Positions 1 to 54,023 of a stretch of DNA of 54,023 nucleotides are shown one piece after another (positions within the stretch are counted from its first letter, which is position 1; each line of letters starts with the position of its first letter). Position numbers and translations under genes: made by a program. This DNA comes from a virus (lineage: Duplodnaviria; Caudoviricetes). The DNA lies in the IMG/VR virus record IMGVR_UViG_3300037478_000666, positions 1-54,023 of that record; one strand, given 5' to 3'. Under the pieces are notes generated by a model. It was not told the origin of the DNA, did no database searches, and saw only the letters and a list, made by a program, of their open reading frames with translations.

Positions 1-2
1 CG

Positions 3-1568
3 CCGATCCTCGAGCGGCCGCCGCTCGCCGGCCGTGTCAGCGATCCTCGGTCTCGCGATGGCGCGAACACGATCCTCGAGAAGCAGTTCCCCGGCGGCTG
101 GCTCGGTCTCGTCGGATCGAATTCGGCGCGCGGCTTCCGGATGGTCACGGTCCGCATCGTCGCCGGCGACGACGTCGACGGATGGGCCGAGTCGGCTGGC
201 AGCGAGGGCGACCAGATCACGCTGGCCCGCCGCCGCGCGGAGCGCTCGCCCGACCGCCAATATCTCTGGATCTCCACGCCGACACACGAGCGCTCGCGGA
301 TCAAGAAGCTGTACGACCAGGCCCAACGTCGCGGCCGCTTCCACGTGCCATGCCCCCAGTGCGGCGAGTACCAGGTCCTCCGTTGGGGCGACCGCGACAC
401 GCCGTACGGCATCAAGTGGGAGCGCGGCAACCCGGAAACGGCGTACTACGTCTGTGCGGTGAACGGCTGCGTGTTCTACGACGAGGAGAAGCACGCGGTT
501 ATTCCGCAGGGAAAGTATCTGACGGAGGCCGGCGAACCGGTGCGAGACGGGTCCGCTCGTTCATACGGCTTCCACTTCTCCGCGCTGTCCGTCACGCTTG
601 CCGGATCCGAGTGGCCGAAGCTCGTCGACGAGTGGCTCACCGTGTACCCGGATCCGGTCGCACGGCGTGGCTTCGTGAACACGGTTCTCGCCGAGGTCTA
701 CACCGAGTCGAACGAAGACATATCCACGAGCCGCCTCGAGTCGCGCCGTGAGAACTGGCGTCGCCCGATCGAAGAAGGGGGCCGCGAGGTCGACGTGCCG
801 CATGGTGTCGGGATCCTGTCGATGTCCGTGGACGTTCAGGCGGACTGGATCGAAGGGGCCGTGTGGGGGTGGGGCACAGGCGAGGAATGCTGGCTCGTCT
901 ATCACGAGCGGATCTACGGCGACCCGGAGACGGCCGGCACGTTTGCGACGATCGAAGCGATCCGGCAGCGCAAATGGCTGCACGAGAGTGGGCGGGAAGT
1001 CCTGATCTGGCCTGTCGGCGTCGACGCACGGCACAAAGGCCCCGGTGTCGTCTATCCGTACGTCCGCGGCAAGGAGTCCGAGGGCGTGTCGGCGATGCTG
1101 GGCTACGATACCCGCGCGAAGAACGTGCTCTCGCGCGCCGAGCGGCCAAACAAGTACGGCGTGATGCCCTGGACCGTGCAGGTCGACTCGTTCAAGAGTT
1201 CGCTGTTCGAGCGACTCAAGATGAAGCAGCCGGAGCCGGGCCTGGCGGCGCCCGGCTACATCCATCTGCCCGTCGCGTTCCCGATGGGCGCGGATGCGAA
1301 CTTCATCCAGCAGTTTCGTGCAGAGAAGCGCGAAGAGAAGCGAAGTGCGGGGCGTTACCGGGCGAAATTCGTGCAGATCGAGCGACGAAACGAGGCGATT
1401 GACCTGTACGTTCTGGGCCTTGCCGCACTCCATACGCTCGGCCCGACCGTGAGATCTCAACTCAAGAGCCGCGCAGACGAATGGTCGAAGCCGCCGAAGC
1501 CGCCATCGAAGCCGGAGCAACCCGAAGCCGCGGCGGCGGTCGGCGGTTCGTGGGCCAACCGATTCTGA
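3..1568 (+). CDS. Terminase large subunit, lambda GpA family (5' truncated by window edge)
   Basis: Frame is open from position 3: NTILEKQFPGG..GSNSARGFR..RIVAGDDVDGW (Walker B region), ISTPT coupling motif, CPQCG and CAVNGC Zn-like motifs, nuclease motifs SVDVQADWIE and RRNEAIDLYV; lies just upstream of the portal. Confidence 0.95.
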   Translation, partial: PILERPPLAGRVSDPRSRDGANTILEKQFPGGWLGLVGSNSARGFRMVTVRIVAGDDVDGWAESAGSEGDQITLARRRAERSPDRQYLWISTPTHERSRIKKLYDQAQRRGRFHVPCPQCGEYQVLRWGDRDTPYGIKWERGNPETAYYVCAVNGCVFYDEEKHAVIPQGKYLTEAGEPVRDGSARSYGFHFSALSVTLAGSEWPKLVDEWLTVYPDPVARRGFVNTVLAEVYTESNEDISTSRLESRRENWRRPIEEGGREVDVPHGVGILSMSVDVQADWIEGAVWGWGTGEECWLVYHERIYGDPETAGTFATIEAIRQRKWLHESGREVLIWPVGVDARHKGPGVVYPYVRGKESEGVSAMLGYDTRAKNVLSRAERPNKYGVMPWTVQVDSFKSSLFERLKMKQPEPGLAAPGYIHLPVAFPMGADANFIQQFRAEKREEKRSAGRYRAKFVQIERRNEAIDLYVLGLAALHTLGPTVRSQLKSRADEWSKPPKPPSKPEQPEAAAAVGGSWANRF

Positions 1569-1579
1569 GGGGGAATCGA

Positions 1580-1849
1580 ATGACGCAATGGTTCGCGCTG
1601 CCGGTCGAGTGCGATGGCTGCCACAGTCAGACTCCGCATCGCACGACGGCCCGGATGCGCCAGTTCGCCGAGCAGCTGCCGCCGGATGAGGTTGTCACGC
1701 ACTTCATCTGCCAGCACGAGGTGCGGCCGCGCGTCCGCTGCAAGCATGTCGTGCTGATCCGGGCTGCCGACTACGCGCATGCCGTGCCCTCGCACGCACG
1801 CCCGCCACGCCTGAACACCTCGGCGTCGCGCTGGCTCAACGGCTACTGA
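1580..1849 (+). CDS. Small hypothetical protein, Cys-containing (CDGC...C...C)
   Basis: ATG at 1580 after GAGGGGG; 89 aa. Confidence 0.6.
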   Translation: MTQWFALPVECDGCHSQTPHRTTARMRQFAEQLPPDEVVTHFICQHEVRPRVRCKHVVLIRAADYAHAVPSHARPPRLNTSASRWLNGY

Positions 1850-1873
1850 TGGCACTTGCGCAACACCGAGCGT

Positions 1874-1882
1874 TGTGGATAA
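1874..1882 (-). promoter_or_regulatory. Perfect DnaA-box consensus (TTATCCACA on the minus strand)
   Basis: TGTGGATAA on the + strand in an intergenic gap; single copy. Confidence 0.35.
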
Positions 1883-1919
1883 CGTGTAGGCGTACGATGT
1901 AGCCGTGAGGGCGGCTTCT

Positions 1920-2010
1920 GCGCTTCCGCAGTGAGAGGGGGGCGCTCCCTGATTCTCGACCGCTTGGGTCGGGGGAATGGGGGCGCCCCCTCTCACGTTG
2001 GCGGTAGCGC
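1920..2010 (+). other. Long imperfect hairpin (about 90 nt) ending exactly at the GTG start of the head-joining gene
   Basis: GCGCTTCCGC/GCGGTAGCGC, GTGAGAGGGGGGCGC/GCGCCCCCTCTCAC, inner TCGACC/GGTCGG. Confidence 0.6.
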
Positions 2011-2571
2011 GTGCCGCATGAGACGATCCCGACGGTCGAGCCGACCCGGCTGGTAGCCGGCGAGAGCTGGCAGTGGGACAGGTACCTGAGCGACCACCTC
2101 CCGAGCGTCGGGTGGGAGCTCACGTATTTCCTGCGCCAGGGTGCGGCGGCCGCGATCGTTCTCACGACGTCCGCTGGCGCGGACGACCAGTTCGAGCTTC
2201 GCCATACCGGCAACTCCTCCAAGGACTACCCGCCCGGCCTCTACCGTCTCGTCGGCCGCGTCGAGCTCACGTCCGGCGAACGCTTCATCGTCCACGACAG
2301 CTACATCACCGTCGAGCCGGATCCCGTCGAGGGCACGCCGTCCGGCACGTTCGCCGAGCAGATGGTCGCGAAGATCGAGACTGAGCTGCTCGCGCTGTCG
2401 ACGACAAGTGCGACGCAGGCCGTGCGGCGGTGGAAGCAGGGCGACCGCGAGGAAGAGACGGCCGCGATCGATCGCCAGTATCTCATGGAACAGCTCGGCT
2501 ACTGGCGCGAGGAAGTCCGCCAGCAGCGCACCGGAAAGCTGTTCCAGAGCGTCAGGGGGCAGTTTGTCTAG
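2011..2571 (+). CDS. Probable head completion / head-tail joining protein (gpW position)
   Basis: Between terminase and lambda-type portal; EPTRLVAGESWQW..GWELTY N-terminus and helical C-terminus typical of this slot. Confidence 0.65.
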   Translation: MPHETIPTVEPTRLVAGESWQWDRYLSDHLPSVGWELTYFLRQGAAAAIVLTTSAGADDQFELRHTGNSSKDYPPGLYRLVGRVELTSGERFIVHDSYITVEPDPVEGTPSGTFAEQMVAKIETELLALSTTSATQAVRRWKQGDREEETAAIDRQYLMEQLGYWREEVRQQRTGKLFQSVRGQFV

Positions 2572-2836
2572 CCCCGCGCGCAAGGTTGCAGAGCGCCAGA
2601 TCCAGCCGGTTCGGGGGGAGCGGATAAAGGGATGGATCCGGGAGTGGTCGACGGCTGGTCTGGCGCTCGCCGGTTGGGCCCTCACGACGTCGGCGATCGC
2701 CTCCCTGACGTCCCCTGTGACGTGGCGGTTCAGCGCCGGCCTGGTGCTGCTGGTGCTCGTCGGACTCAAGCCAATCCGCGCCGTTGTCGTCGAGGGCCTC
2801 GACCGCCTGAGCCGGACGGAGAAGCGCGATGCGTAA
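2564..2836 (+). CDS. Small membrane protein (2 hydrophobic segments)
   Basis: TTG at 2564 after AGGGGG; AGLALAGWALTTSAIASL and FSAGLVLLVLVGL; overlaps the portal start. Confidence 0.6.
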   Translation: MSSPARKVAERQIQPVRGERIKGWIREWSTAGLALAGWALTTSAIASLTSPVTWRFSAGLVLLVLVGLKPIRAVVVEGLDRLSRTEKRDA

Positions 2837-4388
2837 CCCGTTCCGCGCTGCAGCCGAGCTCGGCGCTCCCGCGGCGTTCACTGGCGGCAGCAGTGCCTAC
2901 CAGGGCGCTGTCTCGAATCGGTTCACGATGGACTGGGTGCTCGCCTCGATCCAGTCGGCCGATCAGGAGACGCGCGCCGATCTGCGACAGCTTCGGGCCC
3001 GCTCGCGAGAACTCGCCCGCAACAACGAGCTCGCGACGAAATACCTGCATCTCCTCGAGGAGCAGGAGATCGGGGAGCACGGCATGCGGCTGCAGGCGAC
3101 GGTCAAGCGGCCGGACAACATGCTCGATCGCGGCATCAATCAGCGCATCGAGGACGCGTGGCACGAATGGTCTGAACCGGCGAACTGCACCGTCGACGGT
3201 GGCATGTCGTTCGCCGAAGTGCTCGCACTGAACACGCGGACGCGTGCTCAGGACGGTGAGTACCTGGTCCGCATGGTGCCGATGGCGGGCCGCGCGTTCG
3301 GCTTCGCCCTCCAGATCCTCGATCCCGACCAGCTCGACGAGCAGTACAGCGAATACCGAGGCCCCGGCCAGAACGAGATTCGCATGGGCGTCGAGATCGA
3401 CGTCTGGGGCCGCCCGGTCGCGTACTGGCTCTACGACCGCCACCCGGCCGAGAGCGGCTTCACGAGCCGCGCCCGCGAACGCAAGTCGGCCGAGTTCATC
3501 ATCCACGACTACAAGCGGCTGCGCGCCGGTCAGACACGGGGCGTCCCGTGGTTTGCGCCGGCGCTGTTCAAGCTGCGGATGATTCACGGCTACGAAGAGG
3601 CCGAAGTCGTCGGGATGCGTGGCGCCGCGGCGCAGGGCGGCTTCTTCACACGCTCACCCGAGAGCGCGCAGGACCCGAACGCTCCGAAGGCCGACCAGCA
3701 ATACTCGGTCGACGTCGAGCCGCTGTCGTATCACGCGCTGCCGCCCGGCTGGGAGTACCAGGAGCGCGACCCCAAGCATCCGAACGACGCGTACAACGAG
3801 TTTCACAAGGCGATGATCCGGGGCATCGCGAACGGGCTGAACGTCAGCTACGCATCGTTGGCGAACGATCTGACGCAGGTCAACTTCTCCTCCATCCGTG
3901 CCGGCCTGCTGAACGAGCGCGACGCGTGGCGCCGGCTCCAGCAGCACGACATCACCCACTTCTGCACGCCGGTCTACCGGACATGGTTCGCGTACGCGCA
4001 GCTCTCGGGCGCGCTGCAGCTGCCCGACCGCAATCGCGCCCGGTGGCTCCGTCACCGGTTCCTGCCGCGCGGCTTCCCGTGGGTCGACCCGGAGAAGGAT
4101 TCGAAGGCGAACGCGCTGCAGATCCGCATGGGCCTGAACAGCCGAACGCGCCTCGCCGCCGAACAGGGCCGCGACTTCGAGGAGATCCTCACCGAGCTGG
4201 CGATGGAGGAGGCACTCGCGGCGGAGATCGGCGTGACGCTCTCGACGGACACCAGCAATTCGTCGAACGAGAACGCCGAGCCCGACAGCGAAGCGTTTGA
4301 CGAATTGCCCGAATCGCTGCGCGCCCGGCTCATGGACAGCCGCCTCTTCGCGCACCTCCAGCCCAACGGCAACGGGAGGCACGGATGA
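2829..4388 (+). CDS. Portal protein, lambda family
   Basis: LRARSRELARNN, GVEIDVWGRPVAYW, GQTRGVPWFAP, DLTQVNFSSIRAGL, WVDPEKD motifs; 519 aa. Confidence 0.95.
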   Translation: MRNPFRAAAELGAPAAFTGGSSAYQGAVSNRFTMDWVLASIQSADQETRADLRQLRARSRELARNNELATKYLHLLEEQEIGEHGMRLQATVKRPDNMLDRGINQRIEDAWHEWSEPANCTVDGGMSFAEVLALNTRTRAQDGEYLVRMVPMAGRAFGFALQILDPDQLDEQYSEYRGPGQNEIRMGVEIDVWGRPVAYWLYDRHPAESGFTSRARERKSAEFIIHDYKRLRAGQTRGVPWFAPALFKLRMIHGYEEAEVVGMRGAAAQGGFFTRSPESAQDPNAPKADQQYSVDVEPLSYHALPPGWEYQERDPKHPNDAYNEFHKAMIRGIANGLNVSYASLANDLTQVNFSSIRAGLLNERDAWRRLQQHDITHFCTPVYRTWFAYAQLSGALQLPDRNRARWLRHRFLPRGFPWVDPEKDSKANALQIRMGLNSRTRLAAEQGRDFEEILTELAMEEALAAEIGVTLSTDTSNSSNENAEPDSEAFDELPESLRARLMDSRLFAHLQPNGNGRHG

Positions 4389-6973
4389 TCGACAATCCGA
4401 GGCGGCTGCTGTCCGCCTTCGGCTCGACCGCATGGGCCATCCAGGAATCGAAGCTCGAAGAGATCTGCGCCTTCCTCGAGCTGCGCGCCGCGGGCGGATC
4501 GCTCTCGGCCGATGAAGTACGCGCTCTCACATCGAGCAGCCGGAACGGGAAGGTGCAGTCCCGCGGCGGCGTCGTCGTGATCCCCGTGACCGGCTCGATC
4601 ACGCAGCGCGCGAACATGCTGACCGAGTACAGCGGCGGAACGTCGACCGAAAAGCTCGGCGCCCAGATCGACGCCGCGCTGAACAGCCAGGACGTCCGCG
4701 CGATCGTGCTCGACGTCGACTCACCGGGCGGCAACGTCAGCGGCGTTCCGGAACTCGCCGAGAAGATCTACGCCGCCCGCGGCCAGAAGAAGATCGTGGC
4801 CGTCGTGAACTCGCTGATGGCGTCCGCCGCGTACTGGATCGGCTCGTCGGCCGATGAAATCGTGATCACCCCGTCCGGCATGGTCGGCTCGATCGGCGTG
4901 CTCTGGGTCCACACCGAGTTCAGCGAGATGGACGCGGCGATGGGCATCAGGAACACGATCATCCGAGCCGGCCTCCACAAGGCCGAAGCGAACTCCATGG
5001 AGCCGCTGCCGGACGGTGCCCGCGAGCGCATGCAGACGATGGTCGACGACTACTACGACCAGTTCGTCGCGGCCGTCGCGCGCAACCGCCGCACCACGCC
5101 CGATGCTGTCCGGAAGGGCTATGGCCAGGGCGATGTGCTGACGGCGAAGCGCGCGGTCGGCGCAGGCCTCGCCGACCGCGTCGCCACGCTCGAGCAGGTC
5201 CTCTCCGAGCTCGGCGTCGAGCCGAACGCACTCGCCGAAGCCCGCGCGAAGGCCGCGACCGAGGAAGCGCGCAAGCTCGCCGCGGCCATCCCCGAATCCC
5301 GCTCGATCGAGATCGCAGCCGAGATCGAAGCGCACGGCATCATCGCCGAGCGCGTTGTGCTGCCGGTCCCGGTCGTCACGCTGGGAGCCGGCGACTACAC
5401 CGATGACGAGGACGATCCGGACGCGGCCGACATGCCCGACAATGAGCCGGATCCGCTCAATGATGACGAGCCGGAGACTGAGGACGAGGACGAAGACGAC
5501 GCGGCCGATGAGGGGGTAGCGGCCGTGCCCGATCAGCCTACCCCCGAACTCAACACGGCCCCCGCGGCCGAGGAGACCAGCATGGCCGATCAGGTCACTG
5601 CGGCCCCGGGTGGGGCCACGAAAATCACGGCAGTCGAGGCGACCGCCGCGGAGCGCCAGCGCGCGAAGGGCATCATGGCCCTCTGCCAGGAGTGGAGCAT
5701 GGCCGACAAGGCCGAGGGCTGGATCGACGCCGGCCTGTCGGTCGATCAGGTCAGTGCCGAGATCCTGAAGGTCAAGGCGCAGTCCGACGGCCAGCCGTTC
5801 CGCACACCGCCGCCGAAGCAGCTCCTCGACTGGACCGCCGAGGACCAGCTGAAATTCAGCGTGGTCCGTGCGATCAACGCTGCGGCGGATGGCGACTGGT
5901 CCGACGCGAAGTTCGAGCGCGAGGTCATGCTCGAGACGCAGAAGTCGCTCGGCTATGAGTCGCGCGGCGGCCGCAAGCTCCGCGGCAACAGCGTCATCAT
6001 CCCGACGGGACTGCGGGCGCTGCCGGACCCGTACCACGCCGCAGCCGCACGCACGGCCCGCCAGTTCGACCGCAGCTACGAGGACCCGCGGCGTCCGGGC
6101 GCGACGCTGACGGCGGGCGGTGCGACGTCCGGCGCCGAGCTCGTCTTCACCGAGGCTGGCAGCTTCATCGACATGCTGCGCAACCGGATGGTGACGACGC
6201 GCATGGGCGCGACGTTCCTGCCGGGCCTGCAGGGCAACGTCGACTTCCCGAAGCAGACGGCGGCGGGAACGTTCACGTGGCGGGCAGAGAACCCGGGAAC
6301 CAACGTCGCGCTGAGCGACCTGGTCACCGGGTCGGTGGAGCTCCGTCCGAACGACGGGACCAGCCGCACCTCGTTCTCCCGCCGACTGCTCGCACAGTCC
6401 GTCATCAACACCGAGCAGCTCGTCCGCTCTGACCTGGCCGCGATTTCGGCGATCGGTCTCGACCTGGCCGCGCTACACGGGGCGGGCGGCAACGAACCGA
6501 CGGGCATCTACAACCAGTCCGGCGTGAACGCGGTCGCGTTCAACGGTGTGATCACGTACGCGAAGGTCGTGGACATGGAGACCGAGATCGCGGCGGACAA
6601 CGCCGACATCGGTCGCATGGGCTACGTCACCACGCCGCGCGTCCGCGGTGTCGCGAAGAAGACCGAGGTGTTCGCCACGACGAACGGCATGCCGCTCTGG
6701 ACCGGCACCGTTCTCGAAGGCGAAATGAACGGATACCGCGCACTCGCCTCGAACCAGCTCTCAAGCACGCTCGGGTCCGGTGCCGAGCACGGAATCATCT
6801 TCGGCGCGTGGGAGCACCTGCTCATCGGCGAGTGGGGCGCGATGGAACTGATCGTCGACCCGTACACGCTCGCCGGCCAGGGGCTCATCGTGATCACGAC
6901 CTTCCTGATCGCGGACGCGGCCGTTCGCTACCCCGAGGCATTCTGCATCGGGACGAATCTCCAGCTCTCCTGA
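4385..6973 (+). CDS. Fusion of S49 (SppA/gpC-like) head maturation protease, acidic linker/scaffold and HK97-fold major capsid protein
   Basis: LDVDSPGG, MASAAYWIGS, GSIGV protease motifs; D/E-rich linker; capsid motifs FIDMLRNRMV, GGNEPTGI, GEMNGYRALASNQ, IFGAWEHLLIGEWGAMELIVDPYT. Confidence 0.93.
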   Translation: MIDNPRRLLSAFGSTAWAIQESKLEEICAFLELRAAGGSLSADEVRALTSSSRNGKVQSRGGVVVIPVTGSITQRANMLTEYSGGTSTEKLGAQIDAALNSQDVRAIVLDVDSPGGNVSGVPELAEKIYAARGQKKIVAVVNSLMASAAYWIGSSADEIVITPSGMVGSIGVLWVHTEFSEMDAAMGIRNTIIRAGLHKAEANSMEPLPDGARERMQTMVDDYYDQFVAAVARNRRTTPDAVRKGYGQGDVLTAKRAVGAGLADRVATLEQVLSELGVEPNALAEARAKAATEEARKLAAAIPESRSIEIAAEIEAHGIIAERVVLPVPVVTLGAGDYTDDEDDPDAADMPDNEPDPLNDDEPETEDEDEDDAADEGVAAVPDQPTPELNTAPAAEETSMADQVTAAPGGATKITAVEATAAERQRAKGIMALCQEWSMADKAEGWIDAGLSVDQVSAEILKVKAQSDGQPFRTPPPKQLLDWTAEDQLKFSVVRAINAAADGDWSDAKFEREVMLETQKSLGYESRGGRKLRGNSVIIPTGLRALPDPYHAAAARTARQFDRSYEDPRRPGATLTAGGATSGAELVFTEAGSFIDMLRNRMVTTRMGATFLPGLQGNVDFPKQTAAGTFTWRAENPGTNVALSDLVTGSVELRPNDGTSRTSFSRRLLAQSVINTEQLVRSDLAAISAIGLDLAALHGAGGNEPTGIYNQSGVNAVAFNGVITYAKVVDMETEIAADNADIGRMGYVTTPRVRGVAKKTEVFATTNGMPLWTGTVLEGEMNGYRALASNQLSSTLGSGAEHGIIFGAWEHLLIGEWGAMELIVDPYTLAGQGLIVITTFLIADAAVRYPEAFCIGTNLQLS

Positions 6974-6988
6974 GCCGTCTGACTGAAA

Positions 6989-7014
6989 CCCGGTCCCGCT
7001 TCGGTGGGACCGGG
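6989..7014 (+). terminator. Stable stem-loop after the capsid gene (cUUCGg tetraloop); terminator or mRNA stabiliser
   Basis: CCCGGTCCCGC-TTCG-GTGGGACCGGG; no U-tract. Confidence 0.6.
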
Positions 7015-7045
7015 CCTCGGCGGATCACGAAACAGGGAGGTTGCA

Positions 7046-7351
7046 GTGACACTGACATCGGTTCCGGACAAGTCGACCGATCAGGTGCAAGTCCGGTTCA
7101 CGGCGAACGTCGTGTGGCAGGGCGTGGTGTACGGGCCCGACCACCTCGACATACCAGTACCGATGCGTCGAGCGGATGCGCTGGCTCTGCTGCAGCGTCG
7201 TCGCGCGCGGCTAATCGAAGAGGTCGTCAGCCGGCCTGTCGAGGCTGAGCTGCCGGCCGTGCGCGAACCGATCGACGAACCACCCGCGCCGCCGGCCGCG
7301 GCCGAGCCGAAGCCGACCACGCGCCGGACGCGGCGACGCACGAACAAGTGA
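7046..7351 (+). CDS. Hypothetical head-associated protein
   Basis: GTG at 7046 after AGGGAGG; Pro/Ala-rich then basic C-terminus, a common type just after capsid genes. Confidence 0.65.
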   Translation: MTLTSVPDKSTDQVQVRFTANVVWQGVVYGPDHLDIPVPMRRADALALLQRRRARLIEEVVSRPVEAELPAVREPIDEPPAPPAAAEPKPTTRRTRRRTNK

Positions 7352-7354
7352 CGC

Positions 7355-7711
7355 ATGACGCTCCGGTACGCTCCGCTCCGCATCTCGATCTTCCGGCCGT
7401 CGGCCGGCGGGAAGACCGCGTATCGCGAGCATCGCCGGAGCTACACATCGCTCGCGACGGACGTGCCGTTCGATCTGCAGTCGAAGACGGGGTCGGTTGC
7501 GCGCGAGCAATTCGGGCGAATGGGCGGATCGGTCTGGGCCGGCTTCGGCAACGAGGGCCTCGATCTTCAGCAGGACGACGGCGCGCTGGTGACCAGCGAC
7601 GTCAACACCGCGCTCAACGGTCGGCGCTTCCTCGTCCGGAACGCCTGGAACGTGGAAGCCCGCGGCGGCTGGCAGGGCGAACTCGAGGAAACCGATGACG
7701 AGTTCGGATGA
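7355..7711 (+). CDS. Probable head closure / neck protein
   Basis: Synteny; 118 aa beta-rich; coupled by ATGA to the next gene. Confidence 0.55.
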   Translation: MTLRYAPLRISIFRPSAGGKTAYREHRRSYTSLATDVPFDLQSKTGSVAREQFGRMGGSVWAGFGNEGLDLQQDDGALVTSDVNTALNGRRFLVRNAWNVEARGGWQGELEETDDEFG

Positions 7712-8172
7712 GCCCGGTCAACGCATCGCTCGGCAACCTCACGCTCGCGTGGGTGGATCGGCTCGCAGGCGACGCCACGTTCGAGAGCCTCGTGGGGCTG
7801 GATTCCGACGGCACGGTCCGGCTCGTACACGGCTGGCCCGACGAGTTGCTCCTGAAGCCGAGTCGGGACGACCTGCCGCGCGTCACGTGGATGACGACGG
7901 CGATTGTGCCACGCTCGGCGGATCCGGAGTACGTGATCATCGCGAGCGAGACCTGGGACATACCGGCGGACGCGGCCGACCCGGATCGCGGACTCGCAAC
8001 CGTGAACGCGATCGATGACCAGATGCTGGCACTGCTCTACCCGGACGAGAACGCGGCGACGTGGTTCGACACGGCGCGCGGAATTTACGTCTCGAGCGTG
8101 TGTCTCGAGGGCTCCGATCCACCGAGTCGCCTCATCCGGCGCCGCCGGCTCTGGCAGGTAGCGGCCGCATGA
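7708..8172 (+). CDS. Probable tail terminator protein
   Basis: Synteny; LPRVTW, ETWD and AIDDQMLALL pattern resembles tail terminator proteins. Confidence 0.5.
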   Translation: MSPVNASLGNLTLAWVDRLAGDATFESLVGLDSDGTVRLVHGWPDELLLKPSRDDLPRVTWMTTAIVPRSADPEYVIIASETWDIPADAADPDRGLATVNAIDDQMLALLYPDENAATWFDTARGIYVSSVCLEGSDPPSRLIRRRRLWQVAAA

Positions 8173-8549
8173 GACCGCTCCGCGACGTGATCCGCCGCAG
8201 GCCGAAGCGAATCCTCGAGCTCGAGGATGGTGCGTTCGCGCACGCGCTCCAGACGGCGGAGTCGATTCATCAGCGGCCGCAGCGGGTGCGCGTCGTGATC
8301 CTCGTGACGGACGACCCGCCCGAGGGGCGCGCAGAGACGATCCGACCATTCCGCAGGGAATTGCGGCTCGGCCGGCGGTGGAAAGAGTGGCGGACGTACT
8401 GGGAGGGCCCGTGGTCTCGGCTGCACGAGGAGATGCTGCGACCGAGTGCGAACTACCACGCGTTCATTCCGGACGACGCAACACTGAGGCGAGCAGCAGA
8501 GTTGGCCGACGCACGGGTGGCGATGGCTTCGGTTCGTTCCACAGTCTGA
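8169..8549 (+). CDS. Hypothetical protein
   Basis: ATGA-coupled start at 8169; fills the gap before the tail tube gene. Confidence 0.55.
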   Translation: MRPLRDVIRRRPKRILELEDGAFAHALQTAESIHQRPQRVRVVILVTDDPPEGRAETIRPFRRELRLGRRWKEWRTYWEGPWSRLHEEMLRPSANYHAFIPDDATLRRAAELADARVAMASVRSTV

Positions 8550-8562
8550 CAGCGAGGCGATA

Positions 8563-9096
8563 ATGGCGGCAGCAGCGAACGCTTTCACGCGCGGGCATTC
8601 CGAGGTTGGTCACGTCGCGGCCGGTCCGGTCGACGTCCCGTGGGGCAAGACGGCAGAAGAGGCGGTCGAGATCCAGATGAACGTGACCTCGGTCGACCTG
8701 TTCAGTTCTCAGTCGAAGATGGAGGAAGACACCGGGATCTCGCGGGTCTCGATGTCGCTGGCGATCAACGGCATCGACGGCGCCCTCCAGAACATCGGTC
8801 GCATGTTCGGCATGCCCGATACGGCTTTCACCGGCGACCTGTCGGCGAGCACGGACGAGGTGCTGCGCTTCGACCAGGACGACATCGGCGAGGAGGTCCG
8901 TGAGATCTACAGCCTCGGCGCCGGCGCGCTCGCGTCGGTCCGTCGCGTCTCCGCTCCGCGATGCAAGCTGACAGACGTCGGCCCGCTCGCGCAGTCGAAG
9001 ACCGGCTGGATGGTACCGAACGCCACGTGGCGCATCCTCAACCCGAACACGGCCGGCGTGTCCGTCCTGACGATCCGCGATCTCGCGTCTTCGTGA
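8563..9096 (+). CDS. Probable major tail (tube) protein
   Basis: 177 aa; GAGG RBS; WGKTAEEAVEI pattern; position before chaperones and tape measure. Confidence 0.6.
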   Translation: MAAAANAFTRGHSEVGHVAAGPVDVPWGKTAEEAVEIQMNVTSVDLFSSQSKMEEDTGISRVSMSLAINGIDGALQNIGRMFGMPDTAFTGDLSASTDEVLRFDQDDIGEEVREIYSLGAGALASVRRVSAPRCKLTDVGPLAQSKTGWMVPNATWRILNPNTAGVSVLTIRDLASS

Positions 9097-9100
9097 TCCC

Positions 9101-9988
9101 GTGGCGGAGATCGGGTTCGAGCGTGCGTTCGCTGCTGCGGGGGGAGAGCGCCGGCGCGAGTCGGTGCCCTACCCCCTCACGCACGCTCGTATCCGTGACA
9201 TGGCAGTGCTTCGGGAACGGATCCTCCGACTCCAGTTCGAGGAGGGCGAGTTCAGCGACGCGGACGAGTCTGTCCTGCGCTCCCTGTCTCTGGACGATCC
9301 GGATCAGTGCTTCATCCGCTGGCGCCACCTCGTCGGAATGTGGCACGTCTGGGAGCATGGCCTCACTCGCGCCGACGCACAGAAGGAAGTCACCGCCCAT
9401 CTCCTGATCTCCCGCGAGCCGGTGCCCGTTCGGATCGCCGGCCGCGTCGTACTCGCGACGTCCCGGTCCCGCGCGGCGATGATCGCGCTCGCGCGGCACG
9501 AACGTCGGCGAAATCAGCTCGGCCAGGACCTCGATCGCATCGAAGCAATGCTCACTCGCCGGATGCCGCGGCGCCGACGTCGCGCGCTCGTTCGGCTGTC
9601 CGAGGCAATTGGCGTGGAGTGGGAATATCAGCTCCGCGGCGTGCTCGCGAACGCTCTGTCGGAGTCCGGCCGCGCCGCGGTCCCCGAAGAGGCACCAGAG
9701 TGGTGGGGCGAGGTCACGGCGGCCGACGAGGGTCGGTTGCTGCTCGCGCTGCTCGAGGCGGGCCCGGGCCGCTACGACCGTCTCGGCAAGCAGCCGGAGC
9801 CGAAGAGACAGGGCCGCGATCATCAGGCTGAGTTCGGGTTCGAGTCGCTGCTCGCCGCGTGGGAGCCGAAACTCGGACTCCCGCCCGCCACGCTTCAGAA
9901 CCACGACCTCGCCCAGTTCCTCACGCTGATCCGTGCCGGTGCCGTGAAGGGGGCCGAGGCGAAGGAGCTGGAGGATGCGTTCGGATGA
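9101..9988 (+). CDS. Hypothetical protein, possible tail assembly chaperone
   Basis: Position between tail tube and tape measure; helical. Confidence 0.45.
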   Translation: MAEIGFERAFAAAGGERRRESVPYPLTHARIRDMAVLRERILRLQFEEGEFSDADESVLRSLSLDDPDQCFIRWRHLVGMWHVWEHGLTRADAQKEVTAHLLISREPVPVRIAGRVVLATSRSRAAMIALARHERRRNQLGQDLDRIEAMLTRRMPRRRRRALVRLSEAIGVEWEYQLRGVLANALSESGRAAVPEEAPEWWGEVTAADEGRLLLALLEAGPGRYDRLGKQPEPKRQGRDHQAEFGFESLLAAWEPKLGLPPATLQNHDLAQFLTLIRAGAVKGAEAKELEDAFG

Positions 9989-10209
9989 GCGTCCGCCTCG
10001 AGGAGCGCCGCTTCGCCGCGCAGGCCGCAGCACTCGGTCTTGAGCCGGACCGGTTGAGCGCAATCACGCTCGTCGCGTTCGTGACGTGGTCGATTCGGTG
10101 GCCGTGGCGTTGGCTGCCCGGCCGCGCGCAGCGCTGGATCTTCGGTCGACTCGGTCAGGGCGCGGTCCGCACCGAGATCGAGCGTGAGATAGAGGCGGGC
10201 GATGGCTGA
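9985..10209 (+). CDS. Small hypothetical protein
   Basis: ATGA-coupled start at 9985; 74 aa. Confidence 0.5.
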   Translation: MSVRLEERRFAAQAAALGLEPDRLSAITLVAFVTWSIRWPWRWLPGRAQRWIFGRLGQGAVRTEIEREIEAGDG

Positions 10210-10606
10210 GCGGGCATCGTTCGAGATCGATATCGCCGGCATGACGCGGCTCGTAGCATCGCAGCTCGCCCCGATCATCGGGATCGGCGCCGCCATCGTC
10301 GATGAGGAAGTCAGCGCCCGGATCCAGCTGCAGCCCGAAGCATCGGAGCCAGGAGAGTTCCCCGCTTCGCCGACCGGCAAGTATCACCGCAGCTGGCAGC
10401 ACACGCCGGCCGTCGTCTATGACGATGCTGTCGTCGCCTACGCGTTCAGCCCCGCGGAACACTCCGACGGCTTCCCGCTCGCGCTCGCGCTGGACGAAGG
10501 CCGCGACGATATCGCGCCCCGGCCACATCTCGACGCCGCCGTGGAAGCTGCGCGCGGTCGCATCGACGCGCTCGTCAAGCGCACCGAAGGCGAGCTGGGG
10601 GAGTAG
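10202..10606 (+). CDS. HK97 gp10-like tail completion / neck protein
   Basis: SEPGEFPASPTGKYHRS and ALALDEGRDDIAPRPHL match the gp10-like pattern (PG.PP..TG.L..S; LE.GT..m.PRP). Confidence 0.7.
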   Translation: MAERASFEIDIAGMTRLVASQLAPIIGIGAAIVDEEVSARIQLQPEASEPGEFPASPTGKYHRSWQHTPAVVYDDAVVAYAFSPAEHSDGFPLALALDEGRDDIAPRPHLDAAVEAARGRIDALVKRTEGELGE

Positions 10607-13600
10607 ATGGCACGCTCCCGCGGCTTCCGCATCCCGGTACGAGCCCCGCTCGAGGCCTTCCAGCGCGACCTCCGCGATATGAAGGAGATCGGCCGTCGCG
10701 CTGCGACCGAAACTGCCGACGCGATCCTGAAGGAGATGAAGGAGGAGCTGCGCAAGCGGCAGGGCGCACTCAAGGAGGCGTTGGCCAAGGGTATTATCGA
10801 CAAGAATCAGGCCCGCCAGATTTCCCGCGACTTCAGTAGGGAGTTCAACGCCGGCATCCTCGAAGCGCTGAAGCAGATGAGGAAGGCCGGAAAGGACAAC
10901 ACCGAGGAGTTCACAAAGCTTCAGCGGTCGCTGCGGAACGTGGCGGAAACCGGCACCCGCACCGGCAAGGACATCAAGCGCGGATTCATCGACAACCTGG
11001 CTAACCTGCCGAGTCTGATTCGTGGCGGCATCGCGTTCGGCATTGTCGGCGCGTTCACGTTCATCGCAGACAAGGTCGGCGCGGTGTTCTCGCGCATGGC
11101 GCAAGGCATCCGTCAGACCCTGGAGCGCGGCGGCGCCGTTCAGATCGCGCGCCAGTCATTTGGCGAACTTTCGATCAGCAGTGGGCTGGACCCGACCAGG
11201 ACACTCGAAGCACTTCGACGGGCCGCGCGCTCGACGGCGTCGGACCTCGATCTCATGGCCAGCGCGAACTCCGCGCTCCAGTCGGGCCTGCCCGCGACGT
11301 CCGAACAGCTTGGCCAACTCGCAGAAGGCGCCCGCCGGCTGGGCCGCGCTCTCGGCAGGGACGCCAGCGAGTCCTTCGAACTCCTGATCGAGGCGATCGC
11401 GAAGGGCCGGCGCGGGCTCCTCGCCGAACTCGGCATCGTCATCAATTTCAACGAGGAGTACGAGAAGTACGCGCGAAACGTGCTGGGCGTCACGCGCGAA
11501 CTGACCGAAAACGAGAAGGTCGCGGCGCGGCTGGCTGCCGTGCTCGACGGGCTGGGATCCAGGACCGCACGGCTTGGCGAGGACACACTCACGGCTGGCG
11601 ACCGGATGCAGCAGTTCGCTGCGTTCGTCGAGAACGCGCGTAACGCCATGGCCGAAGCGATCGTCGAGTCCCCGAAGCTCGCGGAACTGTTCGAGCGGAT
11701 CGGCGTTGGCGCGGAAAACTCGACCGTATTGATCGAAAACCTGGCGGACCACGTCGGTGCGCTCGTTGACCTGATGATCGACCGCGCAAACCGGATTGCC
11801 ACGCATCCGGTTGCAAAGTTCCTGTTCGGTTTCGCCAAGTTCCAGACGAAGGGCACGCTCGGCATTCTCGGGTTGAGCGTCGAGGGCGCGGGCTTCGAGG
11901 AGTTCCTCGAGCAGCGCCGGGCTGCCAGGGCGGCCGAGCAGGACTTGGCGGGATCGCGTGCCGAGATTTCCAAGCTCGTGCTCGAACTCGAAACGCTGGC
12001 CGCTCGCGGTGACCGGGCCGCAATGACGGCGCTCCAGCAAATCGCCGACTCGCAGAAGGAAGGTGCTGCTGCTGCCGCCGCCGCGATCGGACGGCTCGGA
12101 CGCGCGTCAGACGAGGAGTCCGGCGATCCCGAGAAGGCTGCCCGCGAAGCCGCGCGCATCGCCGCCGAGCGTGCTCGGTTGCAGGAACAGCTCGCCCGCG
12201 AGCTCGCTCAGCTTACCCGCTCGGCCGTCGACGAATCGCTGCTCCAGCTCGACAAGCTGGAACGCGAGTGGATTGCCGCGTTCGGCCGAATCGACGATGA
12301 CACCGCTGCGAAGTTCGCCAGCATCCGCGAATCCATCGAGGCCGAGGGCCGCGCGATGGAGATCGAGGACCAGATCCGCGCCTACGGCGAAGCACACATC
12401 GAGGCCGCCGAGGACGTCGTTCCGCTGCTGAACGGACTGCGCGCGCTGATCGATGGCATTGAAGCCGAGGCTGACATGCTGCCGGAGGCCAGCAAGGCCC
12501 GCGAACGGTACGTGAAGCTGCTGCAGATGGCCGAAAAGGCGATGCTGGATCTGGCGAAGGCCGCTGAGGACGAAGGCAAGAAACAGACGGATGCAGCCAA
12601 GGAAGCGGAGCGTGCGGCAGAAGAGCGCTTGCGTCAGATCCGCGATGAGGCCCGCCAGCTCGAAGAATACGCCCGGTCTGCGATCCAGGTAGCCGAAGCA
12701 CTCGGCCTGATCGACAGCGAGGCGGCAAAGACACTCGAGTCCATTGCGCAGCTCGGCGCCGCAATCGCCCGAGTCGCCGGCGGCGATATCTCCGCGATCC
12801 CGTCGCTCATAGGAGCGGGTGCGTCGCTACTCAGCAATTTCTTCGGCGGTGATGACGAACGCAAAGAAGCGATCCAAAATAACACCGAGGCAATTGATCG
12901 GCTGCGACTGGAGTTCGAGGGGTTTCAGCTTTCGGGCGGACTTCTTACAGGCGCCCAGCGCGCCATTGAGGAGATCCGCGACACGGGCGTGATCGACGAC
13001 CTCATTTCGGGTGAGAAGGGGCTGAAAAGTCGGACCCGTCCGGCCGGGCGTCGTGCTGTCGAAGCGTTCGCACGCCAGGGCATCTCGTTCGCCGAACTGA
13101 AGGCGCTTGCGGAAGACCTCGGCATCGAGTTGTTCGACAAAGAGGGGTTCATCACCTCCGAAGGGTTGGAGGCACTGGGCGAGGCACTCGGAATCGCCAC
13201 GGACGCCGTCGTGGGCTTTGGCAACTCGTTGGACGAGCAGCGCGCCGCGCGCGAGTTCGAACGCGAGGTCTTCGACGAGACGGCGTCCGCGGCTGAGCGC
13301 GCGCAGGATGAGCTGAACCTTCTCGCGAAGAACGCTCCTGACCTGTTCCGCAAGTTCTTCGCCGGCATCGATCCGTCCACCGCCGAAGGCCGGGCGGAAC
13401 TCGAAGCCCGAACGCGTGAAGTCGCGCGGTTGATTCTGACCGCCGAGCTGGATCCGGCGTTGCTGGGCGACCTGACCGGCGAGCAGCTCCGAGAGCTGAT
13501 CCTCGGTATCGACGCGGCCCTCGACGAGATCAGCGAGGAAACAGGCGAGGGCGGCGCGACGGCCGGCTTCCAGGTCCAGCGCGTCATCACCGAAGCGTCT

Positions 13601-13951
13601 GCAAACATCGTCGTCGCGCAACTCTCCTCGATCGAACTCAACACGCGCAGGACGTACGAAGGCATCTACGGCCTGCTCACGGCTGCGGGCGGCACGATCC
13701 CGACGAACCTGCCTGTCCCGGCCGCTCCGACCACCACGAGCGCGCAGTCGGCCGGCATCTCCATCGGCAAGCTCGAAGTCTACGTGTCCGGCACGCAGAT
13801 CCCGCCGCTGACGACGCCCGGTGCGCAGCAGGAACTCGGAGAGAACGTTGCTGTCGGGTTCCGGCGCGGGCTGGCTGAAGAGCAGACCGACCACCAGATG
13901 GGCAACCGGACGGTCAACTACCGTCGCGCTGTCGGGAAGCTCCGCGGATGA
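10607..13951 (+). CDS. Tail tape measure protein
   Basis: 1114 aa, Ala/Glu-rich helical; LRRAARSTASDLDLM and LLAELGIVI; directly before Dit. Confidence 0.9.
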   Translation: MARSRGFRIPVRAPLEAFQRDLRDMKEIGRRAATETADAILKEMKEELRKRQGALKEALAKGIIDKNQARQISRDFSREFNAGILEALKQMRKAGKDNTEEFTKLQRSLRNVAETGTRTGKDIKRGFIDNLANLPSLIRGGIAFGIVGAFTFIADKVGAVFSRMAQGIRQTLERGGAVQIARQSFGELSISSGLDPTRTLEALRRAARSTASDLDLMASANSALQSGLPATSEQLGQLAEGARRLGRALGRDASESFELLIEAIAKGRRGLLAELGIVINFNEEYEKYARNVLGVTRELTENEKVAARLAAVLDGLGSRTARLGEDTLTAGDRMQQFAAFVENARNAMAEAIVESPKLAELFERIGVGAENSTVLIENLADHVGALVDLMIDRANRIATHPVAKFLFGFAKFQTKGTLGILGLSVEGAGFEEFLEQRRAARAAEQDLAGSRAEISKLVLELETLAARGDRAAMTALQQIADSQKEGAAAAAAAIGRLGRASDEESGDPEKAAREAARIAAERARLQEQLARELAQLTRSAVDESLLQLDKLEREWIAAFGRIDDDTAAKFASIRESIEAEGRAMEIEDQIRAYGEAHIEAAEDVVPLLNGLRALIDGIEAEADMLPEASKARERYVKLLQMAEKAMLDLAKAAEDEGKKQTDAAKEAERAAEERLRQIRDEARQLEEYARSAIQVAEALGLIDSEAAKTLESIAQLGAAIARVAGGDISAIPSLIGAGASLLSNFFGGDDERKEAIQNNTEAIDRLRLEFEGFQLSGGLLTGAQRAIEEIRDTGVIDDLISGEKGLKSRTRPAGRRAVEAFARQGISFAELKALAEDLGIELFDKEGFITSEGLEALGEALGIATDAVVGFGNSLDEQRAAREFEREVFDETASAAERAQDELNLLAKNAPDLFRKFFAGIDPSTAEGRAELEARTREVARLILTAELDPALLGDLTGEQLRELILGIDAALDEISEETGEGGATAGFQVQRVITEASANIVVAQLSSIELNTRRTYEGIYGLLTAAGGTIPTNLPVPAAPTTTSAQSAGISIGKLEVYVSGTQIPPLTTPGAQQELGENVAVGFRRGLAEEQTDHQMGNRTVNYRRAVGKLRG

Positions 13952-14757
13952 GCCTCGTTCACACGATCGACGGGACCGATGTCAGCAGTTTCGGGCTGCG
14001 GATCGCGGACGCGCCGGGCACGCGGGCTGGGCTGCTTCGTGACCACGCATTGGCGTACATGCCTGGTCGTGATGGCGCGCTGTACATGGGCGCGGACGCG
14101 CAGGGTCAGGCTCGCGAACGCAGGATCGTACTCGCCAGCGACCTGAACGTCGCCCACGGCAGCACGGCGCACACGACGCTGCTGACGCAGCTGGACGAAC
14201 TGAAGTGGCGCATTGCCCGGCGGGATGTGCAGATCGTTTTCGGCGACCAGGACACTCGCTACTACACCGGCCGGATCGAGCGGCCGGACGCCAACCATCT
14301 CGCGCCGGTTCATACGCAGCGCATTGTCCTGCTGCCGCTGACGTTCCTCTGCGGCGACCCGTTGGCCTACGCCGTCACGCAGACGACGGTCACGTTCACG
14401 AGCGCCGCCGCGCAGTGCCCGCTCTGGACGGGGCTCGTCTATCCGCTGATCAATGTCGTCGGTCCGGTCGGTCCTGACTTTGACATCATCTATCGGGACT
14501 CAAGCGGCACGGAGCAGGGCCGTACCCAGATCACCGGCAGTGTGCCTTCCGGCCAGACGCTCGCGATCGACAGCTACAACCAGCTCATCACGCTGGATGG
14601 CGCAGACGCGGCCGACATGCTGATTGACTCGACGACGTCGGACTTCATCACGCTGGACCCCCAGCACGGCACCACGGTGGCGGGTGCGTTTCCGACGCTG
14701 GAGATCACGAAGACGCCGAATAGCGCGCAGGCGATCTACAGGCGGGCGGCTGAGTAG
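13948..14757 (+). CDS. Distal tail protein (Dit-like)
   Basis: MPGRDGA, FGDQDTRYYTG, LTFLCGDPLAY motifs of siphophage tail components. Confidence 0.8.
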   Translation: MSLVHTIDGTDVSSFGLRIADAPGTRAGLLRDHALAYMPGRDGALYMGADAQGQARERRIVLASDLNVAHGSTAHTTLLTQLDELKWRIARRDVQIVFGDQDTRYYTGRIERPDANHLAPVHTQRIVLLPLTFLCGDPLAYAVTQTTVTFTSAAAQCPLWTGLVYPLINVVGPVGPDFDIIYRDSSGTEQGRTQITGSVPSGQTLAIDSYNQLITLDGADAADMLIDSTTSDFITLDPQHGTTVAGAFPTLEITKTPNSAQAIYRRAAE

Positions 14758-17700
14758 TGGCGTACGACGCTGAAGTGGCGGCCGACAGCCCCTGGGGATA
14801 CTGGAAGTGCGAAGAAGTGTCGGGCTTGCCGCAGGACGCATCGGGCAATGCCCGTCACGCCACGACGTTCGATTTCTTCGCCGGTGGTTCCCCCGCTCAG
14901 TACGGCCAGCCGACAGTCCTTCTCAGCGAACTTAACGGGACGTCCATAAAGGGTGATTTCGCCCGCATCTTCTTTCCGTCGCTGAACCTGAACAATGCAG
15001 ACTTTGCGCTGGAGTGCTGGCTCAAGGTCGACACGCTCGCGGCGCGCTGTCATCTCTGGATCAATGGCGAAACCAAGTTTACTCACTGGTTTCTGGAAGC
15101 GTACATCACGAGCGCAGGCGCTATCGTTCTCGATTACACGAACGACGCGCTCACAACCGCCGATGGCCTGATTGAGGTTGGCGGCTACTACCATATCGTC
15201 TTCCGCCGCATCCACGCCTCGGACCTGTCCAGCATCTGGCTCGATGGCGTCAAGGTGGCCGAGAACAATGCTGGGCCTCTGACCGGCTCGAGTAACGCGC
15301 TGTTCTTCGGTGGGCTAACCGGGTACGGCGACGGCATGAGCCAGTTTTTCGGACGGCTCGCCGCGTACCAGAGTGCCCTTTCCGACGCGCGCATCGAAGC
15401 GCACTTCGACGCCGGCACGGGTTCGCCGCCAGTGGAATACAACTGGTCGGTCGCCGCGGCATCGGACACGGAAGCCGCGTTCAGCGTCGAACAGGATGCG
15501 GCGATCCTCGAGATACGCTACCAGATCACGACACCGGCCGATACGGCGTTCACGAGTCCGGTCTATGACCAGTCGGACGCGGGCGCGAGCCGCTACCTGC
15601 ACACGGCTGGCGGGCTAACTGCATCGACCGCATACCTGGCGCGCATCACCGTCCGGACGGCGGCAGGCTGGCAGCCGGCACAGATCGCAAAGTCGTTCAC
15701 GACGTTGCCGGTACCGCCGCCAGCCGGCGCGCCGTACCTGTCCATCGGCCAACGGTTCATCACGCCGGAGTTCGGTGAGTCCATCAGCGGCGCTTCGTAT
15801 CAGCTACAGATCCAGCCGGTCGGTGCACCGGCGAACTGGTATGTGTCAGACGACCGCGGCGCGAACTGGACGCAGCTCGCGAGCCTGACGACGGTCTCGG
15901 CGCTCGCGTTCAACACGACTGCGTACACGGACGGCACGCGGCTGGTCTTCTGGCTCGAGGTACCATCGACCGGCGAGAACGCATACACGGAAGCGATCGT
16001 CGACCAGACGGGCACGCTCGTCGTCTGTGGCGCGCTCACGGAACGGTTCTGGGGTGCCGGCCAGGTTCACAGGGCTGGCTCGTACGTCTATTCGCTGCTG
16101 ACCGGCGGCGCGGCCGTCATGCCGCTCACGGCTCTTTGCCCCTCCGCGAGTGTTCTGGACGATGCCGATGAAGTCGAGGTGACAGCCGTCATCGGTGACT
16201 CGTGGGCGGATGGCGGCGCGTGGTGGCAGCAGCAGTTCGCGGCCGAAGGCTGGGTCGGCGGCATTGTCATCGGCGTGTCCGGGCAGGATGCGTCGGCCAC
16301 GACAACGGGATTCTTCGCAGGTATACGCATACAGAGCGTCATGCCATGCGCTCTGAACGGTGGCTTCGCGATCGGTTACCCCTACGACGGCTCCGGCACG
16401 TCCCAACTTGTCTATGGCTTCGCGAAGAACGCGAGCGCGCACGGTGGCCACTCTGGGGGCGGCACCGACCTCTACATGCGGACGCGCCTGCCGGCGCAGT
16501 GCAACACGCCATTCTTCCGCGGCCTGACCGTCAGACTCACGAAGCCGGACCCGATCGGCACGCCGAACGAGGTGCGGCTGCAAATCGGGCTCGGCCATGG
16601 CGGCAGTGTCGGGCTTGGGACGCAGCACTATGACGGCTCGTGGGATGTCGATGAGACGATCGATCTGGGGTACCCGTTCGACTGCGGGCGATGCGGGATA
16701 GCGTTCGGGCGCGTCAACCAGGCGACGGCCGGCGATGGCGCGATCGCGGCGCGGGCGGCCTGTGTTCGGGTGCTGTCGTCCTCGACCTGTAGCCCCGGCC
16801 CGGGTGGCATCCCGATCCCGACTGTCATCCCGACCGCCGACACCGTCGTCTGCGACGAGGTCACGCTCGACATCACGCCACCGGGCGGCACGTACGGACC
16901 CGGGCACTCGACGACACGCTGGGAGATCGCCTCCGCGTCCGATCCGTACTTTGCCAGCCCGGTGCTCGACACGGGCCATCAGGCCGCCGACCTGCTGACG
17001 TTCGGCCCGCATGCACTCCCGCCCGGTGACTACATCTGGCGGGCCACGATCACCGTCGACGGTTCTCCAACTACGAGCGCCGAGGACAGCTTCACGATCG
17101 ATGAAAACAGTCCACCGACAGCGCCGGTCTGGGTGCAGCCGTTCGCCGGCCAGGTGTTCAGCGCGCCGGCCACGATCACGCTGAACTTCAGCGCCGCGAC
17201 GGACCCGGACTCTGACCCGTTGACGTACGAGGTCTACTACAGTGCCGACGGCGGCGCGACACTGGTTGAGATCTTCGCGCTCGGGACTATCCAGCCGGAC
17301 ACGGACACTCCGTGGAGCATGGCCGGCATCCCGGCTGGCGAGCTGATCCTCTATGTCCGCGCCTTTGACGGCTGCGAGTACGGTCCGTTCGATACAGTCT
17401 GCATCGAGATTATCCCCGGACCCTGCCCGAGGGATCCGATCCATGTCACCTGGGCACGGCGTGCCGAGATCTGGGCAGATGTCGAAGGCAATGGCGCCTC
17501 CCGTCAGGCGTTCGTGCCGCAGTTCATCGACGTCAGCGATCACGAGGAACTGGAAGGCGAAGAGCGGGCGGAGCTTCTGTTTCCGCGAGCGACCGGCGCG
17601 ATAACGGCGGCCAAGGTATGGACGTACCTGCGCGCACGGAAGGTGCTGCGCATCCACTGGGCGGACCTGACGTACACGGAGTACCGGGTCGCCCGGCTTA

Positions 17701-19067
17701 CGGATTCGCGCGGCGACCGGAACGCTTTACTGACGCGGCTCGAGCTGGATGCGATCTGGTACGACCTCGGAACACGCGTGCTCAAGCGGATCGAAGCGAA
17801 CGGGCTGGTCTACTTCGACTTCCCGCTCGTTCTGACGCCGGCGCAGCACATCGACTTCATTCTCGGCCAGTCGCCCCGTTACTTCGTGGCCGGCAGGAAC
17901 CACGCAGCGACGGACCCTGTGACCATCGAGTACTCTTGGGACACGGCGCTGTCGGGGCTGCTGAAGCTGGCCGAAGCGACAGGCATGGAACTCGACTTCC
18001 CGCGTGCCTGCGACTTGTACCGCATCGACCTGATCACAGCGGTCGGTGCGGATTCCGCCCTTGTGTGTTCGTTCACGGCGGACCAGAGCGGATTGACGGT
18101 CACATTCACGGACACCTCGACGCCGGCATCCGAGATACTGGAATGGGAATGGGACTTCGGTGATTCAACTTCCGGCTCGACCGAGCAGAACCCGACGCAC
18201 GTCTATGCGGGGGACGGGACGTACACGGTCAGCCTGACGGTCACGGATTACGACGGAGCAACCTGCACGACGACGCAGCAGATCACAGTGGGCGCGAGTG
18301 CGAGCGCATCGCCTTCGGCCAGTTCGTCGCCGAGTCCGTCCCCCGGACCTTCGCCTTCGCCCTCTCCATCGCCGAGCCCCAGTCCGTCGTTCCACCCGTC
18401 GGACATCGGCGGCCTGCTCCTGCTCTGCGAGGTCGAATCCCTCGAGGCCACGCACGCCGACACCGACCCCATCGCGCAGTGGGATGATGAGTCCGGCGAA
18501 GATAACCACCTCGTGCAGGGCACTGTGGGACTCAGGCCCACGTTCGAGGAGGCTGTCGTGAATGGATGGCCGGGTGTCCGGTTCACCACGGACATTCGCA
18601 GGCTCGAAGTCGCCAACTTCTTCGGCGCAGCGGCCGAAATCTTCATTGTGCTCCGAAACGACAACTGCCCGGCGGCGGTCGGCAGCGGAAACAATAACGC
18701 CTCCTGGCACCTGGGGACCGGGGCGGTGTCGGTGTACTGCTGGACGGACGGCAACATCTACGAAAATTTCGGCACTAACGACCGCTACACGTACGCGAGT
18801 TCAGGCGACCTGACCGACGTCCACATCTTCGGTAGCTCGGCGGAATCCGGTGCGAAAACGCAGTACATGGATGGCACCCAGGTCGCGCAGCGATTGACCA
18901 ACACAGTCGCCTGGCCGGCGACGCTGCTCTTCGGCGGCGATGGCGGCGGCGCGAATTACTTCCCCTCGGACTGGTGCGCGGCCGTGGCTTACGATCACGT
19001 CCTGAGCACCGATGACCGGGCGGCTGTTGTCAGCTACCTCAGCAAGTACCAGAGCGCCCGCCCATGA
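14757..19067 (+). CDS. Multidomain tail tip protein: LamG/ConA-like, FN3-like, N-half of Tal/hub domain, PKD, Ser-Pro linker, C-terminal lectin-like domain
   Basis: YDAEVAADSPWGYWK and FALECWLK (LamG); AATDPDSDPLTYEVYYS (FN3-like); WEWDFGD..QNPTHVY..GTYTVSLTV (PKD); WDDESGEDNHLVQ..VNGWPGVRF. Confidence 0.85.
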   Translation: MAYDAEVAADSPWGYWKCEEVSGLPQDASGNARHATTFDFFAGGSPAQYGQPTVLLSELNGTSIKGDFARIFFPSLNLNNADFALECWLKVDTLAARCHLWINGETKFTHWFLEAYITSAGAIVLDYTNDALTTADGLIEVGGYYHIVFRRIHASDLSSIWLDGVKVAENNAGPLTGSSNALFFGGLTGYGDGMSQFFGRLAAYQSALSDARIEAHFDAGTGSPPVEYNWSVAAASDTEAAFSVEQDAAILEIRYQITTPADTAFTSPVYDQSDAGASRYLHTAGGLTASTAYLARITVRTAAGWQPAQIAKSFTTLPVPPPAGAPYLSIGQRFITPEFGESISGASYQLQIQPVGAPANWYVSDDRGANWTQLASLTTVSALAFNTTAYTDGTRLVFWLEVPSTGENAYTEAIVDQTGTLVVCGALTERFWGAGQVHRAGSYVYSLLTGGAAVMPLTALCPSASVLDDADEVEVTAVIGDSWADGGAWWQQQFAAEGWVGGIVIGVSGQDASATTTGFFAGIRIQSVMPCALNGGFAIGYPYDGSGTSQLVYGFAKNASAHGGHSGGGTDLYMRTRLPAQCNTPFFRGLTVRLTKPDPIGTPNEVRLQIGLGHGGSVGLGTQHYDGSWDVDETIDLGYPFDCGRCGIAFGRVNQATAGDGAIAARAACVRVLSSSTCSPGPGGIPIPTVIPTADTVVCDEVTLDITPPGGTYGPGHSTTRWEIASASDPYFASPVLDTGHQAADLLTFGPHALPPGDYIWRATITVDGSPTTSAEDSFTIDENSPPTAPVWVQPFAGQVFSAPATITLNFSAATDPDSDPLTYEVYYSADGGATLVEIFALGTIQPDTDTPWSMAGIPAGELILYVRAFDGCEYGPFDTVCIEIIPGPCPRDPIHVTWARRAEIWADVEGNGASRQAFVPQFIDVSDHEELEGEERAELLFPRATGAITAAKVWTYLRARKVLRIHWADLTYTEYRVARLTDSRGDRNALLTRLELDAIWYDLGTRVLKRIEANGLVYFDFPLVLTPAQHIDFILGQSPRYFVAGRNHAATDPVTIEYSWDTALSGLLKLAEATGMELDFPRACDLYRIDLITAVGADSALVCSFTADQSGLTVTFTDTSTPASEILEWEWDFGDSTSGSTEQNPTHVYAGDGTYTVSLTVTDYDGATCTTTQQITVGASASASPSASSSPSPSPGPSPSPSPSPSPSPSFHPSDIGGLLLLCEVESLEATHADTDPIAQWDDESGEDNHLVQGTVGLRPTFEEAVVNGWPGVRFTTDIRRLEVANFFGAAAEIFIVLRNDNCPAAVGSGNNNASWHLGTGAVSVYCWTDGNIYENFGTNDRYTYASSGDLTDVHIFGSSAESGAKTQYMDGTQVAQRLTNTVAWPATLLFGGDGGGANYFPSDWCAAVAYDHVLSTDDRAAVVSYLSKYQSARP
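18291..18389 (+). repeat. Ser-Pro low-complexity linker (GASASASPSASSSPSPSPGPSPSPSPSPSPSPS)
   Basis: Peptide repeat written with mixed Ser and Pro codons. Confidence 0.85.
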
Positions 19068-20812
19068 CCGTCCGACTGCGGTACCGCAAGAACCTGCTCG
19101 GCCTCTCGCGCGATCTCGATGCGCGAGTGCTGCGGAACCGCGTCTACCCGAAGGGCGTGGCGGTCGACGGCATCCACTGGACGATGGGCAATGCGCGGTG
19201 GGAGATCATCGATCGGGACGTGACCGCGCAAACAATCACGATCGGCCCGGACCTGACCGGCGACCCGGTACGGTACGCGGACCAGCTGAACAAGCTCGGC
19301 GTCCAGCTCGTCGGGTCGTCGACGCTGTTCGAGATCACGACTGCGACGACGGCCGGCGTGCTGACGCTTCGCACGTTCGACCCGAACACGCTGGTCGTCG
19401 GCGAGTTCGTGCATATCCGTGTGATCGACCCGTGCGCTCCGAACGGCTGGTATCAGCTCACGCGGCTGGATCGGCCAGCCTCCATTGCGAACTACGGCAT
19501 GGTCGAAGCGACAGTCGAGCGCAATGACATCCCACCGATCGACGTGCTGAACCCGGACCCGTTTCTTCAGTCGTGGACATCCGGCGGCTCGCCGTTGCCG
19601 TCGGACTGGCCGTACACGATCGCGGACGCGTTCGGCCAGATCAGCGACGAACGGTTCCGGCGCTACGGTCCGTACTCGCTCTGGCTGCTCACGTTCAGCG
19701 GCCTGGCGTTCGGCGCAGAGTCCGAGTGGTTCCCTGTCTATCCGAGCGCTGAGCATCCGTATTTCGGCCTGGTCACGTCGCTGCTCGTCGTTCAGGGCGA
19801 GGTGCAGATCGTGATCTACGCAGACACGGTCGGCGATGCGACGGGCCCGATTTTCGGTTCCGGCGCGAGCTACGTCGAGTTTCCCGACCCATCCGGGCAG
19901 CTCGCCAGCACTACCCGGCTGAACGTGTGGATCGATCTGTCCATCGAAGGCGTCGACCTGTGGGAAATCGGCGCGAAGCAGGTGAAACTGGCTGTCCGGC
20001 CTGTGCCCGGCGTCGAGTCGGAGTATTACTTCGACGCGGCCATGTTCACGCAGACGCCGACCCGCCCGTCGATCTTCTACGACCGGATCGCCAGCAACCA
20101 GCTCTGGCACGCATCGAACGATGAACTCGCACTATTCGGTGAGCCGCAAGCCTCGTACGAGGTCGACATTGCGGACCGCTACCGGATCGACCCGGCCACG
20201 TTCCAGTTCGACGAGATCCGGAAGGGCGTGCCCGCGACTGTGTTCGACCCCGAACTACTCGGCGGTTCAGTACTGACGCGCGTCGTGGATCTGCGTCGTG
20301 GTCTGCGGAAGACCACGGCGGGCGTCAGCCGCGTCGTACTGTCGGCCAAGCAGGAGGACCTGACGCGGATCACCGGGCGCGAGGCGCCGATCAGCCGGCC
20401 GCTGATTCCCGACCCCGTCGACCCGGAGGTCGGGGCCGGCACAACGGGCGGCGCGATGTCGAACCTGGCCGTTGAACTCCAGATCGATCCGGACTCCAAC
20501 GGCCACGACTACCATCTGCTGTCCTGGGATCACACACAGTCGATCGAGGCCGCGGTCGGCGGCCCGTACACGGTCGACATCTACCAGATCGAGGACGGCG
20601 GAACGCCTACGTCACTGACGACCGACCGTGATCCGCGGCTCGAGTACGGCGGCAGCAACACAGAAGCGTACAAGGGCAGCTTCCGGGTGGGCATCAGCCC
20701 CGGCGTTCAGGGCGTCGACCCGTACCGGCAGTACGTCTATCAGGTCGTGCTCAAGACTGGCGGAACCGCTGGCCGTACGTACCTGACATCGATCACCGGC
20801 TACTACATCTGA
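19064..20812 (+). CDS. Tail protein carrying the C-half of a Tal/prophage-tail hub domain
   Basis: Starts RLRYRKNLLGLSRDLDARVLRNRVYPKG; SIANYGMVE; EPQASYEVDIAD; FDEIRKGVPATVFDPEL. Confidence 0.8.
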   Translation: MTVRLRYRKNLLGLSRDLDARVLRNRVYPKGVAVDGIHWTMGNARWEIIDRDVTAQTITIGPDLTGDPVRYADQLNKLGVQLVGSSTLFEITTATTAGVLTLRTFDPNTLVVGEFVHIRVIDPCAPNGWYQLTRLDRPASIANYGMVEATVERNDIPPIDVLNPDPFLQSWTSGGSPLPSDWPYTIADAFGQISDERFRRYGPYSLWLLTFSGLAFGAESEWFPVYPSAEHPYFGLVTSLLVVQGEVQIVIYADTVGDATGPIFGSGASYVEFPDPSGQLASTTRLNVWIDLSIEGVDLWEIGAKQVKLAVRPVPGVESEYYFDAAMFTQTPTRPSIFYDRIASNQLWHASNDELALFGEPQASYEVDIADRYRIDPATFQFDEIRKGVPATVFDPELLGGSVLTRVVDLRRGLRKTTAGVSRVVLSAKQEDLTRITGREAPISRPLIPDPVDPEVGAGTTGGAMSNLAVELQIDPDSNGHDYHLLSWDHTQSIEAAVGGPYTVDIYQIEDGGTPTSLTTDRDPRLEYGGSNTEAYKGSFRVGISPGVQGVDPYRQYVYQVVLKTGGTAGRTYLTSITGYYI

Positions 20813-20814
20813 TT

Positions 20815-20994
20815 ATGGGATGCGGCTGCTCGAAGCGCGCGGCGCTGGCGGTGAAAGCCGACGACTGGGCGAGGGACCGGCTGAATATCGGTCTGCCGCG
20901 GCGGGTTCGACTGTTCATGGAACGGAAGGCTGCCCAGGGCGGCAAGGTGTCCGCTCAGGACGTTCAGCGATCTTACAAGGAGCGTGTAGCATGA
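20815..20994 (+). CDS. Small basic protein with N-terminal MGCGC motif (59 aa, below the ORF-track cutoff)
   Basis: MGCGCSKRAALAVKADDWARDRLNIGLPRRVRLFMERKAAQGGKVSAQDVQRSYKERVA; stop overlaps the next ATG. Confidence 0.65.
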   Translation: MGCGCSKRAALAVKADDWARDRLNIGLPRRVRLFMERKAAQGGKVSAQDVQRSYKERVA

Positions 20995-22859
20995 AACGAT
21001 TACTGATAGTCGCCGCGTTGCTCGCGGCCGGTAGCGGGGGCGTAGCAGCGCAGCAATGCACGGTGCCGACGTTCGGCCTGCCGTCCACAATGGGATCGCC
21101 GTACTATGTGATCCGGCTCGGACCGCCCGATGACACGTTGTCGGCACACACGACGCCGAACCGGGCGGCGGACCGGGTGCTCGAGTGGGCCGCCCGCGAT
21201 CCGCTCCGACAATACCGGGTACGCCAGACGCTCGAATGGCGGGCCGAGGTGTGCATCCCGCCTTTGCCGCCGGACACGTTGCCGCCCGAGGGACAGGACA
21301 CCGTACCCCTACCGCCGCCGGGTCAGGCAATCGTGCTCGATACGGTGGTCGAGATCGAAGGCGCGGGTATCGAGGTCACGGCGACCGCGAGAGACAGCGC
21401 TGGCGTCGTCGTGGGGTTGCCCGTGCGGTTCGACATCAGCGGGGGAACATTCGCTATCGGCTCGTGCTGCACTATCACGCGGAGCACGTCAGGTAACGGT
21501 ACGGCTGGCGTCGCATGGGTCGGGTTCGCGTCGACCGACAGCCTGACGATCACGGCTGCGGGTGCGGCTGCGGTCATAGTACGCCGGACCGTGCAGCCTC
21601 CACCCCCGCCGCCCCCGCCCCCTCCGCCGCCCGGTCCGATCGACAGCGCGGACGTTACGCCGCTCGCGCTGCGAACATTGCTCGGGCCGCTGGTTGCACG
21701 TGGAACGAATCCGACCGGCTGGCCGACATCGTTCGACCCGCGACTGGACGTGGCGATTGCGCGAATGGTGAGCGAGGTCGCTGCCGGTAGCTTCTCCGCG
21801 GTCATCGACGGCGGCGATCAGGACAATGCGCACTATGGCCCGCTGCGGTTGGTGGCCATGCGGAACATCCGGGCCGGGTTGCCGCTCGACGAGAGCGAAC
21901 CGGGATTCGCGGCGGCGCTGGCCGTGACTCGCGCCACGCTCCGACAGTATTCTATCCCGAACCAGAGCACGTTTTCACAATACAACCGGTACAGCGACTG
22001 GGCCGACTGTGAGCTGGTCGTGCTGCTGTATCGCGGCCAGGGGGATGACAACGGAGTACTCGCGGATCAGTGCCTGCGTCATCTCTGGATCGCGGCCGTC
22101 TGGGGCTCGACGTTCATCACGCCGCTGACAAAGAGTCTGACGCACCAGTGGATGGACACACGCACGGCCGCCATGGTGTTGGACATCGCGATGGCCGCCG
22201 ACCGGCTCGGCATTGCGTACGGTGTGCAGCCGCCGAATTACAGCCGCTCGTCGTGGAACAAGCCGGCCGGTGTCACAACGTGGCGCGAGTGGGTGCTGTA
22301 CCTGGGCCAGTGGATAGCGGACGTGCAGGCCGAGTCCGACCGTCGATTCGTGGGCATGACGGACGGCATGGGTCACGTGGTCCTGCCGGGCGGGACGCGA
22401 TGGAAAGGCAACACGGCGGAACAGCAGCATCCGATGCCGGCCGAGCCGTACGGGCTGAACGTGTTCATGTCGGCGATGCTCGCGGACGTATTGTTGCGCG
22501 CGGATCGCGAGTACGGCTGCACGGCGTGCCGCGATGTCGCAATCGCATCGGCCGCGGTCGTGCAGCAGAAGTACCACACGACCCGCCTGACGCTGCCGTA
22601 TCTGACTGCGGCCGCGCCGGCTGGCGGCACGTTCACGAACACCAATCAGGACTACGACCTGAACAATTTCTGGCCGGGGCCGCTGCTGCAGATGCACGCG
22701 CTGACAGGCGAGGCGTGGATGCGCGACATTGCGATCGGCCTGTTGGCAAACTCGCGACTCGGTGCGTGGGATTGGAGATTCAAGCAGGCGCAGCAACTGG
22801 GCTCCGCGACTTTTCCGCAGACCTCGGAGGCGTTGCTGGCCGGGCTGCGCTGGCGCTGA
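20991..22859 (+). CDS. Secreted protein: signal peptide, Ig-like region, poly-Pro linker, helical C-terminal domain
   Basis: AAGGAG RBS; MKRLLIVAALLAAGSGGVAA signal peptide; VTATARDSAGVVVG Ig-like; run of 12 Pro. Confidence 0.8.
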   Translation: MKRLLIVAALLAAGSGGVAAQQCTVPTFGLPSTMGSPYYVIRLGPPDDTLSAHTTPNRAADRVLEWAARDPLRQYRVRQTLEWRAEVCIPPLPPDTLPPEGQDTVPLPPPGQAIVLDTVVEIEGAGIEVTATARDSAGVVVGLPVRFDISGGTFAIGSCCTITRSTSGNGTAGVAWVGFASTDSLTITAAGAAAVIVRRTVQPPPPPPPPPPPPGPIDSADVTPLALRTLLGPLVARGTNPTGWPTSFDPRLDVAIARMVSEVAAGSFSAVIDGGDQDNAHYGPLRLVAMRNIRAGLPLDESEPGFAAALAVTRATLRQYSIPNQSTFSQYNRYSDWADCELVVLLYRGQGDDNGVLADQCLRHLWIAAVWGSTFITPLTKSLTHQWMDTRTAAMVLDIAMAADRLGIAYGVQPPNYSRSSWNKPAGVTTWREWVLYLGQWIADVQAESDRRFVGMTDGMGHVVLPGGTRWKGNTAEQQHPMPAEPYGLNVFMSAMLADVLLRADREYGCTACRDVAIASAAVVQQKYHTTRLTLPYLTAAAPAGGTFTNTNQDYDLNNFWPGPLLQMHALTGEAWMRDIAIGLLANSRLGAWDWRFKQAQQLGSATFPQTSEALLAGLRWR

Positions 22860-22937
22860 CTGTGGGGCGCGGTGATACTTACGTGACCGCGACAACACCT
22901 GAGTGATAGGGACTCTCTACCTTCGGAGGCGGAAGCC

Positions 22938-23234
22938 ATGAGCATGCAGGAACAGCGTGCGGCCGCGCACAAGATGGGGCTCGACGCGATCGCGTATTGG
23001 CGTGAGGCCGATGAGTTTTTCGCGAGCATCGCCGGCATGCGCGAAGCGGCAGGCGAGGGCTCTGTGATGATTTTCACGCGGGGCTACGATGCGAAGGAAG
23101 GGATCTTCCGGTTGTGGTACGGGTTGCGAACCGCGGCCGGCGAACAGGTGAGCGACGGCAATGGCGGCTTCTACGACGACGCAACGTGGCCGTGCCCACC
23201 GTTCCCGCCGCCGGGTGGCGGTGAGTGCATCTGA
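22938..23234 (+). CDS. Small protein ending in a PCPPFP...C motif
   Basis: GGAGG RBS; 98 aa; C-terminus FYDDATWPCPPFPPPGGGECI. Confidence 0.75.
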   Translation: MSMQEQRAAAHKMGLDAIAYWREADEFFASIAGMREAAGEGSVMIFTRGYDAKEGIFRLWYGLRTAAGEQVSDGNGGFYDDATWPCPPFPPPGGGECI

Positions 23235-23944
23235 TGGCCGTCCTGCAATGGGCGGTCTACCCGGCGCAACTGCTGCCGCTGGCGCTGTTCACGGTCCTCG
23301 CGATCTACGCGCAGATCCGCAAGCGATCACGACCCGACGACGACGCATGGCAGATCGCGACCGCGCTGGCGTTCTCATTCGCAGCCGATGCGGTCGCGCG
23401 GAAAATGATGGGCATGGGCATCAACAACAACATCGTGATGCACTTCGCCGCGCCGATCCAGTTCGGTCTGCTGCTGCATGTATTCCGGCCGCGCGACCTC
23501 GCGGTGGCGACTTTCGTGATGGTGCTGCTGACGCTCGCCGCGGCCTCCGATGGATTCGTGCGACCGGAACGGTGGATCCAGCTTACGATGGGCGTGTGGG
23601 TCGCGTGGGCCGCGTACCGGAGCGTCAGTCCGTACCGCTGGCCGGTGATGCTGTATTGCGCGGCGGCCGTGCCGTTGGTGGCATGGACGAGCCTGCCGCC
23701 ATCGCTCGACGGGCCATGGCTGGTGGCGTTCGGTGCGTATCACGTCGTGCGGCTCGTTGCTCTGTTGTGCGTGGTCGCCGTGCTGGCGGGCTCGCTGTAC
23801 CCCCGACGACAGGAGGCGACCGTTGAACATGTGGGGCGCGTTGGTCGCCGTCGCGGCCGAGGACCCTCTACTCACCGCTCTGCTGGTAGCACTGGCGGTG
23901 AACGCCTACCTGTCCGTGCGGGGCCGGCGGGCTGGCATTACTGA
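23234..23944 (+). CDS. Polytopic membrane protein, about 7 TM segments
   Basis: TGATG coupling to the upstream gene; seven hydrophobic stretches; GINNNIVMHF..IQFGLL motif. Confidence 0.75.
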   Translation: MAVLQWAVYPAQLLPLALFTVLAIYAQIRKRSRPDDDAWQIATALAFSFAADAVARKMMGMGINNNIVMHFAAPIQFGLLLHVFRPRDLAVATFVMVLLTLAAASDGFVRPERWIQLTMGVWVAWAAYRSVSPYRWPVMLYCAAAVPLVAWTSLPPSLDGPWLVAFGAYHVVRLVALLCVVAVLAGSLYPRRQEATVEHVGRVGRRRGRGPSTHRSAGSTGGERLPVRAGPAGWHY

Positions 23945-24089
23945 GGCGGAAAAGCACCCGTGCGATGGACTGCGCGTTGAGATCCGGACATTGACCGAGG
24001 CCATGTCACTGGCGCACGAAAAGTCGCGGACCGAGACCCGGCATGAGATCGAACGGGCAGTGGATGAAATTATACGCGGGGTCAAGTGA
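23823..24089 (+). CDS. Membrane-anchored coiled-coil protein (holin/spanin-like)
   Basis: AGGAGG then TTG at 23823 (or ATG 23829); N-terminal TM; overlaps the 3' end of the 7-TM gene. Confidence 0.6.
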   Translation: MNMWGALVAVAAEDPLLTALLVALAVNAYLSVRGRRAGITEAEKHPCDGLRVEIRTLTEAMSLAHEKSRTETRHEIERAVDEIIRGVK

Positions 24090-24343
24090 TGGCCGCCGAA
24101 GGTGAACGCAACGGGTCCGCCATGACCAAGGTCGTGATCGGCGTGTTCGCAACGCTCGCGGCTGCGGGTGTGATTGCGACGGCCGGATTCACGCAACGTA
24201 CCGCCGTGGCGGTCGAACGCACGAACGGCGCAATCGATAATGTCAACGTTGGTGTCGGGTTCCTGCGCGATCAGGTGACCACGCTGCAACGCCAGATCGA
24301 GAGTTTGGAGATACGGGTCAGAGCATTGGAGGTTCGACGGTGA
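24089..24343 (+). CDS. Single-TM coiled-coil protein (lysis region)
   Basis: VVIGVFATLAAAGVIATAG TM, then LQRQIESLEIRVRALE coil. Confidence 0.65.
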   Translation: MAAEGERNGSAMTKVVIGVFATLAAAGVIATAGFTQRTAVAVERTNGAIDNVNVGVGFLRDQVTTLQRQIESLEIRVRALEVRR

Positions 24344-24588
24344 TGAAAACGAATGGATCGCTACCCGTCTGGGTCATCCGCACGTGGCACCTGTCAGCGC
24401 TTCTGACGGCCGTGTTGATCGGCCTGCTTGCATGGTCGGCCCGTCAGACGGCCCGCACGAGTGCAGCGACGGAAACGGCTGTTCTGGAAGCCGTGGTCGA
24501 GTTGCGGTCAATGAACGCATTCTGGGGGCAGGCGCTGCGACGCGCGGATTCGCTGCGGGCAGTGTTGCGGGACTCGCTGGGGCGCTGA
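24340..24588 (+). CDS. Single-TM protein, possible i-spanin-like
   Basis: LSALLTAVLIGLLAWS TM followed by a helical segment. Confidence 0.55.
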   Translation: MMKTNGSLPVWVIRTWHLSALLTAVLIGLLAWSARQTARTSAATETAVLEAVVELRSMNAFWGQALRRADSLRAVLRDSLGR

Positions 24589-24831
24589 GTGCCCCGCATC
24601 GAGAAGGTCGGCACGTTCGAGGCGGTCTGGGCCGCGCCAGACGAGTACATCGTCAACCAGGCCACCGGCAAGCAGGGCAAGTGCATGGCGGGCAAGATCC
24701 GGATCACGAAGCTTGAAACCGGCCGGCGCTGGTATGTCGATGCCGACGACTTCCGCGATTCAGGCTGGACCGGGATCGACGCACCGACCCCGGACTATTT
24801 CCGGCAGCCACCAACGGAGGAGCCATCATGA
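24589..24831 (+). CDS. Hypothetical protein
   Basis: 80 aa; fills the operon gap; ATGA-coupled downstream. Confidence 0.6.
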   Translation: MPRIEKVGTFEAVWAAPDEYIVNQATGKQGKCMAGKIRITKLETGRRWYVDADDFRDSGWTGIDAPTPDYFRQPPTEEPS

Positions 24832-24968
24832 ACAAGTCACAGGTTGCGCTGCTGCTGTCGGTCATCGCACTGCTGATCGCCGCGTTGGGCCTGTTCGGCG
24901 TGGCGGCGCAGGGCGCAGCGATTGCGCTGATTCTGCTGGCCGTCGCGGTGGTCGTGCTGGCGGCGTGA
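24828..24968 (+). CDS. 46-aa two-TM protein, holin candidate
   Basis: GGAGGAG RBS; MNKSQVALLLSVIALLIAALGLFGVAAQGAAIALILLAVAVVVLAA. Confidence 0.7.
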   Translation: MNKSQVALLLSVIALLIAALGLFGVAAQGAAIALILLAVAVVVLAA

Positions 24969-25237
24969 CCGAACGCACGTGGCGGTTGCCCGACGTTCCG
25001 CGCGGAGACCTTCCGCCGGATCTCGACGACGGCCGCATCTGCTACTGGCGTGACGAGACGGGCGAGTGGTGGATCTACCTGCCACGCGGCGGCGTCGGGC
25101 GACTCACCGCCCACACGGTGACGGAGCACGAGGACCGAACTATCACCGTGAGCCCGTCGATCGGGATGCGGAAGTCGAGCGAGGGCGGCTTCGTTCGGCA
25201 TGGCTTCCTGGAGCGCGGCAAGTGGAGGGAAGTGTGA
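24965..25237 (+). CDS. DUF6527-like protein
   Basis: GTGA-coupled; TITVSPSI...RHGFLERGKW matches the TLxPSI..H.F...G.W pattern. Confidence 0.65.
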   Translation: MTERTWRLPDVPRGDLPPDLDDGRICYWRDETGEWWIYLPRGGVGRLTAHTVTEHEDRTITVSPSIGMRKSSEGGFVRHGFLERGKWREV

Positions 25238-25695
25238 CCTTCGATCTGTTCGAGCGCGACTTCGCCCGCGAGCTGCAACGCTACGGCGTCACAGACTTCC
25301 GGCCGTCGGAGTTCGCCACCGAGGTTGGCGGCGTGCCGCCGATGGGCCTGTGGGACAACGCCATGCCGACGATCGTGCGCATCCAGCGGTTCCGGTCGTT
25401 TGTCGGCAAGCCGATCGTCATCTGCACCCGCGCGCACGGCCGGCGAGGCTACCGGGACTATCGGGCGAACAACGCGGTCGGCGGTGCCAGCGGCTCGATT
25501 CACATGAGGTTCAATGCGTTCGACATGACCGTACTCGGGTTGAGTGTGGCCGAAACTGTCGAGGCCATGGACCGGTTGTTTCCGGAGCGGGATCGCGACC
25601 TGTGGGGCCGCGGTACATATACTGCCAGCGGCTTCATCCATTGGGATACCCGCGGGCTGTTGGGCGAGCCGGCGCCCGCCCGCTGGACGGCGTAG
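25234..25695 (+). CDS. Endolysin, peptidase M15A family
   Basis: GYRDYRANNAVGGASGSIHMRFNAFD and GFIHWDTRG Zn-peptidase motifs. Confidence 0.88.
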   Translation: MTFDLFERDFARELQRYGVTDFRPSEFATEVGGVPPMGLWDNAMPTIVRIQRFRSFVGKPIVICTRAHGRRGYRDYRANNAVGGASGSIHMRFNAFDMTVLGLSVAETVEAMDRLFPERDRDLWGRGTYTASGFIHWDTRGLLGEPAPARWTA

Positions 25696-25697
25696 CG

Positions 25698-26063
25698 TTA
25701 CTCGACCACCCAGCCGTCCGCCGTGAGCGCGTCGATCGCAGCCCGCAGGTTCCTCACCCGCACATGGTCGCGATCGACCGTCGCGCCCGGAAGATCGATA
25801 GCCGCCTCGTACGCAGCCGGCGACGTCGCGCTCAGCCAGCCGCCACGGCCGCCAGGTGAGCCACCGTCCGGCTGGGCGTAGATGTCCGCCCCTCGCGCTC
25901 GGCGGTGATCCTGCCACGCCTGGCGGCGCTTCCCGTGCACCCAGATCCGGCCGGCGAACGTCGCGGCCTCCGCCTCGTTGCCCGGTCGGCACGGCTCACC
26001 CAGATGAGCCCCGCAGGCGGGGCACGGCACGGCCGCTATCGCCTTGGCGTCGCGACGGCTCAA
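25698..26063 (-). CDS. Zinc-finger protein
   Basis: TTG start after GGAGGAG, overlapping the upstream stop; CPACGAHLGEPC...VHGKR. Confidence 0.7.
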   Translation of the reverse strand: MSRRDAKAIAAVPCPACGAHLGEPCRPGNEAEAATFAGRIWVHGKRRQAWQDHRRARGADIYAQPDGGSPGGRGGWLSATSPAAYEAAIDLPGATVDRDHVRVRNLRAAIDALTADGWVVE

Positions 26064-26389
26064 GCCACTCCTCCGATCACGTTGCCGTCCTCGTCGTACA
26101 GCGCCCGGTCGTCGTCTCTCCCCGGCCAGTCCGCCGGCACCGCAGCGGTCACGTACCAGCCGGACTCGCCCGTCGCCTGACTGCTCCAGTGTGCGCCGAT
26201 GCGGATCACGACAGCCGAGATCGAGCGGCGGCCGTCGGCTTGCAGGATCACGCGGTCGCCCCCCATGGTCCTGCCCGACTCGCCGCCCTTCCACGTGTAC
26301 TCGGCGGGCGCCTCGATGGTCTCGCCGGTCCGCTCGCAATCCTCGTCCAGCAGGTAGGCCGTCCGGTCCATCTCGTGTGCGGTGTCCAT
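26060..26389 (-). CDS. Hypothetical protein
   Basis: GAGGAG RBS; 109 aa; part of the leftward operon. Confidence 0.7.
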   Translation of the reverse strand: MDTAHEMDRTAYLLDEDCERTGETIEAPAEYTWKGGESGRTMGGDRVILQADGRRSISAVVIRIGAHWSSQATGESGWYVTAAVPADWPGRDDDRALYDEDGNVIGGVA

Positions 26390-26391
26390 GG

Positions 26392-26577
26392 TCAGGTCTC
26401 CTCCTCGACAGCTTCGGCGATCTCCCGGAGGCCAGCTTCGCCCGAGGCGGTGAGCGCTACGCTGTGGGCGATCAGCGACACGTTCCCGTTGCTCGCAGCC
26501 TCGCGAATCCGCCTGCGCAGTTCCCTGTTGTTAGGCCCGGGGAAGTTGGCTCGGATCAGTCGCTCAATCTTGGTCAT
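26392..26577 (-). CDS. Small hypothetical protein
   Basis: GAGGA RBS; MTKIERLIRANF; 61 aa. Confidence 0.6.
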   Translation of the reverse strand: MTKIERLIRANFPGPNNRELRRRIREAASNGNVSLIAHSVALTASGEAGLREIAEAVEEET

Positions 26578-26650
26578 CGTCGTGTCCTCTCGGTTGGTGG
26601 TCGTGACGCAATGGGGCCCGGCCCTGTGCGAGCGGCCGGGAAGGCCGACG

Positions 26651-26986
26651 TTATGCCCGCCGCGCGCCGGAGACGCGGAGCCGGATCCCCTGCGATCCCG
26701 GCCGATACTCGACCTCGCACGTCTCGCCAGCGGCGGCAACCAGCTCAACCTCCGACTGGCTGCGCTCCTCGCGCGCCGTGCGGTTCTTGCCGACGCGGAG
26801 CAGGACATCCATAACCAGCGTCATGGCGGCAGCGTCCTCGGCCTCGCCACTGTGGCCGGCCGAGACCCACGGGTTGCCGGTGTTGCTCTCGACTACCGGC
26901 GTGCCGTCCGCGCGGCGCACCTGGTAGCGTGCCCAACCCTTGGACTTGCTGGGCTGACTCAGGATTTCGATGGTGATTTTTGTCAT
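26651..26986 (-). CDS. Hypothetical protein, first gene of the leftward operon
   Basis: GAGGA RBS; MTKITIEILSQPSKSKGWARY. Confidence 0.7.
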   Translation of the reverse strand: MTKITIEILSQPSKSKGWARYQVRRADGTPVVESNTGNPWVSAGHSGEAEDAAAMTLVMDVLLRVGKNRTAREERSQSEVELVAAAGETCEVEYRPGSQGIRLRVSGARRA

Positions 26987-27047
26987 TCGGGCCATCCTCG
27001 TGAGAGAGTGGAATCGGCGTGGCGGGCTGTCTCTCCCGCACACGAGG

Positions 27048-27076
27048 AATATAGCGGACCCCTCTGACGGTGTCAA
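27048..27076 (-). promoter_or_regulatory. Near-consensus sigma70 promoter TTGACA-N17-TATATT
   Basis: + strand AATATA (27048-53), 17 bp, TGTCAA (27071-76). Confidence 0.85.
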
Positions 27077-27088
27077 GTATTCTGACAC
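27070..27088. promoter_or_regulatory. Operator-like inverted repeat GTGTCA-N7-TGACAC overlapping the -35 box
   Basis: GTGTCAAGTATTCTGACAC. Confidence 0.6.
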
Positions 27089-27143
27089 GGGCGATTGTAA
27101 CAATGTCGGCGGCATCGGCTATTTTCCGCCGATGCGCGCCCGG

Positions 27144-27173
27144 TTGCGCCCCGTCCCCGCGGTCAGCTATACT
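27144..27173 (+). promoter_or_regulatory. Promoter TTGCGC-N18-TATACT giving a probably leaderless HTH mRNA
   Basis: -10 box ends 5 nt before ATG 27179; no SD. Confidence 0.6.
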
Positions 27174-27178
27174 GTAGC

Positions 27179-27412
27179 ATGACAACGGACGCTCAGGTCG
27201 CAGACGCGACGATCGGACGGTGCGTCCGCATCGCGCGCGAGTGGGCCGGAATGACGCAGGCGGACCTGGCCGGCCGGCTCGGGTGGGCGCGGACAACGGT
27301 CGCGGCCGTCGAGGCTGGCCGCCGCGCCGTGCTGGCTCGCGAGCTGGTCCTGCTTGCGCGAACCCTCGGGGCCTCCGTCCGGGAGCTGCTTGGCGAGACG
27401 CAGCCGCGGTAG
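27179..27412 (+). CDS. Xre/Cro-family HTH transcriptional regulator
   Basis: IGRCVRIAREWAGMTQADLAGRLGWARTTVAAVEAGRR. Confidence 0.9.
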   Translation: MTTDAQVADATIGRCVRIAREWAGMTQADLAGRLGWARTTVAAVEAGRRAVLARELVLLARTLGASVRELLGETQPR

Positions 27413-27838
27413 CTACCTCCGGATCGCCGTGAAGGCCCCGGTAAACGATGATGTCTGTCCGATCAAAGTCCACGATCCAGTGATGGTTCCGCCGTTCAGC
27501 GTCCCGGCGTGGTGGTACCTCGAATCATCGAGATCGAAGAGGATGTCGCGACCCTCGGTTACCCGCGCGTTGACGATTGAGCCAGCGTAGCTCGATGGCG
27601 GCAGGCCCCCGCCACTCAGCGTCGTAGTGTACGTACCCGTGAATTCCTGCGTTTCTCGCGAGTCGTCCACGATCGTGAGCGTGCCGGTGAAGGCTGCGGC
27701 GGGAAGGTCGTGGACGGAGCCGGAGTAATCGTAGATTCCGGCGATAAGCGGGAACCTTTCCTCTGGGCCCGTGGAGTCGCCACAGGCGACCGCAACCATC
27801 GCTACGAGCGCCATCGTGAATGCTGTGCTACGTCGCAT
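27413..27838 (-). CDS. Lipoprotein
   Basis: GGAGG RBS; MRRSTAFTMALVAMVAVA-C lipobox; beta-rich mature part. Confidence 0.8.
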   Translation of the reverse strand: MRRSTAFTMALVAMVAVACGDSTGPEERFPLIAGIYDYSGSVHDLPAAAFTGTLTIVDDSRETQEFTGTYTTTLSGGGLPPSSYAGSIVNARVTEGRDILFDLDDSRYHHAGTLNGGTITGSWTLIGQTSSFTGAFTAIRR

Positions 27839-27861
27839 AACTACCTCCGGGAGTGAGTACG

Positions 27862-28161
27862 TCAGGGCTCTGTCACAACGAACCGCCCGTCACGTTCTAC
27901 GCACGCGAAGTCGTACTCGCGCCACGTTGCCGTCCGGCCGTCGATGCCATTGGACCGGCCGTGCAACACCCAGCCGGAATCGGTCCGCTCGACCGCAGAT
28001 GGACGCCGCGCGGTGTTCGGTGGCGGGCCAAGCTGGGCGACGCACGCGGCCCACTGTCCATGCCAGGGCTGCCGCTCGAACGCATACTGGCGCCGCCACA
28101 CAAACGCGCCGAGCACGAGGCCCGCGAGTAGCGCCAGCGCCATGGGCTTCGCGTCACGCAC
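27862..28161 (-). CDS. Membrane-anchored hypothetical protein
   Basis: MALALLAGLVLGAFVW TM; two Cys in the exported part. Confidence 0.55.
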   Translation of the reverse strand: MRDAKPMALALLAGLVLGAFVWRRQYAFERQPWHGQWAACVAQLGPPPNTARRPSAVERTDSGWVLHGRSNGIDGRTATWREYDFACVERDGRFVVTEP

Positions 28162-28276
28162 TATGTCGCTCTCTGGCCGGATTCATAGGCCGTCGCTATC
28201 GTGTGCAACCCCGTGACAGCCGGCGCACGGATGCGCCGTCCCCATGATCCACCATCGCCATTGCGTGAGGTCGCGC

Positions 28277-28597
28277 ATGGACAATCCCCTGGGCCGGGGC
28301 GTCTACACGTGCCCCTTCCGTTCATCTGACGGACACGAGCTGCTGATTGCGATCGACCACGATCACCGGTTGATCGGGCCACCCGTGCGCGTGTTCCCGC
28401 GCGACGATCGCCGGGATGTCATTCGGATGGTCCGCCGCCTTCTGGATCAGTTCGACCCTCCCCGTCCGTGCGACCGAATCCGGTCGCCCCCGGCGGCTCC
28501 TGTGAGTCGATTTCGTGCACGATCGCCGCGAGCCGATCGTACGCGCTCGCCTTCAGTGCCCGTTCCGCGGCCCTCGCGTCACCTTCCGGCCCCTTGA
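28277..28597 (+). CDS. Hypothetical protein convergently overlapping the repressor
   Basis: GAGG RBS; protein-like N-terminus GVYTCPFRSSDGHELLIAID. Confidence 0.5.
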   Translation: MDNPLGRGVYTCPFRSSDGHELLIAIDHDHRLIGPPVRVFPRDDRRDVIRMVRRLLDQFDPPRPCDRIRSPPAAPVSRFRARSPRADRTRSPSVPVPRPSRHLPAP

Positions 28598-28835
28598 CGA
28601 TCCAGTCGATCGAGTACCCGGTGACATCTGATAGCAGCCGGAGGAATTCCCACTTCGGCTGCCGTTGCCCGGACTCGTAGCGTTGAATACTGGATCCGCT
28701 TAACCCCTCCGCATCGAGTCCGTGCGTGAGGTGGTCCGCCAGGAGCACCGCGAGCCTGGCGTGAGAGGACGCACCCAAAATGTTTTCGCGCAGGTACTTA
28801 AGCCTGCCGCTAAACGTCGCGAGATCGTCGTCCAT
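28419..28835 (-). CDS. CI-like HTH repressor (no S24 peptidase domain)
   Basis: FSGRLKYLRE...SIQRYESGQRQPKWEFLRLLSDVTGYSIDWIVKG; divergent from the early operon. Confidence 0.85.
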   Translation of the reverse strand: MDDDLATFSGRLKYLRENILGASSHARLAVLLADHLTHGLDAEGLSGSSIQRYESGQRQPKWEFLRLLSDVTGYSIDWIVKGPEGDARAAERALKASAYDRLAAIVHEIDSQEPPGATGFGRTDGEGRTDPEGGGPSE

Positions 28836-28845
28836 TCCCGCTCGA

Positions 28846-28901
28846 ACTCCAAAGGACTTGACATTCACCCCGAACGGGGTCATCGTAACCCCGAACGGGG
28901 C
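28846..28901. promoter_or_regulatory. Three operator copies at 21-bp spacing plus rightward promoter TTGACA-N17-CATCGT
   Basis: ACCCCGAACGGGGT (28867), ACCCCGAACGGGGC (28888), degenerate ACTCCAAAGGACTT (28846); TTGACA at 28858. Confidence 0.8.
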
Positions 28902-28918
28902 GAGGCAGTCACCGTCTG

Positions 28919-29176
28919 ATGTCGCCCCAACCCCAACCGCTGATGGTAGCCATGCCGGAGATCGAAGGCAACAAGGTCGAATCCCTGTGGACGGAGGAAG
29001 AGGTTGCCGCCTATCTGCGCGTGCAGCCCAGCACCGTCCGGACGTGGGTGAAGTCTGGGAAGATTCCATTCGTCAAGGCCGGCAGCCTGAACCGCTTCCG
29101 CCGCTCAGAGATCGAGGAATGGGTAGTCATCGGACGGCAGCCGGAAGAGGAAGCCGTCTCCGACCCGGCCGCATGA
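28919..29176 (+). CDS. Excisionase-like HTH_17 DNA-binding protein (Cro position)
   Basis: LWTEEEVAAYLRVQPSTVRTWVKSGKIPFVKAGSLNRFRRSEIEEW; true start could be 28943 or 28952. Confidence 0.85.
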   Translation: MSPQPQPLMVAMPEIEGNKVESLWTEEEVAAYLRVQPSTVRTWVKSGKIPFVKAGSLNRFRRSEIEEWVVIGRQPEEEAVSDPAA

Positions 29177-29261
29177 TGCACATCCTCCGGTTCCTCCTCG
29201 CGTGGCGCTCCCGGCCGATCGTCCGTCACCGGCTGGCGCGGATCGCCGTGGGGCTGCAGCC

Positions 29262-29510
29262 ATGAGCCTCGCCACCGAACGCCGCGGCCGCACAGCCGCC
29301 GAGATCGTGCGCAACGACAAGCTGCTGGATGTCGCGATCTGCGAAGGCTGCGGCTTCAACCCGGCGCAGTACTGGACATACGGGACGGACCGGCCGTCGG
29401 CGTTTCTCTGCGAGGGCTGCGTGGCCAGCGCCTTCGGTACGGCCGGGATCGATGCGATCGCGGACGCACTGGAGCGAACACGGTCGGGCGGCCGAGCGGT
29501 GTCGTTGTGA
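29262..29510 (+). CDS. Small Zn-binding protein (CEGC x2)
   Basis: ATGA-coupled; two CxxC motifs. Confidence 0.6.
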   Translation: MSLATERRGRTAAEIVRNDKLLDVAICEGCGFNPAQYWTYGTDRPSAFLCEGCVASAFGTAGIDAIADALERTRSGGRAVSL

Positions 29511-29698
29511 CGACGCCCTGCGTTCACCCGATCGCCGACCAGCAGATCGTAGGCTCGATCATCCAGCCGCGATATCGCAGGCCTGGCCTGCATGTAACCG
29601 CCGTCACACTGCGGTGTCGCGAGTGCGGCGAGCACACGACAGTCACGCTTCCGTGGCCACTGCTCGCGGAAGGAATCGCAACCCGTGATCCAGGCTGA
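29507..29698 (+). CDS. Small hypothetical protein (CRECG)
   Basis: GTGA-coupled; 63 aa. Confidence 0.5.
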   Translation: MTTPCVHPIADQQIVGSIIQPRYRRPGLHVTAVTLRCRECGEHTTVTLPWPLLAEGIATRDPG

Positions 29699-29909
29699 CA
29701 TCCGGCAGGCGTCTGAGGCTGCCTTGCGCGTTCGACTGCACGAGCTGACCGAGATCGAGCACGGTCTCGAGGCCGAGGAGAATCGACAGACGGCGCGCGG
29801 GGACGACCATGAAGCGGCGGCGCTGGCGGACGTGCGCGAAGCAGAAGTCGGGCTGGAGCGGGCGGCGATTCACAGAGAGTTGCACGAGAGAGGGTGTTCC
29901 TGTGGCTGA
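29685..29909 (+). CDS. Small coiled-coil protein
   Basis: AAGGA RBS; 74 aa. Confidence 0.55.
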   Translation: MIQADIRQASEAALRVRLHELTEIEHGLEAEENRQTARGDDHEAAALADVREAEVGLERAAIHRELHERGCSCG

Positions 29910-30537
29910 TATACCTGCGGGCCTGTGTCAGTGCGGTTGCGGCGAAAGCACCATGCGTTGCCTGAGCGGCAATACGCGGCTTGGCCTCGTGAAGGGCGGG
30001 TACTATCGCTTTCGTCGCGGTCACGGCACTCGCGTTCAGGAGCGAGGCAATTGTTGGAAGGGCGGCCGGAACGTGACCGCTTACGGCTACGTCCGAATAT
30101 GGCAGCCGGGGCATCACCGGGCGGTTCATGGCTACGTGATGGAGCACATCCTGATCGCAGAAAAAGCACTGGGCCGACCGTTGGCGGGCGAGGAAGAGGT
30201 TCACCACGTAAACAGGATCAAGAAGGATAATCGGCCGGGCAATCTCGTGATCTGCCCCGACCGGGCCTATCACATGTTGCTGCATCTACGGATGCGCGCG
30301 AAGAAGGGATGCGGCAACCCGTCGTGGCTCCGCTGCCCGTACTGCAAGCAGTGGGACGATCCGAGTCGGATGTACGTTCGCCCCTGCGGCAACCAGGGAT
30401 TCCACCGGACGTGCCACAACCGATACGACAAGCGTCGCCGTGCAACAACGCAGCTTGAGCGCTGCGCGATTCGCCGCGAGTTGCACGCGCGGGTTGCGGT
30501 GGTTGCTGCGGCGAAACACGGAGGCGGTAAGCGATGA
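29902..30537 (+). CDS. HNH homing endonuclease
   Basis: CQCGCG; WKGGR..GYVRI; YVMEHILIAEKALGRPL..EEVHHVNRIKKDNRPGNL. Confidence 0.9.
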   Translation: MADIPAGLCQCGCGESTMRCLSGNTRLGLVKGGYYRFRRGHGTRVQERGNCWKGGRNVTAYGYVRIWQPGHHRAVHGYVMEHILIAEKALGRPLAGEEEVHHVNRIKKDNRPGNLVICPDRAYHMLLHLRMRAKKGCGNPSWLRCPYCKQWDDPSRMYVRPCGNQGFHRTCHNRYDKRRRATTQLERCAIRRELHARVAVVAAAKHGGGKR

Positions 30538-31238
30538 CGCCGTACTACGAGGACGGATCGGTCACGCTGTACCACGGGGACATGCTTAATTTCGGCGCAG
30601 TCGTTCCGTCTGATATATTTGTCACGGACCCGCCATACTCTCGGGCCGGTGGGCTGCACACGGGCCGGCAATCGAGTTCTGGGATGGCGGGCGACGCCGT
30701 CCAATCCGATCAATTCTGGCTGCATTGGTTCCGCGATGCGGCTCGTGTTCTCGCCTCATTTACGAAGCCAACCGGCTGCGGGTTTGTATTCTGCGACTAC
30801 CGCACGGTCCATCTCGTTGAGCGCGCGTTTGCTGGTTGCGCGGGTTGGTATGTCGGCCAATGTCTAGTTTGGGATCGTGAGGCGACCGGCATGGGGAGCC
30901 CGTTCCGCGCATCTCACGAAATGATTGCGTTCGTTAGGGGGCCTAATTTTCAATGGGCCGGACCGAGGAATGTCCGAAATGTTCTGAGGTGCCGCTGGCC
31001 GTACAATGAAACGCCCCACCATCCGGCCGAGAAGCCCGTCGCCCTGATAAGTCGTCTGATCGAGTTGACTTTGCCTCTCGGTGGTCGAGTCTTCGACCCA
31101 TTCGCGGGCGGCGGTTCAACGCTCGTGGCCGCTCGCAACATCGGCCGCAAAGCCATCGGCATCGAGATTGACGAGCACTACTGCGATGTCGTGCGCCGCC
31201 GTTGCTCGCAGGAAGTCCTACCACTGGAGGCGTCATGA
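30534..31238 (+). CDS. DNA methyltransferase (N6-A/N4-C, beta class)
   Basis: TDPPY, HPAEKP, FDPFAGGGST, GIEID. Confidence 0.92.
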   Translation: MTPYYEDGSVTLYHGDMLNFGAVVPSDIFVTDPPYSRAGGLHTGRQSSSGMAGDAVQSDQFWLHWFRDAARVLASFTKPTGCGFVFCDYRTVHLVERAFAGCAGWYVGQCLVWDREATGMGSPFRASHEMIAFVRGPNFQWAGPRNVRNVLRCRWPYNETPHHPAEKPVALISRLIELTLPLGGRVFDPFAGGGSTLVAARNIGRKAIGIEIDEHYCDVVRRRCSQEVLPLEAS

Positions 31239-31561
31239 CACCCGCAGCCATTGCCATCGCCAGCGGAGCCGTAGTGCTGATAGTCGTCGTGGCCGTGCGT
31301 GCGGTACGCGGTGCTCTGGACGCTGACAAGCCGCTGGTGCCGCCGCTGACGGACGCGGAGCGGGAAGCCGAGGGCCGCGAGAACGGACTGCAGCTGCGGT
31401 ACGCGCACGGCGAGCACGGTGTGCGTGTGGACTGGATCCGCGCGCTGCGCGAGGAGCGTGCACAGACGGACGCGTTGATCGTTGCGCTCGAGCAGGAAGA
31501 GTTCGCCGAGCGTCGCAAGCGCTGGGCAGCGCCGCGGCCGCGCGGGTGGATGGCGTCATGA
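31235..31561 (+). CDS. Membrane-anchored hypothetical protein
   Basis: GGAGG RBS; N-terminal TM. Confidence 0.6.
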   Translation: MTPAAIAIASGAVVLIVVVAVRAVRGALDADKPLVPPLTDAEREAEGRENGLQLRYAHGEHGVRVDWIRALREERAQTDALIVALEQEEFAERRKRWAAPRPRGWMAS

Positions 31562-31830
31562 ACCGCAGCGCGAACTTCATCATCGTCGAATCGCACCGGT
31601 TTCTCCCGGCGCTGCTCATCCGCGATGTCGGGCCGTGGACGCACTACCTGACCGTGACCAACGCGGCGGAGATCGTCGTCGCCGAGCTCGTCACACAGGG
31701 CGCGCTCAAGCCGAACGGGCAGCGCTTGCTGTACGTCGACTCGGCCGGTGAGCTCGACGAGATCCTTGTGAGCGATGGCCGGTTCGCCGGCTTCCGCCAC
31801 CTGAGCGCAGCGGAGCGGTTGCATCCATGA
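31558..31830 (+). CDS. Phage hypothetical protein
   Basis: TVTNAAEIVV..RLLYVDSAGELDEI..GRFAGF pattern; ATGA-coupled. Confidence 0.7.
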   Translation: MNRSANFIIVESHRFLPALLIRDVGPWTHYLTVTNAAEIVVAELVTQGALKPNGQRLLYVDSAGELDEILVSDGRFAGFRHLSAAERLHP

Positions 31831-32075
31831 CGCCCACCGCCGTCTGCCTGCTCGTTGCCGGCTCGTGCGCGCTGATGCTCGTGGTCGACACGATGCGCAT
31901 GCGGGCCGAGCGACGGGAGCGACGGTTGGACGATGCGCTTGACGTGCTGGTGACATACGTCGGCGGCCGGATCGCGGCGGACCGGGCGGAAGCGATCGAG
32001 CGGATGGCGCAGCAGTTGACGCGCGAAGGAATCGAGATCATGGGTCGCGAGCGAACGGAGGGACCGCATGGCTGA
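31827..32075 (+). CDS. Small membrane-anchored hypothetical protein
   Basis: ATGA-coupled; hydrophobic N-terminus. Confidence 0.55.
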   Translation: MTPTAVCLLVAGSCALMLVVDTMRMRAERRERRLDDALDVLVTYVGGRIAADRAEAIERMAQQLTREGIEIMGRERTEGPHG

Positions 32076-32250
32076 CGGATTCGAACCCGACATCGTGATC
32101 GACGGCGGAGAGCGCGCCCGCGAACTGTGGCGGAGGCCGCGCGTGGAACTGGAGGCGATGACGCGGCCGTGGCTCGCGTATCCGCCAGCTCACCGGCTGA
32201 GCAAGGCGGACCTCGTGCGCGAGATCCTGGACTGGGAGCGCGGGCGATGA
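32068..32250 (+). CDS. Small hypothetical protein
   Basis: GGAGGG RBS; 60 aa. Confidence 0.55.
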   Translation: MADGFEPDIVIDGGERARELWRRPRVELEAMTRPWLAYPPAHRLSKADLVREILDWERGR

Positions 32251-32308
32251 AGAAGGACGATCCGAACGAGAGAGAGCGGCGCACGCTCGGAAAGAGTATC
32301 CGCGCTCT

Positions 32309-32539
32309 GTGGGATGCGATTGCGAAGTCAACGAGATCCACCGCGCCATCGGTGCGGACGCGTGCGACATGGTCAACCTGCGGGACGGGAGAATCATGAT
32401 CGTGGACGATCTCGGACACCCGAAAGAACTGCCGGTCAACGTCGAGGCGACTGTGCTCTACCACTCCGTGTGTCGGCCCGGCACGACGCATGAGATCCGC
32501 GGAGATGTGGCTGTAACGCTCGATGAGAACTTCGCGTGA
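32309..32539 (+). CDS. DUF3846-like protein, apparently N-terminally truncated
   Basis: IGADACDMVNLRDGRIMIVDDLG..LPVNVEAT..IRGDVAV. Confidence 0.5.
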   Translation: MGCDCEVNEIHRAIGADACDMVNLRDGRIMIVDDLGHPKELPVNVEATVLYHSVCRPGTTHEIRGDVAVTLDENFA

Positions 32540-32688
32540 TGACCGGGCCGCGGGCACCGTGGCTGCGCGTGCAGCCGGATCCGGGACTCACACTGCTCGT
32601 CGGCGTGTTGATCGGCGCGGTGGCGATGCTGATCGTCGGCGTCGTCGTGATCGCGGCAATGACGGCGGCGCTGGCGGTGGGCGGATGA
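32539..32688 (+). CDS. 49-aa membrane peptide
   Basis: MTGPRAPWLRVQPDPGLTLLVGVLIGAVAMLIVGVVVIAAMTAALAVGG; coupled on both sides. Confidence 0.55.
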   Translation: MTGPRAPWLRVQPDPGLTLLVGVLIGAVAMLIVGVVVIAAMTAALAVGG

Positions 32689-32819
32689 GCGCGCTGAACG
32701 GTCGGAGCGAACAAGAGCGCGGGTTGGACGCGCTCCGGAAGTGGGCGATCGCGGGCATCGTGGTGGCCATGGTCGGCGTGGTGCTGCTGCGGTTCGCGGC
32801 CGAAAGGGTGGTGGAGTGA
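32685..32819 (+). CDS. 44-aa membrane peptide
   Basis: ATGA-coupled; WAIAGIVVAMVGVVLL. Confidence 0.5.
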   Translation: MSALNGRSEQERGLDALRKWAIAGIVVAMVGVVLLRFAAERVVE

Positions 32820-32826
32820 AGTGGGT

Positions 32827-33029
32827 CTGTCCCGCGTCCGTGCGTGGCGTGGTCTACTCCTTATCGGTGGATCGGGGGATCTCCGGTAGCGCGGGCGCGG
32901 GGCAGGAGTCTGGTGAGTGCACGAGCGCGGTCACGACAGCGGGTCGTGGCCCGGTGGGGGCTCTTGTACGACCGGCCGGATGTGTGGGAAGCCAGAACGG
33001 GGGACGCTGGCCGCCGTGCACTCACCGAC
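32827..33029 (+). ncRNA. Candidate structured RNA (two multi-stem domains)
   Basis: 17-bp stem 32827-43/32889-905 with three G-U pairs; perfect 12-bp stem 32912-23/33015-26 enclosing further hairpins. Confidence 0.45.
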
Positions 33030-33051
33030 CTTTGAGAGCGGGAGATCGACG

Positions 33052-33309
33052 ATGACGGGCAAGAACGAGGAAACCGCGACGATCGAGGAGCTGCACGCCG
33101 ACGTGCAGGCGAGGCGCGCGGAGCTGGAGGACGCGATCGAGCGTGAGAGGGACGCCGGACGTGAGGCAACGGCGGCGCGGAAGCGATTCAACGAGGCCGC
33201 TCGTCGATTCGATGACAAGGTGGCCGAGATCCGGAGCGGCGCACCGTGGGATACGGACTGGAGCCGTGGCGGCCGGCCGATGATCGCCGACCGTGCGACA
33301 GCAGGATGA
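33052..33309 (+). CDS. Coiled-coil hypothetical protein
   Basis: GGGAG RBS; 85 aa. Confidence 0.65.
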   Translation: MTGKNEETATIEELHADVQARRAELEDAIERERDAGREATAARKRFNEAARRFDDKVAEIRSGAPWDTDWSRGGRPMIADRATAG

Positions 33310-33474
33310 CAGCGCGCCGCCACCGGCGGTAACCGATGACGGCGCAAGAACGCGAACTCAGGTCACGAAAGGTAGGCAGACGATGAGGCGAAACGCAAGA
33401 AGGGTGTGGATCCTGGTCTTCAGGAGCCCGCGCACGCAGCAGATCCGGGGCGGGTTCACCGCCGGGAGGACGGC

Positions 33475-34812
33475 ATGACGAACGGCACAGCGGTGGCCCG
33501 CCAGGACGTACAGCAGCCTCCGACAGATGCGGAGATCGAGCAGATCCGCAAGCGCGGAACGGCCCTCGTCGCGCACCGCAAGGAGATCGCGAAGCTCGAC
33601 GCGCAGATCTCCGGGCTCACCTGGGGATCGGGCAGTCAGACGGTGCAGGGCGCATCGTTCTCACCCATGACGCGCGCAGTCCTCGCGGAATTCTGCGCGA
33701 TCACTCGCGCGAACCCGCTCTATCACGTGGACATTTTGGGCGGCCGGCCGTATCTGAACAGCAACTACTGGTCGGATCTGATCAACACCCGGCCTGACTT
33801 CCATCATTTCGAGCAGCGCGACCTGTCGCCGTCCGTCGAGCAGGCGATGCGCGGCCGGGCGGCGAAGCACCGCGAACTCGCTGCGTCACTCGAAGGTCCG
33901 GAGCAGGCGCAGCGTATCGCGAAGGCGCTCGACCTCGAGGAGGACGCGGACGATCTCGCGCTCGCCCGGGCGCAGTGGAGCGCGCCGGAATGGGCGACAG
34001 TCGTGATCCAGACAACGATCTGGAAGTTCATCGACGCGGCTCCACTCGAAGCGATTCGGTCCGGCGAGATCACGGATATCGACCGATACCTGGTCGCAGT
34101 GCCGGAGTGCAACTGGGCAGGCAACAAGCCGCCGGCGAAGAAGAGAGACGGCGGCACCTACGAGGCCGATCCGATCGGCAATGCGGAGCCGGCAAAGACG
34201 GCACGGACCCGGTCGCTGCGGCGGGCCGCCGTGAAGTCGTTCAGCGCGTGGATGCAGCAGTACGACCGGCAGATCGCGAAAGCGGAACAGGCGATCGAGG
34301 CCGAGTACACTGTCATTCGTGAGGATCGTGCCGAGCAGCGGCAGATCGCCAACGGCCAGGCTGTGCAGTCCGGCGGGGGTGAGCCGCAAGCGGCGGCTTC
34401 GAACGGTGCGAAGTCCCTGCCGACAGAGGACGCTACGGCCACTCCGGCAGCTCCGCCGTCCGACGCGTCCGACGCCCGGAAAGCGTACTTCGCGACGCTG
34501 CGTGACGCGGGCATCGAGAAGGACTCGGCCCGCAAGAAGTGGCAGGTGGACCAGGGCCTGGGGGAGTCCACGAAGCAGTGGGGCGCGGCCGAATACGGCA
34601 AGGCGATGGACGCGTTGCTCGAGCCGGCGCGGACGAAGGTGCGCGACGGCGTCGAGCTGACGGGCGGCGGCCAGCTCGACCAGATGGCGTTCAAGCTCTA
34701 CGACTGCTCGTTCCGCGAGCTGACGCTGAAGCAGCTGAACGAGTGGGCCGCGGGCATCAGCGCGCAGCTTGACGGCGCGACGGACGAAGACGGTCAGAAG
34801 CGGCTGGTGTGA
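33475..34812 (+). CDS. Putative RecT/Red-beta-like single-strand annealing protein
   Basis: GGAGGA RBS; ANPLYHVDILGGRPYL and EPAKTARTRSLRRAAVKSF resemble SSAP motifs; directly upstream of sbcD-sbcC. Confidence 0.55.
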   Translation: MTNGTAVARQDVQQPPTDAEIEQIRKRGTALVAHRKEIAKLDAQISGLTWGSGSQTVQGASFSPMTRAVLAEFCAITRANPLYHVDILGGRPYLNSNYWSDLINTRPDFHHFEQRDLSPSVEQAMRGRAAKHRELAASLEGPEQAQRIAKALDLEEDADDLALARAQWSAPEWATVVIQTTIWKFIDAAPLEAIRSGEITDIDRYLVAVPECNWAGNKPPAKKRDGGTYEADPIGNAEPAKTARTRSLRRAAVKSFSAWMQQYDRQIAKAEQAIEAEYTVIREDRAEQRQIANGQAVQSGGGEPQAAASNGAKSLPTEDATATPAAPPSDASDARKAYFATLRDAGIEKDSARKKWQVDQGLGESTKQWGAAEYGKAMDALLEPARTKVRDGVELTGGGQLDQMAFKLYDCSFRELTLKQLNEWAAGISAQLDGATDEDGQKRLV

Positions 34813-35954
34813 TGATGAAGGCCATCATCACGAGTGACTGGCACCTTTCGAAGGACCAGTTCGCTGCAACCGAGGGCGGCAGGAACCGCCGCCAGATGGA
34901 CATCGAGGCGGCGGCCGCGCGGGCGGTGGATGTCATCGTCGACGTACAGCCGGATCTCGTGCTGATCGGCGGTGACACGTTCGACAGTGTGCGGCCGTCG
35001 ATGCACGCCATCCGATGCTGGCAGCAGTGCGTGCGTCGGATCATCCGGGAGACGCCGGCGGAAGTCGTAGTGGTGCTCGGAAATCACGAAGCTGGGCGCT
35101 CAACGCAGACGCTGTCGCCCGTCGTCGTCGTCCAGGGTGAGCCGCGCGTGCACCTCGCGACCGAGCCGAAGCGGATCCGCATCCGGTTGCGGGACGGCAC
35201 GCTCGCATCGATCGCGTGCTTCCCGTTCCTCGCCCTGGCCCGGGAAGAGACGTACGCGCTCGAGCCGGATCCCGAGGCCGAATACAACGTGCTGCTCATG
35301 CACGCGGCCGTGAAGTCGAGCGCCGAGCCTGGTTCCCTGCCCTACTTCTACCAGGGCCCGACGTCGATCGACGTCAGCCGCGAGGCGGATCGCTTCGACG
35401 TCATCGCGCTGGGCGACTACCACACCTACACCGAGCTCGTGCCGGGCCGGTGCGTCGTCTATCCCGGCTCGATCGAGCGGACGTCGTCTGACATCTGGCA
35501 CGAGCCGGAGCCGAAGGGGCTCGTCGTCTATGAAGACGGCGCGCACCGATTCGTCGAAATCGAAACGCGTCCGGTCCTGGACGTCGAGCCGCGCGACTGT
35601 ACGCCGGACTATCTGGACCCGATGCAGTTGTACGGCTTCGCGGAGGTCAACGCGGCCGTGCAGGGTCTGCTCGACGCGAGCACGACCAAGGACGCGATCG
35701 TGCGGCTCGTCGCGGAGAACTTCCCGCGCCAGGACCGCGACCGGATCGACTGGTCGCTCGTTCGCGAGCTGAAGCACCGGGCGTTGCACTTCGAGCTGGT
35801 GCTCCGCTACGGCGCCGTCACCGACATCGACATCGTCGACCGCCGGCTGCATGCCACGCCGCTGATCGACCAGGCGCGGCAGTTCCTCGCCGGCTATCCG
35901 GCCGATGTCCAGGCATGCTGCATCTCGTACCTCGAAGCGCGGGAGGCAGCGTGA
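34809..35954 (+). CDS. sbcD: SbcD/Mre11-family metallophosphoesterase nuclease
   Basis: SDWH, GGDTFD, GNHE, MHAAV, LGDYH, YPGSIER motifs. Confidence 0.92.
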   Translation: MMMKAIITSDWHLSKDQFAATEGGRNRRQMDIEAAAARAVDVIVDVQPDLVLIGGDTFDSVRPSMHAIRCWQQCVRRIIRETPAEVVVVLGNHEAGRSTQTLSPVVVVQGEPRVHLATEPKRIRIRLRDGTLASIACFPFLALAREETYALEPDPEAEYNVLLMHAAVKSSAEPGSLPYFYQGPTSIDVSREADRFDVIALGDYHTYTELVPGRCVVYPGSIERTSSDIWHEPEPKGLVVYEDGAHRFVEIETRPVLDVEPRDCTPDYLDPMQLYGFAEVNAAVQGLLDASTTKDAIVRLVAENFPRQDRDRIDWSLVRELKHRALHFELVLRYGAVTDIDIVDRRLHATPLIDQARQFLAGYPADVQACCISYLEAREAA

Positions 35955-38383
35955 TTATCCACTCGCTCGAACTGGCCAATTTCCGCGTCTTCGAAGAAGC
36001 GCAAGTCACTTTCCCGGCCACCGGCATTACCGGCATAATCGGCCAAAACGGCCACGGCAAGTCATCGCTCATCGAATGCCCGATGTGGTGCCTGTTCGGT
36101 ACTGTGGCGATTCGCGGATCGAAGGGCAGCCTGCGCTGGAACCGCGCGGCCGGACGCCGGCAAGCGGAGGCGACTGTCGTCTTCGAGGTCGGCGGCAAGA
36201 CGTATCGGGTCGTTCGGACCGAACGAGACGCCACGCTGTTCGACTGTGCAACGGACATCCCAATCGCGGCCGGCACGTCGGTGGTAGACGTGGAGATCCC
36301 GCGGATTCTCGGAATGAACTACGCCGAGTTCTCCGCGACGCATTACGCATCTCAGAGAGATCTCGCCCGGCTCGCATCGCTAGGTCCCACCGCACGCCAG
36401 CAGTTCATGCGCGAGGTCCTCGGCGTATCCCGCATCGACGAAGCGCTGAAGGCGTGCCGCGAGCGGAAGAACGCGATCGCGACTGAGGTCGAAGGGGTGC
36501 GGGCCGGTCTCGGTGATCGCGCTCCGCTCGAGGCCGGGCACACGCAGGCGATCGAGGCGGTCGACCGGGTAGAGATCGAAGAGATGCCGGCGGTCGCGAG
36601 AGCAGCAAAGGAAGCCGAGGCGGCGCACCATTCGGCTGCAGAGTCGCTGCGGCTGTCGGATGTGCGGCGCCAGCGGCACGCCGAGTTGACCGGCCGCCTC
36701 GAGGAATCGCGCCGGCTCGTCGACGAAGCCGCCGGCTCGATCGAGAAGCTCGAGCAGGGGATGCAGCAAGCGCGTGAGGCCCGGGCCCTGGTCGGTGCGG
36801 CGGAGGGCCGGCTCAGTCAGCTGCCCAGATGGCGAGCTGAGCGTGAGGACCTCCGCGTCGCCGAGGCCCGCGCTGCGTCGCGTGCATCGCTGGCAAAGCG
36901 GCTCGATGAGATCGCGGGGCAGTGTGCGAAGCTGGACAGCCAGATCGCAGCGGCGGACCGGACCATTGCCGCGCACGATGCGGATGCGTGGGACCGGCTG
37001 AAGACCTCCTTCCGCGACGCGACCGCGAAGCTCGAGCAGACACGCACCGCCCGGATCCAGCAACACGCTGCGCACGAGGCAGCGCACAAGGCCGCCCGTC
37101 ACCGCCTCGCGACCATCCAGCAGCAGCGAGCCGCGATCCAAGCCGCGGGCCAGGCGGGCGAGTGCCCGACCTGCACGCGCGCGCTCGGCGAGCACTACGC
37201 GGCGTTCCTCGCAGCTCTCGACCAACAGCAGGAAGCCGTGGCAGCCGAGATGACGTCGACGCATCGCGCGATGGCGGACCTCCAGGAGCCGAGCGACGAA
37301 GAGTCGATGCTCGAAGCGGCCGTCGAGGACCTGAGGGCGCAGGGCGAAGACGCACAGCGTCGGAAGCTTGCGGCTGTCGACGCCGCCCGGTACCGCGCGG
37401 AATGGGCCGAGGAGCGCCATACGCTCGAGCGGTCGGCGGCCCAGGCGGAATCCGAACTCGAGGCGATCCCCGCGGCCGCACCGGACGGCCAGCTGGCCAC
37501 CGTGGTCGCGGAGATCTCCGCGCTCGAGGAGCTGGACCGGTCGCTCGCCGGCGCCCGCAACCTGGCCGGCCGCGTCGCTGTGTTGGGCGAGCAGATCGAA
37601 GGTTGGCAGGGCCGGCTGAGTGCCGCGCGGGAGAAGCAATCCGACGCACGCTCCGATATCGACCGGCTGCAATTCGACCCGGTGCAGCACGCGGAGCGGT
37701 CGCAGGCCGCCGACGCCGCACGGTCCGCGTGGGAGACGGCCCGCGAGGACCTGATCCGCACCGAGCAGGCGCTCCGCGCAGCGCGTGGCCAGCTCGAGAC
37801 GGCCACCGAAGCGCTCGAGCGCTACGACGTGCGCGCGGGTCGGCTCACTGACCTGCAGGCACAGCTCGCGACGCATACAGCGTCCGCCGACGGACTGAAC
37901 GCGCTCCGGGTGTGGGCTGCCGGACAGATCCGTCCGGAGCTCGAGGAGCTGACGTCCGGGTTCGTCGCGCTGCTCACCGACGGCCGACACGAAGCGGTCA
38001 CGATCGGCGAGGACTTCTCCGTGACGCTGCATGAATCCGGCGTGCCGGTGGAAATTGTCTCTGGTGGGACTGAAGATGTGGCGGCCATCGCACTTCGGCT
38101 GGCGGTAAGTCAGATGATCGCCGAGCGAGCGGGCCACCCGCTGTCGCTGCTGATTCTCGACGAGGTCTTCGGCTCGCTCGATCAGACGCGACGTGGAAAC
38201 GTGCTGTCGTTGATCCGGCGGCTTCGTGGCGTGTTCGAGCAGGTAATTCTTATCAGTCACATAGACGAAACGCGCGAGGCTGTCGACCACGCAATCGAAG
38301 TGACGTACTCGGAATCCGAGGGCAAGAGCACGGTGCACCAGACGCGGCAGCCCGTGTCGGAATCGATCGAGGTCGCAGCGTGA
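35951..38383 (+). CDS. sbcC: SbcC/Rad50 SMC-like ATPase
   Basis: Walker A GQNGHGKSS, coiled coils with CPTC Zn hook, SGG signature, LLILDEVFGSLD, ISH. Confidence 0.95.
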   Translation: MIIHSLELANFRVFEEAQVTFPATGITGIIGQNGHGKSSLIECPMWCLFGTVAIRGSKGSLRWNRAAGRRQAEATVVFEVGGKTYRVVRTERDATLFDCATDIPIAAGTSVVDVEIPRILGMNYAEFSATHYASQRDLARLASLGPTARQQFMREVLGVSRIDEALKACRERKNAIATEVEGVRAGLGDRAPLEAGHTQAIEAVDRVEIEEMPAVARAAKEAEAAHHSAAESLRLSDVRRQRHAELTGRLEESRRLVDEAAGSIEKLEQGMQQAREARALVGAAEGRLSQLPRWRAEREDLRVAEARAASRASLAKRLDEIAGQCAKLDSQIAAADRTIAAHDADAWDRLKTSFRDATAKLEQTRTARIQQHAAHEAAHKAARHRLATIQQQRAAIQAAGQAGECPTCTRALGEHYAAFLAALDQQQEAVAAEMTSTHRAMADLQEPSDEESMLEAAVEDLRAQGEDAQRRKLAAVDAARYRAEWAEERHTLERSAAQAESELEAIPAAAPDGQLATVVAEISALEELDRSLAGARNLAGRVAVLGEQIEGWQGRLSAAREKQSDARSDIDRLQFDPVQHAERSQAADAARSAWETAREDLIRTEQALRAARGQLETATEALERYDVRAGRLTDLQAQLATHTASADGLNALRVWAAGQIRPELEELTSGFVALLTDGRHEAVTIGEDFSVTLHESGVPVEIVSGGTEDVAAIALRLAVSQMIAERAGHPLSLLILDEVFGSLDQTRRGNVLSLIRRLRGVFEQVILISHIDETREAVDHAIEVTYSESEGKSTVHQTRQPVSESIEVAA

Positions 38384-38667
38384 ACGCCCACGCCCTCGCC
38401 GTCGAGCGCCAGACCTGTGATAGCTGCGGCGCCGCGCCGGGCGTTCCGTGTGTGACCGGCAACGGGTCCGCGCGGACCATCCCGCACGAGCCGCGACTCG
38501 CGGTCGCAATGATCCCGCGCGACGTGCGCAGCGTCGATTGCCCGCACTGTCTCGTTGTGGCCGGCAGGCGCTGCATCTCGGTGGGGCGACGGTTCTGTGA
38601 GCACCACGCGATTCGGAAGCGGAAGGCGATGTTCGGGCAGCAGATCGACATGCGGGGTGAGTCGTGA
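38380..38667 (+). CDS. Zinc-finger protein
   Basis: CDSCGAAPGVPC..H and CPHC..C..H. Confidence 0.7.
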   Translation: MNAHALAVERQTCDSCGAAPGVPCVTGNGSARTIPHEPRLAVAMIPRDVRSVDCPHCLVVAGRRCISVGRRFCEHHAIRKRKAMFGQQIDMRGES

Positions 38668-39851
38668 ACGATGCCCGCATCCTGCAAGGCGACTGCCGCT
38701 GGTACATGCAGCGGTTCGGCTGTCAGGTGGATGCCGTGATTACCGATCCGCCGTACGGCTTAGAGTTTATGGGCGTGGCGTGGGATTCGATGCGTGCCAG
38801 CGGGCGGTCACGGACACGCAATGAGTGGGGCGACTTCGGCAGTCGCGAGCACGCTCGTGGCCCTCACGACACCGCCCGGATCCAACGCAACAAGTCGGTT
38901 GCGCTGTACGACTTTAGCCTTCAATGGGCGCGCCTATGCCTGCAAGTACTCAAGCCGGGCGGCCGGTTGCTGGCGTTTGGAGCGCCGCGCACACATCACC
39001 GGATATGGTGCGCCATCGAGGACGCGGGCTTCGTGATTGAGGACACCGTGTCATGGCTATTCGGATCTGGATTCCCGAAGCACAAGAGCAAGCTGAAGCC
39101 GTTCGCGGAGTTCATCTGCGTTGCGCGCAAGGGTCCGGTTACGGCGCTGAACATCGACGCGACGCGGGTAGGGACCGAACGAACGGTCACCTTTCGGCGT
39201 GGGCACAGCGGCGACAATGGCATATTCGGAAACGATGGCCGGAAGTCTGAACGCAGCAACCCGCCCGGTCGCTGGCCTCCGAACGTGGCGATGGACCTGA
39301 GCGCGGCCGAAATGCTGGACGCTCAGACGGGGACACTGGCGAGCGACAATCATCCGGCGAAGCGTCGCGGCATCGGGTTCACCGAGTCGGCGGGCGGGCA
39401 GAACGCCGGAACGAACGGGGAGCGTCGATCGACTGACAGCGGCGGGGCGTCCCGCTTCCTGTACGTCGCGAAGGCCAGTCGGGCAGAGCGGGAGCTGGGG
39501 TTGGATGGAGAGCCGAGGCGCGTGCGCCGCATTACCGAGGGTCACGGGCTCGGGCCGGTTAACACGAGCAAGGGCGACGGTTCGGGACTCCGCGAGAATC
39601 GTCCTACGACCAACCCGCATCCGACCGTGAAGCCCCTCGCCCTCATGCGGTGGCTCGTGAAGCTGGTCACGCAGCCGGGCGACCTCGTGCTGGACCCGTT
39701 CGCGGGCAGCGGCACCACGGGCATGGCGTGCGTTCTGGAGGGCCGCGAGTTCATCGGGATCGAACGCGAAACGGAATACGCAGCCATCGCGGAACGACGC
39801 ATCGCGAATGCTCTGGGGCCGCTGTTCGCTGACACGAACGGTGCAGCGTGA
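38664..39851 (+). CDS. DNA methyltransferase (N6-A/N4-C, beta class)
   Basis: TDPPYG, GSGFPK, HPTVKP, LDPFAGSGTT. Confidence 0.93.
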   Translation: MNDARILQGDCRWYMQRFGCQVDAVITDPPYGLEFMGVAWDSMRASGRSRTRNEWGDFGSREHARGPHDTARIQRNKSVALYDFSLQWARLCLQVLKPGGRLLAFGAPRTHHRIWCAIEDAGFVIEDTVSWLFGSGFPKHKSKLKPFAEFICVARKGPVTALNIDATRVGTERTVTFRRGHSGDNGIFGNDGRKSERSNPPGRWPPNVAMDLSAAEMLDAQTGTLASDNHPAKRRGIGFTESAGGQNAGTNGERRSTDSGGASRFLYVAKASRAERELGLDGEPRRVRRITEGHGLGPVNTSKGDGSGLRENRPTTNPHPTVKPLALMRWLVKLVTQPGDLVLDPFAGSGTTGMACVLEGREFIGIERETEYAAIAERRIANALGPLFADTNGAA

Positions 39852-40414
39852 GCATCGGCCGCCCGGTCCCGCTCGCTCGCGCGCTCGAAATAGCGCAGCA
39901 GATCTCGGAGCTGCTCGCGCCCGTCGTCGCGCGGTCGAAGGTCGCGGGGTCCGTGCGCCGGCAACGACCCGTGATCCGGGACATCGAGATCGTAATCGAG
40001 CCGCGCGTCAACGTCGACCTCCTCGGCCATGGGCATCCGGACCTGGCGGCAGTGCACCGCGCTCTACGTGAGCTCGGAGACTGGTCGAAGGGCGGCGAAC
40101 GCTACGTGAAGATCGCCAACGTGCTCGGCAACGAGGGCATGGATCTCGACGCGTTCATAGTGCACCCACCAGCGATCTGGAGCGTGATCCTGGCCATCCG
40201 GACCGGGCCGGCCGAGCTCGGGCAGTGGGCCGTGACGCGCATGCGGAAGTACGGGCGACGCTGCGAGGACGGGCGGATCCTGGACATGCGATCCGGTGAG
40301 GAGCTGCCCTGCGAGACCGAGGAAGCGTTCTTCGAGTACGCCAAGCTGAGCTGCCTGCCGCCGCGGTTTCGTGACAGCGCCGGCGCCCGGGCGCCACAGG
40401 GCCACGTCGCGTGA
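39848..40414 (+). CDS. Minimal DNA polymerase X family nucleotidyltransferase
   Basis: VAGSVRR..IRDIEIV, DLDAF, AIRTGPAE, TEEAFF..LPPRFR. Confidence 0.85.
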   Translation: MSIGRPVPLARALEIAQQISELLAPVVARSKVAGSVRRQRPVIRDIEIVIEPRVNVDLLGHGHPDLAAVHRALRELGDWSKGGERYVKIANVLGNEGMDLDAFIVHPPAIWSVILAIRTGPAELGQWAVTRMRKYGRRCEDGRILDMRSGEELPCETEEAFFEYAKLSCLPPRFRDSAGARAPQGHVA

Positions 40415-40686
40415 GCATGCCGCGCCTGACGATCGGGAAGACGATCGTGCGGATCCGCACCGGCGTGAACCCAGGGTTCAAGGCTGCGTTGAAGCAGACA
40501 GTTCGGTATCCGGATTCGAGATGGGACGATCAGTACATGTGCTGGAAGGCGGCGATTCACCGGGTCGAGGACGTGAAGCGCGTGCTGTTCCAGTTCTACG
40601 ACGCGATCGAGATCCAGGAGAAGGGCCAGCCAGACCGAGTGATCGATGCGACGGGCCGCGAGGTGCGGCAGGAAACCCTGTTCTAA
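40411..40686 (+). CDS. Hypothetical protein
   Basis: GTGA-coupled; 91 aa. Confidence 0.6.
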   Translation: MSMPRLTIGKTIVRIRTGVNPGFKAALKQTVRYPDSRWDDQYMCWKAAIHRVEDVKRVLFQFYDAIEIQEKGQPDRVIDATGREVRQETLF

Positions 40687-40701
40687 CGGAGGGAACGACA
40701 G

Positions 40702-41229
40702 ATGAGCGACAGCATGAAGTTCGACCAGATCGAGGACACCGGGAAGACCATCATTCTGGTGCGAAGCGCGAGCGACGGCACGGATGAGGACGAGCACAAG
40801 CGGCGTTCGAAGGACCGGCCGCATCCGGACTTCGCGAATGCGCTGCAGGCGTTCGGTGCGCAGCTGCGCAAGATACTCCGGCTGCCGAAGGACTGGGACC
40901 TCGACGTTCGGAAGGTCGCGATCACGAACGACTCCGAGACCGACGAACCGACGGCTGTCGTGATCTCCGGCGTGCACACGATCGCCGACTTCAACCGTCC
41001 GTACAACGTGAACACGCCGCTGCTCGAGATCGACTCGTTCCCGAAGCTGCGCGACTGCGTCGACACGCTGAACGCCGAGGCGGAGCAGTTCTACCTGCGC
41101 AAGAAGCGCGTGCAGCTCGAACTCGGAGACAGCGACGAGAAGCCGGAAGGTGCGCTCACCGACGAGCAGCGCGAGCGGGCCGGCACCGACTGGCAGGACG
41201 AGAACGCCGAGGAGATGCAGCCGGCGTAG
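40702..41229 (+). CDS. Acidic hypothetical protein
   Basis: GGAGGG RBS; 175 aa; typical codon use. Confidence 0.75.
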   Translation: MSDSMKFDQIEDTGKTIILVRSASDGTDEDEHKRRSKDRPHPDFANALQAFGAQLRKILRLPKDWDLDVRKVAITNDSETDEPTAVVISGVHTIADFNRPYNVNTPLLEIDSFPKLRDCVDTLNAEAEQFYLRKKRVQLELGDSDEKPEGALTDEQRERAGTDWQDENAEEMQPA

Positions 41230-41390
41230 ATCGCGCAGCAGGCCGGGTGCCCGCGACTGCCTTTCACGGGGGTGAGGCAGGGGCTTAATGCGCGAGCGGT
41301 GGGCTCGCCGCCCTGGCCGACGCGCGCGAAACTGATGTGCACTGGTGTGCAGCAGTGGTCAATGGCGGTCACAACGTCGACGGAGGAGTG

Positions 41391-41705
41391 ATGGAAGACG
41401 GTACGCGGTTCAGCGGTTGGGCGAAGGTCAGCCTGTTCGGCCACACGCATGCCTACGGCTTCGTCGATGTCGTGCAGATCGGTGGCGCCGGCGAGGGCGG
41501 GTTCGGGACGAACATGCTGCGGGTGCGGTCCCCGGCGATCGAGGGCTGGCCCGCGCACGTCAACTACTTCGGCATGGGCGCAATCTTCCAGATCCAGCCG
41601 TGCAGCGAGGAGGTGGTGCGGGCGGAGTACAGGGACGAAGCCGCATGGAACCCCGCCGTTCGGCCACTGACCGAGACGACAGAAGACGACATGCTTCCGT
41701 TCTGA
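41391..41705 (+). CDS. Hypothetical protein with SSB-like acidic C-terminal tip
   Basis: GGAGGAG RBS; WAKVSLFGH; ends TEDDMLPF. Confidence 0.75.
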   Translation: MEDGTRFSGWAKVSLFGHTHAYGFVDVVQIGGAGEGGFGTNMLRVRSPAIEGWPAHVNYFGMGAIFQIQPCSEEVVRAEYRDEAAWNPAVRPLTETTEDDMLPF

Positions 41706-41714
41706 GGAGGAGTG

Positions 41715-41978
41715 ATGGCGAAGGCGAAAACGAAGGCGATGATGGAGCACCGGGTAACGCTGGTGGTGCGTTTCCCGCTCGACGGCGGCGCTGTGCCGTC
41801 GCTGGCCTCGACGCTCGAACGGATCGAGCAGCTGAACGAGACCGATCCGTCGCAGCAGGACCTGACCGATGCGGAGTACGACGCGCTCGCAGACGCCGAG
41901 ATCATTGTCAGGAAGTCGGAGGCGGTCACGGTGCGCGTGCCGATCGCGGAGCCGGCGGAGCTGACGGACGATGGCTGA
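41715..41978 (+). CDS. Hypothetical protein
   Basis: GAGGAGGAG RBS. Confidence 0.65.
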   Translation: MAKAKTKAMMEHRVTLVVRFPLDGGAVPSLASTLERIEQLNETDPSQQDLTDAEYDALADAEIIVRKSEAVTVRVPIAEPAELTDDG

Positions 41979-42330
41979 TGCGGTCGCGGTGAGGATAGTC
42001 ACCGTGCGGTCGGACCGCGAGGTCGACGCGCTGGTGGTCGAGCATATCATGGGGTGGAAGGTGAAGCATGCGTTGCCCGCGTTCTCGACCGACCCGAAGG
42101 CGTGCGCCAAACTGAAGGCCCATGTCAGGAAGTCGCATCGCGAGTGGATAATCGAGACGACCGAGGCTGCGGCGGGTGTGACGGTGGCCGTTTGGGCAAC
42201 CGCAGACGATCTCATTCGCGGCCTGGGCGCCACAGCGGCAACGCAGTCGGATACCATCGAACGGGCGACGTGCACGGTGTTGCTCCGTTGCTACGGGATC
42301 GACGTCGAGCACGCGGAGGCTACGCCATGA
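41971..42330 (+). CDS. Phage ABA-sandwich-like domain protein
   Basis: DREVDALVVEHIMGW..PAFSTDPKACAKL pattern. Confidence 0.55.
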   Translation: MADAVAVRIVTVRSDREVDALVVEHIMGWKVKHALPAFSTDPKACAKLKAHVRKSHREWIIETTEAAAGVTVAVWATADDLIRGLGATAATQSDTIERATCTVLLRCYGIDVEHAEATP

Positions 42331-42354
42331 CCTTCCAACGAGTCGAGGACGGCG

Positions 42355-42681
42355 ATGGCTGAGATGGACAGCGCGAAGGGCGCGCAGACGCAGGAGATGC
42401 TGCTGAGTCTCGCCGGCATTGCGCACCAGCTCGGGTCGAGGCTGGACCTCGACGCGTTCATTGCGGCCGCGAGTCACGCGCACGCGGTCGGGCCGATCCT
42501 GGACCCGACTGCGTACCGGGCCGGACACGAGCGCATGGATGCGATCGCGGGTCTGGCGCGCGCGACGCAGCGCTATCTGAGTGCGGTCGCGGAATGCCAG
42601 GCCGTCATCGAGCGGACTGAGGGACAGGCGCAGCGGTACCGCGAGCACGTCGAGCACGTGCGGGAGGCGCTGGGCGGATGA
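42355..42681 (+). CDS. Hypothetical protein
   Basis: GAGGA RBS; HAVGPILDPTAYR. Confidence 0.65.
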   Translation: MAEMDSAKGAQTQEMLLSLAGIAHQLGSRLDLDAFIAAASHAHAVGPILDPTAYRAGHERMDAIAGLARATQRYLSAVAECQAVIERTEGQAQRYREHVEHVREALGG

Positions 42682-42824
42682 GGCAACCCGACGTCATCGT
42701 GACTGAGGCTGAGAACGAGCCGCCGGCGGACGCGGACGCGCTCGCCCGGGCGTTCGTTCGCGAGCTGCTCCGGCTCGTACAGTCCGGCGATGTGGCGTTG
42801 CCCGAGCGGCGGTCGGTAGGATAG
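42678..42824 (+). CDS. 48-aa protein immediately before the integrase
   Basis: MRQPDVIVTEAENEPPADADALARAFVRELLRLVQSGDVALPERRSVG; ATGA-coupled. Confidence 0.55.
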   Translation: MRQPDVIVTEAENEPPADADALARAFVRELLRLVQSGDVALPERRSVG

Positions 42825-42827
42825 CGC

Positions 42828-44510
42828 ATGCCTACTCAACCTGCAGTTTCGATCGAGTGCGTCGGGTACGTCCGGGTCTCCACTGAGAGACAGGCCGGCG
42901 AGATGCACACCTCGCTGGCGGACCAGGCCGCCGCGATCGAGGAACTCGCTACACGCATCGGCGTGCGCGTCGAGCGCTGGTACCGCGATGCGGGCGCGTC
43001 CGGCGCGACCGTCGCGGCCCGGCCCGCGTTCCGGCAGCTGCTCACCGACTGCATGGCGGCACCACGGCCACGCTCGAGCCCGGGCTACGTGCTCATCCTG
43101 AACGACTCGCGATTCGGCCGCTTCCCGGATCCGGACGAGGCGGCCGCGCTCCGTTTCCAGCTGAAGCAGGCCGGCTGGCGCGTGCGGTTCGCCGAGGGCG
43201 ATGACGTCCAGGACGAGCTCTTCCGGCCGGTCGTACGCGCGCTCGGCAGCGCTCAGGCCTCCGAGTACAGGCGCAACCTGCAGCGCAACACCCGGCGTGG
43301 CATGAAGGGCGCCGCGAACCAGGGATTCTGGACGCGTCGCGCGCCGATCGGCTACCGCCGGAAAGTCGTGTACCCGCCCGGAGCCGAGCGCGTGCTCGAC
43401 CGACACCAGCTGAAGGCGCCCGACGAGAAGGTGAAGCTCACGCCGCACGAGGAAGAGGCGACACTGATCCGGTGGCTGTTCGAGGCGTACGTGTCCGGAC
43501 AGCACTCGCTCGCGAGCCTCTCCGCGGCCGCGGAGGAACGCTTCCCCGGGAAGCGGTGGAGCCGGAACGTCGTACAGCACATTCTGCGCAACGAGGTCTA
43601 TACCGGCGATGTGCGCGGCGGGCGGCGCAGAGACGAACCGGATCCGGAGCTGTACGGGTGCGATAACGCACACCCCGCCATTGTCGATCGGATGCTCTTC
43701 GAACGGGTCCAGCGTCGGCTCGAGGAGAACCGCAACCAGGCCGGAATGCAGGGCACGGTCTACCTGATGACGGGCATCCTCACGTGTCCGCATTGCAGCG
43801 AGCCCTACACCGGAGGCGGGGGCGGGCAGAGCCGGACGAAGAACCCGGCCGAGACGCACCGCCGGTTCTACCGTGACCGCGGCGGCGTGTCGGGCGCGTG
43901 CGCCGGCCGGATCGGCACCGTTATGCGCCACCTGATCGACGATGCGGTTGTGCGTACGCTCGGCCGCACGCTTCGATCCGCGGCGATGCAGCGCTATGTC
44001 GAGCGCGCTCTCGACGGGGAGCTCGCTGCCGCGATTGACGACAGCGGCGGCCGGATCCATTCCGCCCGGAAACACATCCATGAGCTGACGCGTTCACGGG
44101 AGCGCCTGATCGCGGCGATCGCTGATGGCACCGTGCTCCCGGGTGAGGCACAGGCGCGGTTGAACGCGATCCGCGCCGAGCTCGAGTCCCTCGAGACGCA
44201 GCTGCAGGTTGTCCGGTTCGGGCAGCGGAAGGTAGGCGCCGCCTCCGCGGAGCGCGAGGAGATCCTGCGGCTCGCGCGCGATTTCCCGTCGTACGCGGAC
44301 CGGTTCAGCCCGCGAGTACTCCGTGAGATGATCCGGCTCTGGCTGGCCGGCGCCACCTTCGACAAGCGGAGCCGTATGCTCGAGATCCGAATTCGCCGGC
44401 TCCCTGCCCTGCCATCCTTGGCCCTGTCCGGTTCGGGGGGGCTGACTGAACGCGAGGAAGCCCGGCCGCTGATTCGACGCGTCGACCTCCGCCAGGGAGG
44501 CGCCGCGTGA
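42828..44510 (+). CDS. Large serine recombinase (integrase)
   Basis: GYVRVSTERQ catalytic Ser, DAGASG..RPAF, SRFGR, APIGY, ILRNEVYTG, HPAIVD, Zn ribbon CPHC, coiled coil. Confidence 0.95.
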   Translation: MPTQPAVSIECVGYVRVSTERQAGEMHTSLADQAAAIEELATRIGVRVERWYRDAGASGATVAARPAFRQLLTDCMAAPRPRSSPGYVLILNDSRFGRFPDPDEAAALRFQLKQAGWRVRFAEGDDVQDELFRPVVRALGSAQASEYRRNLQRNTRRGMKGAANQGFWTRRAPIGYRRKVVYPPGAERVLDRHQLKAPDEKVKLTPHEEEATLIRWLFEAYVSGQHSLASLSAAAEERFPGKRWSRNVVQHILRNEVYTGDVRGGRRRDEPDPELYGCDNAHPAIVDRMLFERVQRRLEENRNQAGMQGTVYLMTGILTCPHCSEPYTGGGGGQSRTKNPAETHRRFYRDRGGVSGACAGRIGTVMRHLIDDAVVRTLGRTLRSAAMQRYVERALDGELAAAIDDSGGRIHSARKHIHELTRSRERLIAAIADGTVLPGEAQARLNAIRAELESLETQLQVVRFGQRKVGAASAEREEILRLARDFPSYADRFSPRVLREMIRLWLAGATFDKRSRMLEIRIRRLPALPSLALSGSGGLTEREEARPLIRRVDLRQGGAA

Positions 44511-45019
44511 TCGGTCACCCTGTACGGGCGAGCGTCGTGCGCTACGTGGCCTTGGGCGCATCCCTTTCCGCCGACGGTGCCTACCGGTACGCGCTCACCC
44601 GGCGATGGGACGTGCTTTCCTCACGCTGTCTGGTCGTGGTCGGCCTGAACCCGTCGACGGCGGACGCTCACACCGACGATCCGACCATCCGCCGGTGCGT
44701 GGCGTTCGCCAAGCGCGAGGGCTGCGGCCAGCTGCTCATGCTCAACCTGTACGCCCTCCGCTCCACGGATCCGGCGGCCCTCTGGTCGCACCCTAACCCC
44801 ATCGGGCCGGGAAACGACAGCCACATCAAGCGCCTGACTGGCCCGTCCGACCTCGTGTTGGCTGCGTGGGGGTCGAACGCTCGCGATGCGGACCGGGCGA
44901 GTGCCGTGCTGGCGCTCCTGCCGCCAGTCGTGTGTCTGGGAACGACGAAGGACGGCCATCCGCGCCATCCCCTGTACGTGCGCGGCGACACGCCGCTGGT
45001 ACCATGGAGGCGGCCGTGA
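44507..45019 (+). CDS. DUF1643 family protein
   Basis: YRYALTRRWD, GLNPSTAD..DDPTIRRC, NLYALRSTDP, AAWG, PRHPLY. Confidence 0.9.
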   Translation: MIGHPVRASVVRYVALGASLSADGAYRYALTRRWDVLSSRCLVVVGLNPSTADAHTDDPTIRRCVAFAKREGCGQLLMLNLYALRSTDPAALWSHPNPIGPGNDSHIKRLTGPSDLVLAAWGSNARDADRASAVLALLPPVVCLGTTKDGHPRHPLYVRGDTPLVPWRRP

Positions 45020-45097
45020 GCACCCGCATCCACGTCGGCGCGACTGAGTGGTGCCGGAAAGTGTGCCGAATCATACGGCAGGCTGGAGGTGCATCCC

Positions 45098-45358
45098 ATG
45101 GCTGACCGGTGGCGGTGGTACCGCGATCCGCGCATTTCCCGCGCGGCATATCCGCGGGTGCTTCCGTGCCGGTGGTGCGGGACGCCCGCCGACTGGATCG
45201 CCGGGTGGTGCTCTGGCGCGTTCCGCGGCCGGTTGCGGTGGGCTCATCGTGCTCTCTGCGGCCAGCACGCCGTCGAGTGGTGTCTTGCCGTGGCGATCGC
45301 GCTGCCGGCTGAACTGGATGGCGGGACGACGATCATCGGGCCGAGAGGTGCCGCGTGA
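45098..45358 (+). CDS. Small Cys-containing hypothetical protein
   Basis: GGAGG RBS; CRWC..C..H. Confidence 0.55.
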   Translation: MADRWRWYRDPRISRAAYPRVLPCRWCGTPADWIAGWCSGAFRGRLRWAHRALCGQHAVEWCLAVAIALPAELDGGTTIIGPRGAA

Positions 45359-45999
45359 GCGTCTACTACTCCCTCGACGCGACCTTCCGGCCGATCGACG
45401 TCTGGCCGGGCCAGCGAGCCCTGGAACGACGGCGCTCACCCTTCAAGGCGAGCTGGGGGCAGACGCTCGATCTCCTGAAGAAGGAGCTGCGCCAGCTCGA
45501 CGCGAAGAATCTTGTCATCCAGGTCGCGATCCCGGAGAACCAGATCCGGCTCGACGGCTACCCGTACGCCAATGCCCGCGCTTCACACCCGGGTGTCATC
45601 CTCGCCTTCGATTCCCGGTTCGGTCCGCTCAAGTACGCGGTCGACACGTTCACGAGCTGGGAAGACAACATCCGCGCGATCGCGCTGGCGCTCGAGGCGT
45701 TGCGGAAGGTCGACCGGTACGGCGTCACGAAGCGAGGCGAGCAGTACACGGGCTGGCGAGCGCTTCCACCCGAGGGCGGATCGAGCGCGACGTTCACGGC
45801 CGAGTCGGCCGCGGCGTTCATGTCGGCAGCCAGCGGGAACGGCGCGACCGCCCAGACCCTGCTGCGCGACGCTGAGTCCGTGCGGAAGGCATACATCTCG
45901 GCCGCGCAGAAGCTCCATCCCGATCGCGGCGGGTCGACCCGCGAGTTCCAGTTGCTGTCGATCGCGAAGCAGGTCCTGGAGAAGCATCACGGCAGGTAG
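45355..45999 (+). CDS. Phage protein with C-terminal J-domain (DnaJ-like)
   Basis: HPGVILAF, NIRAIALALEALRKVDRYGV; VRKAY..AQKLHPDRGG. Confidence 0.85.
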   Translation: MSVYYSLDATFRPIDVWPGQRALERRRSPFKASWGQTLDLLKKELRQLDAKNLVIQVAIPENQIRLDGYPYANARASHPGVILAFDSRFGPLKYAVDTFTSWEDNIRAIALALEALRKVDRYGVTKRGEQYTGWRALPPEGGSSATFTAESAAAFMSAASGNGATAQTLLRDAESVRKAYISAAQKLHPDRGGSTREFQLLSIAKQVLEKHHGR

Positions 46000-46054
46000 G
46001 GTCCACGAACGGACACGGGGGGAGGACGGGCAGCCCATGGAGGGGTGGTAGGGA

Positions 46055-46882
46055 ATGGCCGAGTACGGGCACATCAAAGTCAGCCGGAAGATGTACCTGC
46101 CACCGGAACAAGGAGGCGATCCGTTCTGGAACGAGCGCCGGGTGTTCAGCCGATACGAGGCGTGGGAATACATGATCCAAGCTGCGGCATACGCTGACCA
46201 CACGTGGGCGGTCGAGGGTGGGGCCGTGGTCCGGATCCGGAGGGGCGAAACCCGACCGCTTTCGGTGCGCACGCTTATGAAGAAGTGGGGGTGGAAGTCG
46301 AAGAAGCGCGTCACGGCCTTCGTCCAAAAATTGATGGATCTTGAGCGAATTTGTGTCGCGCAGCGCACCATCCAAGGGGACACGTATCTACTTGTAAACT
46401 ACGAGGCTTACCAAGGCGGCGGGGACAGCGACGGGGACACTGACGGGGACAGCGGCGGGGACAGCGGCGGGTACAGCGGCGGGGACAGTACTAGAGAAGA
46501 AGGTAAAGAAGGAGAAGTAAAGAAGGTCCCTAGAAAGAGGCGCGCAAGCGCGCGTGAGTCCTGGGACACATGGAGGCCGAAGGATGGTCACGCCGAACTC
46601 GCGACAGCCCAGGGCCTCGACCTGGCTGTCCAGGAGTCGATGTTCCGCGACCATTTCATCGGAAACGGCAAGCCGCTTCGCAATCGCGATGCCGCGTTCC
46701 GTAACTGGCTCCGGCGAGCCAAGAGCTTCGATACAAACGGGAGGACGCATGGGAAAGCCAGAGCCGACAGCCGACGAACTGATGGCCAGACGGGCCGAGA
46801 TCCGGAAGGCGCAGGGACTCGACCTTCCAAGTACGAGGGCCTCGTCAAGCGTAGTCCCGTTGCGGCGGGTGGCGACGGTTGA
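46055..46882 (+). CDS. Replication initiator protein (lambda O-like position)
   Basis: GHIKVSRKMY, AWEYMIQAA, RGE..SVRTLMKKWGW; internal iterons; C-terminal FRDHF..DAAFRNWLRR. Confidence 0.8.
   Translation: MAEYGHIKVSRKMYLPPEQGGDPFWNERRVFSRYEAWEYMIQAAAYADHTWAVEGGAVVRIRRGETRPLSVRTLMKKWGWKSKKRVTAFVQKLMDLERICVAQRTIQGDTYLLVNYEAYQGGGDSDGDTDGDSGGDSGGYSGGDSTREEGKEGEVKKVPRKRRASARESWDTWRPKDGHAELATAQGLDLAVQESMFRDHFIGNGKPLRNRDAAFRNWLRRAKSFDTNGRTHGKARADSRRTDGQTGRDPEGAGTRPSKYEGLVKRSPVAAGGDG
46421..46525 (+). repeat. Probable replication origin: six tandem 12-bp iterons (GGGGACAGCGGC consensus) followed by a purine-rich A tract
   Basis: Units at 46421, 46433, 46445, 46457, 46469, 46481; then AGAGAAGAAGGTAAAGAAGGAGAAGTAAAGAAG. 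Confidence 0.8.
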
Positions 46883-47645
46883 GCCTGCAATCGTGGATGC
46901 CGACGAACCCTGTCCGCGGTGTGGAAAGAATCCGGCCCGGACGATCCCGGGGGCGTTCCGTGCCCTGCATTGCGGCCCGTGCGCCGACCGGCTCGAGGAA
47001 ATGCGGTCCGGCCGGGTGAAGGACACCACTGAGCGCCGAGCCGCCGAGATCCGGCACCTGCTCGACGACATGGGCGTCAACGTCCGCCGCTACGGCAATG
47101 TCACGCTGGACGGCTTCGACCCCCATCCGGACCGCTCCGCGCTGGAAGCCGCTCGCCGCCTCCTCGAGGAGTTCCGGGCCGGCCTGCGACCGAGCCTGTA
47201 CCTGTTCGGCCGGCGCAAGGATGAGCCGCTGGCCGCCGGCAACGGCAAGACGCACCTCGCCGTCGCGATTCTGCGGGAGTTGGCACTGGATCCGGCGATC
47301 CCGCCGTCGTCGCTGCGGTTCGTGTTCGTCCCGGAACTGCTGCTCCAGATCCAGGACACCTTCGACTCACCCGAACGCCGGACCCTCGACGTGGTGCGGT
47401 CGTTCGAGACACCGGAGTTGCTGGTATGGGACGACATGGGCGCCGAGAAGATGTCCGAGTTCGCGGTCCGGACGCTGTACACGATCCTCTACAAACGGGA
47501 GGGCCGCTCGAACGTGTTCACCTCGAACCTGACGCTCGACCAGCTGATCAAACGCGACGCGTTCGCCGAGCGGATCACGAGCCGGATCGCCGGCGACGCG
47601 GAAGTCGTCGAGATGAGCGGGCCGGACCGGCGGCTGATGCGATGA
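46749..47645 (+). CDS. DnaC/IstB-like AAA+ helicase loader
   Basis: GGAGGA RBS; CPRC..CGPC; GNGKTHLA; LLVWDDMGAE; FTSNL; RITSRI. Confidence 0.9.
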   Translation: MGKPEPTADELMARRAEIRKAQGLDLPSTRASSSVVPLRRVATVEPAIVDADEPCPRCGKNPARTIPGAFRALHCGPCADRLEEMRSGRVKDTTERRAAEIRHLLDDMGVNVRRYGNVTLDGFDPHPDRSALEAARRLLEEFRAGLRPSLYLFGRRKDEPLAAGNGKTHLAVAILRELALDPAIPPSSLRFVFVPELLLQIQDTFDSPERRTLDVVRSFETPELLVWDDMGAEKMSEFAVRTLYTILYKREGRSNVFTSNLTLDQLIKRDAFAERITSRIAGDAEVVEMSGPDRRLMR

Positions 47646-47676
47646 CCATGACCAGCCTCGACGCCTGGTTCGACTG

Positions 47677-47880
47677 ATGCCGCAGCCCAACGTGACCCGA
47701 CGACCCTCGCGCGCCACCAAAGCCCCGATGGCCGGCATCAACCGACGGATCGAAAAGCTCGAGCGCCTCGAGGAGCTGCCGACGCCGCGGCTCGACCGCC
47801 TGGTCCGGTCCGGCGTGCTGAGCGACGTGCTGCAGCTGCAGGCCGAAGCGCTGCTCGCTCGGCGGAAGGACAGACGATGA
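47677..47880 (+). CDS. Small hypothetical protein
   Basis: 67 aa; coupled downstream. Confidence 0.5.
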   Translation: MPQPNVTRRPSRATKAPMAGINRRIEKLERLEELPTPRLDRLVRSGVLSDVLQLQAEALLARRKDRR

Positions 47881-48200
47881 GCAAACTCAACTGCCCCGCT
47901 TGCGGCTCGCCATCGCTCGGTACCGTGATCGACTCACGAATCGTGAGGGGAACCTTCGTTCGGCGCCGTCGAGTCTGCGGCGACTGCGGCAGCCGCGAGA
48001 CGACGTACGAGTTCAGCCGTGCGACACTCATGCCGATCGTCGACCGGTACCGCCGGCTCCGCGGCCTTGTGAAAGGCCTGCAACGGGAGATTCGCACCGG
48101 CTACGAGGATTTGCCGTGGACGATGCGAAGCAACGACGAGACCTCTGGTAAGCCGCGCTGGGTTCTGAACAAACGTCAGCCGGAGACCTCGGACCAATGA
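47877..48200 (+). CDS. NrdR-like Zn-ribbon protein lacking the ATP-cone
   Basis: CPACGS..VIDSR..VRRRRVCGDCGSRETTYE. Confidence 0.8.
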   Translation: MSKLNCPACGSPSLGTVIDSRIVRGTFVRRRRVCGDCGSRETTYEFSRATLMPIVDRYRRLRGLVKGLQREIRTGYEDLPWTMRSNDETSGKPRWVLNKRQPETSDQ

Positions 48201-49006
48201 CCGACACCCCCGCACCGGCCCGTCGGCTCACCGCCGCAGAGCGTGAGCAGTGGTGGCGCGAGAACCGCGATCGCACGGACGAGCTGCTGCATTCACCGGA
48301 TCCAATCCCGCGGATCGGCGGCGTCGACGACGCGGCCGTGAGGCCTGGCTGGTATTTCCGCGACGAGCACCACAAGCGGCCACCCGTCGAGCGCGCTCCG
48401 GTGATCGATCTGCGGCGGACGAAGCCGGCGCGAGCCTCGAAGAACGGCCGGCCGAAGAAGGGGGATGGCATCGAAGTCCGCGACGGTGTCGTGACGGTTG
48501 ACGGCGTGCGGTTCGGCGAATGGATCCGCCAGAAACGACGAGGAATCATGATCCAGTTCACCGTGTTCGGCACCGCGAAGCCCGCAGGCAGCAAGCGCGC
48601 ATTCCGGCTCAAGAACAGCAACCGCGTCGTTCTCACTGACGCCAACAAGAACTCGAAGCCCTGGAAGGCCGAGGTCGCGCAGGTCGCCGGCCGCCACGTC
48701 AACGGCGCCGGCCTGCTTCGCGATCCGCTCGACGTGCATTTCGTGTTCTACGTGGCTCGGCCGAAGGGTCACTTCACGAGCAAGGGCGAGCTGTCAGCGA
48801 AGGGGCAACGGGAGTCATTCCCGGCGAAGCGGCCGGACGTTCTGAAGCTGGCGCGCGGCGTCGAAGACGCACTCACCGGGGTTCTGTACGCCGATGACAG
48901 CCAGATCGTGATAGAGCGGCTGGAGAAGCGTTGGGGCGAGCCGGAACGTGTCGAGATCACGATCACGCAGGCGGTCAAGCCGGCGCCACTCCTGGACGCG
49001 ACATGA
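48197..49006 (+). CDS. rusA: RusA-family Holliday junction resolvase with N-terminal extension (core may start at 48548)
   Basis: KRPDVLKLARGVEDALTGVLYADDSQIV; MIQFTVFGTAKPAGSKR. Confidence 0.85.
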   Translation: MTDTPAPARRLTAAEREQWWRENRDRTDELLHSPDPIPRIGGVDDAAVRPGWYFRDEHHKRPPVERAPVIDLRRTKPARASKNGRPKKGDGIEVRDGVVTVDGVRFGEWIRQKRRGIMIQFTVFGTAKPAGSKRAFRLKNSNRVVLTDANKNSKPWKAEVAQVAGRHVNGAGLLRDPLDVHFVFYVARPKGHFTSKGELSAKGQRESFPAKRPDVLKLARGVEDALTGVLYADDSQIVIERLEKRWGEPERVEITITQAVKPAPLLDAT

Positions 49007-49244
49007 AGGCTCACAGAGCCGCGACGCTGTGATCGCTCTGGTGATCGCCGCCGCAGGTTGCACCGATGGCCCCACCGAGCGCGTCCAGATCGTCGCGGTC
49101 CAGTGCGAGCCGCGTGGCGGCAAGGCCGACTGTAAGACGGTCGTGCAGTTCCCGGACTCGACCCGCCGGATCCGGAGCGACCGTTGGGGAAACGTCGGCG
49201 ACGTATTCCACGCCCGGAAAGGGGGTGCAGGATCATGGCGATGA
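49003..49244 (+). pseudogene. Lipoprotein with an apparent 1-nt frameshift in its signal peptide
   Basis: MKAHRAATL-stop (49003-49032) overlaps VIALVIAAAG-C in another frame from 49029. Confidence 0.45.
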
Positions 49245-49849
49245 GCGAGAACGCCGCGAGAGCGGAGCGGAAACCGTGGACGTATCCGTACACGGCCGAT
49301 GAGATCGTGGCGATTGCTGAGGGCACGGTGCTGAATACAATGGCGCGCAACCCGGCGGAGTACTCGTGGTCGTTCGAGGCTCGCAACATCGCGCTGCGAA
49401 GGATCGCGATGGACTACGCCGCCGCGCTCCGCTCCGACGCAGCATCCGGGCGGGAGTATGTCTGCTGCCACCGACCAATCGACCGCTCCACTCCGTTCTA
49501 CCTCATCGAACGCGACGAGGACGGGCGGCCCCTCTGGTTCGCCTCCCGACTTGCGGAACAATGGACGCCGGACGTGCATCGGGCCGACGCATACTGCTGG
49601 CGGGTTTCGGCGGCGCGAGATGCACGGCGGTTGAGCGATTCGACCCCGTGCAAAGTGACCGAGCACGCATGGCTCCGCTCCGCAGAATCTACCGCAGACC
49701 GTCCAGCCCGAGCCGCGAAGGCTTCGCCAAAACTGACGCGGCTGTTGTGGGATCTGGCAGGATCGGCCGTCTGGAAGGACCGTGTTCCAGAGTGCATAGC
49801 CGAGCTCGTCGCGCTGACGGCAGAGCCGAGCGAGCCCCGCGATGGGTGA
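49241..49849 (+). CDS. Hypothetical protein
   Basis: ATGA-coupled; about 200 aa. Confidence 0.6.
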   Translation: MSENAARAERKPWTYPYTADEIVAIAEGTVLNTMARNPAEYSWSFEARNIALRRIAMDYAAALRSDAASGREYVCCHRPIDRSTPFYLIERDEDGRPLWFASRLAEQWTPDVHRADAYCWRVSAARDARRLSDSTPCKVTEHAWLRSAESTADRPARAAKASPKLTRLLWDLAGSAVWKDRVPECIAELVALTAEPSEPRDG

Positions 49850-50099
49850 GGCGAGGCAGCGCCGCGAGCGCGGTGAGATCGAGCGGAAGCGGTTCGAGCC
49901 CGGGCCACGACTGACGTCGAAAGGCTGGGTCTGGCTGGCGGCGGACGGGCACGTCTATCGGCTGGTCCGCGGCCGGCGCATCGAGGACTCGGCGTTCCGA
50001 CTCGACGTCCAGGCGGCGGCCGTGCGCACCGACAGCCGCATCGTGCGGCCGAGCGGTGATGATGTGCTGCGGATGGCGGCGGAGGCAGCGCGGAAGTGA
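49842..50099 (+). CDS. Hypothetical protein
   Basis: MGEARQRR start; 85 aa. Confidence 0.6.
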   Translation: MGEARQRRERGEIERKRFEPGPRLTSKGWVWLAADGHVYRLVRGRRIEDSAFRLDVQAAAVRTDSRIVRPSGDDVLRMAAEAARK

Positions 50100-50743
50100 T
50101 CACGGTCGTCACGGTGCTTCGGACCGGCGGCGGGACGTACACCGCCGAATGGGTGAACCGGCTGTATGCCGGGGTGCAGCGTCACCTTCCCGTCGACCAC
50201 GACTTTGTCTGTCTCACGGACGACCCGCGCGGAATAGATCGCGGAGTCTGCGTCGAACCGCTTCGTCACGACTGGCCGGGCTGGTGGGCGAAGCAGGAGC
50301 TGTTCACGCCCGGCCTGTTCGACGATCTCGTGATCTACTTCGACCTCGACACCGTGATCACCGGTGACCTGGTGCCGTTCACGGGCTACACCGGGCCTCG
50401 AGCGTTCCTGCGTGACTTCTTCCGCTACCGCGAGAACATGATCGGTTCCGGCATGATGCTCTGGAGCGGCGACGAGATGGCGGACATCTACCGCCAGTTC
50501 ACGAAGGATCCCGAGGCTCACATGCGAACCTTTCGCCGCCGTTCGGATGAGTTCACGAAGCGGTTCATGGGCCGCGGCCACTTCATCCAGGATCTCTACC
50601 CGGGCCTCGTCGTGAGCAGCAAGGCGCACTGCCAGACCGGTTTACCCGAGAACGCTCGCGTCGTCTGCATGCACGGCCGGCCGCGGATGACGGAACTCGA
50701 GCCGACGCACTGGCTGCGTCAGCGATGGGAGGCGGTCGCGTGA
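50096..50743 (+). CDS. GT-A fold glycosyltransferase-like protein
   Basis: YTAEWVNRL..FVCLTDD..GWWAKQELF..IYFDLDTVI (DxD)..CMHGRPR. Confidence 0.8.
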   Translation: MITVVTVLRTGGGTYTAEWVNRLYAGVQRHLPVDHDFVCLTDDPRGIDRGVCVEPLRHDWPGWWAKQELFTPGLFDDLVIYFDLDTVITGDLVPFTGYTGPRAFLRDFFRYRENMIGSGMMLWSGDEMADIYRQFTKDPEAHMRTFRRRSDEFTKRFMGRGHFIQDLYPGLVVSSKAHCQTGLPENARVVCMHGRPRMTELEPTHWLRQRWEAVA

Positions 50744-51621
50744 ACCGGATCACTGTGATCTCCGGCGGCCTGCACCGGTCCGGCTCGACATGGCTCTACA
50801 ACACGATCCGGATCGGCCTCGGCGAGGACGTCTACGCGGCCTTCGAGGACCGCTACGACGGCGAGAACCGCCGTCCGAAACACGTCGTGAAGGCGCACGG
50901 CTGGCAGCACTGGTTCCTGGACGCGGGCGCGATCGTCATGACGATCCGCGACCTCCGCGCCGTTGCCGCGTCCGCGGTCCGGAGACGCATGGTGCCGCGC
51001 GACCGCGACCGGATCGTCGAGTGGCTCAGCAACCTGCTCCGCCGCGAATGGCTGTCCTGGCAGGGCGCGGCGCACCTGATCGTGCGCTACGAGGAGGCGG
51101 TCGAACATCCCGTCGACGCCACACGGGGCATCCTCGAGGCGATCGGCAGTGACGCCGACCCGCACTACGTCGTGCGGTGCGTCGACGCGCTGCGCGAGCC
51201 GTCGCGTGGCGTGGACCCGCTCACGCAGTTGCATGCGGGGCACCGCACCGCGTCGGACTGGCGGCGCGATCTCGGCCCCTCGGAGATCCTCGCGATCGAG
51301 GACGTCCACGGCGAGTGGCTCCGCGAGCAGGGGTATCCGCTCTCGTGGGAACTGCCCTCGCACTTCTTCGCGGATGAGATGAGCGTCGTTCACGTCATCT
51401 CCCCGCCGGAGCGGGTGGCGGTTTGCGGCGCGCGGCTGACGCTGCACTGTCGCGACGCCGGTGAGGCCGTCACCTGCGAGCTCTGCGGGAACGTCCGCGA
51501 GGCATATCGGAGACGTGCGCTGATGGCCGAGGACGACTACGAGGCGGTGCGCGAGGCCGTGGCGGCGGAGCGACGACAGCTGCTCGATGCGCTCGAGCAG
51601 ATACACCGGAGGCGGTCATGA
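50740..51621 (+). CDS. Sulfotransferase-like P-loop protein
   Basis: GLHRSGSTWL (5'-PSB-like), VKAH, IRDLRAVAAS (3'-PB-like), LIVRYEE. Confidence 0.75.
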   Translation: MNRITVISGGLHRSGSTWLYNTIRIGLGEDVYAAFEDRYDGENRRPKHVVKAHGWQHWFLDAGAIVMTIRDLRAVAASAVRRRMVPRDRDRIVEWLSNLLRREWLSWQGAAHLIVRYEEAVEHPVDATRGILEAIGSDADPHYVVRCVDALREPSRGVDPLTQLHAGHRTASDWRRDLGPSEILAIEDVHGEWLREQGYPLSWELPSHFFADEMSVVHVISPPERVAVCGARLTLHCRDAGEAVTCELCGNVREAYRRRALMAEDDYEAVREAVAAERRQLLDALEQIHRRRS

Positions 51622-52433
51622 AGGTCATGAATGTCGTCCTGCCGTTTCGCGGCGAGTTCGGGCTCAAACTGTGGTGGCACGTCCCTGCCGTGCACGCAAT
51701 CGAGCCGGACGTCTGCTACATCGAGGCTGGCGAGCAGGCGCTGTATCCGTCGGCCCGCGAATGGACCGAGGTCGACCGCCAGCACGATGACAGGCGCCGC
51801 AACAACTACGCGAAGGATGATGGCACGCCCGTATTCGAGGCGGTGGCCAGGTGGCGATTCCCGGCCGCCGAGCTGCTGAAGCCGACAGACCGCTGGCCGC
51901 GGAAGCGATTCGTGCCGCAGCCGCACCGGCCGCAGGGCGTCTCGTGCGACGTCGTCGTCTGCCCGCGCTGGCGCAACTACGGCGCCGAGAAGAACTGGCC
52001 GCACTGGGTGGACCTGACGGCGCGGCTGAACGCCGAAGGTCTGAATGTGTTCGCGGGCGGCGCGGCCGATTCGTCGCAGGAGGTTCCGGCCGTCCGTGCG
52101 TGGGAGTTCGAGCGCAACCTCGACGCGACGATCGAGGCCATGCACTCCGCCAAGCTCGTCGTCGCGACCGATGCCGGCCTCGCGCATCTCGCCGTGCTCT
52201 GCGGCCGGCCGCTGCTCATGATCACGCATGCCGACGGGCTGGTCGCTCCGGGCTCCGTGAACGACGAGCACGGCCGGCCCATGGAGCCGCAGTACTGGCC
52301 AGTGAAGATGCACCGGTACCACGAAGCGAACCACACCGGATCGCCGATCGAGCTGGTGAAGCATGCGTGGGACGATCCGGCGAGGGTGTTTGCACGGACG
52401 ATGGAGATCCTCGCCGTCGAGGAGGCCGCCTGA
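51618..52433 (+). CDS. GT9-like (heptosyltransferase-type, GT-B) glycosyltransferase
   Basis: GEFG, EKNWPHW, VVATDAGLAHLAVLCGRP. Confidence 0.75.
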   Translation: MKVMNVVLPFRGEFGLKLWWHVPAVHAIEPDVCYIEAGEQALYPSAREWTEVDRQHDDRRRNNYAKDDGTPVFEAVARWRFPAAELLKPTDRWPRKRFVPQPHRPQGVSCDVVVCPRWRNYGAEKNWPHWVDLTARLNAEGLNVFAGGAADSSQEVPAVRAWEFERNLDATIEAMHSAKLVVATDAGLAHLAVLCGRPLLMITHADGLVAPGSVNDEHGRPMEPQYWPVKMHRYHEANHTGSPIELVKHAWDDPARVFARTMEILAVEEAA

Positions 52434-53140
52434 TAGTCGTCGCGTATTACTCGCTCGGCACGCCCTATGAGCACGAGGCGCGGCTGCTGCAGGCCAGTCT
52501 CGAGCGCGTCGGGATGCGCCACCGCATCAAGGGATACCCGGACCGCGGCGACTGGTACGCGAACACGGCGTTCAAGCCGGAGGCGATCCGCGAAGCACGT
52601 AACGCAGTGGGCGGGCCGATGCTCTACATCGACGTCGATGCCTATGTCCACAGGGACTGTGAAAGCTACTTCGAGAACCTGGGCACACAGGGCGTCGACT
52701 TCGGGGTCCATTGGTTTGCCGGCCCCGCAAAGGGCCACCGCCGCCATGACGTGTGCCGTTGCGTTTCCGGGCAGCCGTGCAACCGGCCGCACCGGCTGCT
52801 GTCCGGCACACTCTTCTTTGGCGACACCCGCGGCGCTCGTCGGTTGCTCGACGACTGGATCGCGTTCAACCGCGTATTCCGCGAACGCGGCCTGACGCAG
52901 GGCGGCGGGCAGAAGAACCTGTGGTACCTGACAACCTGTATCGAGGGCATCACGACGGCGGATCTGCCCGGGCGTTACTGCTACGTCTTCGACAAGAAGT
53001 GGGCGTATCCGCTCAGCGAGCAGCCGATCATCGAGCACACAATCGCGAGCCGCGACAACCGGTCTGGCAGCCGTGCCCGGAACGCGGCGCGCACCAGCCG
53101 GAAGGCGGAACTGATGCGACTGTTGAGGCAACCCACATGA
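52430..53140 (+). CDS. GT-A fold nucleotide-sugar transferase-like protein (non-canonical CTG or ATA start)
   Basis: IVVAYYS..YEHEARLLQASL..WYANTAFKP..LYIDVDA (DxD)..LLSGTLFF. Confidence 0.75.
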   Translation: MIVVAYYSLGTPYEHEARLLQASLERVGMRHRIKGYPDRGDWYANTAFKPEAIREARNAVGGPMLYIDVDAYVHRDCESYFENLGTQGVDFGVHWFAGPAKGHRRHDVCRCVSGQPCNRPHRLLSGTLFFGDTRGARRLLDDWIAFNRVFRERGLTQGGGQKNLWYLTTCIEGITTADLPGRYCYVFDKKWAYPLSEQPIIEHTIASRDNRSGSRARNAARTSRKAELMRLLRQPT

Positions 53141-53931
53141 TCCCCGTCCCGCAGACCATCGACGACTGGACGAAGCTGGTCGAGGACGGCACGCCGTTCA
53201 CTTACACCAACATCGGCGGCGATGGCGAGTTCCTGGCGATCGTCGGCAAGATCGGCACAAACTCCGACGGCCGCGCCTTCAACCCCGAAGTCGGCAAGGT
53301 CCTGTCGCAGGTGCTGATCGAGCCGCGGCTGACGTTCCACGGGTACAATCCCGGCCGACCCGGCAGCGAAAAGCGGTTGGCCGCTGAGGCGTGGCTGCGC
53401 GAGCACGGGATCAACGTGCCGGAGCTCGACCCGCACCGGCTGACTGATCCGGACTTCGGCAAGTGCGAGCGCAACGTGCGCTGGGTGCACAAGGAGATCA
53501 TCTCGTCGGCCAACGTGCGGGGCGAGCTCGGGCCGTTCATCGGGACGCTGCGTAGCCATCCACTGATTGTCGTGGGGCCAAGCACGCTGGACGAGTCGTT
53601 CGTGCTGGGAACATTGGATGCAGTTGGGTTCATCGCTGTTCCGCCGGATCGCGGGCTCGATGATCTGGAAGGGCTCTACCTCGACATCACCGACGAGATA
53701 GATGCGGTGCGTGCCGCGAACGAAGGCCGATCCGTGGTAGTTTCGTGGTCGCTGGGCTATCCGGCCAAGCCCCTGATCTGGCGCCTCGCCTCCGAGTTCC
53801 CAGCCGTCACCCAGATCGACATGGGCGCCTGCTGGGATCCCTACTGTGGCGTCCGGAACCGCCACGGCTACAAGCGCGACACGTGGCCGGAAGCGATGGC
53901 GCGGAATCTCCGGGAGGCGGGCGTCGGATGA
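53137..53931 (+). CDS. GT-D fold (DUF1792-like) glycosyltransferase-like protein
   Basis: PFTYTNIGGDGEF, LIVVGP, SLGYPAK, IDMGACWDPY. Confidence 0.6.
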   Translation: MIPVPQTIDDWTKLVEDGTPFTYTNIGGDGEFLAIVGKIGTNSDGRAFNPEVGKVLSQVLIEPRLTFHGYNPGRPGSEKRLAAEAWLREHGINVPELDPHRLTDPDFGKCERNVRWVHKEIISSANVRGELGPFIGTLRSHPLIVVGPSTLDESFVLGTLDAVGFIAVPPDRGLDDLEGLYLDITDEIDAVRAANEGRSVVVSWSLGYPAKPLIWRLASEFPAVTQIDMGACWDPYCGVRNRHGYKRDTWPEAMARNLREAGVG

Positions 53932-54023
53932 GCGAATTCGGAGACTATGCCCGGATGTACGGGAGCGTCGACTACAGTGATGCCGTGGTGCTCGACATCG
54001 GCGCGGATTACGGCACGACTGCC
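53928..54023 (+). CDS. Class I SAM methyltransferase, FkbM-like (3' truncated)
   Basis: MSEFGDYARMYGSVDYSDAVVLDIGADYGTTA; VLDIGA motif I. Confidence 0.7.
   Translation, partial: MSEFGDYARMYGSVDYSDAVVLDIGADYGTTA

Follow-up and report, generated by a model that had tools for sequence, protein, structure and literature searches.

Annotation is mostly lacking for lysis cassettes in uncultured phages, and the window studied here, the whole 54,023 nucleotides of IMGVR_UViG_3300037478_000666 from an uncultured soil or sediment phage, raises the question of what a small protein with a Pro/Cys-rich tail and a translationally coupled seven-helix membrane protein do at the head of such a cassette. A preliminary description of this DNA had suggested that the two proteins make or sense a Cys/Pro peptide signal, act on a host two-component system, or tune lysis timing. 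We found that the pair, here called A and B, is not named in any database searched and that it recurs beside lysis genes in distantly related phages, so far only uncultured ones, with a third gene, C, usually next to it. This adds up to a module of two to three genes, strictly conserved, in which a receptor-like membrane protein accompanies a distinctive peptide tail.

Genes A and B as a coupled pair

The features of the pair are as follows.

22925..22929, + strand, Shine-Dalgarno sequence GGAGG of gene A, 8 nt 5' of the ATG (read from the sequence)
22938..23234, + strand, gene A, 98 aa, soluble (ORF, hydropathy, structure model)
23187..23231, + strand, tail of A, W84-P-C86-P-P-F-P-P-P-G-G-G-E-C97-I98 (alignments)
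23232..23236, + strand, TGATG stop/start overlap coupling A to B (read from the sequence)
23234..23944, + strand, gene B, 236 aa (ORF)
23234..23803, + strand, core of gene B, residues 1-190, seven transmembrane helices (AlphaFold2 model, pLDDT 80; alignments)
23804..23944, + strand, Arg-rich C-terminal tail of gene B (GC3, pLDDT about 50)

Gene A starts at 22938, after a gap of 78 bp that follows the stop, at 22859, of a 679-aa ORF of the tail region, and has its own ribosome-binding site, as the preliminary description had noted together with the TGATG shared by A and B. Both A and B look like genuine late genes and are translationally coupled. At 11 of the 12 A/B junctions compared, stop and start overlap (TGATG, ATGA, or GTGA); the remaining junction has a spacer of 2 nt. 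Between 22300 and 26200, no promoter-like site was found and terminator-like sites occurred at chance level, indicating that the pair probably lies in the late transcript. Relative to L003, a 93% relative, gene A carries 12 synonymous and 4 nonsynonymous codon changes, and the core of gene B carries 17 and 13, respectively; of the 24 strain variants of gene B listed from four metagenome runs, most (13) affect the third position of a codon. These codon patterns suggest purifying selection on both genes.

An A-like ORF with the tail lay directly 5' of B in all 12 loci fetched via B relatives. Starting from the tail pattern, 3 of the 21 matches were genuine A-like ORFs, and B was directly downstream of each of them, so that the co-occurrence on which the preliminary description had relied was found from both sides. 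The tail motif search added 2 loci to the 12 found via B, giving 8 lineages in all; a narrower pattern, N-E-S-F-P-C-P-P, retrieved only the known contig and one chance match in AT-rich DNA. Identities among the eight lineages were 15 to 34% for A and 18 to 39% for B, with the exception of L007 and L008 (41% for A and 47% for B). Since eight lineages that have diverged to this extent share the gene order, the tail motif, and the coupling of stop to start, the pairing goes beyond chance. The identities of A and those of B were correlated (r = 0.88 for 12 pairs), as is expected anyway for linked genes.

Gene A encodes the 98 aa originally counted, with the C-terminus TWPCPPFPPPGGGECI; the ending quoted in the preliminary description was correct except that its last residue, I, had been omitted (final residues ...DDATWPCPPFPPPGGGECI). 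The predicted fold comprises helix-helix-three strands followed by a disordered tail (pLDDT 62), and in this model A looks like a small folded domain. A fold search with the low-confidence model gave no usable match (best Z, 3.7), and hydropathy revealed neither a hydrophobic segment nor a signal peptide. Members of the A family are 64 to 108 aa long. The Pro/Cys tail, PCP[P/I]...C, whose conservation had been presumed in the preliminary description, is indeed the best, and the only strongly, conserved part of the protein. The family motif reads N-x-S-x-P-C-P-[P/I]-x(1-10)-C and is followed by 0 to 7 residues. C86 and P87 are invariant in the alignments, and P85 is present in 11 of 12 rows of one (A5) and 14 of 16 rows of another (A6). 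The only universal residues are the two cysteines (usually C-P-[P/I]-x-C) and the neighboring proline, with a Cys-Cys spacing of 3, 5, or 10 residues.

The membrane protein B and its relatives

The AlphaFold2 model of B contains seven helices, which bears out the earlier estimate of roughly seven, and the motif NN....h....qF.ll was present exactly as quoted, namely, N65-N66 .... F71 .... Q76-F77-G-L79-L80. The topology is predicted to be N-out/C-in. Residues S48, D52, N65, P74, Q76, E112, Y141, W162, Y169, and R173 are conserved in both the family and the 12-lineage alignments. In the alignment of 38 sequences, P15, S48, D52, P74, Q76, E112, G120, Y141, P147, P156, W162, Y169, and R173 are nearly invariant, and no His or Cys is invariant or nearly so. 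A polar cluster within the membrane is composed of S48 and D52 on helix 2, Q76 on helix 3, and Y169 and R173 on helix 7, while N65, E112, and W162 would face the periplasm in the model. As modeled, these conserved polar residues are more in keeping with a binding site than with a protein that simply forms pores.

The fold class of B, as far as the model goes, is a generic GPCR/rhodopsin-like bundle. With VIA-align, the best Z was 11.9 (rmsd 3.9 Å, 182 aligned) and 87 chains reached a Z of at least 8, scores that fall in the range rated "a common arrangement" for helical bundles. The best Foldseek match was a proteorhodopsin at E 0.054, and none was found at E 0.001 or better. Structure neighbors in the ESM Atlas had TM scores of 0.63 to 0.73, and sequence identity across the fold matches was 5 to 17%. 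The nearest Atlas cluster was a YhhN-type family (TM 0.73), and other neighbors were seven-helix N-terminal regions from histidine kinases (TM 0.71) and LuxR-type proteins (TM 0.64); all three serve as leads only.

Neither A nor B matched any family in Pfam, PHROGs, NCBIfam, or PADLOC (B was compared with PHROGs at E up to 0.1 and 38 members of its family with Pfam-A at E up to 1), in agreement with the earlier supposition that B is not a known holin or transporter. Profile searches of PDB sequences gave no match for B and one row for A (E 0.56). B had no tblastn match in 50,697 cultured phage records, and no B relatives emerged when the genomes of 185,579 species were scanned with two patterns. 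An apparent match of A to Burkholderia phage KS10 among the cultured phages consisted of two rows only, at E = 1, which is chance level, and was rejected. Relatives of B form 46 representative clusters among 1.84 billion proteins; we set aside the Arg-rich extension of one of them, P0021 (459 aa), which looks like an out-of-frame read-through, and discarded P0043, a repeat protein, as a false match. Profile searches with A retrieved 11 proteins, all from metagenome sources (jgi, lgn, ena, src) and named at most "hypothetical protein." The preliminary description had mentioned Bacteroidota loci in which such pairs stand beside a histidine kinase and a LuxR-type regulator. These were not recovered by our searches for bacterial homologues of A and B, all of which rely on shared words or patterns; among the feature neighbors of A in the ESM Atlas were Bacteroidota clusters, which scored 0.89, under the bar of 0.9. 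A literature search on seven-helix phage lysis proteins and the PCPPxC motif returned no description of such a module.

Gene C and the lysis cassette

Downstream of the core of B, the following genes were identified.

23829..24089, + strand, gene C, 86 aa, single transmembrane helix at the N-terminus, C-terminal part helical and charged (ORF, hydropathy)
24086-24343, + strand, small gene with transmembrane segments (ORF, hydropathy)
24340-24588, + strand, small gene with transmembrane segments (ORF, hydropathy)
24589-24831, + strand, small soluble gene (ORF, hydropathy)
24828-24968, + strand, small gene with transmembrane segments (ORF, hydropathy)
25066..25695, + strand, endolysin, Peptidase_M15_3 type (PF08291 at 1.2e-09; phrog_894 endolysin at 1.2e-11)

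The pair both adjoins and overlaps the lysis region, as had been described: B and C share 116 nt, from 23829, in different frames, and 1.1 kb separate the end of B from the downstream start of the M15 endolysin gene. GC3 over the Arg-rich tail of B is 0.53 in the B frame versus 0.79 in the C frame, and the ribosome site of C, AGGAGG at 23811-23816, lies within B. Gene C, together with its ribosome site, thus probably determines the sequence of the B tail, which is short or missing in L010-L014, L024, and L026. Gene C, whose product is predicted to be oriented N-out, is likely a third member of the module: in L003-L008, L010, L011, and L026, the gene for a C-like single-pass protein begins within B or at its 3' end, and in L024 it follows B directly. 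The four small genes in 24086..24968 had no match in Pfam, PHROGs, or PADLOC and are candidates for holin or spanin-type lysis proteins.

A recognized endolysin lies 0.75 to 1.9 kb downstream in the window and in L003, L006, L007, and L008. The sole endolysin candidate in L004 and L012-L014 is a DUF5675 protein, none was recognized within 6 kb in L010 and L011, and the flanks of L024 and L026 are too short for judging this linkage. In the window and L010 the cassette comes after tail genes, in L003, L007, and L008 after long unnamed ORFs, and in L006 after the large terminase; in L012 and L014 it is situated between replication genes. Despite these changes of location, the module keeps the same small membrane-protein neighbors. 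The phage itself is temperate, with a serine integrase and an excisionase-like gene.

Possible functions of the pair

We favor, tentatively, the possibility that A and B, perhaps with C, form a late-made membrane complex that controls or assists lysis; what ties A and B to lysis is gene position only. A and B would be produced in equal amounts late in infection. As an accessory to the holin or a sensor resembling an antiholin, their complex would cooperate with the endolysin, with the single-pass coiled-coil protein C, and with the remaining small membrane proteins. B would read a membrane or periplasmic cue via its polar pocket, and A would dock by its Pro/Cys tail on the cytoplasmic face of B and relay the state of B to the pore-forming proteins. 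We infer both the binding of A to B and the effect on lysis. Since the polar residues of B point toward the predicted periplasmic side and A has no export signal, this docking side does not match the conserved pocket. In addition, several ordinary holin candidates are encoded in the interval from B to the endolysin, so that A and B may be dispensable to the cassette. Among the options offered in the preliminary description, tuning of lysis timing nevertheless fits better than peptide communication, given that the constant neighbors are lysis genes, that A has no signal peptide, and that B has no invariant His or Cys. If control of lysis timing is the function, the pair would represent a new class of lysis regulator, composed of a seven-helix sensor and a soluble adaptor, and lysis timing in such phages would be testable with a small, portable gene set. 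The closest functional precedent would be the action of T4 RI and RIII on holin T: both are accessory holin regulators, RIII is cytoplasmic, and RI senses a periplasmic superinfection cue (PMC8385771, in excerpt). In contrast to A and B, the T4 system has no seven-helix component, and its RI is secreted into the periplasm; the resemblance is one of function, is drawn from gene position alone, and comes with no sequence or fold relation found.

B could also be an unusually large pore former or holin, with A as its cytoplasmic inhibitor or chaperone in holin-antiholin style, which we regard as quite unlikely. Like genes of known holin families, B is located beside an endolysin; it heads the lysis cassette, is coupled to a downstream membrane protein, and has a basic, holin-like cytoplasmic tail. 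However, this tail is missing in four lineages and tracks the frame of gene C, no holin match was found in PHROGs, Pfam, or NCBIfam, and a conserved polar network on transmembrane helices is untypical of holins. Known holin families consist of small proteins with one to four transmembrane helices, against seven in B. For A as a regulator, T4 RIII, a cytoplasmic antiholin, again provides the precedent (PMC8385771, in excerpt). Alternatively, A and B may have an envelope function apart from lysis (superinfection exclusion, receptor masking, and transport are examples) and be merely parked by the lysis genes. Membrane proteins of unassigned role are common near the lysis or immunity regions of temperate phages, a seven-helix protein stands beside the integrase in mycobacteriophage Chancellor (PMC5679791, in excerpt), the conservation pattern of B resembles that of a ligand pocket, and L010 and L011 have no recognized endolysin nearby. 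An envelope function is unlikely all the same, in view of the facts that the module moves with lysis-type small membrane proteins to three genome contexts, that no promoter or terminator of its own was seen, and that B overlaps the next gene of the cassette. Highly doubtful is the idea that B is a membrane enzyme or a handler of metals or cofactors, for which the Cys-Pro tail of A would be the substrate or ligand site (thiol lipidation, disulfide or thioether formation, Cu, Zn, or heme). The restriction of universal A residues to the two cysteines and the neighboring proline would suit such a role, D52, E112, Y141, Y169, and R173 of B could make a catalytic or binding site, and the YhhN-type Atlas cluster is a lead toward it. 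The variable Cys-Cys spacing argues against it, as do the lack of any enzyme family match and the predicted cytoplasmic location of A, given that the residues conserved in B lie more toward the opposite side; PF07947 (YhhN) was unmatched in the window record and matched 1 of the 38 B-family members at E 0.46.

Peptide signaling, in which B would be an AgrB-like maturase or exporter that cuts or cyclizes the A tail and the released peptide would be sensed by other infected cells or lysogens, is in our judgment very unlikely. In its favor, a small protein with a C-terminal Cys motif is coupled to a multi-pass protein of AgrB-like size (about 190 aa), reminiscent of staphylococcal agr, where a small Cys-bearing protein, AgrD, adjoins a polytopic protein of about 190 aa; the phage is temperate; and the kinase and LuxR-type N-termini among the Atlas neighbors of B point the same way, as leads. 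However, the gene order is reversed relative to agr, A is two to three times as long as AgrD, there is no AgrC/AgrA-like pair, B had no Pfam match, and neither B nor 38 members of its family matched AgrB even at E up to 1. A, with its length of 64 to 108 aa and predicted secondary structure, has no signal peptide or leader-like cleavage motif, and its conserved part is the tail, whereas in peptide signals the core is usually the variable part. The genes are located in a late structural-lysis operon, and among the 57 window ORFs, all scanned with PHROGs and 11 also with Pfam, we found no receptor, kinase, response regulator, or AimR-like gene, which agrees with what had been said of kinases and response regulators; as the record is estimated to be about 88% complete, a kinase or regulator could sit in the missing part. 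Finally, AgrB is a six-helix protein in which a His77/Cys84 dyad is invariant (PMC10482373, in excerpt), whereas B has seven helices and no invariant His or Cys. With no kinase or regulator, no such dyad in B, and no signal peptide in A, the peptide-signaling proposal gained no support. On the other hand, the co-occurrence of the two genes, the conservation of the tail, and the lack of a match between B and known holin or transporter families leave the preliminary idea unrefuted. If a peptide is made or read after all, this would be a new route of phage communication.

We give little credence to a related reading, in which B would be a GPCR-like stand-alone sensor and A its Pro/Cys-tail signal partner, the two reading an external or envelope cue or emitting a Cys/Pro peptide at lysis and thereby setting the time of lysis, in a way unrelated to arbitrium or T4 lysis inhibition. 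Arbitrium (AimP/AimR) combines a short secreted precursor bearing an N-terminal signal peptide with an intracellular peptide receptor, whereas A lacks a hydrophobic N-terminal segment and PHROG scans gave no AimR-like match. B shares its arrangement, and the predicted N-out/C-in orientation, with seven-helix receptor-like bundles (GPCRs, microbial rhodopsins, and 7TM domains fused to kinases or LuxR-type HTH domains), but unlike bacterial 7TM sensors it has no fused output domain. Microbial rhodopsins carry a helix 7 lysine for the retinal Schiff base; helix 7 of B (residues 161-187) contains no Lys, and the family has R173. In length and predicted bundle, B resembles unnamed seven-helix "membrane proteins" encoded by actinobacteriophages (Sephiroth, Rabbitrun, and Bantam of Gordonia and Archie of Mycobacterium), with TM scores of 0.37 to 0.54 and E values of 0.08 to 0.74 by Foldseek on BFVD and no sequence match by tblastn. 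Regardless of function, the pair provides two new protein families for annotation, together with a recognizable C-terminal motif, N-x-S-x-P-C-P-[P/I]-x-C, ahead of a 7-TM gene.

A coupled gene pair conserved among uncultured phages

Gene A encodes a soluble protein with a Pro/Cys C-terminal tail, gene B a seven-helix membrane protein coupled to it, and gene C comes next:

Features of the A-B-C region of the window
Stop at 22859: upstream ORF
22925-22929: GGAGG ahead of gene A
22938-23234: gene A, 98 aa, C terminus DDATWPCPPFPPPGGGECI
Up to 23944: gene B, 236 aa, with N65-N66....F71....Q76-F77-G-L-L
23811-23816: AGGAGG of gene C, inside B
23829-24089: gene C, starting inside the tail of B

The window DNA bore out every element of the preliminary description of A, its tail, the coupling and the B motif, the TGA of A and the ATG of B having one A in common (TGATG). 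A failure of A and B homologues to co-occur had been named beforehand as an outcome that would refute the signalling idea. We collected 12 loci with B relatives (L003-L014) from IMG/VR and JGI metagenomes, of which L006 and L009 have identical translations and contigs of equal length and are probably one contig, while L012-L014 and L010/L011 form close sets. At all 12 loci, the ORF directly upstream of B ended in the tail motif (last codons only in L005), with tails reading ...FNESFPCPPRCG, ...FNIAVPCPPDCDPPPNGD, ...FNISHPCPPFC, ...ENASWPCPIFCPGG(GP) and ...TNNSHRCPPFTDCP. The A stop and B start overlapped as TGATG, ATGA or GTGA at 11 of the 12 junctions, the remaining one having a 2-nt spacer.

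The reverse search, using a DNA pattern for N-x-S-x-P-C-P-P-x-C in IMG/VR, gave 21 places; at three of them (L024, L026 and L036, the last a contig already known) the motif closed a genuine A-like ORF. A B homologue lay immediately 3' of all three (hmmsearch E 4.6e-29, 1.1e-25 and 2.8e-81, respectively), so that co-occurrence held in both directions. The L030 place was out of frame with no B match downstream, and L020 was the end of an 88-residue stop-to-stop frame, probably by chance, with no B match in about 315 nt downstream. The other 16 places fell mid-ORF or in very short frames, according to a frame listing in which some minus-strand offsets are doubtful, and had no downstream B match. 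Including the window, eight lineages were represented, with identities of 15 to 34% for A and 18 to 39% for B, except for L007/L008 (41% and 47%); pairwise identities of A and B were correlated (r = 0.88), as expected of linked genes. A-B is thus a conserved module, coupled in translation and accompanied by lysis genes, so far in uncultured phages only.

Word-based profile searches gave an A family of 11 proteins of 84 to 103 aa, from metagenome sources only. The PCPP-C tail proved to be conserved, C86 and P87 being the only invariant residues and P85 being present in 11 of 12 rows of one alignment (A5) and 14 of 16 of another (A6). No hydrophobic stretch, leader or signal peptide was found in A, and its model was weak (pLDDT 62), with two helices, three strands and a disordered tail; a structure search with it gave no usable match.

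For B, phmmer was run exhaustively against 1.84 billion representative proteins and returned 46 matches at E <=0.001, 22 at <=1e-10 and 2 at <=1e-30. Nearly all relatives measured 200 to 260 aa; four fell outside 199 to 257 aa, and the three of these that were inspected were a repeat-protein false match, an apparent out-of-frame read-through and a fragment. One homologue, P0020, breaks off in helix 7, after which an FtsB/DivIC-like coiled coil follows (PF04977, 3.5e-12; NF002058 FtsB, 2e-05); the join may reflect a genuine fusion or an assembly chimera. In a 38-sequence alignment, P15, S48, D52, P74, Q76, E112, G120, Y141, P147, P156, W162, Y169 and R173 were near-invariant. When the most distant members were included (12 lineages), Q76, Y169, R173 and S48 were found in every row, W162 was missing only from L024 and D52 only from L007.

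Neither family had a match in Pfam, PHROGs, NCBIfam, PADLOC or PDB sequences, or among 50,697 cultured phage records, and both are unnamed in every library searched; B accordingly matched no known holin or transporter family of Pfam, PHROGs or NCBIfam. Full-text literature searches turned up no account of a module or motif of this kind.

Compared with L003, the closest relative of the window phage, whose B is 93% identical, A showed 12 synonymous and 4 nonsynonymous codon changes and the B core 17 and 13. Strain variants of A-B-C 85 to 99% alike over window 22900-24100 occurred in four sediment and soil metagenome runs from four studies (X1-X4). Among the best-supported variant places listed for these runs, 4 of 8 in A and 13 of 24 in B were at third codon positions. 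One X4 contig carries a 1-base deletion and a 1-base insertion, at 23580 and 23582, which offset each other.

Predicted fold and topology of B

The AlphaFold2 model of B, built with 38 family sequences, had a mean pLDDT of 80 and a pTM of 0.71, with a poorly modelled tail and helices at residues 2-28, 36-60, 66-83, 87-106, 111-129, 135-151 and 161-187. Lys/Arg counts placed the basic residues in the odd loops and the tail, which suggests an N-out/C-in topology. Foldseek against the PDB gave nothing at E 0.001 or better, the top matches being proteorhodopsins and GPCRs (E 0.05-0.1); helix 7 lacks Lys, which rules B out as a retinal protein. With VIA-align against 48,161 chains, the best match was a designed GPCR-like fold (Z 11.9, rmsd 3.9 Å, 182 residues aligned), followed at Z 10-11.6 by GABA-B, LYCHOS/GPR155, Smoothened and adhesion GPCRs; all these Z values are common for helical bundles. 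Among viral models, herpesvirus GPCRs ranked best together with unnamed seven-helix "membrane proteins" of Gordonia/Mycobacterium phages (E 0.03-0.7). ESM Atlas structure neighbours, all below the bar for naming a family, included a YhhN-type cluster (TM 0.73), the seven-helix N termini of a histidine-kinase cluster (0.71), a LuxR-HTH cluster (0.64) and 7TMR-DISM (0.63).

Lysis-gene surroundings and possible roles

The constant surroundings of A-B are small membrane proteins and a cell-wall hydrolase, the latter swapped among relatives:

Hydrolases, and a hydrolase candidate (DUF5675), beside the module
Window 25066-25695 and L007:7544-7999: Peptidase_M15_3
L003:8626-9276, L006:7425-7913 and L008:8223-8852: Amidase_2, 0.75-1.9 kb downstream
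L004:1704-2477, downstream of the pair, and L012:4671-5291, upstream: DUF5675 protein

In L004, DUF5675 occupies the place held by the endolysin in other relatives. No hydrolase was recognised near the module in L010 and L011; the flanks of L024 and L026 extend only 1.2 kb. The position of the cassette varies: it comes after tail genes (window, L010), after long ORFs without a name (L003, L007, L008) or after the large terminase (L006), and in L012 and L014 it is flanked by helicase and primase genes. A scan of window 22300-26200 showed no promoter-like site, and terminator-like sites only at chance level; A-B probably belongs to a late transcript. L003 carries a patatin-like phospholipase (PF01734, 4.2e-17; 7748-8758), which may be a lipid-degrading lysis accessory, between A-B-C and its Amidase_2 endolysin, a place taken by other small genes in the window. 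The window (24713-25237) and L006 (8558-8899, with a weak DUF6527 match of 2.4e-4, below cut-off) each have, close to the endolysin, an ORF whose end reads ...H-T-V-T-E-H-E-D-x-T-I-T-V-x-P-S-I.... In the window it overlaps the annotated endolysin start, and the true start may therefore be later.

The start of a C-like protein falls within B or at its 3' end in the window, L003-L008, L010, L011 and L026, and immediately behind B in L024. These proteins have one N-terminal helix, basic residues behind it and a charged helical remainder, and those of three lineages have P-C-[D/E]-G-L-x-x-E-I in common, in the form P-C-[D/E]-G-L-[R/H]-x-E-I just after the TM helix:

C proteins with the motif
Window 23829-24089
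L007:6584-6871
L008:6530-6892

The motif is a further conserved Cys adjoining a Pro. The C start and Shine-Dalgarno sequence lie within the B 3' end (23811-23944 in the window, and the corresponding stretch in L003-L008, L010, L011 and L026); in the window, L004 and L006 the two genes overlap by about 100-116 nt. From 23829, GC3 was 0.53 in the B frame versus 0.79 in the C frame, indicating that the B tail sequence is probably dictated by gene C; the weakly conserved "LEV" of B tails arises where the GGAGG of gene C is translated in the B frame.

We tentatively read A-B as a late-made membrane complex that, with C, would affect when or how the membrane step of lysis proceeds; its sole tie to lysis is gene position. 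In this reading B would be a receptor-like bundle whose transmembrane helices carry a polar site, and A would bind B through its Pro/Cys tail. Against such docking, the polar residues conserved in B are placed towards the inferred periplasmic side, and A carries no export signal. In function, T4 comes nearest: its lysis is regulated by the periplasmic antiholin RI and the cytoplasmic RIII (PMC8385771). It is rather unlikely that the pair has an envelope role outside lysis (superinfection exclusion, for instance), and distinctly unlikely that B is an atypical large holin inhibited by A.

The preliminary description had suggested that A and B may be a peptide precursor and its receptor or maturase; a role in peptide signalling we consider improbable. 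None of the three refuting outcomes named there was observed, but no positive evidence for signalling emerged either. Unlike AgrB homologues, for which PMC10482373 reports an invariant His/Cys dyad, B has no such dyad in the 38-sequence alignment; A lacks a leader or signal peptide, and a scan of 57 window ORFs showed no gene for a kinase, regulator or receptor. The Bacteroidota kinase/LuxR loci mentioned there were not recovered by searches that relied on shared words and patterns; among the ESM Atlas feature neighbours of A were Bacteroidota clusters at 0.89, below the tool's bar. We give equally little credence to the idea that the pair works on the Cys tail as a membrane enzyme or in metal handling. 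Should A-B control lysis, the kind of regulator would be known and the seven-helix receptor-like part with a Cys-tailed soluble partner new, while a sensing or signalling role would be categorically new. The observation of the pair itself is solid and easy to test.

The phage and its host

The window record is estimated to be 88% complete, with a G+C content of 64-70%, and PHROG scans gave a temperate, siphovirus-like layout:

Genome features of the window
141-1568: large terminase (PHROG)
Then: portal, fused protease/major-head ORF, tape measure, Dit and a 1,436-aa PKD/lectin protein, followed by A-B and the endolysin
25066-25695: Peptidase_M15_3 endolysin
Beyond: excisionase-like gene, SbcCD-like nucleases, methyltransferase, serine integrase, DnaC-like loader, RusA
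28919-29176: excisionase-like HTH protein
42828-44510: serine integrase (phrog_95, 3.9e-67)
50096-50743: glycosyltransferase moron (phrog_1962)

Judging from its serine integrase and excisionase-like HTH protein, the phage is temperate. The closest cultured-phage relatives of its portal (35-41% identity) come from Roseobacter and Synechococcus phages and the remaining matches mostly from phages of Gram-negative hosts, which gives only a hint about the host; the phage may alter the host surface through the glycosyltransferase. The 862-aa ORF at 4385-6973 looks like a protease-capsid fusion, residues 4-470 matching head maturation protease phrog_53 and residues 395-859 major head protein phrog_617.
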